Origin: an uncultured Rivularia sp.
GTDB lineage: Bacteria; Cyanobacteriota; Cyanobacteriia; Cyanobacteriales; Nostocaceae
Assembly (NCBI GenBank): GCA_963665115.1
Contig: OY762007.1
Coordinates: forward strand, 1,024,001-1,088,000
Reading direction: 5' to 3'
DNA length: 64,000 nt
The notes under the pieces are model-generated. The model did not search any database, was not told where the DNA came from, and saw only the letters and a list, made by a program, of their open reading frames with translations. The position numbers and the translations under genes are program-made. This document shows, one piece after another, positions 1-64,000 of this stretch. Each line of letters begins with the position of its first letter. Within the stretch, counting starts at the first letter, position 1.

Positions 1-75
1 TGGCTAATTCAGTTTGTTCATTTTCTTCTTATGCCACTGATTTAAACTCAAAGCCTTACGACGAGCCATTAACAT
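1..75 (-). CDS. 5' end of a gene divergent from tetR, running off the window
   Basis: Minus-strand ATG at 75 opens MLMARRKALSLNQWHKKKNEQTELA with no stop before the window edge; divergent arrangement is typical of TetR targets. Confidence 0.5.
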
Positions 76-104
76 GAGATTACTTCGTTTTTCTTCTTAT
101 ATAT

Positions 105-122
105 TATCGTTACGTCACGTTA
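105..122. promoter_or_regulatory. Putative TetR operator
   Basis: Imperfect palindrome TATCGTTACGTCACGTTA (14/18 symmetric) in the short divergent intergenic region. Confidence 0.5.
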
Positions 123-142
123 TTTAATTTAGCAAAGAGGTT

Positions 143-760
143 ATGATTATGTCAACAGATAAGAGCAAAAAAGCCACAACACCTACCAAGCAAGGGCGTG
201 GGCGACCTCGATGTGAAGAAGCCGATAAAAAAATTCTCAGAGCAGCTTATGAATTGCTTGATGAAGTAGGATTTATGGACTTAACTATTGAAGGAGTTGC
301 AGCGAGAGCAGGAGTAGGCAAACCGACAATTTACCGACGCTGGAGTACCAAAGCGCAATTGGCAATGGATGCGTTTTTGTCAGCAGTGACTCCAGAAATT
401 GCTTTTCCCGATACGGGTTCGGTGAAGGAAGATTTTAGACAGCAAATGTACAAAATTGTCAAGCTGATGAATAGTTCAAGAGGGGAAATTTTAGCGACTG
501 TTATTGGATGCGGGCAGATGGAGGATGAATTAATATCTGCTTTTCGAGAAAATTGGTTGTTGCCGAGACGCGATGATGCCAAGCGAATTTTTCAGCGTGG
601 GGTAGTGCGGGGAGAATTGCGCCGTGATTTGGATGCAGAAATAGTTATTGATGCGCTTTATAGTCCTTTGTTTTATCGATTGTTGTTAAAGCATTTACCT
701 TTAAGCGAAAATTTTGTAGATGAATTAATTGATGTTGTGATGAAGGGATTAGCGTATTAA
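143..760 (+). CDS. TetR/AcrR family transcriptional regulator
   Basis: GRGRPR...LTIEGVAARAGVGKPTIYRRW helix-turn-helix. Confidence 0.95.
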   Translation: MIMSTDKSKKATTPTKQGRGRPRCEEADKKILRAAYELLDEVGFMDLTIEGVAARAGVGKPTIYRRWSTKAQLAMDAFLSAVTPEIAFPDTGSVKEDFRQQMYKIVKLMNSSRGEILATVIGCGQMEDELISAFRENWLLPRRDDAKRIFQRGVVRGELRRDLDAEIVIDALYSPLFYRLLLKHLPLSENFVDELIDVVMKGLAY

Positions 761-1059
761 GTGTATTAATTAATGCTTTATTTCGGTTTACTTAAGTAAA
801 TTCGCATTAATCGATAAACCACAATTTGAGAGAATATTTGCTTTGCATTTGTACGTTAGATGTATCTATTTTATGCATCTGACATTATTAAGAATAATCT
901 GTGAATATAAAAATGATATAATTTGATGCTAAATCTTTACATTTTTATCTATTAAGTACACTCACAATTCTTGTTTGTTACTTTAAAAAAACGGCTTATG
1001 TTTCTCCGGTTTAATACATAAGATAGGAATTATTCGGAGTTAATAAGTAAGGATAAAAA

Positions 1060-1659
1060 ATGAAAGTTAAGCAAAATATTTTCAAAGTACTTACAGGTTT
1101 ATCTTTAGGCTTAGGTATTATCAGTAGCGGTTCAACATTAGCTGCGGTAGTTACTTATGATTTCACCGTTGAAAATTTGAATGGAAGTTTAGCAGGTAAT
1201 ACATATAAAGGATATCTTCAATATGATGACAGTCATCCGGCTAATAAAATAACGGGGAATGGTTTTGAAGCAATCACTAGTTCCGACGGTGGTTTATTAT
1301 TCTCTTTTGATTTTTTAGGTACAACTTTCCAGCAAACTGATGACGAAAGTAACCGTACTCAGTTAAGTTTCAAAAATGGTGCGATCTACTCTTTATACTT
1401 TAGGCTTGAATCCGATCGGTATGACTATTCCGATTTAGGATATTCATTTGCTTTTAGATCTTATTATACAGACGAGTTCGGCGAATTGAACATAGTAGAT
1501 TTCAGTTATTTAATAGATGGTGTTAATGGTAGTAGTGGCAATGGTGATATCGTTTTCTCTCGTCGTGCTTCTAATCCCACTTCTATTCCTGAGCCTAGTA
1601 GTTTAATTGGTATAGGAGCAATTACATTGGGATTTATGGTGAAAAATAGAAAAGCTTAA
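1060..1659 (+). CDS. PEP-CTERM sorting domain protein
   Basis: Signal peptide; C-terminal IPEPSS, hydrophobic stretch and basic tail KNRKA; AAGGA RBS. Confidence 0.9.
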   Translation: MKVKQNIFKVLTGLSLGLGIISSGSTLAAVVTYDFTVENLNGSLAGNTYKGYLQYDDSHPANKITGNGFEAITSSDGGLLFSFDFLGTTFQQTDDESNRTQLSFKNGAIYSLYFRLESDRYDYSDLGYSFAFRSYYTDEFGELNIVDFSYLIDGVNGSSGNGDIVFSRRASNPTSIPEPSSLIGIGAITLGFMVKNRKA

Positions 1660-1681
1660 CTTTATTCTTTTTTTAAATTAA

Positions 1682-1708
1682 AAACCCGGCTGATAAAAAA
1701 CCGGGTTT
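1682..1708. terminator. Hairpin terminator between convergent genes
   Basis: AAACCCGG...CCGGGTTT inverted repeat just after the stop codon. Confidence 0.6.
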
Positions 1709-1827
1709 GTTGAAAACTGAAATTATTAAAATTCATATATAATTACTATGTTTGAATACCCTACCCTGCTGTAAATAGCTTTTGTTATATTAGCCTTGTT
1801 GAGAATACAGTTCAAGTCATGACGCTA

Positions 1828-2058
1828 TCAACACCACCAACATCTAACTAATGCAGACATTGTTGCCCGTCTTACTACCCCATCAGCAGTCATGGCATTA
1901 TTTTTCTGGAACTTAATCACGGCTGCTTTAGTTCTTTCGTCAAAAACACCATTACTTCTGCAAGAGTAAACACCAACCGTTTTCAAACACTCTTGCAAAT
2001 TGACTACAGCATCTCCAATTGAGCCTTGTTGAAGTGTCATAAAAGTATTTTTAGCCAT
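1828..2058 (-). CDS. Peptidoglycan-binding domain protein (PG_binding_1)
   Basis: LQQGSIGDAVVNLQ...GVFDERTKAAVIKFQK...ADGVV motif; GGGGAG RBS. Confidence 0.85.
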   Translation of the reverse strand: MAKNTFMTLQQGSIGDAVVNLQECLKTVGVYSCRSNGVFDERTKAAVIKFQKNNAMTADGVVRRATMSALVRCWWC

Positions 2059-2368
2059 GATATTCTCCCCTTAGTTACAATTACTCAATTTAAATTCTAT
2101 TAGCCGATTTATCAAAATAAAATCTCTGCAAATCAACTAAACTTTATCTGTTGAAACATTTGTTAATATTTCAATAACTATTTTGCACTCAACGATAGCA
2201 ATTGCGATAAAAATATTAGTCTGAGGAACTTAATCGTTGAGACTGAGTAGCTTTAGGTAGAATAGAGAGCTTTGTAGTCAAATTCCGTAAGTTTTATAAT
2301 TACTTTATTTTTCGTGCCTATCTACTGAATTAACAGTAACGTTTTTTTTCAATTTGGATTATATCCGA

Positions 2369-2551
2369 TTAATTTGTGGAGTAAGATATACCACGATACT
2401 TTAGATTTTTACGCGAACGATTATTTTGAGTAACAATTGAACGGTGAATGCAATAGGGTATGCCGCGATAGATAGCAAATCTATTAGTTTCCGAAGTTTT
2501 AACTTCAGAATAATTACGCTCGTAAGATAAACCACGATAAGTTAGAAACAT
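2369..2551 (-). CDS. DUF4278 small protein
   Basis: Three YRG repeats (LTYRGLSY, IYRGIPY, LKYRGISY); GAGGA RBS. Confidence 0.85.
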   Translation of the reverse strand: MFLTYRGLSYERNYSEVKTSETNRFAIYRGIPYCIHRSIVTQNNRSRKNLKYRGISYSTN

Positions 2552-2806
2552 TGTTCAATCCTCAATAAACGTTATTGTTTTAGCTGTTTTGTCAATTTCA
2601 AACTCCTGCAAAAATTTCTATATAAGTCGATGATTTATAAAACACCATACAGAAAAATGAGGGATTGAATTGATAGCGATTTGACTTAACTTTTCATCAA
2701 TATTGCTTAATATGTAACAAACTGATGAAGAATTATTGTTTTTGGCTATGTCTGTATATAGGAGCAAGCTATATCAGTTTATGCAGTTTGAAATATTTGC
2801 AAAAAA

Positions 2807-2900
2807 ACGCCCGCAGGCTGGAAGCCTGGGGCTAGGATTACAAAGCCCACCTTCGCGGGCTGAATTCTTTATTTATTAGCCCTCGCAGGTGGGCTTCGTT
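2807..2900. repeat. REP-like GC-rich hairpin repeats
   Basis: AGCCCACCTTCGCGGGCT and AGCCCTCGCAGGTGGGCT hairpins; a related hairpin lies at 13736-13753. Confidence 0.65.
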
Positions 2901-2939
2901 TCCGTAGCGATGCCCTTCGAGGGTATTGATACCTTTGAT

Positions 2940-3419
2940 TCAATCCACCCGACAACGAGCTTCATCATCACAACCCAATTTTTCCTGACGTTGTTTAATA
3001 ACAGTTCCTAAATTTGGTCTTCCGGTTAAACGCAAACGTAAATCTGCCCAAATACCATAAATGAAATTGGCGATCGCCCCCAAAATTGGCAACTTTGTAA
3101 TCGCGTAAACCCAACCCATTCCCAAGGCTTCGTACACCCGACGGAACACTTCGACGTTTTTAATAATCGTACCGTCGGGTAAAATTGCGTGAATTCTTCC
3201 CATCGCTGTTTCAAAGTCAATCCCAGCATTTTCTTCTGGATTGTAGTCATCTGCTGCGATATCTACAAATGCAACTTTACCTCTCCCCGCATCCCGCTTT
3301 TGCAAAAAATTAACTTCGCGCAAACATAACGGACATTCACCATCGTAAAGTAGTTTGATTTCCCAAGGTTGGTTGAGGGTTTGGTTGGAATTATTTACGG
3401 TGCTGGTTGAGGAAGACAT
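2940..3419 (-). CDS. DCC1-like thiol-disulfide oxidoreductase (DUF393)
   Basis: LLYDGECPLC DxxCxxC motif. Confidence 0.9.
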   Translation of the reverse strand: MSSSTSTVNNSNQTLNQPWEIKLLYDGECPLCLREVNFLQKRDAGRGKVAFVDIAADDYNPEENAGIDFETAMGRIHAILPDGTIIKNVEVFRRVYEALGMGWVYAITKLPILGAIANFIYGIWADLRLRLTGRPNLGTVIKQRQEKLGCDDEARCRVD

Positions 3420-3620
3420 AACTTGATTTATATAAGTTGTGTATATGAATGATATATGTATTGTGACAAATTATGAAGAAAAATGAAGGGGATTATTAAA
3501 AGTATTTTTTTCTCCTCCGCTTCTCTATGAATACCCTATAGAAAAATTGATTAAATAAATGTTACAAAGTTTAGTAAAATGACACTAATAATAAAATAAG
3601 TATTTCTTACTATTGAAATC

Positions 3621-5303
3621 ATGGCGGAACATTTTCCTTGGCTAACCGCGATAGTTTTATTTCCACTTATTGCTTCTGCGTTCATTCCGTTGATACCGAG
3701 TAAAAGTGGTAATCGCGTGAGATGGTATGCCACCGGGGTGGGAATGGCAGACTTTATATTGATGTGCTTTGCCTTTTGGCGGAATTACGATGCAAGCAGT
3801 GCAAGTTTTCAACTAGCGGAGAGTTATGCTTGGGTACCTCAGTTAGGTTTCAACTGGGCTGTTTCCGTCGATGGTTTATCCGTTCCTTTGGTATTATTGG
3901 CGGGTTTTGTCACCACGCTGGCAATGTTTTCAGCTTGGCAGGTTGATCGCAGATCGCATTTATTTTACTTTTTGATGTTGGTGCTGTATTCGGCACAGAT
4001 TGGGGTGTTTGTCGCCCAGGATTTAATGTTGTTCTTTATTATGTGGGAAGTTGAATTAGTTCCCGTATATTTACTGATTAACATTTGGGGTGGTAAAAAT
4101 CGACGTTATGCTGCAACCAAGTTCATACTCTATACCGCAGCCGCTTCCATATTTATTTTAGTTGCCGCGATCGCAATGGCTTTGTATGGTGGCGAAAATG
4201 TAACTTTTGATATGGCGGTTCTGGCAACGAAGGATTATTCGTTAGGTTTTGAGTTGTTACTGTATGCAGGATTATTAATTGCATTTGGCGTAAAGTTAGC
4301 AATCTTCCCCTTACATACATGGCTGCCAGATGCTCACGGTGAAGCTTCGGCTCCCGTATCGATGATTTTGGCAGGTGTGTTGTTGAAAATGGGCGGTTAT
4401 GGATTAATTCGCCTTAATTTAGAGTTACTTACCGAAGCACACATTTACTTTGCACCAGTTTTAGCAACTCTGGGAGTAATTAACATTATTTATGGGGCTT
4501 TGAATTCCTTTGCTCAAACTCATATGAAACGGCGTTTAGCTTATTCGTCAGTTTCTCACATGGGATTTGTGCTGTTAGGAATTGCTTCCTTTACCGACTT
4601 GGGAATCAACGGTGCAATGTTGCAGATGATTTCCCACGGATTAATTGCATCGGTATTATTCTTCTTGGCTGGGGTGACATACGATAGAACCCACACCATG
4701 AAAATGGATGAAATGGGTGGAATTGGACAAGTGATGCCCAAAGTATTCGCATTGTGTACGATGGCAGCAATGGCTTCCTTAGCGCTTCCCGGAATGAGTG
4801 GATTTATCAGCGAGCTTTCGGTATTGGTTGGTGTAACTACCAGCGATATTTACAGTTCAACTTTCTGTACGGTAACGGTTTTCCTCGCTTCAGTAGGGAT
4901 TATCTTGACTCCGATTTATTTACTTGACTTGTTGAAACAGGTATTTTACGGAGAAGGGAAAGTCGTCTGCGATATTGGTAATGCGAAATTTGAGAATTTA
5001 GAAGCAGAAGGTACCGCTTGTTTCGGTACCGATTGCGTTTTACCAGGTGAATCGATTTACAGAGATGCCAGCGCTCGTGAAGTATTTATTGCAGCTTGTT
5101 TCTTAGTGTTGATTATCGGGATTGGGTTTTATCCCAAAGCTGTAATGCAGATATATGATGTCAAGACAGTAGCGATAAACGCTCAAGTTAGGGAATCTTA
5201 TACGCAAATAGCAGAAAGTAATCCCGGTGTTTATGCCAGAGGAAATGTCACACCTGAAATTGCCAAAGCCGAAGTTGCTCCGGTTTTAGGAACTGTGAAA
5301 TAA
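3621..5303 (+). CDS. ndhD: NAD(P)H-quinone oxidoreductase subunit 4 (NdhD, D2-like paralog)
   Basis: PWLT N-terminus, [26 protein letters not shown] and AYSSVSHMG motifs. Confidence 0.95.
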
Positions 5304-5328
5304 AGATTCGGGAAAATTGAATAACTAA

Positions 5329-5356
5329 TGTAGAGACGTTGCAGTGCAACGTCTCT
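5329..5356. repeat. GTAG-type REP palindrome (GTAGAGACGT...ACGTCTCT)
   Basis: Same palindrome family at 9081-9108, 15058-15101, 60729-60756 and inside the 110-bp MITE copies. Confidence 0.8.
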
Positions 5357-5595
5357 TATTTTTTAGGGTGGTAACTATTCCGTTATCGGTAGAGATGATT
5401 ATAAAAATAACCGCCGAGAGCGCAGAAGAAAGAGAAAAAGAGAAATTGTATAATGCAGCGTCTTTATTTTTTATAGTTAAATCAAATTTTTTAGGAATAA
5501 TTGTTGGGATTTTCAACTGTTAACCCTTCGTTTGTAGCTGCTGTATTCAACTCATTATCGGCAGATACAAATATTATCGGAGGTAAATTATTAGC

Positions 5596-5744
5596 TAAGT
5601 AGGTGGGTGGGAAAATTTATAATTATGTCATTGCGAGTGTAACGGAGTGAAACGAAGCATTCACCGAAGGTGTGGATCATCACAAGCACTTTGATAGTTT
5701 TACATTCCGTTACATAGATCGGTTTATTCCAGCCTACCTACTTA
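5596..5744. mobile_element. MITE of about 150 bp
   Basis: Imperfect terminal inverted repeats TAAGTAGGTGGGTGGGAA / TTCCAGCCTACCTACTTA; no coding capacity. Confidence 0.7.
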
Positions 5745-5861
5745 AGTCCTATAAATATTTAAACAATGTATCAATGCAAAACTTACATTATTCTAAGGAA
5801 AAAGAATCGAAAAACAGAATATTACCTTAGAATCAAATCAATAGATTTACAACGAAATTAT

Positions 5862-6506
5862 TTACTCTATACCACCATGATTCCTTAATATTTGAGCAAT
5901 ATCCTCATACCCTTTTTCTAGAACAATTCCGAGAGCAGTTTTTCCACTTCTCGTGCGACTATTTACTTCTGCACCATGTAGAATTAATAAACTTACTATA
6001 TCTCTATGACCATAAGTTGCAGCTATATGTAAAGGAGTAATTCCTTTAATCGTTTTACTATTAACTTTTGCTCCAGAATCAATTAATAATCTTACAACTT
6101 CAATATGACCACTTGTCATCACTGAATGAAGAGAAGAAAGACCATCCCAGTCTTGAAGATTAACATCCGCCCCATTTTGAATGAGAAAATTGACTAAGTT
6201 TATGTGTCCAGGTCTGGAAGCTTCATGTAGAAAAGTTAATCCTCGGCTATCTCTGATATTAATATCAACTCCTTTGTTTAAATATTTTCTAATAGTAGCT
6301 ACATCTCCATCAATAGCTGCTTCATGTCTTCTATTTTGATAAATTGGTAATAAAGCCGGAGTAGAAAGCGTGATGAATCCGAATAGCCACATAAAATAGT
6401 AAACTTTGTTTCCAGTCCATGATTTATAAATTGCAACAAACAAACATACAAAAAGAATAAATGCCAAAGCGCGTGTAAAAATAAGCATAATTAAAACATT
6501 GGACAA
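5862..6506 (-). CDS. Membrane-anchored ankyrin repeat protein
   Basis: Two N-terminal hydrophobic helices followed by about four ankyrin repeats (e.g. GITPLHIAATYGH). Confidence 0.92.
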   Translation of the reverse strand: MSNVLIMLIFTRALAFILFVCLFVAIYKSWTGNKVYYFMWLFGFITLSTPALLPIYQNRRHEAAIDGDVATIRKYLNKGVDINIRDSRGLTFLHEASRPGHINLVNFLIQNGADVNLQDWDGLSSLHSVMTSGHIEVVRLLIDSGAKVNSKTIKGITPLHIAATYGHRDIVSLLILHGAEVNSRTRSGKTALGIVLEKGYEDIAQILRNHGGIE

Positions 6507-6577
6507 CTAAGTATTTTCCCTGATAGTATTTAACTCATATTGACCTTAAATGCCTCGGAGAAGCGATCGAGAAAAAT

Positions 6578-7783
6578 ATGGGTGTGAATCTTCAAAATAT
6601 TCGTTCAATCAAGTCTAATATATGGAAGCTTTATATATTAAAAGGATTAGAGTTTGCTTGGTTCCCAATTCCTGTGATTATTCTTTTTTATGAAAAAAGC
6701 GGTTTATCGTTTGAACAATCCCTACTTTTAAAAACCATTTTATCACTATCAATATTTATATTTGAAATACCTTCCGGTTACTTTGCAGATATTTTTGGTA
6801 GAAAAGCTTGCTTAGTTTCAGGGGGATTAATCTGGACATTAGGATTATTATTTTACTGCTTTCAAACTGGTTTTTCAGCATTTGCAATTGCAGAAATTTT
6901 ATCCGGTTTGGCTGCTAGTCTTATATCTGGTGCAAATACAGCTTTAGGATTCGATAGTTTAGTCAAAATAAATCAAGAGCAAAACTACCGTCATGTAGAA
7001 GGAAGACTCGGAGCTATTGCGGGAGTTGCAGAAGCAATTTGTGGTTTGATAGGGGGTTTAGTAGCTGCTCGCAATTTGGTTTATCCTTTTTACTTACAAA
7101 CGATTTGTATATTCTTATATTTTCTAATTGCTTTAACTTTAGTTGAACCAAATTTACATCAATCATCAACTAATTCCTCTCAAGCAATCGATCGCAGGGA
7201 AATATGGCAAGCAATCCGTTTTTCACTGTTAGAGAATAAAAAAGTGAAATGGTTAATTTTATTTTCAGCCAACTTTGGAATTGCCACCTTTCTTGCTGTT
7301 TGGTTATCTCAAGCAGATATGCAAAGTCGCGGTTTAGCAGTTTCTAGCTTTGGATTTGCTTGGGCTGCATTTCATTTGATATTGAGCTTTGCTTCTTTTA
7401 AAGCAACATCGATTGAGAATATTTTGGGTACAAAAAAAGTCTTTTTGGGTTTAGTTATATTATTAGGTCTATCTTATACCTTTCTGGGTTTGATTAACCA
7501 AGTATGGGGAATTATATTTATTGCTTTGATTTACTTCAGTAGAGGTGTTCATAGTCCTTTATTATTAAATTGTATTAACCAAAATCTTCCTTCATCAATT
7601 AGAGCTACAGTACTTTCTATCAATAGTTTTATGTTTCGTTTAGGTTTTGTGATAATTGCTCCAGTGGTTGGATGGATTACAGACACATATAATTTGGATA
7701 CAGCTTTGTTTTTATTTGGTTTGATTTTTATTGGTTTTGGAGTCTTTTGCTGGCAGAAATTAGTTGGATCGGAAGTTTTTTAA
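6578..7783 (+). CDS. MFS transporter
   Basis: About 12 TM segments; EIPSGYFADIFGRK MFS motif A. Confidence 0.92.
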   Translation: MGVNLQNIRSIKSNIWKLYILKGLEFAWFPIPVIILFYEKSGLSFEQSLLLKTILSLSIFIFEIPSGYFADIFGRKACLVSGGLIWTLGLLFYCFQTGFSAFAIAEILSGLAASLISGANTALGFDSLVKINQEQNYRHVEGRLGAIAGVAEAICGLIGGLVAARNLVYPFYLQTICIFLYFLIALTLVEPNLHQSSTNSSQAIDRREIWQAIRFSLLENKKVKWLILFSANFGIATFLAVWLSQADMQSRGLAVSSFGFAWAAFHLILSFASFKATSIENILGTKKVFLGLVILLGLSYTFLGLINQVWGIIFIALIYFSRGVHSPLLLNCINQNLPSSIRATVLSINSFMFRLGFVIIAPVVGWITDTYNLDTALFLFGLIFIGFGVFCWQKLVGSEVF

Positions 7784-8082
7784 ATTATTTAACAATTGCT
7801 TTGATTTGCTAAAAAATTGAATTTAAAGAATACTTTAATGATGTTGAGAGAGTTATAGAAGGAACCGAACCTAAAATCAAATTACCCGATTAATTTTTAG
7901 TTAACTAATGATTGATAGAAATAGATATTGTAGGCATTGTAATTCAATGTCTACGATTAATTACTTTCTTCCCAGCTCTACGATTACCGATATAAAAAAC
8001 CATTCTAGACCCATACGCGGAGGAAAGAGAGATAGGTAATTATAGAGCAAGAAGGGAGTATATAAATTAATCACCGATCAAA

Positions 8083-9040
8083 CTATTCCCACACAAAACG
8101 ACGAATAAAAAACTGATTGGGAATCTCTTTCTCACTTCCCGGTACAAAACGGTGACGAAACAAAGATTCCGTCAGCAAAATTTCTTTCCCTGCAACGGTT
8201 AAATTAACAGGTAAATTCATCCCAGAAGCCAAAACCTTAAATTCAGGTTTACTTTTAGCATCATCCAATTCCTGTAACTGTAATAAACGACCATTCCCAC
8301 TTTCTACTCCTCCCTCAATCATCAAAAGAGAACCATCATCAGCTAAAGCGATAGCATCCGAACCGTCTATCTTACGAGGTAATTCGATTTCTTCCACAGT
8401 CCGATTCGGGTTGATCTTAAATAATCGACCATCCGAATACATCGTCACGAACAAAACACCATCTTCTCTACGAGCAATTCCAGATAATCCAAATCTCTTG
8501 TTGGTACTCCATAGTTGATTTTCTACCCAAGTTTGAAATTGAGTTGCTCCTGGTGACAGATATAGAATTCGAGGTTTGAGAGAATCAGTTACATAAATAC
8601 CACCATTGGAATCAACAGCAATATCATTACCAAAACCATCATCGGGAATAGTTATGATTTTTAATACCCTCGACGAGTTAATATCGATTGCAAAAATTCG
8701 GTGTGGTTTACCAACAGTACCTAAAACATCCGGAGAAGCTCCCCATAATATTCCTCTGGCTTCATCCAATCTGAGGGTGGTAACTGCAAAAATATCTTTA
8801 TTCCCTTGAAAAAAACTTTTAATTTGATTATCAGGGGAAATTTGTAAAATATCACCACTAGTAATCGAACCCACATAAACTGTTCCGTTATCGGAAACGG
8901 GTGATTCCATTAGGATATTGAAAGCCTTTAGGTAATGCGATGGGATTTAATTCTTTATCTCCAGCATTCGCGACACAAGAATGAAGCGAAGGTAAAACAA
9001 TTGCCAAAATGCATCCTAAAATTAATTCTCGTCTTTTCAT
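8083..9040 (-). CDS. SMP-30/gluconolactonase-like beta-propeller, probably exported; split by a +1 frameshift near 8895-8901
   Basis: N-terminal ORF MKRRELIL...GFQYPNGIT joins SDNGTVYVGS if one base is removed; GNDIAVD...YVTDS propeller motifs. Confidence 0.8.
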
Positions 9041-9191
9041 TTTTTTACTCTTACTACTGCTATATTGCATAAATTCTGAAGGGAGACGTAAAATTTTACG
9101 TCTCTACATTGGTTTCGTTAAACTCGATGTCCTGGAATTGTATATCCACCATCAACAGATTCATTTTTTAATCTCCAATCCTGTATCGGAA

Positions 9192-9302
9192 TAGTAGTGG
9201 TTAACTGCAATAGTTTGAATGGATTCGTTTTCCCACAACCGTCGGGAGACGTTATTTATAACGTCTCTACAATCCGTTGGAATTAATGCGGTGGAATAGT
9301 AG
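9192..9302. mobile_element. 110-bp MITE family, diverged copy
   Basis: TAGTAG ends and internal GGGAGACGTTAT..ATAACGTCTCTACA palindrome; homologous to 17655, 39453 and 61149. Confidence 0.75.
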
Positions 9303-9340
9303 TAAATATCGTTCTTAAATTATTTACGTTCCCCGTTCCC

Positions 9341-9766
9341 TCAACCCTTTAATTGTTTTTCTAAATACTGCTTCCAGAAAATACAGCTATGGTCATTTTC
9401 ACCAGTTTCCTCCAAATATTGATAATGTTCGATTTTCAAATCAATGATTTTGAGGTTTTGCGTTAATTCCTGTAAATGTTGAGTAACGCGATCGCGATGT
9501 TTCTCAAGTAGCAAGCGCCGCTCTCCAACTTCATTTGGACGCTGACGCACTAAATTTGTAAAATCCTGCATTTCTTGAATTGACATCCCCGTTTCCCGCA
9601 ACCGAATCAAAAATTCCAGCCAAGCAACATCCTCGGCAGAATATTGCCGATGATTGTTAGATGCTCTTTCAATAGTTGGCAGCAGTCCAATTTTCTCGTA
9701 ATAACGCAAAGCATGGATGCTCAAACCTGTTATCGAAGCAACTTGTTGAATGGTGAACTTGCTCAT
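9341..9766 (-). CDS. MerR family transcriptional regulator (AdhR/NmlR-like)
   Basis: FTIQQVASITGLSIHALRYYEKIGL, HRQY and GMSIQEM motifs. Confidence 0.95.
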   Translation of the reverse strand: MSKFTIQQVASITGLSIHALRYYEKIGLLPTIERASNNHRQYSAEDVAWLEFLIRLRETGMSIQEMQDFTNLVRQRPNEVGERRLLLEKHRDRVTQHLQELTQNLKIIDLKIEHYQYLEETGENDHSCIFWKQYLEKQLKG

Positions 9767-9772
9767 GTTACG

Positions 9773-9803
9773 ACTATAAGACCTAGAGTGCGCTCTAGGT
9801 CAA
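9773..9803 (-). promoter_or_regulatory. MerR-type promoter/operator
   Basis: TTGACC-19 bp-TATAGT, overlapped by the perfect inverted repeat GACCTAGAG-N4-CTCTAGGTC (9780-9801). Confidence 0.9.
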
Positions 9804-10546
9804 TAGTATTTTAGATTTTTTATTTTCTATTCCCTTATCGGAACAGTAATAATTACCGTTGATTGCTAAGCAAATTTTAGAAGATTTTCGTTTGAGCCTT
9901 AATGTAAAAAAGGGAATTACCAACTTAGAATCTAAAATTTATATATAAAAACATTGAGGAATTTTCTGCTAACATCTTGGAATTTTAGAAATAGAAGTTG
10001 ATTTTGATCGATGGACGGCTTCTTTTTATGTTTCAATTTCATCTTGTGGAGGTGCTGTCTGGGAAGAAAGTCTTGGATATGATTTTAACTGATGCGGTAT
10101 CTTCAATATTAAGTCAGTTCTCATCCATTTTATAATTCAATTTTATAATTCAATTTATTCAAAAATAAATTCTCAAAGGTTCGGCTAAAATCATTAATAT
10201 CTGATTTAATTACATGGTAAAATATTATATAGAAACCAAAATTTATTCTTGTTATTGTCTAAGTTAAGGATTTTTGGTTTATCGAGCAAGGGCATCATAA
10301 ATAACTAGGTTCTCAAAGCCGATAGCACTGGAAAGGATTGAGAACCAAACATCTAAGCTGCTTAATTTTGATATTGAATTTTTAATAGCGAGAATGGAAA
10401 CTCAAACCTTCGTTTTACTTCTAAGAATACTAGTGTAATAATTAATTCAAAGCAGGCTTTATCAGTACTGATGCTCGATGCTAAATCTGAGGAATATCCT
10501 CTACAGTAAATTCTAATTTAGCAACAGCTTGTCCAATTGTTTTAAA

Positions 10547-11125
10547 ATGATTAGATTCTACGATAACAAGTATAAATATAATAAATTACTAATTTTAGAT
10601 ATTGATGAAACATTAATTTCTAGTTCTGAAACACAACTCGATCGACTACCGGATTTTGAATTAAATTTTGAAATAGAAAAATATTTTGTTTACAAAAGAC
10701 CAGGATTATCAGAATTTATTGCAAGTTGTAACAATTGGTTTCGTTTAGCAGTATGGACTGCATCTAGCTCAGATTATGCTCGTGAAGTCATTAAAAATAT
10801 TTTTCCCGACAATATAAAATTAGAATTTATTTTTTCGAGGGAACGCTGTGTTTTTAAAAGAAATCCTGAATTAGATGTCATTGAAACATTTAAGCCTTTA
10901 AAGAAAGTTAAGAAAAAGGGTTTTTCGTTAGATAGTGTTTTGATTGTAGATGATATTGCCCAAACATTTAAATACAACTATGGAAACGGCATTTTAGTAA
11001 AAAAATACCAGGGGGAAGCGGATGATATAGAACTTTTTATGCTATTGAAATATTTGGAAATGATTAGTTGGGAAGAAAACGTGCGAATCATCGATAAGCG
11101 TCATTGGAAAGATAAAGTTGATTAG
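10547..11125 (+). CDS. FCP1/SCP (NIF) family HAD phosphatase
   Basis: LLILDIDETLI, VYKRPGL, VWTASS and IVDD motifs; ATG at 10547 preferred over TTG at 10529. Confidence 0.88.
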   Translation: MIRFYDNKYKYNKLLILDIDETLISSSETQLDRLPDFELNFEIEKYFVYKRPGLSEFIASCNNWFRLAVWTASSSDYAREVIKNIFPDNIKLEFIFSRERCVFKRNPELDVIETFKPLKKVKKKGFSLDSVLIVDDIAQTFKYNYGNGILVKKYQGEADDIELFMLLKYLEMISWEENVRIIDKRHWKDKVD

Positions 11126-11142
11126 GGTTTGCAAAAAGAAAT

Positions 11143-11166
11143 AAACCCAATTAAAAAACCGGGTTT
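11143..11166. terminator. Hairpin between convergent genes
   Basis: AAACCC...GGGTTT inverted repeat, similar to the one at 1682. Confidence 0.45.
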
Positions 11167-11190
11167 CCAAACACATCAAATTAATAAAAA

Positions 11191-12058
11191 TCAAACTTTA
11201 ACTTGTCGATTTCTTACTATTCCGGCAAAGGCTGCGCTAGTTACGAACATGATTAGACTGTATATTGCTGCTGGTATTGCCATATTTGGGGAATTCAAAA
11301 GTGTAGTTGCAACGGCGATGGCCAAGGTACCGTTTTGAATGCCGACTTCTACTGTAATTGCTTTAGCGCTGCTAGAATCAAGTTTACCAAGAGTTGCAAT
11401 GGTATAACCCAAAGCCATTGTTAATAAATTTAAAGTTAAAGTAACTCCACCAACTTGGAAGAAAAAGCTTGCTACGTTATTCCGTTCCTTTAAAAGTAAA
11501 CCTGCAATAATTAATCCTAAGAAGAATAGGGAAAGCCATTTAACAAATTTTTCCACCTTTGTTGCAAATTTAGGAGTGTAATTATGCAGTAACATTCCTA
11601 AAGCAACCGGAATAAAAGTTATTACCGCAATTTGAATTACTGTTTTAACAAAAGGTAACTGTAAAGCAACTGCTTCTCCCATAAACTTCTGCATTGCTAG
11701 GTTTACCACTAACGGAATAGTAAACACTGTAATTAAACTGCTAATTGCGGTAAGGGTAATTGAAAGAGCAACATTTCCCCTTACTAAATAAGTCACCATA
11801 TTAGAAGTTGGGGCCACCAGGGCAAGCCGCTAAAATCATTACTCCCACAGCTAACTCTGGTGAAAGGGGAAAAATTGTCGCTAAGAGAAAACCTATTATT
11901 GGTAAAACGATTAACTGAGCTATTAAACCAAAAATTACAGCTTTGGGTTGAATAAAAACTCGTTTAAAATCATTTAACGTAAGCCCTAAACCCATTCCCA
12001 GCATGATGATGAATAAAGCTAGGGGTAGGAAAACAGTGGTTAGAAAACTTGATTGCAT
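11191..12058 (-). CDS. Bile acid:sodium symporter (BASS) family protein; split by a +1 frameshift at the 11810-11813 G run
   Basis: MLGMGLGLT...AACPGG and TSNMVTY...EVGIQN; removing one base restores the conserved CPGGPTSN. Confidence 0.88.
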
Positions 12059-12322
12059 AATTCGATTTATATTTTAGATTTAGATTGCAGAATTTCAATT
12101 TATTTTCGATTCCGTCATATTATTAGCTCTCGAATAGTCTAAGCGTTTATTATACATAGCTCCCCTACTCTGCACGCTAACTCATCGTAACGCAGTGGGT
12201 TCTCAATCACTTTCCTTAATAAGGAAGTCGGAGGCAGACTGAGTTTTGTATTTACAACAGATTGCATTTTAAAATCCACTAAGATATTCTATACTCGATT
12301 ACCAATTACCAATTAGCAGATT

Positions 12323-13687
12323 ATGAGTTCTAAATGGAGATTAAAACCCGGTTATTTAACAGAAGGTGGCTCAGACTTAGAATCAACTTTGATTTTTTTT
12401 GGTCGTTTTCTAACTGACCGAAGTTCGGAAGACCCTTTACCAAAAAAATCTTTATTTTCTGATGATGGAAAGTTTGAATGGGACTATGCAGCACCTTTAG
12501 AAAAAGTTATTAATTCACAAGAAGATTGGGAATTTCTGCTTCAACATCCTTATTTATTTCGTAATTCATTTATTATCATTGAACCTTGGGAACATGTAGG
12601 CAAAAATAATGAATATAATGAGACAGTGAGAGCATCAAAAAATGTCGCTTTTATTGCTCAAAAAATTGCCGATTGCGATTCTATTTTACTTCCCGTTTGG
12701 CATACGGGACTTTTTGAAATGAATTCGATGATTTCTATTCTTTCTTCTAGTATGGCAATAATATTAGAAGGAGGAAATGCTTCCGTTCATGATGCTTCTC
12801 AATGGACTCATCCTAACTGTTCTAGGGAAGATATGTTAACTTTGGTCGAGCAAATCATTCTATCTCGTTCCCCTCAAAGCGCTCCCGCGATTATGATTTG
12901 TGTCAGTCATCAATTAGCAGCAGAAGCTCACATTCGTTTAATCAAACGTGCTGTTCAAGATGTACTTAATACAGAAGAACTTGTTCGTGATGTTGAAGGA
13001 GAAGCAATAATATCTTTAAAATCAATTTGTCAGAAAATTTATTCTCTAGGAGAAAAGCTGAAAATTGAGAAACGGGATGGTAGAATAGTCGCTCAAGGTT
13101 GGAATGATGCTAATTTTGCAGTGGTTCTCAATGAAGATAAAGAAATCGGCGATTGCGAATTATTACCTTACAAAACTCCCAGAGCAAAAAACTCATCTAT
13201 TCCCATCGAACTGCTTGAAGCTCACAAGATAATGGCTTATGAGTATGAAGGAGTTATTGATAAAATGATTGTAGAACATGGACGGGATGTTGATATTTCC
13301 ATGTTTCATTATGAAGAAGTCAACGAAGAAGCAATTCTGTTTGCAAATTGGGCTTACATTTATCTTCACAACGCTATTGTTTCCTACCGAGATATAATCG
13401 CTGGTAGTCAACTTTCTTGGTTATTGAAATTACCTTACTCGATAGAAATTTTAGCCTCAACAGAAGCATCGGGACAAATTTTAACTGAATGTTCCTGCAC
13501 TTGTATTAACTATAAAGACTTTGAAACCAAAAAAATCCGTCGTTCTTTCACTTGTCAATTTCATCCAGAATTATTAAGCGATTTACGAGAAATTGGTAAA
13601 CGTCCCGAACCAAATTATCAAGAATTAAAACAAAGTGATGGAATTCGGCTATTTGTTGAATTACTTTATGAAGCAATACAGGATTAA
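12323..13687 (+). CDS. Hypothetical protein with class I glutamine amidotransferase-like motifs
   Basis: EGG, ICVSHQL nucleophile elbow and QFHPE His-Glu motif. Confidence 0.65.
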   Translation: MSSKWRLKPGYLTEGGSDLESTLIFFGRFLTDRSSEDPLPKKSLFSDDGKFEWDYAAPLEKVINSQEDWEFLLQHPYLFRNSFIIIEPWEHVGKNNEYNETVRASKNVAFIAQKIADCDSILLPVWHTGLFEMNSMISILSSSMAIILEGGNASVHDASQWTHPNCSREDMLTLVEQIILSRSPQSAPAIMICVSHQLAAEAHIRLIKRAVQDVLNTEELVRDVEGEAIISLKSICQKIYSLGEKLKIEKRDGRIVAQGWNDANFAVVLNEDKEIGDCELLPYKTPRAKNSSIPIELLEAHKIMAYEYEGVIDKMIVEHGRDVDISMFHYEEVNEEAILFANWAYIYLHNAIVSYRDIIAGSQLSWLLKLPYSIEILASTEASGQILTECSCTCINYKDFETKKIRRSFTCQFHPELLSDLREIGKRPEPNYQELKQSDGIRLFVELLYEAIQD

Positions 13688-13703
13688 TAATAAGTTAGGA
13701 GTT

Positions 13704-13819
13704 ATACCATTTCTTTATAAAGATGCGCTTAATTTAGCCCACGCAGGTGGGCTTTGTTCGAGTAGCCCTACTCTTCCAGAGTGAGGGCGATTTAGCGCAG
13801 CCTCATACAGAATTGGTAT
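13704..13819. mobile_element. MITE carrying a REP-like hairpin
   Basis: TIRs ATACCATTTCT / AGAATTGGTAT; internal AGCCCACGCAGGTGGGCT. Confidence 0.7.
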
Positions 13820-13959
13820 TAGGAGTTACCAGTTCACAATCCTCAGATTTTTCACTACTCCTTTATATAGGTGAGAGCCAAATCAACTTATGCAGTTGTA
13901 ATCTGCCTTAAGTCTGTTCGAGGTAAATAAAGCGAACTAATTTATTTTCACAATATAAA

Positions 13960-13968
13960 TGTACTACA
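13960..13968. promoter_or_regulatory. TGTACTACA operator-like palindrome, copy 1
   Basis: Identical 9-mer upstream of the convergent vWA gene (17226-17234); overlaps a TACAAT -10-like hexamer. Confidence 0.5.
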
Positions 13969-14011
13969 ATAGATATAAAAGCTGAAAACTAAATTTTAAA
14001 TCCTTCTATAT

Positions 14012-14353
14012 ATGTTCTCGAATCGCAGAAACTCTCAACAGAAGCAAAATCATATTCTGTTTCGACATGGTGACGTTTTGTTAGCTCCGATTGCTACTAT
14101 TCCGCCAAGGGCACAAAAGCGTGCGGGTGTTACTTTGGCTCATGGTGAAGTCACCGGACATAGCCATCGGATTATGCAAGAAGATGCAGTTCAGCTATGG
14201 GTACGCGGGAATGAGCTTTTTCTGGAAGTTAAACAAGCAACTGCGACCTTAATTCATGAAGAGCATCGAGCCATTGAATTATCTCAAGGGATTTATCGGG
14301 TTTGGAAACAACGCGAATATCGTCCCGATGCTTATGTTGAGGTAGAAGATTAA
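14012..14353 (+). CDS. Conserved His-rich hypothetical protein, partner of DUF6745
   Basis: RHGDVLL, LAHGEVTGHSH, HEEH and QREY motifs; TAATG overlap with the next gene. Confidence 0.85.
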   Translation: MFSNRRNSQQKQNHILFRHGDVLLAPIATIPPRAQKRAGVTLAHGEVTGHSHRIMQEDAVQLWVRGNELFLEVKQATATLIHEEHRAIELSQGIYRVWKQREYRPDAYVEVED

Positions 14354-15051
14354 TGCGAACTATGATGTCCAAGGGACGTATTCCCAGGAGATTAGTTAAA
14401 CGGCGATCGCACGAAAGTAACGAACCGATAGCTCCAGAATTAGCTCGAAAAATTATCCTTGAGCATCGTGGATGGGATGGAATGAGAGTTAACGGTAATT
14501 TGGATTTAAGCGGTGCATCGCAGCTTTTTAATTTACCCGAAAATCTTACCTGTGAAACTCTCGATATCAGCGATTGTCCGAACTTAACTAATCTTCCTCA
14601 AGGTCTTCATGTTACTCATTGGATTGAATTAGCTGGCAGTGGGATTACTAATTTAGGAAAAGGACATGGTTTTGTCTTGCGGTTTAGGGGTGTGCGGGTA
14701 ACTGACCGTATTGCTTTTGAATCGGATTCGATGACAGGTCAAGATATTCTTAGTGTTGAAAATATTGAACTACGTCGAGTACTAATTGAGCGATTGGGAT
14801 ACGAAACATTTTTGCAGCAAGTTGGAGGATTAATCCGCGATCGCGATCGAGATGTTGGGGGAGAGCGTCAACTTGTATATATACCCTTTGAAGATGATGA
14901 AGCTCTGATGATTTTAAAAGTGATTTGTCCATCCACCGCACATACTCATGTATTGCGCGTTCCTCCATATATGCAAACTTGCCATCAAGCAGCCGCTTGG
15001 ATTGCCGGATTTAACAATCCGGATGATTACAATCCTTTGATTGAAGCATAA
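14353..15051 (+). CDS. DUF6745-like domain protein with short LRR-like N-terminus
   Basis: NIELRRVLIERLGY and VICPST..HVLRVPP..TCHQAAAW motifs; LDLSG..LPENL, LDISDCPNLTNLP repeats. Confidence 0.75.
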   Translation: MRTMMSKGRIPRRLVKRRSHESNEPIAPELARKIILEHRGWDGMRVNGNLDLSGASQLFNLPENLTCETLDISDCPNLTNLPQGLHVTHWIELAGSGITNLGKGHGFVLRFRGVRVTDRIAFESDSMTGQDILSVENIELRRVLIERLGYETFLQQVGGLIRDRDRDVGGERQLVYIPFEDDEALMILKVICPSTAHTHVLRVPPYMQTCHQAAAWIAGFNNPDDYNPLIEA

Positions 15052-15128
15052 AAACTCTGTAGAGACGTAGCACTGCTACGTCTTTGCACTGCTACGTCTC
15101 CAACAATGGGCAAAATCACGACTTCATT

Positions 15129-16979
15129 TTAACTAACAGCAGCAGGCTGAACAAAACGCTTAATCTGACCGCAAGCAATATAAGACTTACCGTCGGGGCC
15201 GGTTTTAATTTCATCAACAACGTAAAGCATTCCTTCTTCACGCACTGAGCGAGGAAAACGCATATTCCAATCGGGTTCGTATCCGTCAGCAACTACCCTA
15301 GCACGCAGTTTTTTTCCGTCTTTAACGCACTGAACTAAAATACCGCGATTTACAGCGTCGGTGGTAGGAAGGTCGGCAGCGCTAGCTGGACCTTTGGAAG
15401 CTTTAGCATTACTAATTCTCTGTACCTGTCTGGGAGCAACAAAATTATCTGCTTCACCGGGTTTAGCAAAACGATTGATTTTACCAGTTACACGATAAAA
15501 AGTACCGTTACTCGAAAGCTCTAATCCTTCAACAATATAGCTCGCTCCTTCAGCACGAATTGAACGGGGGAACTGAACTTTTTTAGTTGAATCGTAACCA
15601 TCGGATTTTACTTTGATCCGTAGTTTACCCTTTTCTCTAACGCAATATAATTCAACACCAGAACCAGCTTCATTTACTGTCGGCATTCTATATATTTCCG
15701 CACCCGCAGTTACACCACGACCTACCAACTCGCTGCGATTGCGAGTCATTGCTTGATAAGTCTGGTCGCGCAGTTCTTTACGTCCTGCATTGCCCAAAGC
15801 TCTTTGTGCAATCTGTTGAGCAAAATATTCAAGCTGGTCTATTTCTTCAGCTATTTCAAAATTCTCGTTTAAACCTTTATTTCGTAAGTCTTCTACAATC
15901 AACTTCAAAGCTTGTTCGGCTTCGGAATGTTTACCGTATTCAGCTAGCTCAAGAGCAGTTTCTTTGACTTTGGCAATAGTCAAGCGACTCAGATCGAGCA
16001 TGACATCACTTGAAGAAGCAAAAGCCGATTCCTCAACCGTACCAACTTTAGCAATCACGTCTAAAGTTCCGGAGACGCTCACAATCACATTATCTTGAAC
16101 TACATCAGCAGTGTAATGCAGTTTCATTACAGGTTTTTCACCAATGGGAGCATCAGAAATATCGAGACTTAATCCTAAAAGTTTATCTTCACCCTCGTAA
16201 AGTTCACCTAGAGTAATTACGGATTGACCGGAATTGTTTTGGTCAACTTGAGCAAGACTTAAAGTATCAACCAGATTCACACCATCAGCCAACTCAAGAG
16301 TAACTTTCAGATTTTGACCTACAACCGCTCTGAGACTATCTAATTCAATACTAAAAACTTCAGATGCTTCATCAATACTTTGAATAAAATAAAAGTTACC
16401 ATTAGCAGCCCTTGCCATACCAATCAAAAGGTCTTCATTGAAACCTTGAGCAAAACCCAAAGTTGTTGTTGTAATACCTTCTTCAGCTTTTTGTGCTGCC
16501 GTTGCCGTAAGTATTTGCGGGTCTATAACACCCATATTTGCGCGACCATCCGTCAGTAGAAGCACGCGGTTTATTTTTTGGCTATCAAGTTTATTTTTTA
16601 CATATTCGCAACCCTTGAGCCATCCACCAGATAGATTGGTAATACCTCCCGCTCTAACTCTGCGTATCGCATCTTTGAGCGCAGACTTATTAGTAACAGA
16701 CTGAGGTGGTATAACGGTATCTACTCTGTCATCGTAAACAACCACCGAAAGCATATCATCTGTTCCCAACTGGTCTACTACAGATTCAGCAGCTTTGAGA
16801 GCATGATGTAAAGGGGCACCAGCCATAGAACCCGAACGGTCAATTACCAAAGAAAGATTCAGGTTGCGTCTGGGAGATTCAAGGATTTCAGCAGCACGAA
16901 AACGCAACAATACATTAGCCTTTAATGAGCTTCCTGTAGGTAGGATAGCTTGGTCAAATTCGTAGCTTGTATTTATCAT
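15129..16979 (-). CDS. vWA domain protein with two tandem C-terminal repeats of an uncharacterised domain
   Basis: MIDAS motif DRSGSM...T...LLTDG; repeats GKLRIKV..GY..QFPRSIR.EG and KKLRARV..GY..RFPRSVR.EG; likely start is ATG 16979 (MINTSYEF). Confidence 0.88.
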   Translation of the reverse strand: MINTSYEFDQAILPTGSSLKANVLLRFRAAEILESPRRNLNLSLVIDRSGSMAGAPLHHALKAAESVVDQLGTDDMLSVVVYDDRVDTVIPPQSVTNKSALKDAIRRVRAGGITNLSGGWLKGCEYVKNKLDSQKINRVLLLTDGRANMGVIDPQILTATAAQKAEEGITTTTLGFAQGFNEDLLIGMARAANGNFYFIQSIDEASEVFSIELDSLRAVVGQNLKVTLELADGVNLVDTLSLAQVDQNNSGQSVITLGELYEGEDKLLGLSLDISDAPIGEKPVMKLHYTADVVQDNVIVSVSGTLDVIAKVGTVEESAFASSSDVMLDLSRLTIAKVKETALELAEYGKHSEAEQALKLIVEDLRNKGLNENFEIAEEIDQLEYFAQQIAQRALGNAGRKELRDQTYQAMTRNRSELVGRGVTAGAEIYRMPTVNEAGSGVELYCVREKGKLRIKVKSDGYDSTKKVQFPRSIRAEGASYIVEGLELSSNGTFYRVTGKINRFAKPGEADNFVAPRQVQRISNAKASKGPASAADLPTTDAVNRGILVQCVKDGKKLRARVVADGYEPDWNMRFPRSVREEGMLYVVDEIKTGPDGKSYIACGQIKRFVQPAAVS

Positions 16980-17129
16980 GACGGTAAAAGTTTTAAGTGA
17001 TATTTGATTAGATTTGAATTTATTAAAAATCAGCAATCTTAAAATGTGGAAACACTCTTCTGTTGTATTTAGGGTACCCAAAATTTTTATTGGATTTAAC
17101 ATTTTGCAATTGCCGTACAACAGGGAATA

Positions 17130-17206
17130 GAAGACTGAGGGCTTTGCAATGCCGATCCGAATGCAGCATTCTCGTTAAGCCCTAAGATTTACCTCGTCAT
17201 TCTTCG
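17130..17206 (-). ncRNA. Putative structured RNA in the vWA 5' leader
   Basis: Nested stems GAAGAATGA/TCAGTCTTC, GGGCTT/AAGCCC and AATGCTG/CGGCATT; GC-rich patch in an AT-rich spacer downstream of a TTGACA-17-TAATCT promoter. Confidence 0.4.
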
Positions 17207-17225
17207 ATCGACTTAACAGTATATT

Positions 17226-17268
17226 TGTACTACACCTTTAGATTAGTTTAACTAAATCATTTTGTCAA
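17226..17268 (-). promoter_or_regulatory. sigma70-type promoter of the vWA gene with TGTAGTACA operator near +1
   Basis: Minus strand reads TTGACA-17 bp-TAATCT-AAAGG-TGTAGTACA. Confidence 0.6.
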
Positions 17269-17313
17269 TAACGTCTGGGACAACTCGTCCTTAAATATCA
17301 ATCAACCCCACGC

Positions 17314-17424
17314 CTAGTACTTCACCAACGCAAAATTGCCGGGTGAAGACAGGGAGGGGGAAGAGAGGGGAAGAAAAAAATATGATTATTAACCCCCTGC
17401 ATAGTTCCTTTGGTGGAGTTCTTG
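17314..17424. mobile_element. MITE with purine-rich core, empty-site copy
   Basis: CTAGTACTTCACC...GGTGGAGTTCTTG imperfect TIRs; homologous to 60467-60728. Confidence 0.65.
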
Positions 17425-17654
17425 TTGTTAAAAAGGAATTTGAGAAGAGTTATTTTGTAGTGATGGAAGAAATAATCAACGATATCAAACAGAATATAGC
17501 GGATAAAATTAGATGGTCTTATCCAATTGCACTCAAGCTTCAACAATACGACTATCGTTTAGCAGTTCATAACTACTTGAGAAAATTCTACCGGGTCATG
17601 CACGTCTTTGATTAATAATGGTTCAGCAACTATCAATTTCGGAAAATCCTGCTT

Positions 17655-17764
17655 TAGTAGTTGATTGCATAAATTCTGAAGGGTTCGTTTTTTCCCGTAA
17701 CCTTCGGGAGACGTTATGTATAACGTCTCTACAACACATCGGAATTAATGAAAAGGACTAGTAG
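17655..17764. mobile_element. 110-bp MITE family copy
   Basis: TAGTAGTTGATTGCATAAATT...AATTAATGAAAAGGACTAGTAG; nearly identical to 39453 and 61149. Confidence 0.85.
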
Positions 17765-17943
17765 TTTTTTCGCAACGTTAACAGTCTGGGAAGAACAAAT
17801 CAACAGTAAAGAATGAAAATCTAAGCTGCTCAGGATTGTTTATCTTAGCAAAACGCTGTTTTTTACGAACAAGCTTTATCCAAATATCAACTGTATGTAG
17901 GAATTCTCTGCGAACAGCCACATCCTGTCCTTGTTCATACTAA

Positions 17944-19128
17944 TTAAAACTTAATTGCATAACCTGCGCTTAAGCTTATACCAATACCATCACCAAAATT
18001 ATCTGTGACATCTGTAAATATAGCATTGATAACTATAGGAGTTTTTTTAATGGGGGCAAAAGAACCACCTACATTTAAGCGATTCCCAGTCCAGCTGCTT
18101 ACCCAAGCTACTTCTGGAGCTGTTCTTATACCTATACTACCGAAGATATTAGCGGGATTTTCATTAGCTGCGATCGCGCCTTTAGAACGAAATATCCCGC
18201 TACCAACACCTAAAGAAAAGGTTAAAGGCATTTTATTATTTGGGTCATTCGGTTGCAAATCAAATGACTTTGTAACTACTCCATATATAGTATCTTTCGC
18301 TCTGTTGGAATCTCCCCAAGTCACAGGATTCGCATAACCAACCGCAACAGCACCACCATTACCAAGATATTTATGTACTTTAACCCCTAAGAAACCGCTA
18401 TCTCCAAAGTCAAAGTTACTGTTACCACCACCGACGCTGGTAATATTGGCATTAACCTCAATACCAATACTTTTAACAGTATCTCCCAAACCAAAACCAA
18501 TGGATAAAGAACCATCAGTACGTCCATCTTCTAAAGGGAAGAATAATCCGCCCCCAACGTAAGCTTGTCCCCAACTTGCACCGTAAGCGGATGGTGTACC
18601 TGCTGTAGAACCAGGTGCAGCACCAAAAGTTATTGCTTCTACAGTAATGGGGTCAATTAAAAGTTCTCGACGTAACTCATTTGCTTCTTTTAAGGTGTCG
18701 CCTATAACTTCAGAAGAATCTATTTGGGTAATTTTTTGTCCCAATTGTTTATTGATATTTTCGCAACAATAATCTTTAGATTTTTCTATAGATTTTTCTA
18801 AGTTATCTATGTTGATATACACATCACCCGTTGCTAATGGTTTATTCTCTCCTACCAACAATTTAGAAGATAAGTAAATTGGTTTTAACAACTGTTTTTT
18901 TTCAATTTCAGTCAGTTTGTTAATAGATAGTTTTAGTTTTGAATCAGATTTTAAAGTTGAGGTTATTTTTCTTGATAAATTATTTTTTTGATTTATCGTA
19001 CTGAATGCGGGCTTTTGCCAAAAGCTTAATGTAACAAGTAGAGCACATAGCAGTTTGAAGCCAAAGTACAAGTAGAAAAATAAACTAGTAGTATGATTAG
19101 GTGTTTTTTTATGCATTATTAATATCAA
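17944..19128 (-). CDS. Conserved cyanobacterial hypothetical protein, probable outer-membrane beta-barrel
   Basis: Signal-like N-terminus, Gly-rich amphipathic strands, C-terminal YAIKF. Confidence 0.6.
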   Translation of the reverse strand: MILIMHKKTPNHTTSLFFYLYFGFKLLCALLVTLSFWQKPAFSTINQKNNLSRKITSTLKSDSKLKLSINKLTEIEKKQLLKPIYLSSKLLVGENKPLATGDVYINIDNLEKSIEKSKDYCCENINKQLGQKITQIDSSEVIGDTLKEANELRRELLIDPITVEAITFGAAPGSTAGTPSAYGASWGQAYVGGGLFFPLEDGRTDGSLSIGFGLGDTVKSIGIEVNANITSVGGGNSNFDFGDSGFLGVKVHKYLGNGGAVAVGYANPVTWGDSNRAKDTIYGVVTKSFDLQPNDPNNKMPLTFSLGVGSGIFRSKGAIAANENPANIFGSIGIRTAPEVAWVSSWTGNRLNVGGSFAPIKKTPIVINAIFTDVTDNFGDGIGISLSAGYAIKF

Positions 19129-19307
19129 AATATTTGAATGTTTACTTTGGAAATATAATTTATGTGGATATAATTTTTACCGAATCAAACATACTACCTT
19201 AAAAAATAAATATTTTCGTTTTGTAGTACGTTAAGATTAGGAAAAGTGTAAGAAAGTTAGAATAATTAATCACTGCTATTTGTAAATAGCTAGATATTTA
19301 GAATGAT

Positions 19308-21488
19308 TCAATAGTAATTAGAATAGGTTTGCACTCTCTTGTCGCCATTTATTACCATTCCCAATACATTAGTTCGTGCCATTTTTAAGTTGTCTATAGC
19401 TTGCATTATTCCTAACCTGTGTGTTTGATGAATTCTGGCTACAAATATAACACCATTTGTTAATGGTGCAATTAAATTAGCATCAGCTAAACCGATTAAA
19501 GGTGGAGTATCATAAATTACTAAATCAAATTTAGAGTGTAAATCTTCCATGATTTGCCTCATTTTTTGAGAGGAAAGTAACTTTGTTGGATCTGGAGGAA
19601 TTGGTCCAGCGGTAATTACAGATAGTCCACCTATTGAAGATAGCTGTCGTATAGCTGTTTCTAAAGGTATATTTCCAGAAAGCAGATTACTTAATCCCCA
19701 GAGATTATTTAAATTAGATAAATCATGAATTTGTGGTCGGCGCATATCTGCATCTACTAATAATACTCGTCTTCCCATAGCACAAGCTGTTTGCGCTAAG
19801 TTGAATGCAACTGTAGACTTACCGTCTCCAGACATAGCAGAACTGATAACTAAGGAATTAATAGTTTCATCAGAACTGAGTAACTGAATATTGGTATGCA
19901 GAACCCGAAATGCTTCTAAAAATCTGGATGATTCACTATACTTTTTAATAGCTATCTCTTGCTGGGGAATATCTTGCGTGGATCGCAAAGTCTTCGCAGG
20001 GAGAACATTCACTGTTTCATTAAAGCTATTTGCTTCTAAAGCAAGTTTTTGTTGGCTATATAAGGACTGTTTTTCAAAAGGAATATTTGCTAGAAGAGGT
20101 AATCTGATATTTTCTTTGAAAGCTTCGATAGAATGGTACCGATTATCTAACTTTTCAATAAGTAATCCGCTACCAATTCCTAAAATAGTGCTAGCAACAA
20201 ATCCTAAAATTAAATTACGTGGAATACTTGGAGATATTGGGTCTTCAGGTAAAATTGGTGTTTGAATTAACTGCCAAGGAATTTGTGTTTGTGCTGCTTC
20301 TATTTGTAGCTTTTCACGAGTAGCTAAAAAACGATTTAAGCTATCATTTGCAATTTGTAATTCCGCGATTAACTCAGTATATTTCCGATTTATATATGGT
20401 AGTTGCTCAATTTTTTTCTTAAGTTGCTGTTCTGTTGTAGCTAATGCTTCACTTTGCTGTTGTAAATTCCGTACTTCTGAAACTGCTTCAGCACGTCTTA
20501 TATATAGGACTCGTTGCGCTTCTTGACGCAGCAAAGGCAGTAGTTTCTGTCGTTTTTCTCGCAAATTTTGAATTGGAATGCTATTCTCCAGAAAACGTGT
20601 TGATTCACTAGCTATTTGAGACTCTAATCCACGTAATTGGACAATCAGTTGCTGGTATACGGGTGCGTCATTCAGTACCGCTAATGCTCCTTGTTGATTT
20701 TGTAAATTATTTAACCCTGAATAAGCATGTGCCAGTTTTTGGTCGGCTTCTACTCGTTTTTCTGATAATATTTTTAGTTCGTTAGAAATTTGTTCGGCTT
20801 GAGTTTCTGGCTGGAGAAAATCCTGCTTTTGTCTAAATAGTTGTAGTTCTTCCTGAAGTTTGTTTACACGCTTCTGAATGGGTGACAATTGCTTTTCTAC
20901 AAAATTAAGACCTTGACGCAAGTGAGTTTGACGATTTTCTAAACTATACTGTAAATAAACTTGAGCAAGTTTATCTAATACTGCTTTAGTCTTAACTCTA
21001 TCATTGGCTTCGTAAGCAACTTCTATAATTTTAGTTTCACCCAAGCGAACAATACGAAGAGATTCTATTAAAGACTCATAGTCAATATCTCCATAAGAAG
21101 CTTGCAACTCCTTAACCACTTTTGTCATGAATTCAGGACTTTTAAGGACTTGAATTTGAGTTTCGTAATCAAGACCTGACTTAGTTAAGCTTCCTTCAAA
21201 AATTGTGGGTAAATCGTTTTCTTCACTGTTTACAGGTTCAGCTAGAATTTGGAATTTACTTTCGTATTGAAATTCTTGATTGAGGGTGAAAGTCACAACA
21301 CCAGCCATTACAAGACTTGCCACCCCTAAAATTGCTAAACTTCGTCGTTTAATAATGCTGAAAAATTGACGTAAATCCCAGTCATCTTCTTCAGTTTCAC
21401 CCCAAGGTATAGGTTGAGCTTGAAGCAACTGAGGTGCATAGCCTATGTCTCGATTTTCAGTTGAGGATTTAAAAGAATATGTCTCCAT
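19308..21488 (-). CDS. wzc: Polysaccharide co-polymerase/tyrosine autokinase (Wzc/GumC)
   Basis: Two TM segments flanking a coiled coil; SAMSGDGKST Walker A, LLVDADMRRP, VIYDTPP and terminal YSNYY. Confidence 0.93.
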   Translation of the reverse strand: METYSFKSSTENRDIGYAPQLLQAQPIPWGETEEDDWDLRQFFSIIKRRSLAILGVASLVMAGVVTFTLNQEFQYESKFQILAEPVNSEENDLPTIFEGSLTKSGLDYETQIQVLKSPEFMTKVVKELQASYGDIDYESLIESLRIVRLGETKIIEVAYEANDRVKTKAVLDKLAQVYLQYSLENRQTHLRQGLNFVEKQLSPIQKRVNKLQEELQLFRQKQDFLQPETQAEQISNELKILSEKRVEADQKLAHAYSGLNNLQNQQGALAVLNDAPVYQQLIVQLRGLESQIASESTRFLENSIPIQNLREKRQKLLPLLRQEAQRVLYIRRAEAVSEVRNLQQQSEALATTEQQLKKKIEQLPYINRKYTELIAELQIANDSLNRFLATREKLQIEAAQTQIPWQLIQTPILPEDPISPSIPRNLILGFVASTILGIGSGLLIEKLDNRYHSIEAFKENIRLPLLANIPFEKQSLYSQQKLALEANSFNETVNVLPAKTLRSTQDIPQQEIAIKKYSESSRFLEAFRVLHTNIQLLSSDETINSLVISSAMSGDGKSTVAFNLAQTACAMGRRVLLVDADMRRPQIHDLSNLNNLWGLSNLLSGNIPLETAIRQLSSIGGLSVITAGPIPPDPTKLLSSQKMRQIMEDLHSKFDLVIYDTPPLIGLADANLIAPLTNGVIFVARIHQTHRLGIMQAIDNLKMARTNVLGMVINGDKRVQTYSNYY

Positions 21489-22158
21489 TGCTTCTTTACG
21501 CTTACTATAAGTCTAAAGGGGAGCATCAAAACTATCAGCCAACAGAGAATAATCACTGAGACTTGAAGTGTCTTAAAGCAAAATATTAACTTTACCGACT
21601 ACTCAATGACTTCCTTGAATATACTGAGTTTTTAGGTTTTTATTAATATCTATTAATACTCTCATTAGAGAAAAATACAAACTATATTTTATCTAAATCT
21701 TCTCAAAAATCGCTATATTTTATAAATATCGTGTTTTATCTGTTCTTTTAGCTCTGCCGAACGAAAATTAAGCCGATCAAATTTTTATAGGTAAAATCTA
21801 CAACTATTGAGTAGATTTACTGAAGTACTATAAGACTAGTATGATGTAAAAATAGTTTTACGCAGATAGAATAAAACCGAGTTTACACGGTTATTGTTAG
21901 GCTTGTTACAAAAAAGATTCTTTGTAGCTATAGTCCTCGTAATTGCAATGCTAACTTGCGAAAGAGTCAACATTCATATCATGAGGAATATAGCATTAAC
22001 AAATAATGTTTATTTGCTGAGAAGCATGATATTTTATTCTTCTTATAGCGAATAATAAGAAAAAGAAAAGATTTGTATTTTTTTTTAATCATGCTAAGAA
22101 TCTTATTTATTTGGGTAGATTGATATAAATATTCCAAGAACTTTGGTATGACAATAAA

Positions 22159-23469
22159 ATGGCAAAATCCGTAGAAGAATTGAAAACACGTTTTCCAAAT
22201 AAATACAATCGATTACGAAATTTAACTCAGGAATTTGTTGAAATTGGGCAGTTAATTAAATTATCTGTTATTACCCAATTTTTTCCTCCAGATTACGCCC
22301 CAACAGGGCAATTAATTGAGGAATTAGTAATGCAACTGAGTAAACAGGGTCTAGATATTGAAGTCTTTACAGGACAACCGGGCTATGCTTTCGAGAAAAA
22401 AAATGCCCCTCCTGTCGAGACTCGTTTTGGAGTCAGAATTAAACGATCGCGCACTACGCAACTTTGGTCTAAAAGAATTCGCGGTAAAACTATAAATGGA
22501 ATTTTATTTACCTTACGTGCAGCGTTGTATTTAATTTCGGCTGCTCGTCGTCGCAATACAGTTTTGCTAACTACGGCTCCCCCATTTTTACCTGTCTTAG
22601 GATATTTAGCTCATATGCTTTTTGGACTCAGCTATATTTGTGTACTCTACGATTTGTATCCAGACATTGCTGTTGCTCTCGATGTAGTACCAAAACAGCA
22701 TTTTTTGGCTCGATTATGGCAGGCAATAAATAGACGGGTGTTCCGAAAAGCTACTGGGATAATAGTTCTTAGCCCTGCAATGAAGCGACAAATTGCGGCA
22801 AATTATCCGGAGGCAGCCGATAAAATATCCGTGATTCAGAGTTGGGCAAATACTCAAAAGATTGTGCCTATTGATAAAAAAGACAATTGGTTTGCTCGGA
22901 GACACTCACTTGTAAATAAATTTACAGTCTTGTACTCAGGCAACATGGGTAGATGTCATGATATACAAACTATGTTGGAGGCTGCCAAATATCTCCAAGA
23001 TGAGCCTATTAAGTTTGTGTGTATTGGCGGTGGTGCAAAACGCGAACAACTTATCAAAGAGGTAAAACGATTAGAATTAAAAAACTTTTTGTTTCTTCCA
23101 TATCAAGAAAGAGATGATTTACCTTATTCCTTGACAGCTTGCGATTTATCCCTAGTAAGCGTGGATGCAAAGATGGAGAGTTTAGTTGCTCCAAGTAAAC
23201 TTTATCCTGCTTTAGCCACAGGAAGACCAGTAGCAGTTATCTGTCCCCAGCATTCGTACTTAAAACAGTTAATTGCGGATGGAAATTGCGGTCAAACTTT
23301 TGAAAATGGAGATAGTTCCGGTTTAGCAGAGTATATCCGTAAGTTAAGTCAGGATAGTGTTTTAACAAATAAAACTGGTAAGGCTGCGCGTGAATACGCA
23401 GAATCTTATTTCACTTCCGAGGTGATTTCTAGGCAATACTATAACGTCTTGTTGCAAGCAGTTTTATAA
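22159..23469 (+). CDS. GT4 glycosyltransferase (WcaI-like)
   Basis: QFFPPDYAPTG, DLYPD, YSGNMG and PSKLY motifs. Confidence 0.92.
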   Translation: MAKSVEELKTRFPNKYNRLRNLTQEFVEIGQLIKLSVITQFFPPDYAPTGQLIEELVMQLSKQGLDIEVFTGQPGYAFEKKNAPPVETRFGVRIKRSRTTQLWSKRIRGKTINGILFTLRAALYLISAARRRNTVLLTTAPPFLPVLGYLAHMLFGLSYICVLYDLYPDIAVALDVVPKQHFLARLWQAINRRVFRKATGIIVLSPAMKRQIAANYPEAADKISVIQSWANTQKIVPIDKKDNWFARRHSLVNKFTVLYSGNMGRCHDIQTMLEAAKYLQDEPIKFVCIGGGAKREQLIKEVKRLELKNFLFLPYQERDDLPYSLTACDLSLVSVDAKMESLVAPSKLYPALATGRPVAVICPQHSYLKQLIADGNCGQTFENGDSSGLAEYIRKLSQDSVLTNKTGKAAREYAESYFTSEVISRQYYNVLLQAVL

Positions 23470-23621
23470 GAGAAAAGTGCATCTACCATATCTATCAATT
23501 GGCATTAATTCAAATTTATCAGTTATGAAATTTAGGTTTTGATAGATTAGTTTTTCAGTAATAATACGGTCAAAATACATTTGGATTAAGTGTATATTTT
23601 TTAATTGGAGTTAACGCGATC

Positions 23622-24173
23622 GTGAACAATAAAGGTGTAACAGTTTGGCTAACAGGTTTAAGTGGCGCGGGTAAAACCACAATCGTCAGATGCATAGAAG
23701 AAAAACTCAAAGCTCGAAATTGTCGAGTTGAAGTTTTGGATGGCGATTTAATCAGAACTTGGCTATCTCAGGGATTGGGTTTTAGCAAAAAAGATCGCGA
23801 CATTAACGTGCGTCGAGTAGGATTTGTGGCTAATTTGCTCAGTCGCAATGGAGTAGTTGTACTTGCTGCCACGATCAGCCCTTATCAAGATATTCGAGAT
23901 GAAATTCGAGCCATTAATAAAGATTTTGTGGAGGTTCATGTTAATGCACCCTTAGAAGTTTGTGAAGCGCGAGATGTTAAGGGGTTGTATGCGAAAGCTA
24001 GAGCCGGAGAGATTAAGGGTTTTACAGGTATAGATGACCCTTATGAGGTTCCATTGAATCCAGAAGTTGTTTGTGAGAGTGGGAAGGAAACTGTTGAGGA
24101 AAGTGCCGATCGGGTGATTAGTGCTTTGGAAGAGTTGGGTTATGTTGAGGTTCGAGCGGAGTCTGGGGTTTAG
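23622..24173 (+). CDS. cysC: Adenylyl-sulfate kinase
   Basis: WLTGLSGAGKTT, LDGD, RDVKGLY and FTGIDDPYE motifs. Confidence 0.97.
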   Translation: MNNKGVTVWLTGLSGAGKTTIVRCIEEKLKARNCRVEVLDGDLIRTWLSQGLGFSKKDRDINVRRVGFVANLLSRNGVVVLAATISPYQDIRDEIRAINKDFVEVHVNAPLEVCEARDVKGLYAKARAGEIKGFTGIDDPYEVPLNPEVVCESGKETVEESADRVISALEELGYVEVRAESGV

Positions 24174-24242
24174 CTGATAAAGCAAGCATCAAATTCAAAG
24201 TCAAGCCTACAATCAATTGTTTCAATACTGTAGTTAATTAAG

Positions 24243-25580
24243 ATGCTCAATCGAATTTCCGCATTCATCAATCTGGGTAAAGCAGATAGCTTAAAGCGGC
24301 GTTTGATTAAAGGTGCTGTAGGTTCATTTGGATTAAAAATTGCTGGCACAGGTTTAACCTTTCTAAACAGCTTAATCTTTGCTCGACTATTAGGTATAGA
24401 AGGTTTGGGTACTTATGCTTATGTTATTACCTGGATTAACTTACTAATTATTCCAGCAACATTAGGATTGCCTAAGTTGATTGTACGTGAAGTAGCTATA
24501 TACCAAACTCGATCGGAATGGGGCTTGATGCGAGGTCTTTTAAATTGGTCTAACCAAGTTGTACTATTAGTATCAATCATATTAGCCTTGATCGCAGGGG
24601 GTATTGCCTACAGTTTTGGGATGAATGGAAACTCGCAGATGTTATTAGCGTTTTGTGTAGCACTAGTTTCCTTACCTATAGCTTCTTTAACAAAAGTGAG
24701 ACTCTCAGTAATAGGAGGTCTACATAAAGTAGTTTTGGCTCAATTACCAGAAATACTGATTACACCTTTATTACTGATTATCCTAAGTGTATTTACACAT
24801 CTGCTTTTAAAGGAAGAATTTGATGCTTCAACTGTTGTAGCAATCCATGTTTTAGCCATTGCTATTACATTCATTATTGGAATATGCTTACTACATCAGA
24901 CATTACCTAAAGCAATCGGCAATGCTTCTCCTCAATACCAAGTAAAAAAGTGGATAAGTAGTTCTTTACCTCTGATGTTTCTTGGTGCAATGCACTTAAT
25001 TAATTCGCGAACCGATATTTTAATGTTGGGTGCGATGAGAGGGACAGAAGATGTAGGTGTATACGTAGTCGTTAGCCGAGTAACATCTTTAATTGTCTTT
25101 ATTCTTCTGGCTGTAAACAGCGCTTTAGCACCTAATATTGCTAGTCTTTATGCAGAAGGAAAAATTGAACAATTACAACGAATAATTACTAATAGTTCCC
25201 GCATCGTCTTTTTTGTTTCCCTCACTGTTGCTATTAGCGTAATTGGATTTAGTTATTGGGTTTTGCTTCTATTTGGCTCTGATTTTACACAAGGACAGAA
25301 TGCTCTAATAATTTTGAGTATTGGGCAGTTAGTAAACGCAGCTATGGGACCAGTAGGTTTATTATTAACAATGTCTGGTCATGAAAGATATACAGTTATC
25401 AGTGTAGGAACTGGTGCAATATTTAATATTATTCTAAATGCTTTATTAATACCAATATGGAGAATAGAAGGTGCCGCAATAGCTACTACAAGTAGCACAA
25501 TTATCTGGAACGGTATTAGTTTTATCTATGTTAAAAAAAAGTTAGGAATTAATTCTACAGCTATAGGAAGTTTAAACTAA
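24243..25580 (+). CDS. wzx: Polysaccharide flippase
   Basis: About 12 TM segments; ARLLG..G.G.Y and RTDILMLG...VGVY MOP-family motifs. Confidence 0.9.
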   Translation: MLNRISAFINLGKADSLKRRLIKGAVGSFGLKIAGTGLTFLNSLIFARLLGIEGLGTYAYVITWINLLIIPATLGLPKLIVREVAIYQTRSEWGLMRGLLNWSNQVVLLVSIILALIAGGIAYSFGMNGNSQMLLAFCVALVSLPIASLTKVRLSVIGGLHKVVLAQLPEILITPLLLIILSVFTHLLLKEEFDASTVVAIHVLAIAITFIIGICLLHQTLPKAIGNASPQYQVKKWISSSLPLMFLGAMHLINSRTDILMLGAMRGTEDVGVYVVVSRVTSLIVFILLAVNSALAPNIASLYAEGKIEQLQRIITNSSRIVFFVSLTVAISVIGFSYWVLLLFGSDFTQGQNALIILSIGQLVNAAMGPVGLLLTMSGHERYTVISVGTGAIFNIILNALLIPIWRIEGAAIATTSSTIIWNGISFIYVKKKLGINSTAIGSLN

Positions 25581-25595
25581 TTAAAGGTATTAAGA

Positions 25596-26321
25596 ATGAA
25601 AAATACTGTTAAAAGAAATAGATTACAATCATTTCGAGGACATCACTGTTACACTAAGATAATCTCCTCAAACTCTATAATTGTAGACTTAGGCGCTCAT
25701 TTTGCTCAATTTTCCCACGAAATAAGTAGTTATTTTAACTGTAGATGTTATGCAGTTGAAGCATTACCATCGCTGTATACAGAAATCGTTGAAACACCTT
25801 TAGTAAAAAAGTTTAACTATGCGATATCCAATACTAATGCTGGTATAGAATTTTGTGTTACAGAGAATCCAGAGTCTAACCATATTGTTAAATATAACAC
25901 TGATGTAAGTCAAGACATAATTTCAGTAGAAGGCGTAACACTTGAAAGTTTCATAAACCAGCAAAAAATAAAATCGATTGATTTACTAAAAGTAGATATT
26001 GAAGGTGCAGAAATAGATTTATTTGAATCATTGACTGATGAAATTATATCCAATATCAAACAAATTACTATAGAATTTCACGATTTTCAATTTGATATTA
26101 GAAATGAAGTAGAAGCGATTAAAGAAAGATTAAAATCACTTGGTTTTATTTGTATCGTTTTTTCAAGAGCAAATAATGGCGATGTTTTATTTATTAATAG
26201 GCATAAATGTAATATTTCAATTTTAGATTATATATATATTAAATATTTAGCAAGATATGTTAGAGGTGTATCGAAAATAGCTAAGAGAATTTATAGCCAG
26301 AAAGCCTTAGAGATAAATTAA
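25596..26321 (+). CDS. FkbM family methyltransferase
   Basis: VDLGAH, IDLLKVDIEGAE and IEFH motifs. Confidence 0.92.
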   Translation: MKNTVKRNRLQSFRGHHCYTKIISSNSIIVDLGAHFAQFSHEISSYFNCRCYAVEALPSLYTEIVETPLVKKFNYAISNTNAGIEFCVTENPESNHIVKYNTDVSQDIISVEGVTLESFINQQKIKSIDLLKVDIEGAEIDLFESLTDEIISNIKQITIEFHDFQFDIRNEVEAIKERLKSLGFICIVFSRANNGDVLFINRHKCNISILDYIYIKYLARYVRGVSKIAKRIYSQKALEIN

Positions 26322-26341
26322 AGCAGAGTAACAAGGTTAAC

Positions 26342-27061
26342 ATGATAATTTCTCACAAATATAAATTCATTTTCATCAAAAAAAGAAAACCAGCAGCAAC
26401 AAGTTTAGAACTATTTTTATCGCAAATTTGTGGTGAAGAAGACATAGTTACACCAATTAAAGAGGGTGGAAATAACCGTCGAAATTATCAGGGGTTATTC
26501 AATCCTTTACCTGAAGTAATTAAATACGCCAATGTAGCTAATCCTAAGAACTATCATTATCGACTTTATTCAAGTAATTCCATTAAAGATTATTTTAAAA
26601 CAAGAAAATTTTACAATCATATTCCTGCTTATCAGGTGAAAGAAAGAGTTTCAGAAAATATTTGGCAAAATTACTATAAATTTTGCTTCGATAGAAATCC
26701 GTGGGATAAAACTATATCTCACTACTATTTCATGAAAACTGATAAAAATGAAAACGTTAGTTTCGATAATTATTTATCACAAAATTATTTAGCTTGGAAT
26801 TATCCACTTTATACTAATCCATTAAATTCAAATGAAATAATTGTTGATTATGTAGCTAAATATGAAAATTTAAATCAAGAGCTTAGTCAAATTTTTGATA
26901 AGTTAGCTATACCATTTAATGGTAAATTAAATATTCGGCTTAAAAGTCATATCCGCAAAGAAAAAAGACCTTATCAAGAATTTTTATTAGATAAACATTG
27001 TGATTTTATTGAAAAAGAATTTTCACAAGAAATAAAACTACATAATTACACATTTAACTAA
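26342..27061 (+). CDS. Sulfotransferase family 2 protein
   Basis: MIISHKYKFIFI, RNPWD..IS.Y and YENL motifs. Confidence 0.85.
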   Translation: MIISHKYKFIFIKKRKPAATSLELFLSQICGEEDIVTPIKEGGNNRRNYQGLFNPLPEVIKYANVANPKNYHYRLYSSNSIKDYFKTRKFYNHIPAYQVKERVSENIWQNYYKFCFDRNPWDKTISHYYFMKTDKNENVSFDNYLSQNYLAWNYPLYTNPLNSNEIIVDYVAKYENLNQELSQIFDKLAIPFNGKLNIRLKSHIRKEKRPYQEFLLDKHCDFIEKEFSQEIKLHNYTFN

Positions 27062-27132
27062 TTTTTTTGAAAACTGCTATACAAAATTAATCAAAGAGAA
27101 GCACTAAATACAATAAAAAAGTCATAATCCAT

Positions 27133-27987
27133 ATGAGCCAGATATCGACGATAAATCAGATGCAGACAAAAGATAAAATGGGTAAGCACATCGTTATCGC
27201 AACTCATCCACGTTCTGGTACGCACTTGACAATTGACCTTTTACGTAAACAGTTTCAAGAATGTCAATCATGGCTATGGTTTGGCGAAACTTTACATCAT
27301 TCTTACTTAAATTTAGATCATTTAGCACAAAATTGTTCACCAAATATCAGCCAGAAAGAAGCTCTTAGCATTCTTTGTCGTGCTAAACGACCAATCATTA
27401 AAACTCATGCCTTACCTGGTTTTAATGAGCTTGGTGATGAAAATAAGGAGTTTGTTAACAATTTAATGCAAAATGCAGATGTTTATTATGTAGTTCGTGA
27501 TGGTCGAGATGTAATATGTTCTGTCTACTTATGGATGCAAAATTTTGACCCGAAGACAAGGTGTTCATTGTCAGAATTTCTACGTCAAGAAGAGAATGGT
27601 ATGAGTCGTCCTAAAGTTTGGGCGCATCACGTTCTCAGCTGGCTAAACGAACCGAAAATTAATTTACTTAGATTTGAACAAATCATTAAAGATACCCCTA
27701 ATATTTTAAGTAATATTAGTCAAAAGTTAGGGTTAAAGCCTTTATATGTAGAAGCCTTGTTGCCTAAAAGAAGACAATTAGGTAATAGGTGGGAAGACTA
27801 CTGGTTGAGGTTAACACGGCAATTTGAGAGTACTACAATAGTTGGTCGCTATCGCGGACAAAAATCTCCGAAGTGGCAAGAAGTTTTTACTAATCAAGAC
27901 CGTCAATTTTTTCATCAAGAAGCAGGAGATGTGTTAATCCGGTTAGGCTATGAAGTTGATGATTCATGGATAGAGACTTCTAACTAA
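27133..27987 (+). CDS. Sulfotransferase domain protein
   Basis: PRSGTH 5'-PSB loop, IKTH and VRDGRDV..S 3'-PB motif. Confidence 0.9.
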   Translation: MSQISTINQMQTKDKMGKHIVIATHPRSGTHLTIDLLRKQFQECQSWLWFGETLHHSYLNLDHLAQNCSPNISQKEALSILCRAKRPIIKTHALPGFNELGDENKEFVNNLMQNADVYYVVRDGRDVICSVYLWMQNFDPKTRCSLSEFLRQEENGMSRPKVWAHHVLSWLNEPKINLLRFEQIIKDTPNILSNISQKLGLKPLYVEALLPKRRQLGNRWEDYWLRLTRQFESTTIVGRYRGQKSPKWQEVFTNQDRQFFHQEAGDVLIRLGYEVDDSWIETSN

Positions 27988-28054
27988 TATTGATCGTGAA
28001 GTCGCAATTTCTGTTGTTATTAGAAAGCTATTTTCAATAAATAAAGTAACTTAT

Positions 28055-29293
28055 ATGTTAAATTCCAAAGTATTAGTAGCACATCTAGGAGCTAGAAAGC
28101 ATTATCAGGAACCTCTTCTTTTTCAAGAATGGGGTGTTTTAGAAAAGTTTTACACTGACTTCTATGCAGAGAATAATCCAATTACTAAAATATTAAGAAA
28201 AGCAACAATTTACAATCAACTACCAGGTTTACTGAAAAAAGGTCTGGATAGATATGAACCATTCCTTGACAGACAAAAGATTGTTCACTTCCCCATGTTT
28301 GGATATCAATTTACTCAAATTAGGAAGAAATCGCAGATGCAAGAAAGAGCGAGTATTTATATTTGGGCAGGGAAAGAGTTTGGAAAGCGGATTATTAAAA
28401 ATGGTTTAGGTAATGCGAATATTGTTTATGGATTTAACGGTGAATCATTAGAACTATTTGAATATGCTTCATCACAAGGTCTTCGCTGTATTCTAGATCA
28501 AACTATCGCTGAAAGATCATTATTAAATAAACTTTTATTAGAGGAAGAACAAATTTGGCAAAACTGGTCACAAACACCTTTCAATATTCATGACAATGAT
28601 TTGGAATTACTGCAAAGGGAACAACGAGAGCAGGACTTAGCTAATCATATTATTTGTGGCTCCAATTTTGTTAAGAACTCTTTAGTAAAGCGAGGAATAA
28701 ATGCTAATAAAATTTCTGTAGTAGCGTTAGGTCGTCAAAAGGAAAGTTCATTCCAAAATTATTATTTTGAACGTAAAAATCCCCGAGAAAGAGGGGATGG
28801 ATTAAGAATATTATTTGCCGGAGCAGTTAACCTCCGTAAAGGAATTCCTTATTTATTGGAAGCTTTAAAACAACTAAAAGTAGAAATACCTTTTACTTGT
28901 AAGATTGCAGGTGCTATTGAAATTCAGCCTCATCGTGTCGCTGAGTATAGTGATATATGTCAATTTCTAGGACGAGTTCCTCGTTCAGTAATGATGCAAC
29001 TATATGAATGGGCAGATGTCTTTGTGCTTCCTTCTATTTGTGAAGGTTCGGCAATGGTGACTTATGAAGCTTTAAGTATGGGACTACCTGTCATAACCAC
29101 TCCCAACTCAGGTTCTATTGTCAAAGATAATTTTAATGGTTTCATTGTTCCAATTCGTCAGGCGAAAATTATGATGGCAAAATTAATTTCTATTTATGAG
29201 GAAAAGCTAATTTTTAATAACTTTATAAATTATGATGAATATCTAAAACAGATATTTATTACTTCTCAGAATCACTTGAAAGCAGTTATTTAA
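28055..29293 (+). CDS. GT4 glycosyltransferase
   Basis: LFAG...RKG and PSICEGSAMVTYEAL (EX7E). Confidence 0.92.
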   Translation: MLNSKVLVAHLGARKHYQEPLLFQEWGVLEKFYTDFYAENNPITKILRKATIYNQLPGLLKKGLDRYEPFLDRQKIVHFPMFGYQFTQIRKKSQMQERASIYIWAGKEFGKRIIKNGLGNANIVYGFNGESLELFEYASSQGLRCILDQTIAERSLLNKLLLEEEQIWQNWSQTPFNIHDNDLELLQREQREQDLANHIICGSNFVKNSLVKRGINANKISVVALGRQKESSFQNYYFERKNPRERGDGLRILFAGAVNLRKGIPYLLEALKQLKVEIPFTCKIAGAIEIQPHRVAEYSDICQFLGRVPRSVMMQLYEWADVFVLPSICEGSAMVTYEALSMGLPVITTPNSGSIVKDNFNGFIVPIRQAKIMMAKLISIYEEKLIFNNFINYDEYLKQIFITSQNHLKAVI

Positions 29294-29360
29294 CTGAATA
29301 TAGTAAAAAGCAAAATACGATCTACTTAAAGTTTAGTTTATTAAAAAAATATCATAATCT

Positions 29361-30716
29361 ATGATAAATCCATTGTATATTTCAAAGAATGCTATTTTAT
29401 ATAATTACCTAACAATATTTATTTGTTTTTGGTGGATAGTAACTAATCTTACTTATCTTAAAAAAATAAATATTAACACATGGATTGCTTTATTGCTACC
29501 ATCTAACCTCATTCCATTTATGATATTTTTAATTTACTGTATTCCTTTATTGTGGGTATTATTTGATTCTGAATTTAATATATCTCTTATCTCATTGTCA
29601 CATATTGAAACTAGCGTCATAATAATTTTATTCGTAACAATTTTCATTCTTATTGGTTTACATTTGTATAGAAAAAAAGTACTTAGAAGACCTATTGGTA
29701 AATATGATTTTAGAAAATTAGATAAAGTTATTAAGGGGAAAAATGGAAATGAGCTAATATTATTGATTGCTCTTTTTTCAGCTTTTATATTTCCTTTTGC
29801 GTTTGCTTTAAGGACTGATTTAATATTTGCTGAAGGAATTAGAAGAATAGAAAGGGTAACTGATAGCTATTTTTTATTTATAATGATTCCTTTTGCTCGA
29901 ATAATGCTAACAATTATGACAGTTATTTCGGGTTTTTTATACTCTTATAAGCCTAAAAACAAATTAGTTTTTGTTCCTCTATTTTTAGATACATTACATT
30001 ATCTTCTTAAACTCAGTAGAGGTTCATTTTTACCAACAGTTTTATTTTTTATTGCAGCTTGTTTATCAGGTAAAAAATTTTCACGATGGATATATTACAT
30101 TTTATTCCCATTTTGTTTATCGCTTGGATCTATAACAATTGCAGCTAGAAATCTAGCATCTTTTGGATTACAAGGTTTATCTACCGGTTTAAATCAAGTA
30201 AATTCTGATATTCTGGGCTCGGTGAAAGATTTTTTTGAAGCTAATTCTATGATAGGTCTGATAAGTACTTCTGTCCGATTGCGCGAGCTATACAATCCAA
30301 ATGGAGATGTTGTGCATGGCTTCTTATTATGGGTACAAACTATATTACCAACCCCTACTTTTTTGGGAGTAACTGGAGAATCTATTAGCATCCATAAGCT
30401 TTTAGGACTAAGTTACGGAGTTCCTATGCCAACAGTGGGTGAGATATTTTTCAGAATGGGATGGATTGGATTATTACTTTTCTTATGTTTAGGTTTTTTG
30501 ATAGGAAAAATAGAAGGTGAAATTATTAGACATATTTTGATTTATAGAAAAGCTTATTGGCCTCATATACTACTTTTACTATCTTTGTTATTTGGTTTTA
30601 TAATATCTTTTCATAGCCCTAGTCGTTCAGCATCTCGATTTTTTATCTACTCTGCTATCTTTATTTGGGGAAATAAAATTTTGGTCCAAAGTAATTCTCT
30701 TAAATTTAATAAGTAA
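29361..30716 (+). CDS. wzy: Probable Wzy polysaccharide polymerase
   Basis: About 11-12 TM segments, SRG motif, periplasmic loop then GEIFFRMGWIG; very AT-rich; lies inside a wzx cluster. Confidence 0.7.
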   Translation: MINPLYISKNAILYNYLTIFICFWWIVTNLTYLKKININTWIALLLPSNLIPFMIFLIYCIPLLWVLFDSEFNISLISLSHIETSVIIILFVTIFILIGLHLYRKKVLRRPIGKYDFRKLDKVIKGKNGNELILLIALFSAFIFPFAFALRTDLIFAEGIRRIERVTDSYFLFIMIPFARIMLTIMTVISGFLYSYKPKNKLVFVPLFLDTLHYLLKLSRGSFLPTVLFFIAACLSGKKFSRWIYYILFPFCLSLGSITIAARNLASFGLQGLSTGLNQVNSDILGSVKDFFEANSMIGLISTSVRLRELYNPNGDVVHGFLLWVQTILPTPTFLGVTGESISIHKLLGLSYGVPMPTVGEIFFRMGWIGLLLFLCLGFLIGKIEGEIIRHILIYRKAYWPHILLLLSLLFGFIISFHSPSRSASRFFIYSAIFIWGNKILVQSNSLKFNK

Positions 30717-30799
30717 TCTAATATTGCTTTTTTAATTATTTTTGTTTTCTATGTAATTTACTGTGTTTTAAGCATTCTTAAAAGCTTTAATCTAAATAT

Positions 30800-31984
30800 A
30801 TGCAAATCTTAATCTTGATACCTGCTTTGGGAAGTGTATATGGTGGACCATCTAAAAGTGTTGTTGAATTAGCTCAAGCTATTGGCACTCATAATATCAA
30901 CGTTGACCTCGTAACTACTAACGCCAATGGTTCAAATAAACTCGATGTTCCACTAAATACCTGGATTCTTAAAGAATATTATCGGATTAAATATTTTTCT
31001 TACCGGGGTTGGAACGATTATAAATTTAGTTTACCCCTAAGTCGATGGTTGTTTCAGCATATAACTGATTATGACCTGGTTCAAACAAACGCTATCTTTT
31101 CCGTTCCTAATTTACCCGCTTACTTCGGCTGTCGTTGGCATAATATTCCCTACGTAGTCATTCCGCGAGGAATGTTAGAACCTTGGGCTTTATCCTACAA
31201 AGTTTGGAAAAAGCGGCTGTACTATAATCTATTTGAACAACCAGCACTCCAGCGAGCGAGTGCGATCCAAATGCTAGCTTCTTCTGAAGCTGAACAAATT
31301 AAACCACTTAACCTCAAAACTCCTGTCACTATTACCCCTAACGGAGTTCATCGTCAAGACTTTGAAAAACTTCCCAATCCCGAACTTTTCTACCAACAAT
31401 TTCCAGATACTCGTAACAAAACTCTGATCCTTTTCTTAGGACGCATCGATCCAAAAAAAGGATTAGACTTATTAGCAACAGCTTTTGGGAAAATATATAC
31501 TCAATTTCCAGAAACTCACTTAATAGTAGCAGGTCCTGATAACATTGGTTTTCTCCCTACAGCTAAAGAATATTTTACCAAAGCAGGTTGTTTAGAAGCT
31601 GTTACTTTCACAGGAATGGTTACAGGTTCTCTTAAATATGCTGCTCTGGCTGCCGCTAGTATTTATGTTGCTCCATCCTATTCAGAAGGATTCAGTATGT
31701 CAGTCTTAGAAGGTATGGCATCAGGCTTACCTTGTGTTATTACCACAGGCTGCAACTTTCCAGAAGCTGCAAAGGTTAACGCTGCATATGTAGTTGATAT
31801 TAATGCTGATGCTATTGCTCAAGCCTTAATCAAATGTTTGAAAGCTCCTCAAGAAGCAAAAGAAATGGGCGATCGCGCTCGTCAACTGATCTTTGAACAA
31901 TACACCTGGAATTCTATAGCCAAAAAACTAATTCGAGTTTATACCGCGATCGTTCAAAATCAACCTATTCCTACTTTAAATTAA
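30800..31984 (+). CDS. GT4 glycosyltransferase
   Basis: YGGPS, LGRIDPKKG and SEGFSMSVLEGMA motifs. Confidence 0.93.
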   Translation: MQILILIPALGSVYGGPSKSVVELAQAIGTHNINVDLVTTNANGSNKLDVPLNTWILKEYYRIKYFSYRGWNDYKFSLPLSRWLFQHITDYDLVQTNAIFSVPNLPAYFGCRWHNIPYVVIPRGMLEPWALSYKVWKKRLYYNLFEQPALQRASAIQMLASSEAEQIKPLNLKTPVTITPNGVHRQDFEKLPNPELFYQQFPDTRNKTLILFLGRIDPKKGLDLLATAFGKIYTQFPETHLIVAGPDNIGFLPTAKEYFTKAGCLEAVTFTGMVTGSLKYAALAAASIYVAPSYSEGFSMSVLEGMASGLPCVITTGCNFPEAAKVNAAYVVDINADAIAQALIKCLKAPQEAKEMGDRARQLIFEQYTWNSIAKKLIRVYTAIVQNQPIPTLN

Positions 31985-32008
31985 CACAAACAAAGAGTAA
32001 TTCAAATT

Positions 32009-32668
32009 ATGACTTTAACTTCTAAAAAATATGAATATTCTTACCAACATAGTAACCTTGGACACCATCACGCTTATTTAACAAAGCCTCTTATGAAAAT
32101 GATAAAAGAAACCATCCATCAATATCCACAAGAACAATCAAAACCTCGTATTTTAGATATTGGTTGTGGTAATGGGAGTTTCACTCATTTCATTGCACAA
32201 CAAGGCTATGAAGTAGTTGGTGTAGAAGAATCTGATTCAGGAATCAAATTAGCTCGCAATAATTTTACTAATTGTCAATTTCTTCAAGGAAGTATTTATA
32301 ATCTACCTGAGACAAAATTAATAGATAAGTTCGATATTGTTATTTCTCTAGAAGTAATTGAACACTTATTTTATCCTAAAGAATTGGTACGAGCAGCTAA
32401 AAAAGTTCTCAAACCAAATGGACGTTTAATTGTTACAACGCCTTATCATGGCTATTTGAAAAATCTTGCCCTTGCGCTTTCAGGTAAAATGGATGCTCAC
32501 TTTCATGCACTTTGGGATGGCGGACATATAAAATTCTTTTCCGTTAAAACTTTAACCACTTTACTCGAATCAGAAAACTATACAGATATACATTTTGAAT
32601 TTGCAGGTAGATATCCCTATCTATGGAAAGCAATGTTGTGTTCTAGTACATTAACTCAGTCCGAATAA
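32009..32668 (+). CDS. Class I SAM-dependent methyltransferase
   Basis: ILDIGCGNG, EVIEHL and LKPNG motifs. Confidence 0.92.
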   Translation: MTLTSKKYEYSYQHSNLGHHHAYLTKPLMKMIKETIHQYPQEQSKPRILDIGCGNGSFTHFIAQQGYEVVGVEESDSGIKLARNNFTNCQFLQGSIYNLPETKLIDKFDIVISLEVIEHLFYPKELVRAAKKVLKPNGRLIVTTPYHGYLKNLALALSGKMDAHFHALWDGGHIKFFSVKTLTTLLESENYTDIHFEFAGRYPYLWKAMLCSSTLTQSE

Positions 32669-32688
32669 ACCTAATTAATTTTTCTAAA

Positions 32689-33480
32689 ATGCTAGAAAAA
32701 ATTACTCCACTCATTCTCACGTACAACGAAGCTCCTAATATCGAACGTACCCTTCAACATCTTACCTGGGCAAAGACAATTGTTGTAATTGATAGTTACA
32801 GCACAGATAATACATTAGACATTGTAAAATCTTACCCCCAAGTTCAAATTTTTCAAAGAAAGTTTGATTCCTTTGCAGATCAGTGTAATTATGGATTAGG
32901 AAAAATAGCATCTGAATGGGTACTATCACTAGATGCTGATTATGTTTTAACAGATGAGCTAATTAGTGAAATAAAAAGTTTGCAAAGGGCACTTAAAGTA
33001 AATAGTTATAGTGTTAGATTTAAGTATTGTGTTTTTGGAAAACCTTTACACAGTACTTTACTTCCACCTCGAAAAGTACTCTACAAAAGGGAAAAAGCAA
33101 CTTATGAAAATGATGGTCATGCACATCGAGTTAATGTAGAGGGAGAATCGGCAGTACTCTCTTCTTACATCCATCATGACGATCGCAAACCTTTAAGTCG
33201 ATGGTTATCGGCGCAAGACTATTACATGAGAATTGAAGTCAAAAAACTTACCTATTCCAATAAACACGAATTAAGCCTAAGTGATAAAATCCGCAAATAT
33301 AAAATTTTCGCTCCTTTAATTATATTTTTTTATTGTTTAATCATTAAAGGCGGTATTCTTGATGGTTGGCATGGTTGGTACTATGCTTTTCAACGAATGC
33401 TTGCGGAAATTCTTTTATCTATTCGTTTAATCGAATTTGAAAAACTACCAAAACAAGAACTTACTGAAAGTAACGCATAA
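32689..33480 (+). CDS. GT2 glycosyltransferase
   Basis: ILTYNE, DSYSTD and LDAD (DxD) motifs. Confidence 0.92.
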   Translation: MLEKITPLILTYNEAPNIERTLQHLTWAKTIVVIDSYSTDNTLDIVKSYPQVQIFQRKFDSFADQCNYGLGKIASEWVLSLDADYVLTDELISEIKSLQRALKVNSYSVRFKYCVFGKPLHSTLLPPRKVLYKREKATYENDGHAHRVNVEGESAVLSSYIHHDDRKPLSRWLSAQDYYMRIEVKKLTYSNKHELSLSDKIRKYKIFAPLIIFFYCLIIKGGILDGWHGWYYAFQRMLAEILLSIRLIEFEKLPKQELTESNA

Positions 33481-33563
33481 TGTTTTAGCGATAGCAATTA
33501 ATGCCGTAAGCGATATATTAAATATATCATCAAAAATATATGTACTAATTCCGAATTAAAATT

Positions 33564-34187
33564 TTGCTCTCAAAAACCCAATTAATGAAATGGCTTTATG
33601 ATTTCATCTTTAAATACCGATTTATCGCCCTAATAGCATTTCTCCTGATTCTGCTAGGAACAATCCCCATCAAGTTAACCATTGCATCATACCAAGCACC
33701 CAAACCCCAAGCAATTCTTATCCTTGGCGGTGGAAACGAAAGAGAAAAATTTACCGCTCAATTTGCTCAAAATCATCCGTCTCTTGATATTTGGGTTTCC
33801 AGCGGTATTTCCTGCAAACAAGCAAACAAGATTTTCGGTGAAGCTCGAATTCCTAAATCAAGGATTAATCTTGACTACCGCGCTGTAGATACAGTCACTA
33901 ATTTTACTTCTTTAGTCGAAGACTTTGAAAAACTTAATCTCAAACATTTATATATAGTAACTTCTGATTTTCATCTACCCAGAGCAAAGGCGATCGCCAC
34001 AATTGTTCTTGGCAGTCACGGAATAACATTCACTCCCGTTTCTGTTCCTTCGCAACAACCAAAAGAATCATTTCTACATATTTCTCGCGATATATTTCGT
34101 TCTATATTTTGGATTATTACAGGCCGTAGCGGTGCAAGTCTTAATCCCAATCTTCCCTCACTTGATAGCAGAAGATGCGATGACTGA
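33564..34187 (+). CDS. YdcF/DUF218 family protein
   Basis: ILILGGG, VSSG, DTVTNF and VTSDFHLPRA motifs; start may be ATG 33585. Confidence 0.88.
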   Translation: MLSKTQLMKWLYDFIFKYRFIALIAFLLILLGTIPIKLTIASYQAPKPQAILILGGGNEREKFTAQFAQNHPSLDIWVSSGISCKQANKIFGEARIPKSRINLDYRAVDTVTNFTSLVEDFEKLNLKHLYIVTSDFHLPRAKAIATIVLGSHGITFTPVSVPSQQPKESFLHISRDIFRSIFWIITGRSGASLNPNLPSLDSRRCDD

Positions 34188-34476
34188 CTCTTCAGGCTTT
34201 TGGGTCACTTTCGGGCAACAACTGGAGTAAAAATGCCAATGCATTTATGCATAATTTATGTTTGGAAATGAAAAGCCTAAAAACTATATATAGTATTATG
34301 TTGATTTAAAATCTGTGTAATTTCATAGCTGGCGATACAAAAAATAATCGCACATATAAGACTTAAACACGGGATCATAATTCGCGTATTTATTTCTATA
34401 CTACTTCATTCTACCTTCCCAAAATTTTTGAAATAGTTGCAGCCATTTACTTTCAGCTTATTTTAGTGCCATTCGA

Positions 34477-37191
34477 TTACAGCCAATTACCAACTAAAAC
34501 AAAAGCCGCCCAATAGTAAGGATGCTGAAACTTAGATTGTTGCAGAATTTTTATTTGAGCTTGACGTAAAGCTTCAGCTTTAGTAATTCCAGACTGATTT
34601 AATTGCTCGTACAAATTTACCATCATCTGGGAAGTTGATTCGTCATCCACAGCCCATAAACTCGCTATAGTACTGCGTGCGCCGGAGCGCACGGCTACAC
34701 CAGCTAATCCCAAAGGAGCGCGTTTGTCGCCGCTAGCTGTTTTACAAGCGCTGAGAACTAATAATTCGATGGGATTATTGCTAAGTTGTTCTCTGCTGTG
34801 GAGAATATCGCCTAACTCTTTCACGTCTAAACGGTTATCCCAAGTAAGCACAAATGTGTCTTCTGCTTTAGAACTAAATTCACCGTGGGTTGCTAAATGT
34901 ACTACGGGGAAAGGTGTTTTATTAATTTGTTTTTGCAAAGCTTCGCTGGTAAAGTTTTGATTGAAAAGTACCTGAGTGGGAATTTCGTTATTAATTTGAT
35001 CGATTTCGGTTTTTACTCCAGGTAACGCCACAAAACCCTGCCTTCCTTCGCTTAAAGCACCAACTAAAACTTTCATTTTCTGACTTTCCAAAGGTTGAGG
35101 TGATAGCAATTGCATTCCTGGAGCTAAAGCAAGATTATATTTTTCTAATAAATACTGCTTTCCATCATATAAGGCTGCTACGGGCACATTTTTTAATGAA
35201 CCATCTAAAACAAATGCCAAAGTTTTAATTTCCGACGCTGCCAAATCTGCTTCTAATGGTTTAACAAGTAGATTATAAATTTCTTGACAGATAGCAAAAT
35301 GTTGTTTTTTTAGATATTTACGTCTGATGGCACGGCGCATTGTCTGAACCTTTTTTTCCAGTTCGTTTTGAGAAATAGCCGTAGTATAGTGTCTTAGAGG
35401 TTGATTTGGTAAGGAAAGAATAGTTTCTAAACGATTATCTAAAATAATTGGATAAATAACTGCTGCTTGAGTATCAATTTCATCAATTTGAGTAGGATTC
35501 GCTTTCAAACATGGCTCGTTAAAGAAATTATTTAATTCTGCTAGCTGTAGAGATTCAATCACTTTGCGAGCTTTATTAAGTCTTTCTTGACTTTCTTCTT
35601 TTATTTCTGGAGTTAACAATAAACTGACAAACTCTCGATAAACGGGTTCTACGCTTTCACGAAACGAAAACTGAATATCAACATTGCTAGCAACTAACTC
35701 ATTGCGAATAGAATCAAGAGTTTTAACAGCACTTTCATATGCTGAAATTGCTTCTACAAAGTTATTCTGCTGTTTTAATAATCTTCCTAGCTGCCATTCC
35801 CAACGATAAGCAACATCGGGAGCATTACTTGTTTGTGCGAGCATTAATGCTTTTCTGGTTAAGGTTTTTGCTGATTTTAATTGTTGGGTTTGTTCGTAAA
35901 TATGTCCTAAGTAACCAAGAGCGTAAGATTGCGCTCTATCATCTCCTATACTTTCGGCTTGTTGAACTGCTTTTGCAATATTACTTGCCATCTTATTTGC
36001 AGTTTCTTGTTTATTGAGTGTATCCTTACTGTTTAATTTGTCGATGCTTTGTACGTAGTTAACTAATGCATATACTGATGTTCTACTAGGTACTAATCTC
36101 TGCAATTGAGGCTGTATTTGCGCTGCTAAGACTTTAGCTTCCGATAGTTTTTGACTATCTACTAAAAGACGCAGTTTATTCAACTCTGCTTGAAGTTTTA
36201 TCGCTAAAGATTTTGATTTTTCAATTGCTCGATTGTAATATTTTAAAGCTTCCTGAGTTTTTTTTTCAAAACGAGAAGTATTACCCAAAGCTAAAAGAAT
36301 TGTGCTGATATTAGTGTTGGAATTAAGTTTTTGAGCTATAGCTAAGCTTTGCTGTAGGGTTTTCTTGGAATCGCGAAGATTTCCTGTCAGCCTTAAAGTA
36401 TCTCCTTTCTGGAGTAAACTAACAATCTTTAAGGGAGAATCTGGTTGATTCTCTAAAGTTTGATTAACCTCATTTAAAGTATTTAATGCACGATTATGCA
36501 TTCCCAATCGACTGTAAGCTTGAGTTTGATTGAGCAAACAGCGAGTTAATCCGTTTTTATCTCCAGCTTTTTCGTATATTTTCACCGCACGCTGCCAAAC
36601 AATTAATGCATCTTCAGTTTTACCTTCAGACAATAGTAAACTTCCTTGAATATTTAGCGTAGCAGCGAAAAGACTTGGATTATCTTTTGGAAGAGAGGAT
36701 AAAAGCTCAATACTTTTGGCGATCGCCTTTTTTGCTTCGGTGATTTTTCCTAATTTTTGATATGCTTGTGCCAAGTTACCCAGCACCATCGCTTGATTTA
36801 CTGTATCGCCTTGAGAAATCAGAATTTGTAGCGCCTGCTGCCACTGTATAATTGCTTCAGTAAACTGTTGATTTTGATAGTTTTGTTTACCGGCTTGTGT
36901 CAATGAGGCTGGAGAATCAACATTTTTTTTTGTCTGTAAATCTACTGTATTTGATCCTGGTATTGTTTCTAAAGACTTGGCGTATTTCTGTACGTATTCA
37001 TATTGTGGAGTTGATGCAGCGGCACTCGATATAAATAGACTCAAGTCGAAATTTTTATTGAATATAGTAATAGTAAATAATAAAGTTAATAACCCCAAAA
37101 AAATATTATATTTAGTTTTATTTTTTAGATGTACTGTAAACTTTAAGTTCAAATCTAGAATAAAATTTTTCCAATCGTTTTTCACATTCAT
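34477..37191 (-). CDS. TPR + CHAT (caspase/HetF-like) domain protein
   Basis: TPR repeats; HLATHG and LSAC His-Cys dyad; HPYYWAAFVLVGNWL terminus. Confidence 0.93.
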   Translation of the reverse strand: MNVKNDWKNFILDLNLKFTVHLKNKTKYNIFLGLLTLLFTITIFNKNFDLSLFISSAAASTPQYEYVQKYAKSLETIPGSNTVDLQTKKNVDSPASLTQAGKQNYQNQQFTEAIIQWQQALQILISQGDTVNQAMVLGNLAQAYQKLGKITEAKKAIAKSIELLSSLPKDNPSLFAATLNIQGSLLLSEGKTEDALIVWQRAVKIYEKAGDKNGLTRCLLNQTQAYSRLGMHNRALNTLNEVNQTLENQPDSPLKIVSLLQKGDTLRLTGNLRDSKKTLQQSLAIAQKLNSNTNISTILLALGNTSRFEKKTQEALKYYNRAIEKSKSLAIKLQAELNKLRLLVDSQKLSEAKVLAAQIQPQLQRLVPSRTSVYALVNYVQSIDKLNSKDTLNKQETANKMASNIAKAVQQAESIGDDRAQSYALGYLGHIYEQTQQLKSAKTLTRKALMLAQTSNAPDVAYRWEWQLGRLLKQQNNFVEAISAYESAVKTLDSIRNELVASNVDIQFSFRESVEPVYREFVSLLLTPEIKEESQERLNKARKVIESLQLAELNNFFNEPCLKANPTQIDEIDTQAAVIYPIILDNRLETILSLPNQPLRHYTTAISQNELEKKVQTMRRAIRRKYLKKQHFAICQEIYNLLVKPLEADLAASEIKTLAFVLDGSLKNVPVAALYDGKQYLLEKYNLALAPGMQLLSPQPLESQKMKVLVGALSEGRQGFVALPGVKTEIDQINNEIPTQVLFNQNFTSEALQKQINKTPFPVVHLATHGEFSSKAEDTFVLTWDNRLDVKELGDILHSREQLSNNPIELLVLSACKTASGDKRAPLGLAGVAVRSGARSTIASLWAVDDESTSQMMVNLYEQLNQSGITKAEALRQAQIKILQQSKFQHPYYWAAFVLVGNWL

Positions 37192-37358
37192 TTTAAACTT
37201 TCAATAATTTTTTATTCAATATATATTGGAACAAATTATCTTATCTATCAAGGCTTTAAAAATATAAGTATAAATAGAATAACTGCATAACACAGCTTAT
37301 TTAATGCAAATAATAAAGTTTCAATACACCCTTGATTCGGATGAGAATATTCCTGTTG

Positions 37359-38177
37359 CTAAAACACAGTTGCATTTATTGGCTTAAAATTTTTGTCAAA
37401 AAACGCTGATAATGAAAAATCAAATTCTTGACCTCTTTCTATAAAACCACAAAAGCCATCTTTTTTGGCATCGGGAAGTTTATTTGGTTGATAGTGGTAA
37501 AGCCACATTTTATTTTTTATAGATAATGGCAAAGTTAATAATTCCTGGTAATGAGCATGAACCCCGCTAGGAAATTTCGCAGTTTCACAATCTTGAAAAA
37601 TAATATCTGCTTCCTGGTAGAATTTATCTAAAACATTTAAACGCATTTGTGTATCTGTAGTTAAAAATATTTTGATGCCATTGATTTCAAAAAATAAACC
37701 GTAGCTAGGCATAATAACATGGTGAGAATCTACATGAATAACTTTAATTAAGTTAATTTTAATATTGTCCCAAATAAAATTTCTATTCTGATCTATTTTT
37801 ACTTCTTCAAAAAAAGTGTCTAAAGTCGCTACTTCATTTTCTATATATCTCATTCCTCCGGATAATGAATGAATCCAAAGGTTTTTAGCTAGTTCAGTAT
37901 CTAAATAAAGCTTTGGTTTCTCGCATCTTGGATCAAATTTGGTGCTGAAGCCAATAAATTCAAGTCCACCAACATGATCTGCATGAATATGACTAATATA
38001 AATATCGGTGATATCAAGATGAGAAAATCCTGTTCTGTACAAAGAATATCTGATATCTGAACCACAATCTATCAATAATTTTTTTCCAGTATCACTTACT
38101 AAAAGCATATTTGATTGATAGTTATCCGTGCCAAAAGTAAAAGCACAGCCAGAACCTAAAAACAGTAATTTTGTCAT
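37359..38177 (-). CDS. MBL-fold metallo-hydrolase (RNase Z/phosphodiesterase-like)
   Basis: FLGSG, LIDCG, SHIHADH, TTD, HAHY and LYHY motifs. Confidence 0.9.
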   Translation of the reverse strand: MTKLLFLGSGCAFTFGTDNYQSNMLLVSDTGKKLLIDCGSDIRYSLYRTGFSHLDITDIYISHIHADHVGGLEFIGFSTKFDPRCEKPKLYLDTELAKNLWIHSLSGGMRYIENEVATLDTFFEEVKIDQNRNFIWDNIKINLIKVIHVDSHHVIMPSYGLFFEINGIKIFLTTDTQMRLNVLDKFYQEADIIFQDCETAKFPSGVHAHYQELLTLPLSIKNKMWLYHYQPNKLPDAKKDGFCGFIERGQEFDFSLSAFFDKNFKPINATVF

Positions 38178-38370
38178 CAGTTTGAATCAATGTTTTAAAT
38201 CTTTTTGCTAATTCGTTAGAGTCTCTGTCTTTAAGTTTTCATTTTTTTTCATTAATCTAAATCTCAATTCCTAACTCTCTCGACGTAAATATCGAGAGAG
38301 CAATGGAATAAACTGGTATTTAAAATATTATGCACCCAAGTGCAAACCAAAGACGGTTTACATATTTTTC

Positions 38371-39132
38371 CTAACTTTCAACTTTACAAACGTGATTCAT
38401 CGATTCCGAGACTACCTGGTTTAAACCCACAGAAGTTAACAATTGATTCCAATAAAACATCGTAGTAGAGTCATTAGGATCGATACAGCGTTGTTGAGCT
38501 ACATTATTGATAGCTTCGTGCCAAATACCAGCATCAGCATAAACCTTAGAACGATGTTTTGGTTCTAATTTATTTAACTTCATTCGCACAGCTAAACTCG
38601 GTTTTGTTCGTTCTACCCAGCCTTCAACAGTTACAGTCTCATCCGTTTGAGAACTGCAATTTACTTCCAGGAACCAATGATATTGCTTATTCACCTTCAA
38701 GCCTGGAACTTCGGCAGGGAGGGTAAATGCAAAAATTCCCGGCTTTTGAGGAAGCCTTAAATCGGTTTCATAAACGACATCTTCGTTATCATCTAATAAC
38801 ATAAATGCAGCTTCACGAACATCAGATTCAGATATATGCCAGTAAAATGTTGGTCGTTCGTTGAAAGTTAGCCCCACTTGTTTTTCAGGTATCAAAGAAA
38901 TTAAACGGTTTTCTTTTTGCGTACAACCACCACGAGTTGCTCCACCAGCTGTTGACTCCGGTGCCCCTTGGCGTTTTCCAGGTTTAAAACTCTGGCTAAT
39001 TAACATCGGGGCTTCCCGCTCAGCCACAAATTGGTTGGAAGAATTTGCTCGCACTGATACCAAAGAAACGGTAGACAGTGCCATAGATATGGGAATCGCT
39101 GCAAGATATAGATTTTTTTTAATCCAATTCAT
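38371..39132 (-). CDS. DUF928 domain protein
   Basis: GGATRG, PTFYW, YHW and YADAGIWHEA motifs; signal peptide from ATG 39132. Confidence 0.9.
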   Translation of the reverse strand: MNWIKKNLYLAAIPISMALSTVSLVSVRANSSNQFVAEREAPMLISQSFKPGKRQGAPESTAGGATRGGCTQKENRLISLIPEKQVGLTFNERPTFYWHISESDVREAAFMLLDDNEDVVYETDLRLPQKPGIFAFTLPAEVPGLKVNKQYHWFLEVNCSSQTDETVTVEGWVERTKPSLAVRMKLNKLEPKHRSKVYADAGIWHEAINNVAQQRCIDPNDSTTMFYWNQLLTSVGLNQVVSESMNHVCKVES

Positions 39133-39331
39133 TGGCAAACCTCTTCGCTTATTAATATTATTTGCCGAATATATATTCGTGTTATCGTCTTTGCTATCAA
39201 GGTAATATCTCATAAACACTACCAATCATATTTAGTATTCCCACAGGGAAGTTAAAACTCCCAATTTTTGCTTAAATATGTTTTTCGTTAAGGGGAATAG
39301 GGAACAGGGAAAATATTTTTAGTTTTTCAAT

Positions 39332-39452
39332 TACTTCGCTCCCACATAATTACTTTTAGTGCGAGCCGGAAAGCTCGCTGGTTGTCACGAGGGAGCGAGA
39401 CGCTCCCACTACGAATAATCTACCCCGCAAAACTAATGTGGTGGTGGAATAC
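39332..39452. repeat. MITE-like repeat with internal hairpins
   Basis: Imperfect ends CCCACATAATT / AACTAATGTGG; hairpins GCGAGC..GCTCGC and GGGAGCG..CGCTCCC; related end at about 61258. Confidence 0.5.
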
Positions 39453-39561
39453 TGGTGGTTGATTGCATAAATTCTGAAGGGTTCGTTTTTCCCGTAACCT
39501 TCGGGAGACGTTATGTATAACGTCTCTACAACCCGTTAAAATTAATGAAAAGGACTACTAG
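39453..39561. mobile_element. 110-bp MITE family copy abutting the ltrA stop codon
   Basis: Nearly identical to 17655-17764. Confidence 0.85.
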
Positions 39562-40745
39562 CCATGAAAGCCAATTCTAGATTCGTGCTTTCCTGTTAAA
39601 TCTAGAACAACAGTTACAATGCAGGCGATCGCCACAAGTAAAGACAAAACTAGAGGGGAAATATAGCTACCGCTCACAGCAAGAGCTAAAACAAACGCAC
39701 CTGCACCAAGACGGTAAATACTTAAAATTCTAGCTTTTATATTTTTTTCTAAAATGCAGGTAATCAAATTAGTGAAGGCTAAGGTAATTAAACACAAAGT
39801 TACTGCACCGCAAAAAAGCCAGCGTTCGGATTCAGTTAGAATATTTTCTCCGCTCTTAGATATCATATGTTCAACTCCCACTCCTGTCGCTGCCAAAGCA
39901 ATAGCCAAAACCACATGAGAATAAAGCCAGCACAGAACCATACCAATCCGACCTGTTTTCATATTTTCTAAAACGGAACCACTGACGCTATCGAAGTAAA
40001 GCCACCAAAAGCTAAAAGCTATGCTTAATCCCAAAAGAGCAATTAACGTAGAGGAAAAATTCCATTCTTGTTCTGCTACACCTCTAACTACAGCTACAAT
40101 TGATTCACCTAAAACAATTATGGTAAACAGTCCCAGTCTTTCGGGTACGTGGGATATATCTGGTGGTATCTTAGTTGCTAAATGACCCGTACCTAAAGGA
40201 ATTAGGAAATCTAAAATTAATCCGGCTCCCCAAAGTACAAAACGCCAGGGAATTGGTACAAAAATTGATATCAACCACAATAGGGCACTAACACTAAAGC
40301 CTACAGCATACCAATTAGTTAAAGGACGCGCTTCTTTGATATAATATCCAGCAAAAATAAACTGAAAAATCAGAATACAGCGCACGGCGACATAACTAAG
40401 AGCGAAGTTAGTAGAAGATGTACTAAGCCCGTGATGTACGTTCACCGCTAAGGCTGCAACTATCATCATTTGCAGTAGAGTCAATAGTCTATCTCTGATA
40501 TCGTCAGTATCAAAGAGAGTTGCGTAAAATGTAGCTCCCAACCAGCAAAACCAAATAGGTATAAACAATGCTACGAAACTGATGAATCCCTGCACTGAAA
40601 CATCTTTGCTGAGACTGTGAGACAATTCGGAAATTGCTACAACAAATATTAAATCGTAGAATAACTCCAACCATGTAGCTTTTCTTTCTTCTTCGCTTTC
40701 TTCATTAGTACGTAATCTGGGCGGCTGCCATAAACCTGTTTTCAT
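39558..40745 (-). CDS. ltrA: Low temperature requirement protein A family membrane protein
   Basis: ATWLELFYDLIFV and ERLGLFTIIVLGE motifs. Confidence 0.92.
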   Translation of the reverse strand: MKTGLWQPPRLRTNEESEEERKATWLELFYDLIFVVAISELSHSLSKDVSVQGFISFVALFIPIWFCWLGATFYATLFDTDDIRDRLLTLLQMMIVAALAVNVHHGLSTSSTNFALSYVAVRCILIFQFIFAGYYIKEARPLTNWYAVGFSVSALLWLISIFVPIPWRFVLWGAGLILDFLIPLGTGHLATKIPPDISHVPERLGLFTIIVLGESIVAVVRGVAEQEWNFSSTLIALLGLSIAFSFWWLYFDSVSGSVLENMKTGRIGMVLCWLYSHVVLAIALAATGVGVEHMISKSGENILTESERWLFCGAVTLCLITLAFTNLITCILEKNIKARILSIYRLGAGAFVLALAVSGSYISPLVLSLLVAIACIVTVVLDLTGKHESRIGFHG

Positions 40746-41396
40746 ATGATGTGGTAATAGGAACTAAACTATTAATTTATTTTTTTGGTATAAAAAAAAT
40801 AATTTTTAACAGGCTTTTCGCGGCTAGAATACTTAATATATCTTAATTGTTTAAGTTAGTTGAAAAAGTTCTGAAAATACAGTGTTTTCAGTAGAAACAA
40901 GACTGAGTTGGAGCTAAACATCTAGGCAGAAGATTGTCAAACAACAATGCGAATGGCATACTTAACTCTGTATTCATTCATACAAATTATTATCTACCCA
41001 AGTGAAGAGTGTCAATATTTATTGCTTATTCATGTCGATATAGTTTGATGCAGTATAGTTCTGACACCAAATCGTTCAAAGTAAAAATTACTATGTGTTT
41101 TTACTGAAGATAATATTAAACGACAATGCTATATTGCTTCAAGTAATTATGATTATTTACGAGTATTCACTTAATAAGCCCTAACACTGTTCTGTATAAA
41201 AACAAGAGAGTTATTCGCAACGGAAATTAATTCTCTCGCTTTAAATTTCTTAAACAATTTTCCCGCGTAGAGTATTTTTTTAGATTTCTACTTTCAGAGA
41301 AAAAATAGTATTGCATTTTTATGATTGATAACTTCTCGTTATCACAAAATATTTGCTTGATTTCAAATTATTTACGTTACAGGAGAAAATAGCATC

Positions 41397-44300
41397 ATGG
41401 CTGAAGAACAAGTTAATTTAAAAGACGCATACGTTATCGGAAAAGATAACTTTGCAGCGTGGAGTACGGGCTTAGATGAAAACGACTCCCCATTTGATCT
41501 TGAAGAATATTTAAAAGTATTACCCCACCCTGACGAGAAAGTTGTTTTTAAAGACCCCTTCCTCGATTGGCAGCAAGATCATAAAAATGGAGAATTTAAA
41601 GAGAAAGGTGACGCTGGAACTTACTATTCCAGTTGGGGCCCTGACGAGGTATTAGATGTCACCTTGAATATGTCTGAACTTTCGGAAGTGGAAATCGAAG
41701 GTTTGGGGCTTATAAAAGCAGGAGATGGAGTTATACCTTGGTATGACAATAAAGCCACACCCTACGAAATTTTCAGGGCTTATAACGGCATGGTGCCGGG
41801 TCCAATGATGATTACAGAGCCAGGGGATAAGCTGAGAATAACGCTTGTAAATGACCTAGACCATACAACTAACTTCCACACTCACGGGCTGCACGTATCA
41901 CCTTTGGGTCATGGAGATAATGTTCTTTTTGGATTAGCTCAAGGAGAAACCTGGGAAGTAGAAATTGATATCCCAGAAGACCATTTCATCGGAACTGACT
42001 GGTATCACCCCCACCTGCATGGGGAAACAAATCTAGACGTAGCTTCTGGGTTGAATGGTGTATTGCTGATAAACCCCCCACACGACCTTCCCGATCTCGA
42101 TAAACAAGATCCCACACAAAGACCTTCATTTGTCATGGCTATTAATAGCTTTGGCATTCAGCAAGTAGATAGGCAAGGTCAACCAGATGATCCCCTGAAT
42201 ACAGATATTAGTAAAGCAGTTCCTGCGGGTACGCCTTTAGAAGTATTCGTAGAAGAAAATGGTCAGAAAGTTTATGAGTTATCGGACGCACCTTTTATAG
42301 GCTATAACGCTAAGCCCGAAGGCTACAATCCTGCATTTCCTGCTGGAGACGGCGGATTTTCCCCTGCATATGGAGAAGCTGGTTTAGCTGAACCTGTAGA
42401 AAATATTATTCATACCGTCAACGGTCAATACAACCCGACTCTAGATTTAACGACTGGTGAATGGAATTTGTTCTCCTTCGGTAATTTCAGCGTCAATTCC
42501 TTCCACACAATCCAATTGGTGAAAGAGGAAGACGATGGTTCTCTCACACCTGTGGAAGTTAATTTAGTCGCAATTGATGGTGATGCTGCTGGGGTAGTAG
42601 AAGGCGTAAGAAGACAGATTACACAATTTCCGCTGCTAAATCCCGGATCTCGGACATCTATTCAACACTGGTTTGAGGAACCCGGTAAATATTACCTGCT
42701 AACTAATGCAACGGAAGAAATTCTTGGCGATGATGCCCCAATTTTGACTAAGGAGAAAGGGTTTAATGATGGTCACTTGATTTGGGGTTCCCAAGTTCTA
42801 GCAACAATGGAAGTGACTGGAGAGTCAATTCCAACTGGCGATTTCCCCGAAGCCTACGACAGTTTAACAGAGCAAAGTCAAGAAATTAACGAACTTGTTA
42901 CGGCGGCACAGAACGACGAATTTGATAAAGAACGTACTTTTGAATGGTCGGCTAACGTCGGTGGTGCACTCATTCAAGGTAATTTTCCCGATGACGCGGA
43001 TGTAACAAGTTTCGAGGGAGTCTATACAATCAACGGGGAATATTATTCTAGTGAAGCTGGTGGTGGTATGCCCCCGCTAACTATGCCAATGTTGGGTACG
43101 ACGGAGGTATGGAACGTCGTCAACTCATCGGGAATTAGTGATGAAGATTTGGCTGAAATTGAACTTTTTCCTGGTTTCACTGCTGATATTCCTTTATTAG
43201 AATGGCATCCCTTCCACATTCATCAGAATGATTTTATTGTTTTAGAAATCAACGGCATCCCAGTTGAGGATATTGAGCAAAACTACCTTGCTGGTGTATT
43301 AAGCGATACGCTTGCCTTGCCTCCGAGTCACGAACCTGGCACAGCAACTCCAGAAAATCCCTACGGTATAGCACAGTTCAACGGCGATCCATCGGTTGTC
43401 AGAATCTTGATGGAATTTGAGGATTTTCCTGGTAGTTACGTGAATCATTGCCATATTCTTTTCCATGAAGACGCAGGAATGATGGCGGTTGTCCGAGTAA
43501 TTCTAAATACAGAGGATACTTGGCTTGGTGCGGGGGTCGAATAATAATGGAACTGTAGAGTTATTCAAAGCTAGCAATACACAAGATGGTATTGTGCTAA
43601 ATGCTTACGGTCAAAACTTCACAGGAGAAATTGACCTTGATATTGCTGATGTTAGTCACAAAAAGCCTTTAGCAGAAGATAACTACTATGTAACAGATAA
43701 CGTTACTGACGTAGTAACCATACAACGTTCCTTAGAAAAAGCTGGGGATAAATTTACAGTCAAAATCTTTGATGGTGCGACTTTATTTGAACAGCAAGAA
43801 CAAGGAAATCAAAAACTTGATGGTGAGAATAAAGAACTGCTAATTGAAGATTTTAATCCCTTCAAAGGAATTCAGGTATCTTCCGAACAAAAAGCATCAG
43901 TTGCAACAGGCGATTTAAATGGGGATGGATTTGGTGATATAGTAGTAGGCTTGGGTGGCGGAACTTCTCCATTACTTGAAATATACAGTGGTAAAGATTA
44001 CCGCTTACTTACCAAGATTAATTCCTTTCATCACGAAGATGATTTCACTGGCACCATCAACCTCGCTGTAGGTGATGCGGATGGGGATAACTTTGACGAT
44101 ATCATTGTTGGTCAAGGTAGTGGCGGAAAAGGTCTGGTAGAAATTTACAGTGGTATCGAAATTGACAAACTAATCCGTAACGGTCAAGCAATAAGCCTTG
44201 ATGGTACAGAGGTAGCGCATGAAACCTCTTTGCTGGAAGAAGAATTTCAACCCTACGGTGATTCTTACACTGGAGAAGTAGAAGTAACATCTGGCTACGT

Positions 44301-45807
44301 ACTTCAAACACCCGATTCTCCCAACGGCGAGCGTTCTCAAACCAATAATGCTAACGTTACAACATTGGCAGTTGGTGATGTACCTGATGGTCATGAAAAG
44401 ATAAAGATACATACTTTTCTTGGGGGACATCACGCAGGACATGGAAGTGATGCAGATGATGAAAGTCATTCAGGAGATGATTCTATGGAAATGGATGACT
44501 CCATGGAAATGGATGATTCTATGGAAATGGATGACTCTATGGACATGGATGATTCCGTAGAAATGCGTGTTGATAAAGAATTTACTCCCGATGGAGATAT
44601 TACAGAACTTTCTGGAAGTTTCGCGGATATAGATGGAGTAAGAGGTGAAGGAGTTATATTTGCTCGTCAAGCAGAGGGTGACTATCAATTAATTAACCTT
44701 GAAGACAAGAATGAAGAGGAATTAATAGTCATTGAGTCGATGCTCGCTTCAGTAGAAGAACCAGAAAATCCATTAGTAGCTCCCAAACTGAAGAAAAACA
44801 ATGATAAAGGTATCTTTACCATCCAAGGAAGTCAAACCAAAGTCAAACTAAAAATTAGTCTTACAGAACGTAGTTCTAAAACAGTGAACGAACTGGGAGT
44901 ATTTTTTGTTGATGATGCAGATGGTAATATTGATGGTATTGCTCCTGGAGCATCCGGCTATACTCAAGCAGCTTTAAGACGCTCTAAAGTAGCTTTTTCA
45001 GCGATTGCTAATAATCCTAATGGATTCAATCCTCAAAATCTGACACGGTTACTAGAATTTGATTCTGGTCAAAATGTCAGGTTCGTGTTTGTAAGAAACA
45101 GCACTATTGATATAGCATTATCTGAAACAACAACCAGCAGCGAAGTATTGTTTGCCGATGCTTCTACGCTACAAACTACTGAGTTAAGCGAAGACGAATT
45201 TTCTTTAGCTTGGAAGGATGGTTCTGGCAACAACACAGATTTCAAGGATTTAGTCGTCAAGATTAAAGCAACCGATGATGAATTACCTCTAGGTACGAAT
45301 TTGCAAGGAGATATAGAAGTTCTCGATTTTAGGAATGTCACCACACAAATAAAAGCTGAGTTTATAGTCAACAGAGAAGCAGCTTTTGACAATGAAGTAC
45401 ATTTTTACAAAATCGCTAACGAAGCAGGTGGTATCGATATTGATGGGGATGGTACCGTTGATTTACTACCTGGGGATGAAGGTTATATTAAAGCTGCTAT
45501 CGATGGAGTTGTAGCAGATATTGACCTTAGCGTAAGTAATCAAGGAACGGCGACTTATACAGGAACTTTCGACCCGAACAACTTATTTGCACCATTACTT
45601 ATTGCCAATGGTGGGCAAGAAGAATTTTTAGATGAGGATACTAGTAACGATCCAGAAGTTTACTTTGCATTCTTGGGAGCTAACCCAGGCAATGCAGATC
45701 ACGTTCGCTTGTTAGCTGATAATACTTTTGGATTTGAAGATTTACCAGGTGGTGGCGATTTGGATTATAACGACATCACCGTGCAAGTAAAAGTGAGTTT
45801 GACGTAG
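41397..45807 (+). CDS. Large multicopper oxidase with FG-GAP repeats, His/Met-rich linker and C-terminal DUF4114; split by a +1 frameshift at GGGGG 43532-43536
   Basis: HTHG, WYHPH, HPFHIH and HCHILFHEDAGMM Cu ligands; GDLNGDGFGDIVVG and GDADGDNFDDIIVG; FGFEDLPGGGDLDYND; AGGAG RBS. Confidence 0.85.
44476..44565 (+). repeat. Five 18-bp coding tandem repeats (DDSMEM)
   Basis: GATGAYTCYATGGAAATG x5 with variants. Confidence 0.95.
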
Positions 45808-45835
45808 TTCTGAAAAAATTTAGAAATAACAAGAT

Positions 45836-45876
45836 TAACGCAAGCCCTCCTTAAAAAGAGCTTGCGTTAGTTTTTA
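45836..45876 (+). terminator. Intrinsic terminator
   Basis: TAACGCAAGC...GCTTGCGTTA followed by GTTTTTT. Confidence 0.75.
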
Positions 45877-46312
45877 TAGCTGCACGGACAATCCTTGCTC
45901 TGACTTCTAGCTTAGAGAGAGAGAATGATAAGTACTTAGACAAAATTAATTGTAGATCCACTCACTATAGGTGACTCTAAGCTTAATAAGCGTGCCATTT
46001 GTCTATAGGATTACGTTGTGTGTATCCTAACAAACATGCTAACGCTAGCCGCTAAAGAGCCGGATATAGTCACGTTATTTTTTGCATAAGTCCCGATCTA
46101 TTCAAACAAATGCTTAGATCTAAAAGTTGATAAAAGTTGATAGAAGTTGATATGTTTTTTGAATAATATTGACAATCAATCAATTTACAGCTTAAGAAAT
46201 AGTATATCCATTGAATAATAGCTACAAATAATGCAAAATTAGTTTTTATATTTACCAATATGGAGATGTCAATTTTCACTACTATTCAGAAGCATGATTA
46301 TGCAGGCACATT

Positions 46313-46417
46313 TACAGCAGATTTCATTTAAGTGAGGTACACATCGTTTCTAGAGGAAGTAGGGAGTAGGGAGTAGGGAGTAGGGAAATGTACCTCATAT
46401 ACCTGCAAAGTGCTTTA
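46313..46417. mobile_element. TA-flanked MITE containing (AGTAGGG)x4
   Basis: TACAGCA..TGCTTTA ends, internal TGAGGTACA/TGTACCTCA inverted repeat; matches 60561-60707 except for repeat number and one base. Confidence 0.85.
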
Positions 46418-46692
46418 TCAAGATTTTGCTGGTTCCCGTCAGAATATACTCTACTAAAATCAAATATGCTATATATTATATCTAAATAATTGGTAGCTCA
46501 TAAATTGACGATAGCCTATAGAGTAAATAAATTGCCTTGTTTCTTGATTTCTCTATTCATTGATTAAACTACCTACAAAGATAAAAAATATTTAAAAGCA
46601 AAAATATTAATCTTATTTCCTGATTTTTATTTTTTAATATAAGCTATTGAAATATAACATCTTGGTTTTAAATATAATAAATTAATTAACTG

Positions 46693-46731
46693 TAAAATAA
46701 ACGTGACATTCTGTTCCAGTGTGATTAAACT
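46693..46731 (+). promoter_or_regulatory. Duplicated promoter, copy A (upstream of the ABM gene)
   Basis: TAAAATAAACGTGACATTCTG identical to 47710-47730; GTGACA-17-TAAACT. Confidence 0.7.
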
Positions 46732-46964
46732 GGAGTGAAGAGAATAGTGCATAGCGTCATGATATAAAACAAATTTTATTTGAATAAGCATATCAATTTA
46801 TTGCCGTCGTTTTGTACTAATACAAACGAACAAGGGAGAACCAAGAAATAAACTGTTCTACCCTTTTATTCTCTTTAAGTGCCTTAAATGAATCGCCCTT
46901 CTTTTTTTTTTCAAACCAAAATCATACATTAGACTCAAGTAATTAGGAATTATCAGGAGTAATA

Positions 46965-47303
46965 ATGACTACTACAATCAGCGAAAAAGATAGTGTACTT
47001 ACTGTAATTAATATCTTTACAGTTAAACCAGACCAGCAGAAGCAATTAGTAGAACACCTAGTAAGTAATCTCGAAACAGCTAAGAAGCAACCAGGCTTCA
47101 TATCTGCTAATATTCATCAAAGTTTGGACGGTACGCGGGTTGTTAATTATGCTCAATGGAGTAGCCAAGAATCGTTAGAATCAGCTCTTCAAAACCAGGA
47201 ATTTATGGGTCCAGTAAAAAAGGCTGTAGAGTTTCCTCATGAGTTCCATCGATACGAAGTCGTCTCCACAATTCAAGCGGAAAAGGTAACTTCTGTGCAT
47301 TAA
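46965..47303 (+). CDS. Antibiotic biosynthesis monooxygenase (ABM) family protein
   Basis: VINIFTV, QPGFISANIHQSLDGTRVVNYAQW; AGGAG RBS. Confidence 0.92.
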   Translation: MTTTISEKDSVLTVINIFTVKPDQQKQLVEHLVSNLETAKKQPGFISANIHQSLDGTRVVNYAQWSSQESLESALQNQEFMGPVKKAVEFPHEFHRYEVVSTIQAEKVTSVH

Positions 47304-47709
47304 GATAGAACACTCACTAATTCAATTTGACAGATATAGTGGTTTGAGTTCGATACAATAACCCCCATGCTTCCGGCACTTTTTTTATTAAGTAAAGATA
47401 TAAAGTTTGCCAGAGTAAGTGTATTAAACTCAAGAAAAAAGTGCGATGTTTGTCTAAAATGAGTACGATTCACTTCCGCATGGATTTTCAACTATCCCCT
47501 ACTTGAAAGCTAGGGGCTTATTTTTATCCAAAATTCTAAACTAGTGCATTCGGTATAAAGAAGTAACTCATTCCAAATAGATAAAATGCTTGCTATATAA
47601 GCATTTTGAATGTTTAAATTTGAATGAATTTGTGTTGTACTAATGGTATGCTCTGCAAACTATGCCGGGTAAATAATAGTAACAAAAAGTTATTTTCAAG
47701 AATTAACAA

Positions 47710-47748
47710 TAAAATAAACGTGACATTCTGCTCTAATATTATTAGACT
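47710..47748 (+). promoter_or_regulatory. Duplicated promoter, copy B (upstream of the CDF gene)
   Basis: GTGACA-17-TAGACT with the same 21-bp block as copy A. Confidence 0.7.
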
Positions 47749-47940
47749 AGTGTGAAGACAATAATTAATTGTGTTAATTTTATGTAAATTAAGCTTGATT
47801 TGAATAAGTATTTTACGTAAGTTTCATCATCTAATTGACGCAGAGACTTATTCAAAGTTCTCCATCGCGTAAGCCTGCAAATTATAACTTTAAGAAAGTC
47901 TAAGTTCCCAAACTGATGACTAAATACATAACCCTTGTCT

Positions 47941-48867
47941 ATGAATACTCAGCGTCTCGAAAAGTTTGGAATTAACCTATCTATTTTTGGCTCTTTATCT
48001 ATGGCTATCTTGGGCATCTCTTATGGATTGTATATAGAGTCCGCAGCGGTGATGCTCGATGGCTTCTTTAACATCATTAGTTTTTCAATGGCATTAGCCA
48101 CCAAATGGATTTCTTGGCTTGTGCAACGTCCGGAGGGGAATACTTTCCAGTTTGGCTATAAAGGTACTGTACCCTTGCTTAACCTTTGCAAAGGGCTATT
48201 AATTGGTGGACTCTCCGTGTTTGCCTTTATTTCTGCAATTGGTGCATTATTGCATGGTGGAAGAGAGCTTAATGCAGGTTCGGCGGTAATTTATGCTGCA
48301 ATTGCAGCGTCAGTAGGTTTGTTAATCTCGGTAACGCAAACTGCGATCGCCAAAAAAACTGGCTCTCCAATAGTTCGTGTAGATGCTCAGAATTGGATGA
48401 TTAACGGGTTCATCAGTCTTTGTGTTGGGTTGGCTTTCGGTATTGTCACTCTGATTCAAAATACTCCATTATCTTGGTTTGTTCCCTATGCAGATTCTAC
48501 GCTTGTAACTGTCCTAGTAGTACTTGCTTTTCCTATGCCAGCCAAAGTTGTGATGGAAAGCATCAAGCAGCTTTTATTAGGTGCTCCTGAAGCAGATATA
48601 CAACAACGAGTTAATCGAGTCGTTGAAGATACAACGACTAAATTTCCTTGTGCTAGCCATTGTTTGAGAATGACTCAAGCCGGACAGGATATATATTTGC
48701 ATCTTCACTGGTTGTTTCCTCAAGAAGAGAAGCTAACAACTATTGAAACAGTAGATACAATGCGCGATAAAATCACCCATATTGTCATTCAGGAAATTCC
48801 CACCGCAACTCTTGATATAATTTTTACCCAGGATGAAAAATGGTTTGGAATGATTAATCCTCAATAA
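47941..48867 (+). CDS. Cation diffusion facilitator (CDF) family transporter
   Basis: SAAVMLDG, FQFGY and PYADS motifs; 6 TM segments and a cytoplasmic C-terminal domain. Confidence 0.88.
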   Translation: MNTQRLEKFGINLSIFGSLSMAILGISYGLYIESAAVMLDGFFNIISFSMALATKWISWLVQRPEGNTFQFGYKGTVPLLNLCKGLLIGGLSVFAFISAIGALLHGGRELNAGSAVIYAAIAASVGLLISVTQTAIAKKTGSPIVRVDAQNWMINGFISLCVGLAFGIVTLIQNTPLSWFVPYADSTLVTVLVVLAFPMPAKVVMESIKQLLLGAPEADIQQRVNRVVEDTTTKFPCASHCLRMTQAGQDIYLHLHWLFPQEEKLTTIETVDTMRDKITHIVIQEIPTATLDIIFTQDEKWFGMINPQ

Positions 48868-48895
48868 ATAGATGATTTAACAAAAAATTAAACAA

Positions 48896-50875
48896 ATGTT
48901 CCAATTTAGAAATTTAGCGGCTAATCAAATTTTAGCTATCTGCGTAATTCCTGTTTTATCACTTATTACTAGTATCAATCAATCTAAGGCTGAAACAGTA
49001 GATAGTTCAGTTATTAACCAATCATTAAGAACTTCGGCAGTTTCAAAAAATAATCCAAGTTCAGAACGTTTAATCAAGATTCTTAAAACTAAGACTAAAA
49101 CTAATAAAAATAATCTGACTTCTGTTACTATTTCAAATAAAAAGCAAGTTGTTACTAAAGAGAGCATCTTGTTCGACAATAAAAATAACGACCATACTTC
49201 TAAATCTAAGTCCTTAAAAAGATTTGATAATCATTTTAAGGAATCTCAAACACAATTTATAGAAGTAAATCCTCACATAAACCGACTTTTACCTCATAAA
49301 TCTACTGTAGAATCGAATGCAGACGTTATCGAATCTATCGAACTTAACAGCACTAAGAAGATTGCCAATAATCCTATGGGGCAAGTTAATAGTGTTTCTC
49401 AGTTTGCTGACGTGCAACCTAGCGACTGGGCATTTCAAGCTTTGCAATCTCTGGTAGAGCGCTATGGTTGTATTGCAGGTTATCCCAATGGTAGTTTTCG
49501 CGGCAATCGTGCGATGACTCGTTATGAATTTGCTGCGGGGTTAAATTCTTGTGTAGATAGAATAAATGAATTAATCGCAACTGCAACTTCTGAGGTAGTG
49601 AGTCAAGAAGACTTAGCGGCTTTAAATCGTTTGGAAACAGAATTTACAACCGAATTAACGAGCTTACGCGGTCGGGTGGATGCTTTAGAAGCACGTACTG
49701 CTGATTTAGAAGCAAATCAATTTTCCACTACCACTAGGCTTTTAGGGAATGTAACTCTGCAAACGAATAGTTATTTTTCAGGAGATGGCGACCCGCAAAC
49801 TACAATTCAATCTCTTGCTTTTCTTGGTTTATTAACTAGCTTTACTGGTCGAGATTTATTGCTAACGGGTATAGCTACTACAAACACAACTTTTCCCGAT
49901 TTGGCCACAACTAATAACGGCAGAGATGTTGGTTCTACAAGAGAAGGTGCGAGCGCTAATTCCAGTCCCGGCGACCAAAACAATAGTTTCCGAATTGTTG
50001 GATTAGAGTATCAATTTCCCGTCACCGATAACTTAATGGTCGATTTGATTGCTGCAAATCGCTATCGTTTTAACCCCATTCAACTGAAAAAATTTGCGCC
50101 GTATTACGTTAGGGGTGTTGGACCTGTCAGCACTTTTGCCACCGCACCTCCTATATACCTGATTGGAGGAGGTTCGGGAATATCGGCTCGTTATAAACTG
50201 TTGGACTCAACCAGCATAAATATGAGCTATATCGCATCTCCTGGCAGTATTTCAAGTTTAGGTGGATTATTTAACGGAGATTATATAGCCGCAGCAGAAA
50301 TTAACTATAATCCCAATCCTGGTTTATATTTACAATTCGCGTATCAACACGGTTACTTCGGTCCTGGTAATTTTGCTTTCAATAACGGTCAAAGTTTTAG
50401 AGATAATGGTTTTATTGGTAGTGCTTTAGCAAACCGCTTTGATAATGCTGGTGTTTTATTTGAAGACGCATCTGCTGTGAGTACTAACGCTTATTCGCTT
50501 GGTGGTTATTTCGCTATTAGCCCTGGAGTCACAATAGGCGGTTGGGCAAACCTAATAAAAGCTAGACTTCTTGGTAAAGGAGATGCCGATATTTGGTCTT
50601 ACTCGATTCAAGCTGCTTTTCCCGATTTGTTTAAAAAAGGAAATCACGGAGGCTTGATTGTAGGTATGGAACCTACTCTTACAGGTTTGAAAAGTAGTCT
50701 TGCCTCCGCAGATTTTAAGAATGATACGTCACTGCATATAGAAGCTTATTACACTCATCAGATATCGGATAAAATCTCTATAGCCCCTTCTATTACTTGG
50801 ATTACAGCACCAAACCAAGACCGAGATAATGAAGATATTGTTATTGGTGGACTAAGAACAACTTTCAGCTTTTGA
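48896..50875 (+). CDS. SLH-domain outer-membrane porin (cyanobacterial OprB/iron-uptake porin family)
   Basis: FADVQPSDWAFQALQSLVERYGC SLH domain, QFSTTT and terminal GLRTTFSF. Confidence 0.93.
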   Translation: MFQFRNLAANQILAICVIPVLSLITSINQSKAETVDSSVINQSLRTSAVSKNNPSSERLIKILKTKTKTNKNNLTSVTISNKKQVVTKESILFDNKNNDHTSKSKSLKRFDNHFKESQTQFIEVNPHINRLLPHKSTVESNADVIESIELNSTKKIANNPMGQVNSVSQFADVQPSDWAFQALQSLVERYGCIAGYPNGSFRGNRAMTRYEFAAGLNSCVDRINELIATATSEVVSQEDLAALNRLETEFTTELTSLRGRVDALEARTADLEANQFSTTTRLLGNVTLQTNSYFSGDGDPQTTIQSLAFLGLLTSFTGRDLLLTGIATTNTTFPDLATTNNGRDVGSTREGASANSSPGDQNNSFRIVGLEYQFPVTDNLMVDLIAANRYRFNPIQLKKFAPYYVRGVGPVSTFATAPPIYLIGGGSGISARYKLLDSTSINMSYIASPGSISSLGGLFNGDYIAAAEINYNPNPGLYLQFAYQHGYFGPGNFAFNNGQSFRDNGFIGSALANRFDNAGVLFEDASAVSTNAYSLGGYFAISPGVTIGGWANLIKARLLGKGDADIWSYSIQAAFPDLFKKGNHGGLIVGMEPTLTGLKSSLASADFKNDTSLHIEAYYTHQISDKISIAPSITWITAPNQDRDNEDIVIGGLRTTFSF

Positions 50876-50911
50876 CAATTGTAAATCTAAAATCTAAGAT
50901 CTAAAACTTAA

Positions 50912-51508
50912 ATGACTAATCAACCCGAAATTCTTGCTTTTGCAGGCAGCGTTCGCGAGGCATCTTTGAACAAAAAGCTTGTCCAAATTGCCGCTACAGG
51001 AGCTAAAGCCGCCGGTGCTGAGGTGACTTATATCGATCTCAAAGATTATCCGATGCCCTTATTCAATGAGGATTTGGAAGCGAAAGAGGGATTACCGCAA
51101 GCGGTTATTAAATTAAAAACATTAATGAAAGCCCATCAAGGGTTTCTTATTGCTTGTCCCGAGTACAACAGTTCTATTACTCCCTTACTCAAAAATACTA
51201 TTGATTGGGTATCGCGGCCTTCATCAGGGGAAGCACCAATGGCTTTAAGCTGCTTCCGAGGTAAGGTGGCTGCAATCATGGCAACTTCACCAGGTGGACT
51301 GGGAGGCTTGCGCGGATTAGTTCACCTGCGTTCTATCTTAGAAAGTATTGGCGTGCTTGTCATACCCGAACAAAAGGCTATAAGCAATGCATATCAAGCT
51401 CTTGATGATAACGGGCACCTGATAGATGTCAAACAAAAAGAGGCGATCGCGCTTATTGGTGCAAGGTTAACTGAAGTTACAGCGAAACTAAATGCTCTTA
51501 TTAACTAA
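50912..51508 (+). CDS. NADPH-dependent FMN reductase
   Basis: AGSVREAS.N, PEYNSSI..LLKN.IDW and SPGGLGG motifs. Confidence 0.93.
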   Translation: MTNQPEILAFAGSVREASLNKKLVQIAATGAKAAGAEVTYIDLKDYPMPLFNEDLEAKEGLPQAVIKLKTLMKAHQGFLIACPEYNSSITPLLKNTIDWVSRPSSGEAPMALSCFRGKVAAIMATSPGGLGGLRGLVHLRSILESIGVLVIPEQKAISNAYQALDDNGHLIDVKQKEAIALIGARLTEVTAKLNALIN

Positions 51509-51893
51509 TTGTTTTTACAATACTAAATAATGGCTGTAAATAGGCTAATAGCTTGCTTGATAAGTCAATAAGCGATGGAAAAGATTATTTATTATCAGCA
51601 AAAAAAGGTTTTATTGCTACCTCTATTGCACCTATGACGAATGGTAGTTATACTTAGCAAGTAATTGTAATAAGTTACATTTTATAAATATAAGTTGATG
51701 AATATAATCGCACAACTTATTTGTCAATATTTCATTTTCTTGTGACTCCTTAGTCAATTTATATATTTTTATCGTCATTCAATAGGCAATTACTATATGT
51801 GATTATTAAAAATAAAACGCTACATAGGCATCGGTTTTATTCGCTAATAAATCAATATGTACAAATGTTTGCGAATAAATGTACATAAAAAAA

Positions 51894-51922
51894 TTGCCGA
51901 ATTCTTTTTCCCAGTTTATGCT
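51894..51922 (+). promoter_or_regulatory. Candidate promoter for the CMD-EthD operon
   Basis: TTGCCG-17-TATGCT. Confidence 0.4.
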
Positions 51923-52141
51923 GGATGTTAAGTAAGTTTAGTCTTGCACTCTGAAGTAAAAATTACAATATAGAGTTAAGGTTATGTTCATTGCATTACT
52001 TACTCATATATCTGCGATGCATCAGAAGTAAGTCTTTTGCTAAATAATTAAGATTTTTCACACTTATCGGAAAATAACGCCAGCAACTGATTGCCAATTT
52101 CATTTTTTAGTAGTGAAAGCATTCGAGGAGGAATACATAAA

Positions 52142-52504
52142 ATGCAAGTGGAAAATAAGAAGTACGATAACGCGGTTTTGGATGATATCGAACTTCAAGA
52201 AGGTTTGAAACAGATAAATCCTAAATTCGGTGATTTTGTAACTCGGGTAGCTGGTGAAGCTTGGGGTTTACCTTTAATCGACCAAAAGACTAAGGCTTTG
52301 ATTACTATTGCTGTAGATATAGTTAATCAGGATCAGGTGGGACCGGGAAATCCTTTCGGCGCTCATGTAAATATGGCTCTCCAACAAGGAGCAACTCCGG
52401 CAGAAATTGAAGAATTACTATTGTTCATGTGCGTTTATGCTGGTTTCAATAAGGTTGCTGGTTGTTTTGGGATGCTAAACGAAGTTTTAGAAGCATCATC
52501 CTAA
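52142..52504 (+). CDS. Carboxymuconolactone decarboxylase (CMD) family protein
   Basis: AWG.PLIDQKTKALITIA, AHVNMAL..GAT..EIEE and VYAGF motifs; GAGGAGG RBS upstream of ATG 52142. Confidence 0.88.
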   Translation: MQVENKKYDNAVLDDIELQEGLKQINPKFGDFVTRVAGEAWGLPLIDQKTKALITIAVDIVNQDQVGPGNPFGAHVNMALQQGATPAEIEELLLFMCVYAGFNKVAGCFGMLNEVLEASS

Positions 52505-52688
52505 TCCGAATATAGCCATTACAGCAAGAGTGGAAGTATTAGGGCAACAGTAATATTTCTTAATTTAATCTTCTGTGATATCTGGCATGAAAATTTTTCT
52601 CCACCTGCGGGTTTTCTCAACAACTCCTTGATATTATTCAGGGTTAAACTTTTTTTGAATCGTAATCACATAAAAGGAGATTCTCAGA

Positions 52689-54242
52689 ATGGTTTCGACA
52701 ATAAATAAAGTAACTAGAGCCGATTATTCAGGACGCGATCGCCAAGGTAAAGTCGCTTTTTATGTACTCCTGTGGAAAAGACAAGGAATTTCCTTGGAAC
52801 TCTTCGATGAATACTGGAAGGATGTACATGGTCCAGTTTGTGCGAGATTGCCAGGGCAGCATCAATACTGGCAGTTCCATGTAGCTCACAATGAAGGTGG
52901 CTTTTTCCCAGCGATTAAGGGTTTAGACCAAACTATTCGTCAAGAAGATAATTTTGATGGTATTGCAGAATTAACCTTTGAAAACGAACAAGAGCGTCAG
53001 ACTTGGTTTGAAGCCGCCGGGATACTGATGGATGATGAGAAAAATGTATTTAGAAAAGCTATTGGTTATAATACCAATCCCAGCAATTCTATTACTTATG
53101 TAGATAGTATTCCCAATGGAGAACCTAACGGTGAAACTGGGATACTCAAATTCCATGTAATGGTTAAAAAAGCTAATGGAGTTAGTTCCGAAGCTTTTCG
53201 TCGTTACTTGACTGACGTTTTTGCAGAAAACATTAGCTCTCACGAGTCAGTACTCAAGTTTCGCCTGCATTTATTTGAAGAAGTAGATAATTCTCGTCCT
53301 GATGCTGATGGAGTCATTCATAACGAACCAGAAGAAAAGCAATATCATGCTGCTTATGAAATAGCTTTTTCAAATCAGCTTGAAAGAGAAAAGTTTTTTG
53401 CTTCCGCTCAGTATAAAGCTGCTACTCGTGATGCTGCAAAATATATTAAACAAATGCAGGCATTTCCAGAAAGAACCGCTTATACCTTTGTTTACGATGG
53501 CAAAATGACTCTTGCTGGCGAACGTAGTTCTTCAGTTGCAGAATTAATCGAAGGAATTGGAGCAGTAAACCAACTTAAGGAGGATATTAAATCTCTCATG
53601 TTAAATTCTAGTCTTTACACACAACAAAATAACGGTTTTTCTTCTTACCAGAACCAGAATCAACCACCAGCTATTAAAAAGCGCACCAATTATTACGAAG
53701 GTTTGTCCGCAGATTATTCTCGTCCGGGACTTGTAACTTCCTACGTCGCTAAAAAGTTGATTGAGGATGCAGAAAAAATTGTGGCAATGAAAGAATCCAG
53801 ATTGCCAGAAATCAACTATAACTATTCCTTAGAACAGATTGAAGCTGAAAATAAAGAATGGTGGCCTACTCACTGCGAAGCATTGAGACAGGGACGTGGA
53901 GACATCTTAACTGGTGAATATCGCGACGATTTGGTTTATTTTTGCCAGGATGGTCCTTATAGAGGCTTAGAACAACAAAAAGCAAGAGAACAGCATTGGT
54001 GGGCGTTAATTGCTCAGCCAGGAGTTACCATGTGCTGGCCAATTGTCATGTTCTGGGGCGAACACACTTACTTTGAATGGAAGTGTGAAGATAATGAAAC
54101 CAATGAAACTATTGCCAAAGGTAATGTTACCTGGGTACGTCGGGGACACCGAGGTGCTTGCTATCTAAAGACCGAACAATTGACATTTTACCGTGATGTT
54201 TTTGCTGCTGATGGATTATTAAAACTGATCGCTACTGCTTAA
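52689..54242 (+). CDS. Tandem EthD-like domains plus C-terminal SnoaL/NTF2-like domain
   Basis: LLWKRQGIS..F..YWKDVHGP, FDGIAELTF and a second KKANGVS.EAF...YHAAYEIAF repeat; AAGGAG RBS. Confidence 0.75.
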   Translation: MVSTINKVTRADYSGRDRQGKVAFYVLLWKRQGISLELFDEYWKDVHGPVCARLPGQHQYWQFHVAHNEGGFFPAIKGLDQTIRQEDNFDGIAELTFENEQERQTWFEAAGILMDDEKNVFRKAIGYNTNPSNSITYVDSIPNGEPNGETGILKFHVMVKKANGVSSEAFRRYLTDVFAENISSHESVLKFRLHLFEEVDNSRPDADGVIHNEPEEKQYHAAYEIAFSNQLEREKFFASAQYKAATRDAAKYIKQMQAFPERTAYTFVYDGKMTLAGERSSSVAELIEGIGAVNQLKEDIKSLMLNSSLYTQQNNGFSSYQNQNQPPAIKKRTNYYEGLSADYSRPGLVTSYVAKKLIEDAEKIVAMKESRLPEINYNYSLEQIEAENKEWWPTHCEALRQGRGDILTGEYRDDLVYFCQDGPYRGLEQQKAREQHWWALIAQPGVTMCWPIVMFWGEHTYFEWKCEDNETNETIAKGNVTWVRRGHRGACYLKTEQLTFYRDVFAADGLLKLIATA

Positions 54243-54243
54243 A

Positions 54244-57200
54244 ATGAAAAAAAAGGTGGCAGATAAAAATGCTGTCCTAGATGACAAAGAGCTTCAGCAG
54301 AGTTTAAAACAAATCAATCCAAAGTTTGGTGATTTTGTAACTCGGGTAGCAGGTGAAGCTTGGGGGTTGCCGTTAATTGACCAAAAAACTAAAGCTCTGA
54401 TTACCATCGCGATTGATGTTGTTAATCAGGACCATAGGGGTTCGGGCAACCCATTCACCGCTCATGTCAATATGGCTCTCAAGCAAGGTGCCAGTCGCCA
54501 AGAAATTGAAGAACTATTACTGTTTCTATGCGTTTATGCAGGCTTTAATAAAGTCGCGGCTGGCTTCGGAAGCCTCAACAAGATTTTTGATTCCGATCCC
54601 GATAACGTCAATTGCACCTCAAGGACAGTAGCAATGGTTGCAGACAGTCGAAAGATAAATAAAGCCGATTATTCAGCACGCGATTCTAAAGGGAAAGTCA
54701 GTTTTTACGTACTTCTATGGAAACGCCAAGGTATTTCCCTAGAACTATTTGATAATTATTGGAAAGATGTACATGGTCCCGTTTGTGCGAGATTACCCGG
54801 ACAGCATCAATACTGGCAGTTTCATGTAGCTCATAATGAAGGTGGATTTTGCCCTAATATTCAGGGTTTAGATTATTCCTTCGATGCGGAAGATAATTTT
54901 GATGGTATTGCAGAATTAACTTTTGAGAGCGAAGCTGAACGTCAAACCTGGTTTGAAGCAGCCGGGATATTGATGGATGACGAAAAAAATGTATTTAGAA
55001 AAGCCATTGGGTATAACACAAGTCCCGGCAATTCTATTACTTATGTAGATGGTATTCCCAACGGAGAACCGAATGGTGAAACCGGGGTGCTGAAATTCCA
55101 TGTCACGGTTAAAAAAGCCGATGGAATCAGTACCGAAGCTTTTCGTCATTATCTAACTGAGAGTTTTGCACCTCAAGTCAGCAGTCATGATTCTGTATTA
55201 AAATTTCGACTGCATTTATTTGAAGAAGTAGATAATTCTCGTCCCGATGCTGATGGAGTTATTCATTACGAAGCAGCAGAAAAGCAATATCATGCTGCTT
55301 ATGAAATAGCTTTTTCAAATCAACTTGAAAGAGAAAAGTTTTTTGCTTCTGCTCAATATCAAACTGCCATTCAAGATGCAGCTAGATATATTAAACAAAT
55401 CCAAGCATTTCCAGAAAGAACTGCTTATACCTTTGTTTACGATAGCAAAATGACTCTCTCCGGACAGCGCAGTTCAAAAGTTGCATCTCTAATCGAAAAT
55501 ATTGGAGCCAGTAATCAATTAAAGGAGAATATAATATCTTTAATGTCTAGCCAGGTTAATGGAAAGCCCAAAGGTTTGGGTCATTATCTTCAAGGAGTTC
55601 AACACTTTGGAATTACAGTTAATGACATGGCGAAAGCTATGGAATTTTATACCGAAGTTTTGGGTGGAAAACTGGCAATTGGTGGTGATGGATTCGTTGG
55701 GGAAGATTTACACAATCTACTCTTTCAAAAAGAGGATTTAGAGGCTTGGAAACAAGGTGTTAACCCCAAAGAACAAGGCATACCTAATATTCGAGATGGT
55801 TCCGAAGATGCATTAGATGTCAGATTTATTTCTTTTGGCAATACTTGTGTCGAATTAATCCATTTCCGAGATGCCCAGTTAAGTGCAAACGCACCGAACA
55901 TTTTCAGTAAAATTCCTTCTGGTATCGGGCACGTTAATGCTCCACACATTTCCTTTTATGTAAAAGACGATGTGGATATTAATCTCTTCGCCAAAATGCT
56001 AGAAGATGAATGTCAACAGCGGGGAATTAATAACGTTGTTGTCAACCGAGTTATTCATCTTGATTCGCTAGAGCAGAGAAAAACTGCGGCTCTAAAATAT
56101 GCCAAAACGGATTTTATTGGTGATTTTGATGGATGGGCTTTATTCTACTGTAAAGGTCCGAATGGCGAGCAGTTGGAATTTAATCAGGTCACAAAAAGAG
56201 CCAAAGAAAGATTTAGTGAAGCTCAAAAAGAATACAATTTGAGCAACGATACAGATTATTGGTTCTACAATAATTCTGCACCACAGCATACCAAAGTCAA
56301 CGGTAATAACCGACTGTACGGCAGCTATAGCGCCACAATAAATGCTCCAGCCGAAAAGATTTGGCAAGTGTGGACGGAACAGGCTTACAGTGAAAATTTT
56401 CCCATCTTAGAGCGCTATCATAACGGCGTTTTGCGGGAAGTATCAATGCCTGGAATGACAATGAAGCAAAGGGTAACTATTGATAAGCAAGCAGGAACAA
56501 TGAGTATTGCTTTGGTAGATAACCCTCTGTTTACAGGTCAGTTTGTTAATCATATAGATCAAAAATCTCATCAGCCCGGTTCTTCACCAATAGTGAATTT
56601 TACTATTGATTTACAACCTACAAGTGAGAACTCGCTACAGCATCAAGATGCACAAGGGTTTATTGAAGCAGCAAAACCCGAAAGAATTCAGGAAGCTGTT
56701 TATCAACTCAAACAACTTGTTGAAAATAATACTACTCAAGAGGAAAGACCAATGACACAATCTTTAACACGTACTGGTTCTAAGTCTGAGATTGTCAGAC
56801 GGATGTTTGAAGCTGGGGAGTCAATGAATGTAGAAAATTTTGTGAAATTCTACACTGAAGATGCTCACTATCAATTTAGTAACTTCCCCGTAGCATATGG
56901 TCCTCAAGGAATTCGAGATACTTCTGTAGATTTTCTGAACACCGTAGCAAAAGTCTACCACCACATTACCAATATCTGGGAGCAGGGAGACACAGTTATT
57001 TGTGAAATGGAAGTAACTTACATCCGTCACGATGGTAAAGTTTTCCGACTTCCTTGCTGCGACACAATTGTATTTAAAGGTGATAAAGTTCAGCAATTGA
57101 AAATTTACATGGATATCAGTCCTGTATTTCAAACCGAACAAGTAGAACCAGCAGCTTCAACTTCCAGCGATCTCCTCCTACAAAGAATTGGCAAAATGTA

Positions 57201-57531
57201 TGAGGCTCTACACGCAGAAAACTGGGATCAATTCATGAGCTTCTTTACTCCCGATTTGCTTTATAAAGTTGGCGCTCACGAACCAGTAATTGGACCTCAA
57301 GCTTGTCGCGACTTTTTAATTAATATTTACAGAACTTTAAAGTTGACAACTCATAATGCTAGAGGTACCTGGGCAGTTGATAATACTGTAATTTTAGAAA
57401 TGGACGCTAACTACGTCAACAAAGTTACCAAAGAATTCTCTCAAGTTCCCTGTACCGATATCTACCGCTTTGAAGGAGATAAAATCTGTGAATGGCGGGT
57501 ATATCCAGATGCTTCTCAGCTAAAGTTCTAA
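54244..57531 (+). CDS. Multidomain fusion: CMD - EthD - EthD - VOC/glyoxalase - SRPBCC-like - SnoaL - SnoaL
   Basis: N-terminus duplicates the two upstream genes; QHFGITV..FYTEVLG, ELI, HISF, GPNGEQLEF (VOC); INAPAEKIWQV (SRPBCC); two F.T.D..Y...GPQ...F.GDK NTF2-like repeats. Confidence 0.8.
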   Translation: MKKKVADKNAVLDDKELQQSLKQINPKFGDFVTRVAGEAWGLPLIDQKTKALITIAIDVVNQDHRGSGNPFTAHVNMALKQGASRQEIEELLLFLCVYAGFNKVAAGFGSLNKIFDSDPDNVNCTSRTVAMVADSRKINKADYSARDSKGKVSFYVLLWKRQGISLELFDNYWKDVHGPVCARLPGQHQYWQFHVAHNEGGFCPNIQGLDYSFDAEDNFDGIAELTFESEAERQTWFEAAGILMDDEKNVFRKAIGYNTSPGNSITYVDGIPNGEPNGETGVLKFHVTVKKADGISTEAFRHYLTESFAPQVSSHDSVLKFRLHLFEEVDNSRPDADGVIHYEAAEKQYHAAYEIAFSNQLEREKFFASAQYQTAIQDAARYIKQIQAFPERTAYTFVYDSKMTLSGQRSSKVASLIENIGASNQLKENIISLMSSQVNGKPKGLGHYLQGVQHFGITVNDMAKAMEFYTEVLGGKLAIGGDGFVGEDLHNLLFQKEDLEAWKQGVNPKEQGIPNIRDGSEDALDVRFISFGNTCVELIHFRDAQLSANAPNIFSKIPSGIGHVNAPHISFYVKDDVDINLFAKMLEDECQQRGINNVVVNRVIHLDSLEQRKTAALKYAKTDFIGDFDGWALFYCKGPNGEQLEFNQVTKRAKERFSEAQKEYNLSNDTDYWFYNNSAPQHTKVNGNNRLYGSYSATINAPAEKIWQVWTEQAYSENFPILERYHNGVLREVSMPGMTMKQRVTIDKQAGTMSIALVDNPLFTGQFVNHIDQKSHQPGSSPIVNFTIDLQPTSENSLQHQDAQGFIEAAKPERIQEAVYQLKQLVENNTTQEERPMTQSLTRTGSKSEIVRRMFEAGESMNVENFVKFYTEDAHYQFSNFPVAYGPQGIRDTSVDFLNTVAKVYHHITNIWEQGDTVICEMEVTYIRHDGKVFRLPCCDTIVFKGDKVQQLKIYMDISPVFQTEQVEPAASTSSDLLLQRIGKMYEALHAENWDQFMSFFTPDLLYKVGAHEPVIGPQACRDFLINIYRTLKLTTHNARGTWAVDNTVILEMDANYVNKVTKEFSQVPCTDIYRFEGDKICEWRVYPDASQLKF

Positions 57532-57629
57532 GCTTAAAATATGTGGTTGAAATTGATATAGCGAATCATCAATTACACCAATAAACTATAAGCAGATGGG
57601 GTAGAAGTGAGTTGTAAATAAATCATTGA

Positions 57630-57836
57630 TTGATTTTAAAAATTGAAATTATTTACGACTGCTTCTGCTTTCATCAAGTACAAAACAAAGTTAATTATAT
57701 GCGGTGGAAAACTCGGCAGGATTACGAAACTGCAAAAAGTTCTTTAGGTTCAAAACTTTTCCCCCTGATGTTCATATCTATGGGATTGTTGAGCAAACTA
57801 TCTCAGAAAGCTGAAGCTAGTAGTCCGCCACATTAA
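57630..57836 (+). pseudogene. Degenerate ABM-like gene remnant
   Basis: FHQVQNKVNYMRWKTRQDY resembles IHQSLDGTRVVNYAQWSSQES of 46965; no ATG start and no N-terminal half. Confidence 0.4.
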
Positions 57837-57970
57837 TTATGAGGGGTAATCAAAGTTTTTAGTAAGGACTTTAGTCCTCGCTACGAACCCGGAGAGAAGT
57901 ACTAGGTTTTCTGATAGAGCTTTCAAATTGTAATAGTTCAAATTTATTCAAACAATAAGGAATCAAAAAA

Positions 57971-58606
57971 ATGACAACTGAAAAAAAAGGCAAGATTGGC
58001 GTATTAGTTGAAGAGCATTTCGATCCAACAGAATTTATTCGCTTTAATGAATACTTTCCTACACAAGGTTATGAAGTCGAATACATCTCTCACTTATGGG
58101 GTAATAAAGAATTACGCTTTGGTTCTAATCCTGAAAATGACAAAGTAGAATATCATGTTACAGTTTCTACAGAAGTAAATGATATTAACCCGGAAGATTA
58201 TAAAGGAATAATTTGCATCGGAGCTTATGCCACCGACCGTTTAAGATATCAGCCAACTGTTAAAAAAGGTCAGAAAAATCAAGCTCCTGCTGTAGAATTT
58301 TTACGTAAAGTGAATGCAACAGAAAATGTTAAAGTAGGGACTATTTGTCATAGTCTATGGCTCTTATGCGCCGATACAGATTTAATCAAAGGTAAGAAAG
58401 TTACCTGCGCTCATAACATTATTTGCGATGTGGAAAATGCTGGAGCAGATGTAGTTTATGAGGGAGATGGAACAGCCGAATTAGTTATAGATGGTAACTT
58501 AATTACCGGCAAACATCCCGGCATGGTTGACGAATTTATGAAAGTTTTTGTTGAAGAAATTGAAAAAAGTAGTAGCCGAAAAACCGCAACCGCAGCAGCA
58601 GTTTGA
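57971..58606 (+). CDS. DJ-1/PfpI family protein
   Basis: VLVEEHFDPTE, IGAYA, TICHSLWL (Cys-His) and VIDGNLITG motifs; AAGGA RBS. Confidence 0.9.
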   Translation: MTTEKKGKIGVLVEEHFDPTEFIRFNEYFPTQGYEVEYISHLWGNKELRFGSNPENDKVEYHVTVSTEVNDINPEDYKGIICIGAYATDRLRYQPTVKKGQKNQAPAVEFLRKVNATENVKVGTICHSLWLLCADTDLIKGKKVTCAHNIICDVENAGADVVYEGDGTAELVIDGNLITGKHPGMVDEFMKVFVEEIEKSSSRKTATAAAV

Positions 58607-58642
58607 GCTAATTAATTATTCATAGAAATAAAAGGACATATC

Positions 58643-60463
58643 ATGACAGATAAAGTTAATTTTTCCTTTTCGGATTTAATTGCTGGTTACGTTACCCAGT
58701 ACGATCGAGATACCGATATTTTTGAACTAAAAACCTCCGACGGTAGAGAGTTCAAAGCAAAATTGAGTCCAATGGCATATGCCAAAGTGATTCAGAATTT
58801 TGATGAAGGCTATCCCGATGCTACCGGAAATATGAGAGCGATGCTCGTTCCCGGACGCTATTTATTTACCTATGGGTCATTTTATCCAGATAGCGATATC
58901 TTTGATGCCAAGCAGATTGTTTTTGCTGGTGCTAAGAAAGATGATTACGTTTTCGAGAAACAAAATTGGTGGGTTAATCAGATAGATGCTTTAGGTAAGT
59001 TCTATCTTAAAGCTCAGTTTGGTGAAGGAGAGTATGATTATCGCAATTATCGTACCAGTTTAAGTTTGAGCGGTCAGCAATCAACTACTAATTTCCGTCA
59101 AGAAACTGATACTATATCTCGTCTTGTCTACGGTTTTGCTACTGCCTTCATGATGACAGGCAACGATAGCTTCCTCAAAGCTGCTGAAAGAGGAACCGAA
59201 TATTTACGCGAACATATGCGGTTTGTGGATTTAGACGAAGGTATCGTTTATTGGTATCACGGTATTGACGTACAGGGAGAAAAAGAACAAAAAATCTTTG
59301 CTTCTGAATTTGGCGATGACTACGATGCAATCCCAGCTTACGAACAGATTTATGCTCTTGCAGGTCCCATTCAGACTTACCGCTGTACCGGGGACCCCAG
59401 AATCATGGACGATACAGAGAAAACCATTAAGCTGTTTAACGAGTTTTTCCTTGATAAGGGAGAACACGGCGGCTATTTCTCCCATATCGACCCCGTAATG
59501 CTCGATCCCTTGAGCGACACTTTGGGACGTAATAAGGGAACAAAAAACTGGAACTCAGTTGGCGACCACGCTCCAGCTTACTTAATAAACCTATGGTTGG
59601 CTACAGGTAAGCAAGAATACGCTGATATGTTGGAGTATACCTTCGACACTATCGAACAGCGTTTCCCCGACTACGAAAATAGTCCCTTCGTTCAAGAAAG
59701 ATTTTATCAAGACTGGTCTGCTGATACTACTTGGGGATGGCAGCAAAATCGGGCTGTAGTCGGTCACAACCTGAAGATTGCTTGGAACTTGATGCGGATG
59801 CAGAGCCTCAAACCCAAGGATAGTTACGTTAAATTGGCAAGAAAAATTGCCGATATAATGCCAGACGTTGGCAGCGACCAACAGCGTGGAGGTTGGTACG
59901 ATGTGGTTGAACGTGTCCTTGCTGAAGGTGAAGAATCATACCGCTTTGTTTGGCACGATCGCAAAGCTTGGTGGCAGCAAGAACAGTCAATTTTGGCGTA
60001 TTTGATTCTAGCGGGTATTGAAAAAGAGGACGATTACAAGCGTTTAAGTCGCGAAGCTTCTGCATTTTATAATGCTTGGTTCCTCGATTTAGAAGAAGGT
60101 GGAGTTTACTTTAACGTTCTTGCTAATGGTATTCCTTACCTTGCAGGTGGTAACGAACGCGGTAAAGGTTCCCACTCCATGAGCGGTTATCACTCTTTTG
60201 AATTGTCCTACTTGGCTGCGGTTTATACCAACTTGCTAATTACCAGACAGCCAATGGACTTTTACTTTAAGCCTATTCCTGGTGGTTTCCCCGATAATAT
60301 TCTCCGCGTTTCTCCAGATATTCTTCCTCCTGGAAGTATTAAGATTGCTAAGTGTGAAATTGACGGAGAACCTTACAGTAACTTTGATGCTGAGGCATTA
60401 ACAGTTACCTTACCGAAAACTGACGAGCGGGTGAAAGTCAAAGTGCAAATTGTGCCCGTTTAG
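58643..60463 (+). CDS. AGE family (N-acylglucosamine 2-epimerase-like) epimerase/isomerase with N- and C-terminal extensions
   Basis: SRLVYGFA, GHNLKIAW, WWQQEQ and GYHSFE motifs of the (alpha/alpha)6 barrel. Confidence 0.85.
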   Translation: MTDKVNFSFSDLIAGYVTQYDRDTDIFELKTSDGREFKAKLSPMAYAKVIQNFDEGYPDATGNMRAMLVPGRYLFTYGSFYPDSDIFDAKQIVFAGAKKDDYVFEKQNWWVNQIDALGKFYLKAQFGEGEYDYRNYRTSLSLSGQQSTTNFRQETDTISRLVYGFATAFMMTGNDSFLKAAERGTEYLREHMRFVDLDEGIVYWYHGIDVQGEKEQKIFASEFGDDYDAIPAYEQIYALAGPIQTYRCTGDPRIMDDTEKTIKLFNEFFLDKGEHGGYFSHIDPVMLDPLSDTLGRNKGTKNWNSVGDHAPAYLINLWLATGKQEYADMLEYTFDTIEQRFPDYENSPFVQERFYQDWSADTTWGWQQNRAVVGHNLKIAWNLMRMQSLKPKDSYVKLARKIADIMPDVGSDQQRGGWYDVVERVLAEGEESYRFVWHDRKAWWQQEQSILAYLILAGIEKEDDYKRLSREASAFYNAWFLDLEEGGVYFNVLANGIPYLAGGNERGKGSHSMSGYHSFELSYLAAVYTNLLITRQPMDFYFKPIPGGFPDNILRVSPDILPPGSIKIAKCEIDGEPYSNFDAEALTVTLPKTDERVKVKVQIVPV

Positions 60464-60466
60464 TTT

Positions 60467-60728
60467 TTAGTACTCCACAAACCCAAAATTAGCAGGTGAA
60501 GACAGAGAGGGGAAGAGTGGGTAGAAAAAATTTCTCATTATTAACTAACATAACCCTACGTACAGCAGATTTCATTTAAGTGAGGTACACATCGTTTCTA
60601 GAGGAAGTAGGGAGTAGGGAGTAGGGAGTAGGGAGTAGGGAGTAGGGAGTAGGGAGTAGGGAGTAGGGAGTAGGGAAATGTACCTCATATACCTGCAAAG
60701 TGCTGTAATTCCCTTGGCTCCGTACTAG
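60467..60728. mobile_element. MITE (homolog of 17314-17424) interrupted by a nested element
   Basis: TAGTACTCCAC...CCGTACTAG ends; core GGTGAAGACAG.GAGGGG. Confidence 0.65.
60561..60707. mobile_element. TA-flanked MITE containing (AGTAGGG)x10
   Basis: TACAGCA/TGCTGTA TIRs; heptamer array at 60606-60675. Confidence 0.88.
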
Positions 60729-60795
60729 TGTAGAGACGTTGCAGTGCAACGTCTCCCTATAATTTGAAGTTTAAAAATTTAATCGGAATTACAAC

Positions 60796-61128
60796 ATGGA
60801 AATTAATATTAAAACAGTTGATGATGTCAAGATAGCAGTACTTCAAGGTGATATAGATGCCAGTACTGCACCTTCAGTAACTCAAGAGGTTTTACCTTTA
60901 GTTGAACCAGGGAAAAGAATCATTCTTGATATGACTGAAGTTCCTTTTATGTCTAGTGCTGGCTTACGGGTGCTACTATCTCTTTACCGACAAACAAGCG
61001 TTAAGGAAGCAAAACTATTATTAGTTGGTTTGAATGAAGAACTTCAAGACACCATGTCCGTAACTGGATTTCTAGAACATTTTCAAGTTAGCGATACTCT
61101 CGACGAAGCATTAGCTGCAAAAGTTTAG
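60796..61128 (+). CDS. STAS domain anti-sigma factor antagonist
   Basis: GDIDASTAP and FMSSAGLRVL phosphoserine motif. Confidence 0.93.
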   Translation: MEINIKTVDDVKIAVLQGDIDASTAPSVTQEVLPLVEPGKRIILDMTEVPFMSSAGLRVLLSLYRQTSVKEAKLLLVGLNEELQDTMSVTGFLEHFQVSDTLDEALAAKV

Positions 61129-61148
61129 ATAAATTCTGGATTTTGAAT

Positions 61149-61254
61149 TAGTAGTTGATTGCATAAATTCTGAAGGGTTCGTTTTTCCCGCAACCGTCGG
61201 GAGACGTTATGTATAACGTCTCTACAACCCTTCAGAACAATTGATTTGGACTAT
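61149..61254. mobile_element. 110-bp MITE family copy
   Basis: TAGTAGTTGATTGCATAAATTCTGAAGGG...GAGACGTTATGTATAACGTCTC. Confidence 0.8.
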
Positions 61255-61384
61255 CAATACTACACCACATTAATTTTGATAGTTTGAAGAGACATAAAAT
61301 TCTACGTCTCCAACCGTTATACAAACAACGAACCAATTGCAATCTAAAATCTAAAATAATTTGCCATATTTAGGATTAATAATA

Positions 61385-63503
61385 ATGGAACGTATTGATG
61401 TTCATCCAACGCATACTTATGAAGGTTATAAATTACGTTGCGGAAAAGCATTTCCTTTTGGCGCTGATTTAGTACCTGGAGGAGTTAACTTCTCAATTTT
61501 CTCTAGCTATGCAACTTCTTGTACTTTAGTTCTGTTTGAGAAACATGGCTTAGAACCACTAATCGAAATTCCTTTTCCGGAAGAATTTCGCATTGGTAAT
61601 GTCTACTGTATGACTGTATTTGACCTAAATTACGAAAATCTAGAATACGGCTATCGGATGGATGGGCCAAACAATTTTCAGGAAGGTCATTGGTTCGATA
61701 CAAGTAAAATTGTCATGGACCCCCTACGCTAAGGTTATTGGTGGTAGAGATGTTTGGGGAGTCACTCCAGATTGGAATGATATTTATCATCATCGCGGAA
61801 GGATTATTTTCGATGATTTTGACTGGGAAGGCGATCGCCCTTTGGAGATTCCCCCAGAGGACCAAATTATCTATGAAATGCACGTTCGCAGCTTTACCCA
61901 GGATGCTTCTTCTGGAATTAAAGAAAAGCATCAGGGAACGTTTGCAGGTCTTCGGGACAAAATTCCTTACCTCAAAGAGTTGGGTGTCAATGCTGTTGAA
62001 TTGATGCCGATTTATGAATTTGATGAGTTTGAAAATAGCCGTCCCAATCCTGAAACTGGGGAGACGCTTTTCAACTATTGGGGTTATAGTACCGTTGGCT
62101 TCTTTGCTCCCAAAGCTGGTTATGCTGCTACAGGTAAGTTTGGGATGCAGGTTGATGAGTTAAAAACTCTGATCAAGGAATTACACAAAAACGGCATTGA
62201 AGTAATTCTGGATGTAGTTTTCAATCATACAGCAGAAGGTAACGAGCGCGGTCCGACTATTTCTTTCCGGGGAATTGATAATAAGACCTACTATATGCTG
62301 ACTCCAGAGGGTTATTACTATAACTTTAGCGGAACTGGCAATACTCTCAACTGCAACAATCCAGTTGTGCGGGGAATAGTACTTGACTGTCTGCGCTACT
62401 GGGCTTCTGAATACCATATTGATGGGTTTAGATTTGACTTAGCGGCGATTTTAGGACGCGACCCTTCGGGCGCACCTTTAGCAAATCCACCTTTACTTGA
62501 ATCTTTAGCTTTTGACCCGATTCTGGCTAAATGTAAACTGATTGCTGAAGCTTGGGATGCAGGCGGTTTATATCAAGTTGGTTCTTTCCCGGCTTACGGA
62601 CGTTGGGCAGAGTGGAATGGTAAATACCGCGACGATATCCGTAAATTCCTCAAGGGCGATGGTAGCACTGGGAATCTAGCACAATGTCTACAAGGTTCTC
62701 CGGATCTTTATGCATGGTCTGGTAGAGCGCCAGCCACATCAATTAATTTTATTACCGCTCACGACGGTTTTACCTTGATGGATATGGTTTCCTACGATGG
62801 AAAACATAACGATGCCAATGGGGAAAACAACAACGATGGTACTAATGATAATGATAGTTGGAACTGCGGTTGGGAAGGACCAACAGATGACCTTGGTATA
62901 AATACCTTGCGCCGTCGGCAGATAAAAAACGCCTTGGCGATATTGATGGTCAGCCAAGGTGTACCGATGATTCTCATGGGTGATGAGATGGGTCGGACTA
63001 AGCATGGTAATAATAATACCTATTGCCACGACAACCAACTAAATTGGTTAGATTGGAATCTGTTAGAAAAAAATGCAGATTTATTTAACTTCTCCAAAAA
63101 CTGCATTAATTTCCGCAAAGCCCATCCAGTACTGAGAAACCAATGGCACTTCCAAAACCGCGACTATATGGGTAGTGGTTACGCAGATATTACATGGCAT
63201 GGTACTCAAGCTTGGAATGCAGATTGGAATTCTAATCATACTTTAGCGTTTATGCTGTGTGGAAAACACGCAAAGCAAGGAAATGCAGAAGATAGCTATA
63301 TTTACGTAGCAATGAATATGCACTGGGAATCTCATTGGTTTGAACTTCCCCAATTACACCCAGGCATGAATTGGCGAGTCTTTGCTAATACTGGAGTAGT
63401 TCCACCTCAAGATAGCTGGGAACCAGGAACAGAACCAGTATTGGAAAATCAATCGGGATTGTTAATGGGCGATCGCTCTGTAGCAATCTTAGTTGGTAAA
63501 TAA
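61385..63503 (+). CDS. glgX: Glycogen debranching enzyme/isoamylase (CBM48 + GH13); split by a +1 frameshift at CCCCC 61720-61724
   Basis: PFGA..GVNFS, DPYAK restored by removing one C, IYEMHVR, NYWGY, DVVFNHTAEG, DGFRFDL, AEAWD and AHDGFTL. Confidence 0.93.
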
Positions 63504-63621
63504 AAGCAGTGAGCAATAAACAGTGAACAGTTAGATTTATTAACTAATAACTGATAGCTCTACGAACTTTCGCTTTCAAATTTTAATTACTTACAATCTA
63601 CACAATAACTAACAGGAAATT

Positions 63622-63960
63622 ATGGCTTTCGACGCATCTTTAGAAGTAATCAATAACGTAGCTAAAATTACCGTCAACGGAGAACTGGATGCAAGTACCG
63701 CACCACAGTTAAAAACAAAATTAGAAGAAGCTGCTGCCGAAGAACCCAAGCGCTTGGTTTTAATGATGGAAGGTTTAGAATACATGGCTAGTGCTGGCTT
63801 GCGGATGCTGATATTCGCTAAGCAAAAAATGGGTAATGCTGTTGATATTTATATGGTAGGTACTCAGGAAATGGTACTGGATACTATTACCAAAACCGGC
63901 TTTGATAAAAGCGTATTTTTGGTAGATAAGTACGATGAAGCGCAGTTAGAAGCTGTGTAG
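63622..63960 (+). CDS. STAS domain anti-sigma factor antagonist
   Basis: GELDASTAP and YMASAGLRML motifs. Confidence 0.93.
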   Translation: MAFDASLEVINNVAKITVNGELDASTAPQLKTKLEEAAAEEPKRLVLMMEGLEYMASAGLRMLIFAKQKMGNAVDIYMVGTQEMVLDTITKTGFDKSVFLVDKYDEAQLEAV

Positions 63961-64000
63961 AAAAAGTTTTTTGGGGAATGCAATAAGGGAGTTGGACAGA

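Follow-up and report, generated by a model that had tools for sequence, protein, structure and literature searches.

An enlarged icfG operon in an uncultured Rivularia sp. with a Nostocales accessory gene set and possible STAS gating of sugar enzymes

The 64,000-nt stretch of Rivularia DNA analyzed here (the window) carries a row of 12 open reading frames (ORFs), all on the + strand, and a remnant of an ABM gene. The row is not a new system but an enlarged variant of the icfG operon (slr1852-slr1862) described from Synechocystis PCC 6803. ORF coordinates and Pfam searches bore out the layout given by an initial annotation, confirming ABM, CDF, SLH with OprB porin, FMN_red, CMD, two EthD domains, a fusion of CMD, EthD, Glyoxalase and SnoaL_2 (×2), DJ-1_PfpI, GlcNAc_2-epim, STAS, CBM48/GH13 and a further STAS. 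Its right half is the known icfG operon, with enzymes of putative chemistry. Its left half, made up of CMD, a tandem EthD, the seven-domain fusion, ABM, porin, FMN reductase and CDF, is an accessory block that recurs among Nostocales. The earlier description of an uncharacterized cluster holds for the enzymes but not for the whole, because the core is an operon whose switch proteins have been studied (PMC12329169); the row thus partly matches a characterized system, an outcome that the initial annotation had named as a refutation of its reading. The best explanation, to which we give a little less than an even chance, takes the row for an icfG operon expanded in Nostocales, with a GlgX2 and AGE-like enzyme pair gated by the second STAS protein (STAS2) and with DJ-1 and the small folds acting downstream.

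The icfG operon of 6803 goes back to Beuf 1994, Shi 1999 and Gonzalez 2001, as cited in PMC12329169. Its Slr1852-like domain, CMD, DJ-1, AGE-like, STAS, glgX, STAS, kinase and PP2C components are all found here with the core order kept. The named 6803 proteins Slr1853, Slr1854 and GlgX are 69-81% identical to their counterparts here; the other operon proteins were represented by those of S. salina (locus L031) as a proxy, the kinase of which matches 16 of the 17 Slr1861 residues numbered in PMC12329169. The Rivularia row differs in that a tandem EthD precedes the Slr1852 part in one fused protein, the phosphatase bears a GAF sensor, and ABM, CDF, porin, FMN reductase and a 1095-aa fusion of seven domains are added; the kinase precedes the phosphatase, an order swapped relative to S. 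salina L031. The LarA-like gene at the slr1862 position gave no tblastn match (query P0092) in this genome; with an occurrence in just 2 of 80 loci it is not a core feature.

The initial annotation had suggested that the row might extend beyond the window and that the DNA after 64 kb be inspected for an anti-sigma kinase and a SpoIIE phosphatase, and both were present just downstream. It had also made co-conservation a check, and comparison with loci of other genomes showed the genes to be co-conserved. AGE-STAS-glgX-STAS order was kept in 54 of the 56 loci whose downstream sequence reaches 8 kb or more, spanning about ten phyla, and likewise in S. salina L031; kinase and phosphatase were found in 51 of the same 56. 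Mastigocoleus (L113) carries the complete row as well, and against it all 12 genes gave dN/dS values of 0.04-0.18, indicating purifying selection, with the AGE-like and glgX genes the most conserved (0.04-0.05). Chance accretion of the row was rejected because of this full recurrence at dN/dS of at most 0.18. Distribution is patchy (17/151 genomes of the phylum), and the accessory set differs between loci whereas the core is constant. No PKS or NRPS core was seen among the scanned ORFs, as the initial annotation had stated, nor any RiPP scaffold-building core enzyme between 39.5 kb and the phosphatase beyond the window end. Rfam returned 0 matches in the window and its downstream extension (L001).

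GlgX2, a GH13 enzyme orthologous to Slr1857, is encoded at 61385..63503 (+). In the window its frame is split by one extra C at 61720, a base missing from sequencing runs X2-X4 and most likely a sequencing error; a real recent pseudogene was rejected by this run comparison. As in the canonical GlgX debranching enzyme (GH13, TIGR02100), CBM48 and GH13 are present with Asp/Glu/Asp catalytic motifs and all four motif regions intact. However, the protein is 74-76% identical to 6803 GlgX (P0067, BAA17652) and only 46% to the other glgX product of its own genome, which reads EPWD where GlgX2 reads EAWD. It thus groups with Slr1857, which was inactive in debranching in vitro and whose knockout had no phenotype (preprint, bioRxiv 2022.11.21.517384), making the release of maltodextrins proposed by the initial annotation doubtful. 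Since the canonical glgX is encoded separately in the same genome, glycogen itself need not be the GlgX2 substrate. A link to the starch-forming GlgX2 of Cyanobacterium CLg1 was not confirmed, and six loci recovered with slr1857 primers, none of them cyanobacterial by title, were left out of the comparison.

Upstream lie the DJ-1/PfpI protein (57971..58606, +) and the AGE-superfamily barrel enzyme (58643..60463, +), the Slr1854 orthologue and the Slr1855 equivalent. The former is 81% identical to named Slr1854 (P0031) and retains Cys126-His127; E14, E21, C126 and H127 are kept in at least 90% of 64 sequences, and the nearest solved structures are of the YhbO/SAV1875 type. The AGE-like protein, 78% identical to its S. 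salina counterpart, shares the Arg/His/Trp active-site pattern of the AGE superfamily (GlcNAc 2-epimerase, cellobiose 2-epimerase and the 8h1k group) by alignment, and R160, H309, H375 and H517 are invariant among 63 aligned sequences. In contrast, it is longer (606 aa) with additional N- and C-terminal regions, and an invariant Lys378, three residues past the central His, takes the place of the Glu seen in solved relatives (8bry, 8h1k group). Its best PDB match was 8h1k (E=2e-6) and it fell below the NCBIfam EpiA cut-off; judged from sequence, it is a superfamily member of no assignable substrate specificity. AGE-like genes adjoin three divergent GH13 lineages, and an Atlas cluster of 51 DJ-1 and AGE fusion proteins (score 0.82) provides a further lead.

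The two STAS proteins flank glgX. STAS 1 (60796..61128, +), the Slr1856 equivalent, is 55% identical to the S. salina protein, and its Ser54 is invariant in 59/59 sequences; STAS 2 (63622..63960, +), the Slr1859 equivalent, has Ser57 invariant in all 55 free STAS2 sequences. Both serines are predicted phospho-acceptors by motif analogy to Ssr1600 S59. The RsbW-type kinase (Slr1861 equivalent) lies at 4181-4612 of L001 (L001 position + 60000 = window position; HATPase_c_2 E=9e-20; 37% identity to the S. salina kinase) and the GAF-PP2C phosphatase (IcfG equivalent) at 4902-6359 of L001 (SpoIIE E=2e-43 plus GAF; 48% identity to the S. salina phosphatase domain). Conserved Ser motifs, HATPase kinase and PP2C phosphatase resemble the SpoIIAA/SpoIIAB/SpoIIE and RsbV/RsbW/RsbU switches of Bacillus, but here the two STAS genes sit between sugar-enzyme genes, the row lacks a sigma factor, and relatives carry STAS-enzyme fusions. 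AGE carries a fused STAS2-type domain in L081, in 5 proteins from databases and in 9 of the 20 Nostocaceae loci fetched, and GlgX does so in 2 proteins; kinase fusion also occurs elsewhere. The nine Nostocaceae fusions probably derive mostly from one inherited event, and none of these loci had a kinase or PP2C match within 20 kb. Among 15 AGE-fused STAS domains, the predicted phospho-Ser position is Ala or Lys in 3 and stays Ser/Thr in 12. Because STAS2 is repeatedly fused to AGE-like or GlgX enzymes, often with no nearby kinase, it likely gates these enzymes directly.

Following this reasoning, the GlgX2-type glucan enzyme and the AGE-like sugar isomerase likely form a pair acting on alpha-glucan-derived sugar ends, with GlgX2 requiring, we infer, a partner or an unusual substrate, and with STAS2 likely gating the pair by binding to it. 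AGE-family enzymes work via an enediol, a route the AGE-like protein would share, and the resulting keto or dicarbonyl sugars may then be substrates of DJ-1 and of the numerous small folds that need no cofactor. The observations behind this are orthology, gene order, intact catalytic motifs, purifying selection and STAS-enzyme fusions. The reading is favored by the conserved interleaving, the altered phospho-Ser in some fused copies, the lack of debranching by Slr1857 alone despite intact motifs, the DJ-1 and AGE fusion lead, the recurrence of AGE beside three GH13 lineages, and the rise in phosphorylation of both STAS proteins in darkness and early resuscitation in 6803. Against it, fusions can arise from operon neighbors that do not bind each other, most fused STAS keep Ser/Thr, the glgX2 knockout lacked a phenotype, and the literature searched held no measured reaction for any enzyme of the row. 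The carbonyl-processing step draws on family knowledge, because sequence searches found no solved relatives for the accessory folds (tandem EthD, Slr1852-like domain and SRPBCC part).

Alternatively, this could be a classic partner switch controlling a sigma factor (SigC) encoded elsewhere, the enzymes being merely co-transcribed carbon-stress genes that have no physical contact with the switch. We consider this rather unlikely. The published kinase output is sigma-factor control. Work on 6803 showed that both STAS proteins are phosphorylated by the kinase and that IcfG dephosphorylates the first. Slr1861 binds and phosphorylates Ssr1600 and was proposed as an anti-SigC factor from modeling and holoenzyme levels, and icfG and slr1859 mutants show carbon-growth defects (PMC12329169). 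The operon is also co-regulated under salt, and one locus without a kinase (L092) has a sigma-70 gene close by. However, such control leaves unexplained why STAS genes sit between the enzymes across phyla and why AGE-fused STAS2 occurs with neither kinase nor phosphatase nearby. As the kinase can double as an anti-sigma factor, the switch may have two outputs.

The left half includes the CMD-family Slr1853 orthologue (52142..52504, +; ATG start after GAGGA; 69-70% identity to named Slr1853, P0016) and a 517-aa tandem EthD protein (52689..54242, +) whose SnoaL-like C-terminal domain is the Slr1852 equivalent, 76% identical to the first gene product of the S. salina operon. The 1095-aa CMD-EthD-EthD-VOC-SRPBCC-SnoaL-SnoaL fusion follows (54244..57531, +; dN/dS 0.09 against L113); its front half duplicates the two preceding genes (repeats D1-D3, 76-83% DNA identity), and it occurs whole, split or reshuffled across many Nostocales loci. 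Pfam supported the domain calls of the initial annotation, with weaker evidence for two: the SnoaL ending the 517-aa protein had no Pfam match and an Atlas match (0.96, SnoaL-like) only, and SRPBCC, at E=0.15 in the window, reached E=3e-10 (AtaL) in the L091 homologue. The ABM remnant, a frameshifted 3' piece at ~57681..57811 (+), is 74-86% identical to an intact ABM occupying its slot in L003, and no indel was reported there in runs X1-X4.

The 5' genes were counted in 50 full-length EthD loci, as the 10-kb flanks of the 80 AGE-centered loci stop short of them. ABM (46965..47303, +) was present in 18, at varying positions, the SLH and OprB/SomB-type porin (48896..50875, +; NCBIfam por_somb) in 23, with 20 tblastn matches genome-wide, and the NADPH-dependent FMN reductase (50912..51508, +) in 7. 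The CDF cation-efflux transporter (47935..48867, +) is more loosely attached, found in 4 of these loci and in 1 of 60 family genomes, there on a different contig from AGE. A 111-nt promoter-like element occurs genome-wide only at 46684..46794 (+; GTGACA-17-TAAACT at 46703-46731) and, ahead of CDF, at 47701-47811 (75% identical); the latter placement is kept in L111 and L114. Overall, promoter consensus (54 versus 51.3 by chance) and terminator scans (17 versus 12.4) were near chance. Two likely outer accessory genes further upstream recur next to the same block in relatives: an LtrA-family membrane protein (39558..40745, -; adjoining the EthD block in 10/50 loci and between DJ-1 and AGE in L101) and a multicopper oxidase with FG-GAP and DUF4114 (41397..45807, +; near EthD in 11/50), the latter split at 43532 by an extra G that is missing from runs X2-X4 and likely a sequencing error.

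The initial annotation had read the row as a non-canonical pathway, under stress control by STAS phosphorylation, that makes a small molecule from glycogen-derived sugar or handles reactive sugar carbonyls. In the form of a core-less biosynthetic cluster that exports such a molecule, with the accessory folds as tailoring enzymes, we regard this as unlikely. The folds are typical of tailoring, L103 carries inserted halogenase-like and O-methyltransferase genes, other loci insert MFS transporters, GMC, ThDP, ALO-type oxidase, tyrosinase or encapsulin, and porin frequency and patchy distribution fit as well. Conversely, around its fixed core the accessory set varies too much from genome to genome for a single fixed product, Synechocystis makes do with three small enzymes, and the literature searched reported no product. 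A general reactive-carbonyl and oxidative detoxification island (DJ-1 glyoxalase III, VOC, reductases) flanking a glgX paralogue by chance is quite improbable: the retained DJ-1 Cys-His, VOC, AKR, MDR, SDR, OYE and peroxiredoxin-like neighbors and slr1853/slr1854 induction under ethanol would suit it, but selection is strongest on AGE and glgX rather than on detoxification folds, and DJ-1 proteins beside the same core split into close (52-95% identity) and distant (27-36%) groups.

The icfG operon has been linked to carbon regulation since the 1990s, its enzymes having no assigned reaction in the literature searched, and the large accessory set of the Rivularia locus can help to trace the chemistry downstream. 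If STAS2 and the AGE-like protein switch on GlgX2, metabolic enzymes would be under the direct control of a partner switch, and a widespread new branch of glucan metabolism would come into view. More speculatively, and on balance doubtfully, STAS may be a phosphorylation-gated subunit of the GlgX2 and AGE-like pair in an undescribed alpha-glucan-to-carbonyl-sugar pathway of about ten phyla, with lineage-specific tailoring modules such as the seven-domain fusion; if true, this would explain the inactivity of purified GlgX2 alone.

An ORF check found all twelve plus-strand ORFs where the initial annotation had placed them, and Pfam bore out their domain families, two of them on weaker evidence: the SnoaL-like tail of the 517-aa tandem-EthD protein had no match in the Pfam scan and an Atlas match (score 0.96), and the SRPBCC part of the seven-domain 1095-aa fusion was significant in homologues only (AtaL, E = 3e-10, in L091, a relative's locus). 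The proposed ABM remnant is real (~57681–57811) and matches an intact ABM gene in the equivalent slot of relative locus L003. The suspected continuation past the window was also found, as the DNA beyond 64 kb, inspected for an anti-sigma kinase or SpoIIE phosphatase, holds two more genes, for a HATPase kinase (143 aa) and a GAF-PP2C phosphatase (485 aa). The row stops there, with the next genes on the opposite strand, and its products have their closest named proteins in Rivularia-like Nostocales. Immediately past the phosphatase (6447–16636, minus strand, of L001, where position + 60000 = window position) lie two large low-complexity, secreted-looking proteins of 1323 and 2054 aa with near-identical N-termini, presumably haemagglutinin-like by motif. 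A surface-polysaccharide-like locus at 22159–33480 (glycosyltransferase-, sulfotransferase-, APS-kinase- and flippase-like ORFs, judged by eye) is unrelated to the cluster.

It is near certain that the row belongs to the icfG family. In the accessible text of bioRxiv 2021.07.28.454097, operon slr1852–1862 contains an N-acetylglucosamine 2-epimerase-like gene, an anti-sigma antagonist, glgX and icfG; that of PMC12329169 names kinase Slr1861, STAS proteins Slr1856 and Slr1859, phosphatase IcfG and isoamylase Slr1857. A Synechocystis salina locus (L031) carries these operon genes in matching order; its CMD, DJ-1 and GlgX fall in 90% clusters with Synechocystis PCC 6803 proteins named slr1853, slr1854 and GlgX, and its kinase agrees with Slr1861 at 16 of the 17 positions for which the accessible text of PMC12329169 gives residue numbers. 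These three named 6803 proteins were compared directly with those of the window, giving 69–70% (CMD), 81% (DJ-1) and 74–76% (GlgX) identity; the clustered GlgX is probably Slr1857, judging from its consecutive accession number. In contrast to the icfG operon, the kinase here precedes the phosphatase, which carries a GAF sensor, and no match to the slr1862-position protein was found in this genome. The cluster had been called uncharacterised, which fails for the operon core, already in print. No description of the expanded form or of the STAS fusions, and no reaction for Slr1852–Slr1855, was found in the accessible parts of the literature searched (main texts, mostly outside subscription journals, the 1994–2001 originals through citations only).

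Searching with the AGE-like protein confirmed 597 relatives in 600 stretches examined; the best 80 of these (63–96% identity) were retained and presumably span about ten phyla, as assigned from titles. Among these 80, 56 loci had at least 8 kb downstream, and the synteny proposed for checking proved conserved: AGE-STAS-glgX-STAS order in 54 and kinase plus phosphatase in 51, all being kin rather than independent samples. The AGE-like gene is patchy, occurring in 24/60 family genomes and 17/151 phylum genomes (this one included), which are likewise kin. Relative to a Mastigocoleus locus with the complete row from oxidase through STAS2 (L113), all 12 genes had dN/dS of 0.04–0.18. At the sequence level, the orthology, gene order, motifs and selection of the row are established, as are the STAS fusions in relatives.

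Single extra bases split two genes, glgX by a C at 61720 and the multicopper oxidase gene at 43532, and we compared both sites with contigs of four runs (X1–X4) of identical organism label and study. The extra C in glgX is present in X1 and absent from X2, X3 and X4, and the oxidase split follows the same pattern; over 18 kb, X2 and X3 differ from the window by zero or one further change. X1 has an additional inserted C at 41554, absent from the window and X2–X4, and therefore looks error-prone at C/G runs, so that both splits are most likely sequencing artefacts. They may instead be a genuine isolate-specific mutation; glgX has dN/dS of 0.05 against L113. A short element, in which imperfect inverted ends enclose a tandem repeat of 7 bp (AGTAGGG), occurs at 46313–46417 and 60561–60707, its left arm in 18 copies genome-wide, and is missing at 46310–46414 in X4. 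A 111-nt promoter-like element, unique to this place in the genome, has two copies, ahead of ABM (46684–46794) and CDF (47701–47811); relative loci L111 and L114 have one, ahead of CDF.

Our tentative leading reading, which we hold at slightly below even confidence, is that GlgX2 and the AGE-like enzyme would work as a pair, gated by STAS2, on sugar ends that come from glucan, the small folds converting the resulting keto or dicarbonyl products. STAS2-enzyme binding, substrate and products are all presumed here. In the AGE-like protein, R160, H309, H375, W443 and H517 are invariant in 63/63 sequences and align partly with AGE-family enzymes of solved structure (best 8h1k, E = 2e-6); unlike these, it has an invariant Lys378 in place of their Glu, and we therefore assign no substrate. 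In GlgX, all four GH13 motif regions are intact, and it clusters with its 6803 counterpart (74%) rather than with the genome's other glgX (46%). DJ-1 keeps its Cys-His elbow. AGE-like genes also adjoin a glgX lineage of ~50% identity and a far more distant GH13, which ties them to alpha-glucan chemistry. In the accessible text of bioRxiv 2022.11.21.517384, a phosphorylase-coupled assay showed no activity for Slr1857, and knocking out its gene gave no phenotype; GlgX1/GlgX2 naming differs between papers, as far as their accessible texts go. Several Synechocystis strains list shortened AGE (354–459 aa) or glgX pieces, which may reflect either genuine decay or misassembly.

Consistent with such gating, STAS2-type domains are fused to the AGE-like enzyme (L081, another relative's locus, 5/118 longer database matches and 9/20 hand-picked Nostocaceae loci), to GlgX (2 proteins) and to the kinase (2 proteins). 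AGE- and GlgX-fused copies all score above STAS1 on the STAS2 profile where both profiles were run. All 55 free copies have the predicted phospho-Ser; among 15 AGE-fused copies the position is Ser in 8, Thr in 4, Ala in 2 and Lys in 1. A DJ-1+AGE fusion cluster (51 members, Atlas score 0.82) is a lead only. The nine Nostocaceae loci had no kinase or PP2C match within the 20 kb examined. A second, kinase-less type of cluster in Nostocaceae (L091–L096, L107–L109) usually comprises CMD, Slr1852-like, DJ-1, a small gene (DUF1830 in L092), divergent glgX and AGE-STAS fusion, followed by a receiver-thioredoxin-reductase-like gene (L092 and L096 scanned) and a cNMP-histidine kinase (L092 scanned). 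Against STAS2 gating, the nine fusions probably stem from a single event, and adjacent operon genes can fuse without their products binding each other. The 6803 kinase, moreover, has a published role as anti-SigC (PMC12329169, accessible text), which favours a distinctly less probable alternative, a sigma-only switch with the enzymes merely co-transcribed. According to the accessible texts, phosphorylation of both 6803 STAS proteins is higher in darkness (PMC7466104) and during early resuscitation (bioRxiv 325761).

For the accessory half, the search was centred on the tandem EthD; of 146 stretches the best 80 were taken, and these gave 62 loci, whose titles are cyanobacterial bar one bacterium. 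The 50 full-length loci held CMD (46), Slr1852-like (46), DJ-1 (42), AGE (39), VOC (39), porin (23), ABM (18), FMN reductase (7) and CDF (4). The multicopper oxidase/FG-GAP gene (41397–45807) and LtrA (39558–40745) recur adjoining or within the cluster in 11 and 10 of them, so the unit may begin near 39.5 kb. Within the genus, the long form occurs in genomes G084 and G069 and partially in G075, and a plainer form (~74% DNA identity) in about a dozen others; G084 carries both. The front of the 1095-aa fusion duplicates the two genes preceding it. Other loci add VOC, GMC, ThDP enzyme, OYE, SDR, tyrosinase, cupins, ALO-type oxidase, encapsulin, a halogenase-like gene or a methyltransferase gene to the core. 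In a Chloroflexi locus (L054, 1188–9871), encapsulin (Linocin_M18), ALO-type FAD oxidase, cupin-EthD and SnoaL genes lie 5′ of the AGE-like gene; in L103 (14324–17078), a halogenase-like FAD enzyme and an O-methyltransferase sit between AGE and STAS1. Core-less biosynthesis of an exported compound appears unlikely, a little more so than the sigma-only switch, and general carbonyl detoxification is improbable. A core that stays constant while modules of small enzymes are exchanged fits common upstream chemistry with variable endings better than one fixed product.
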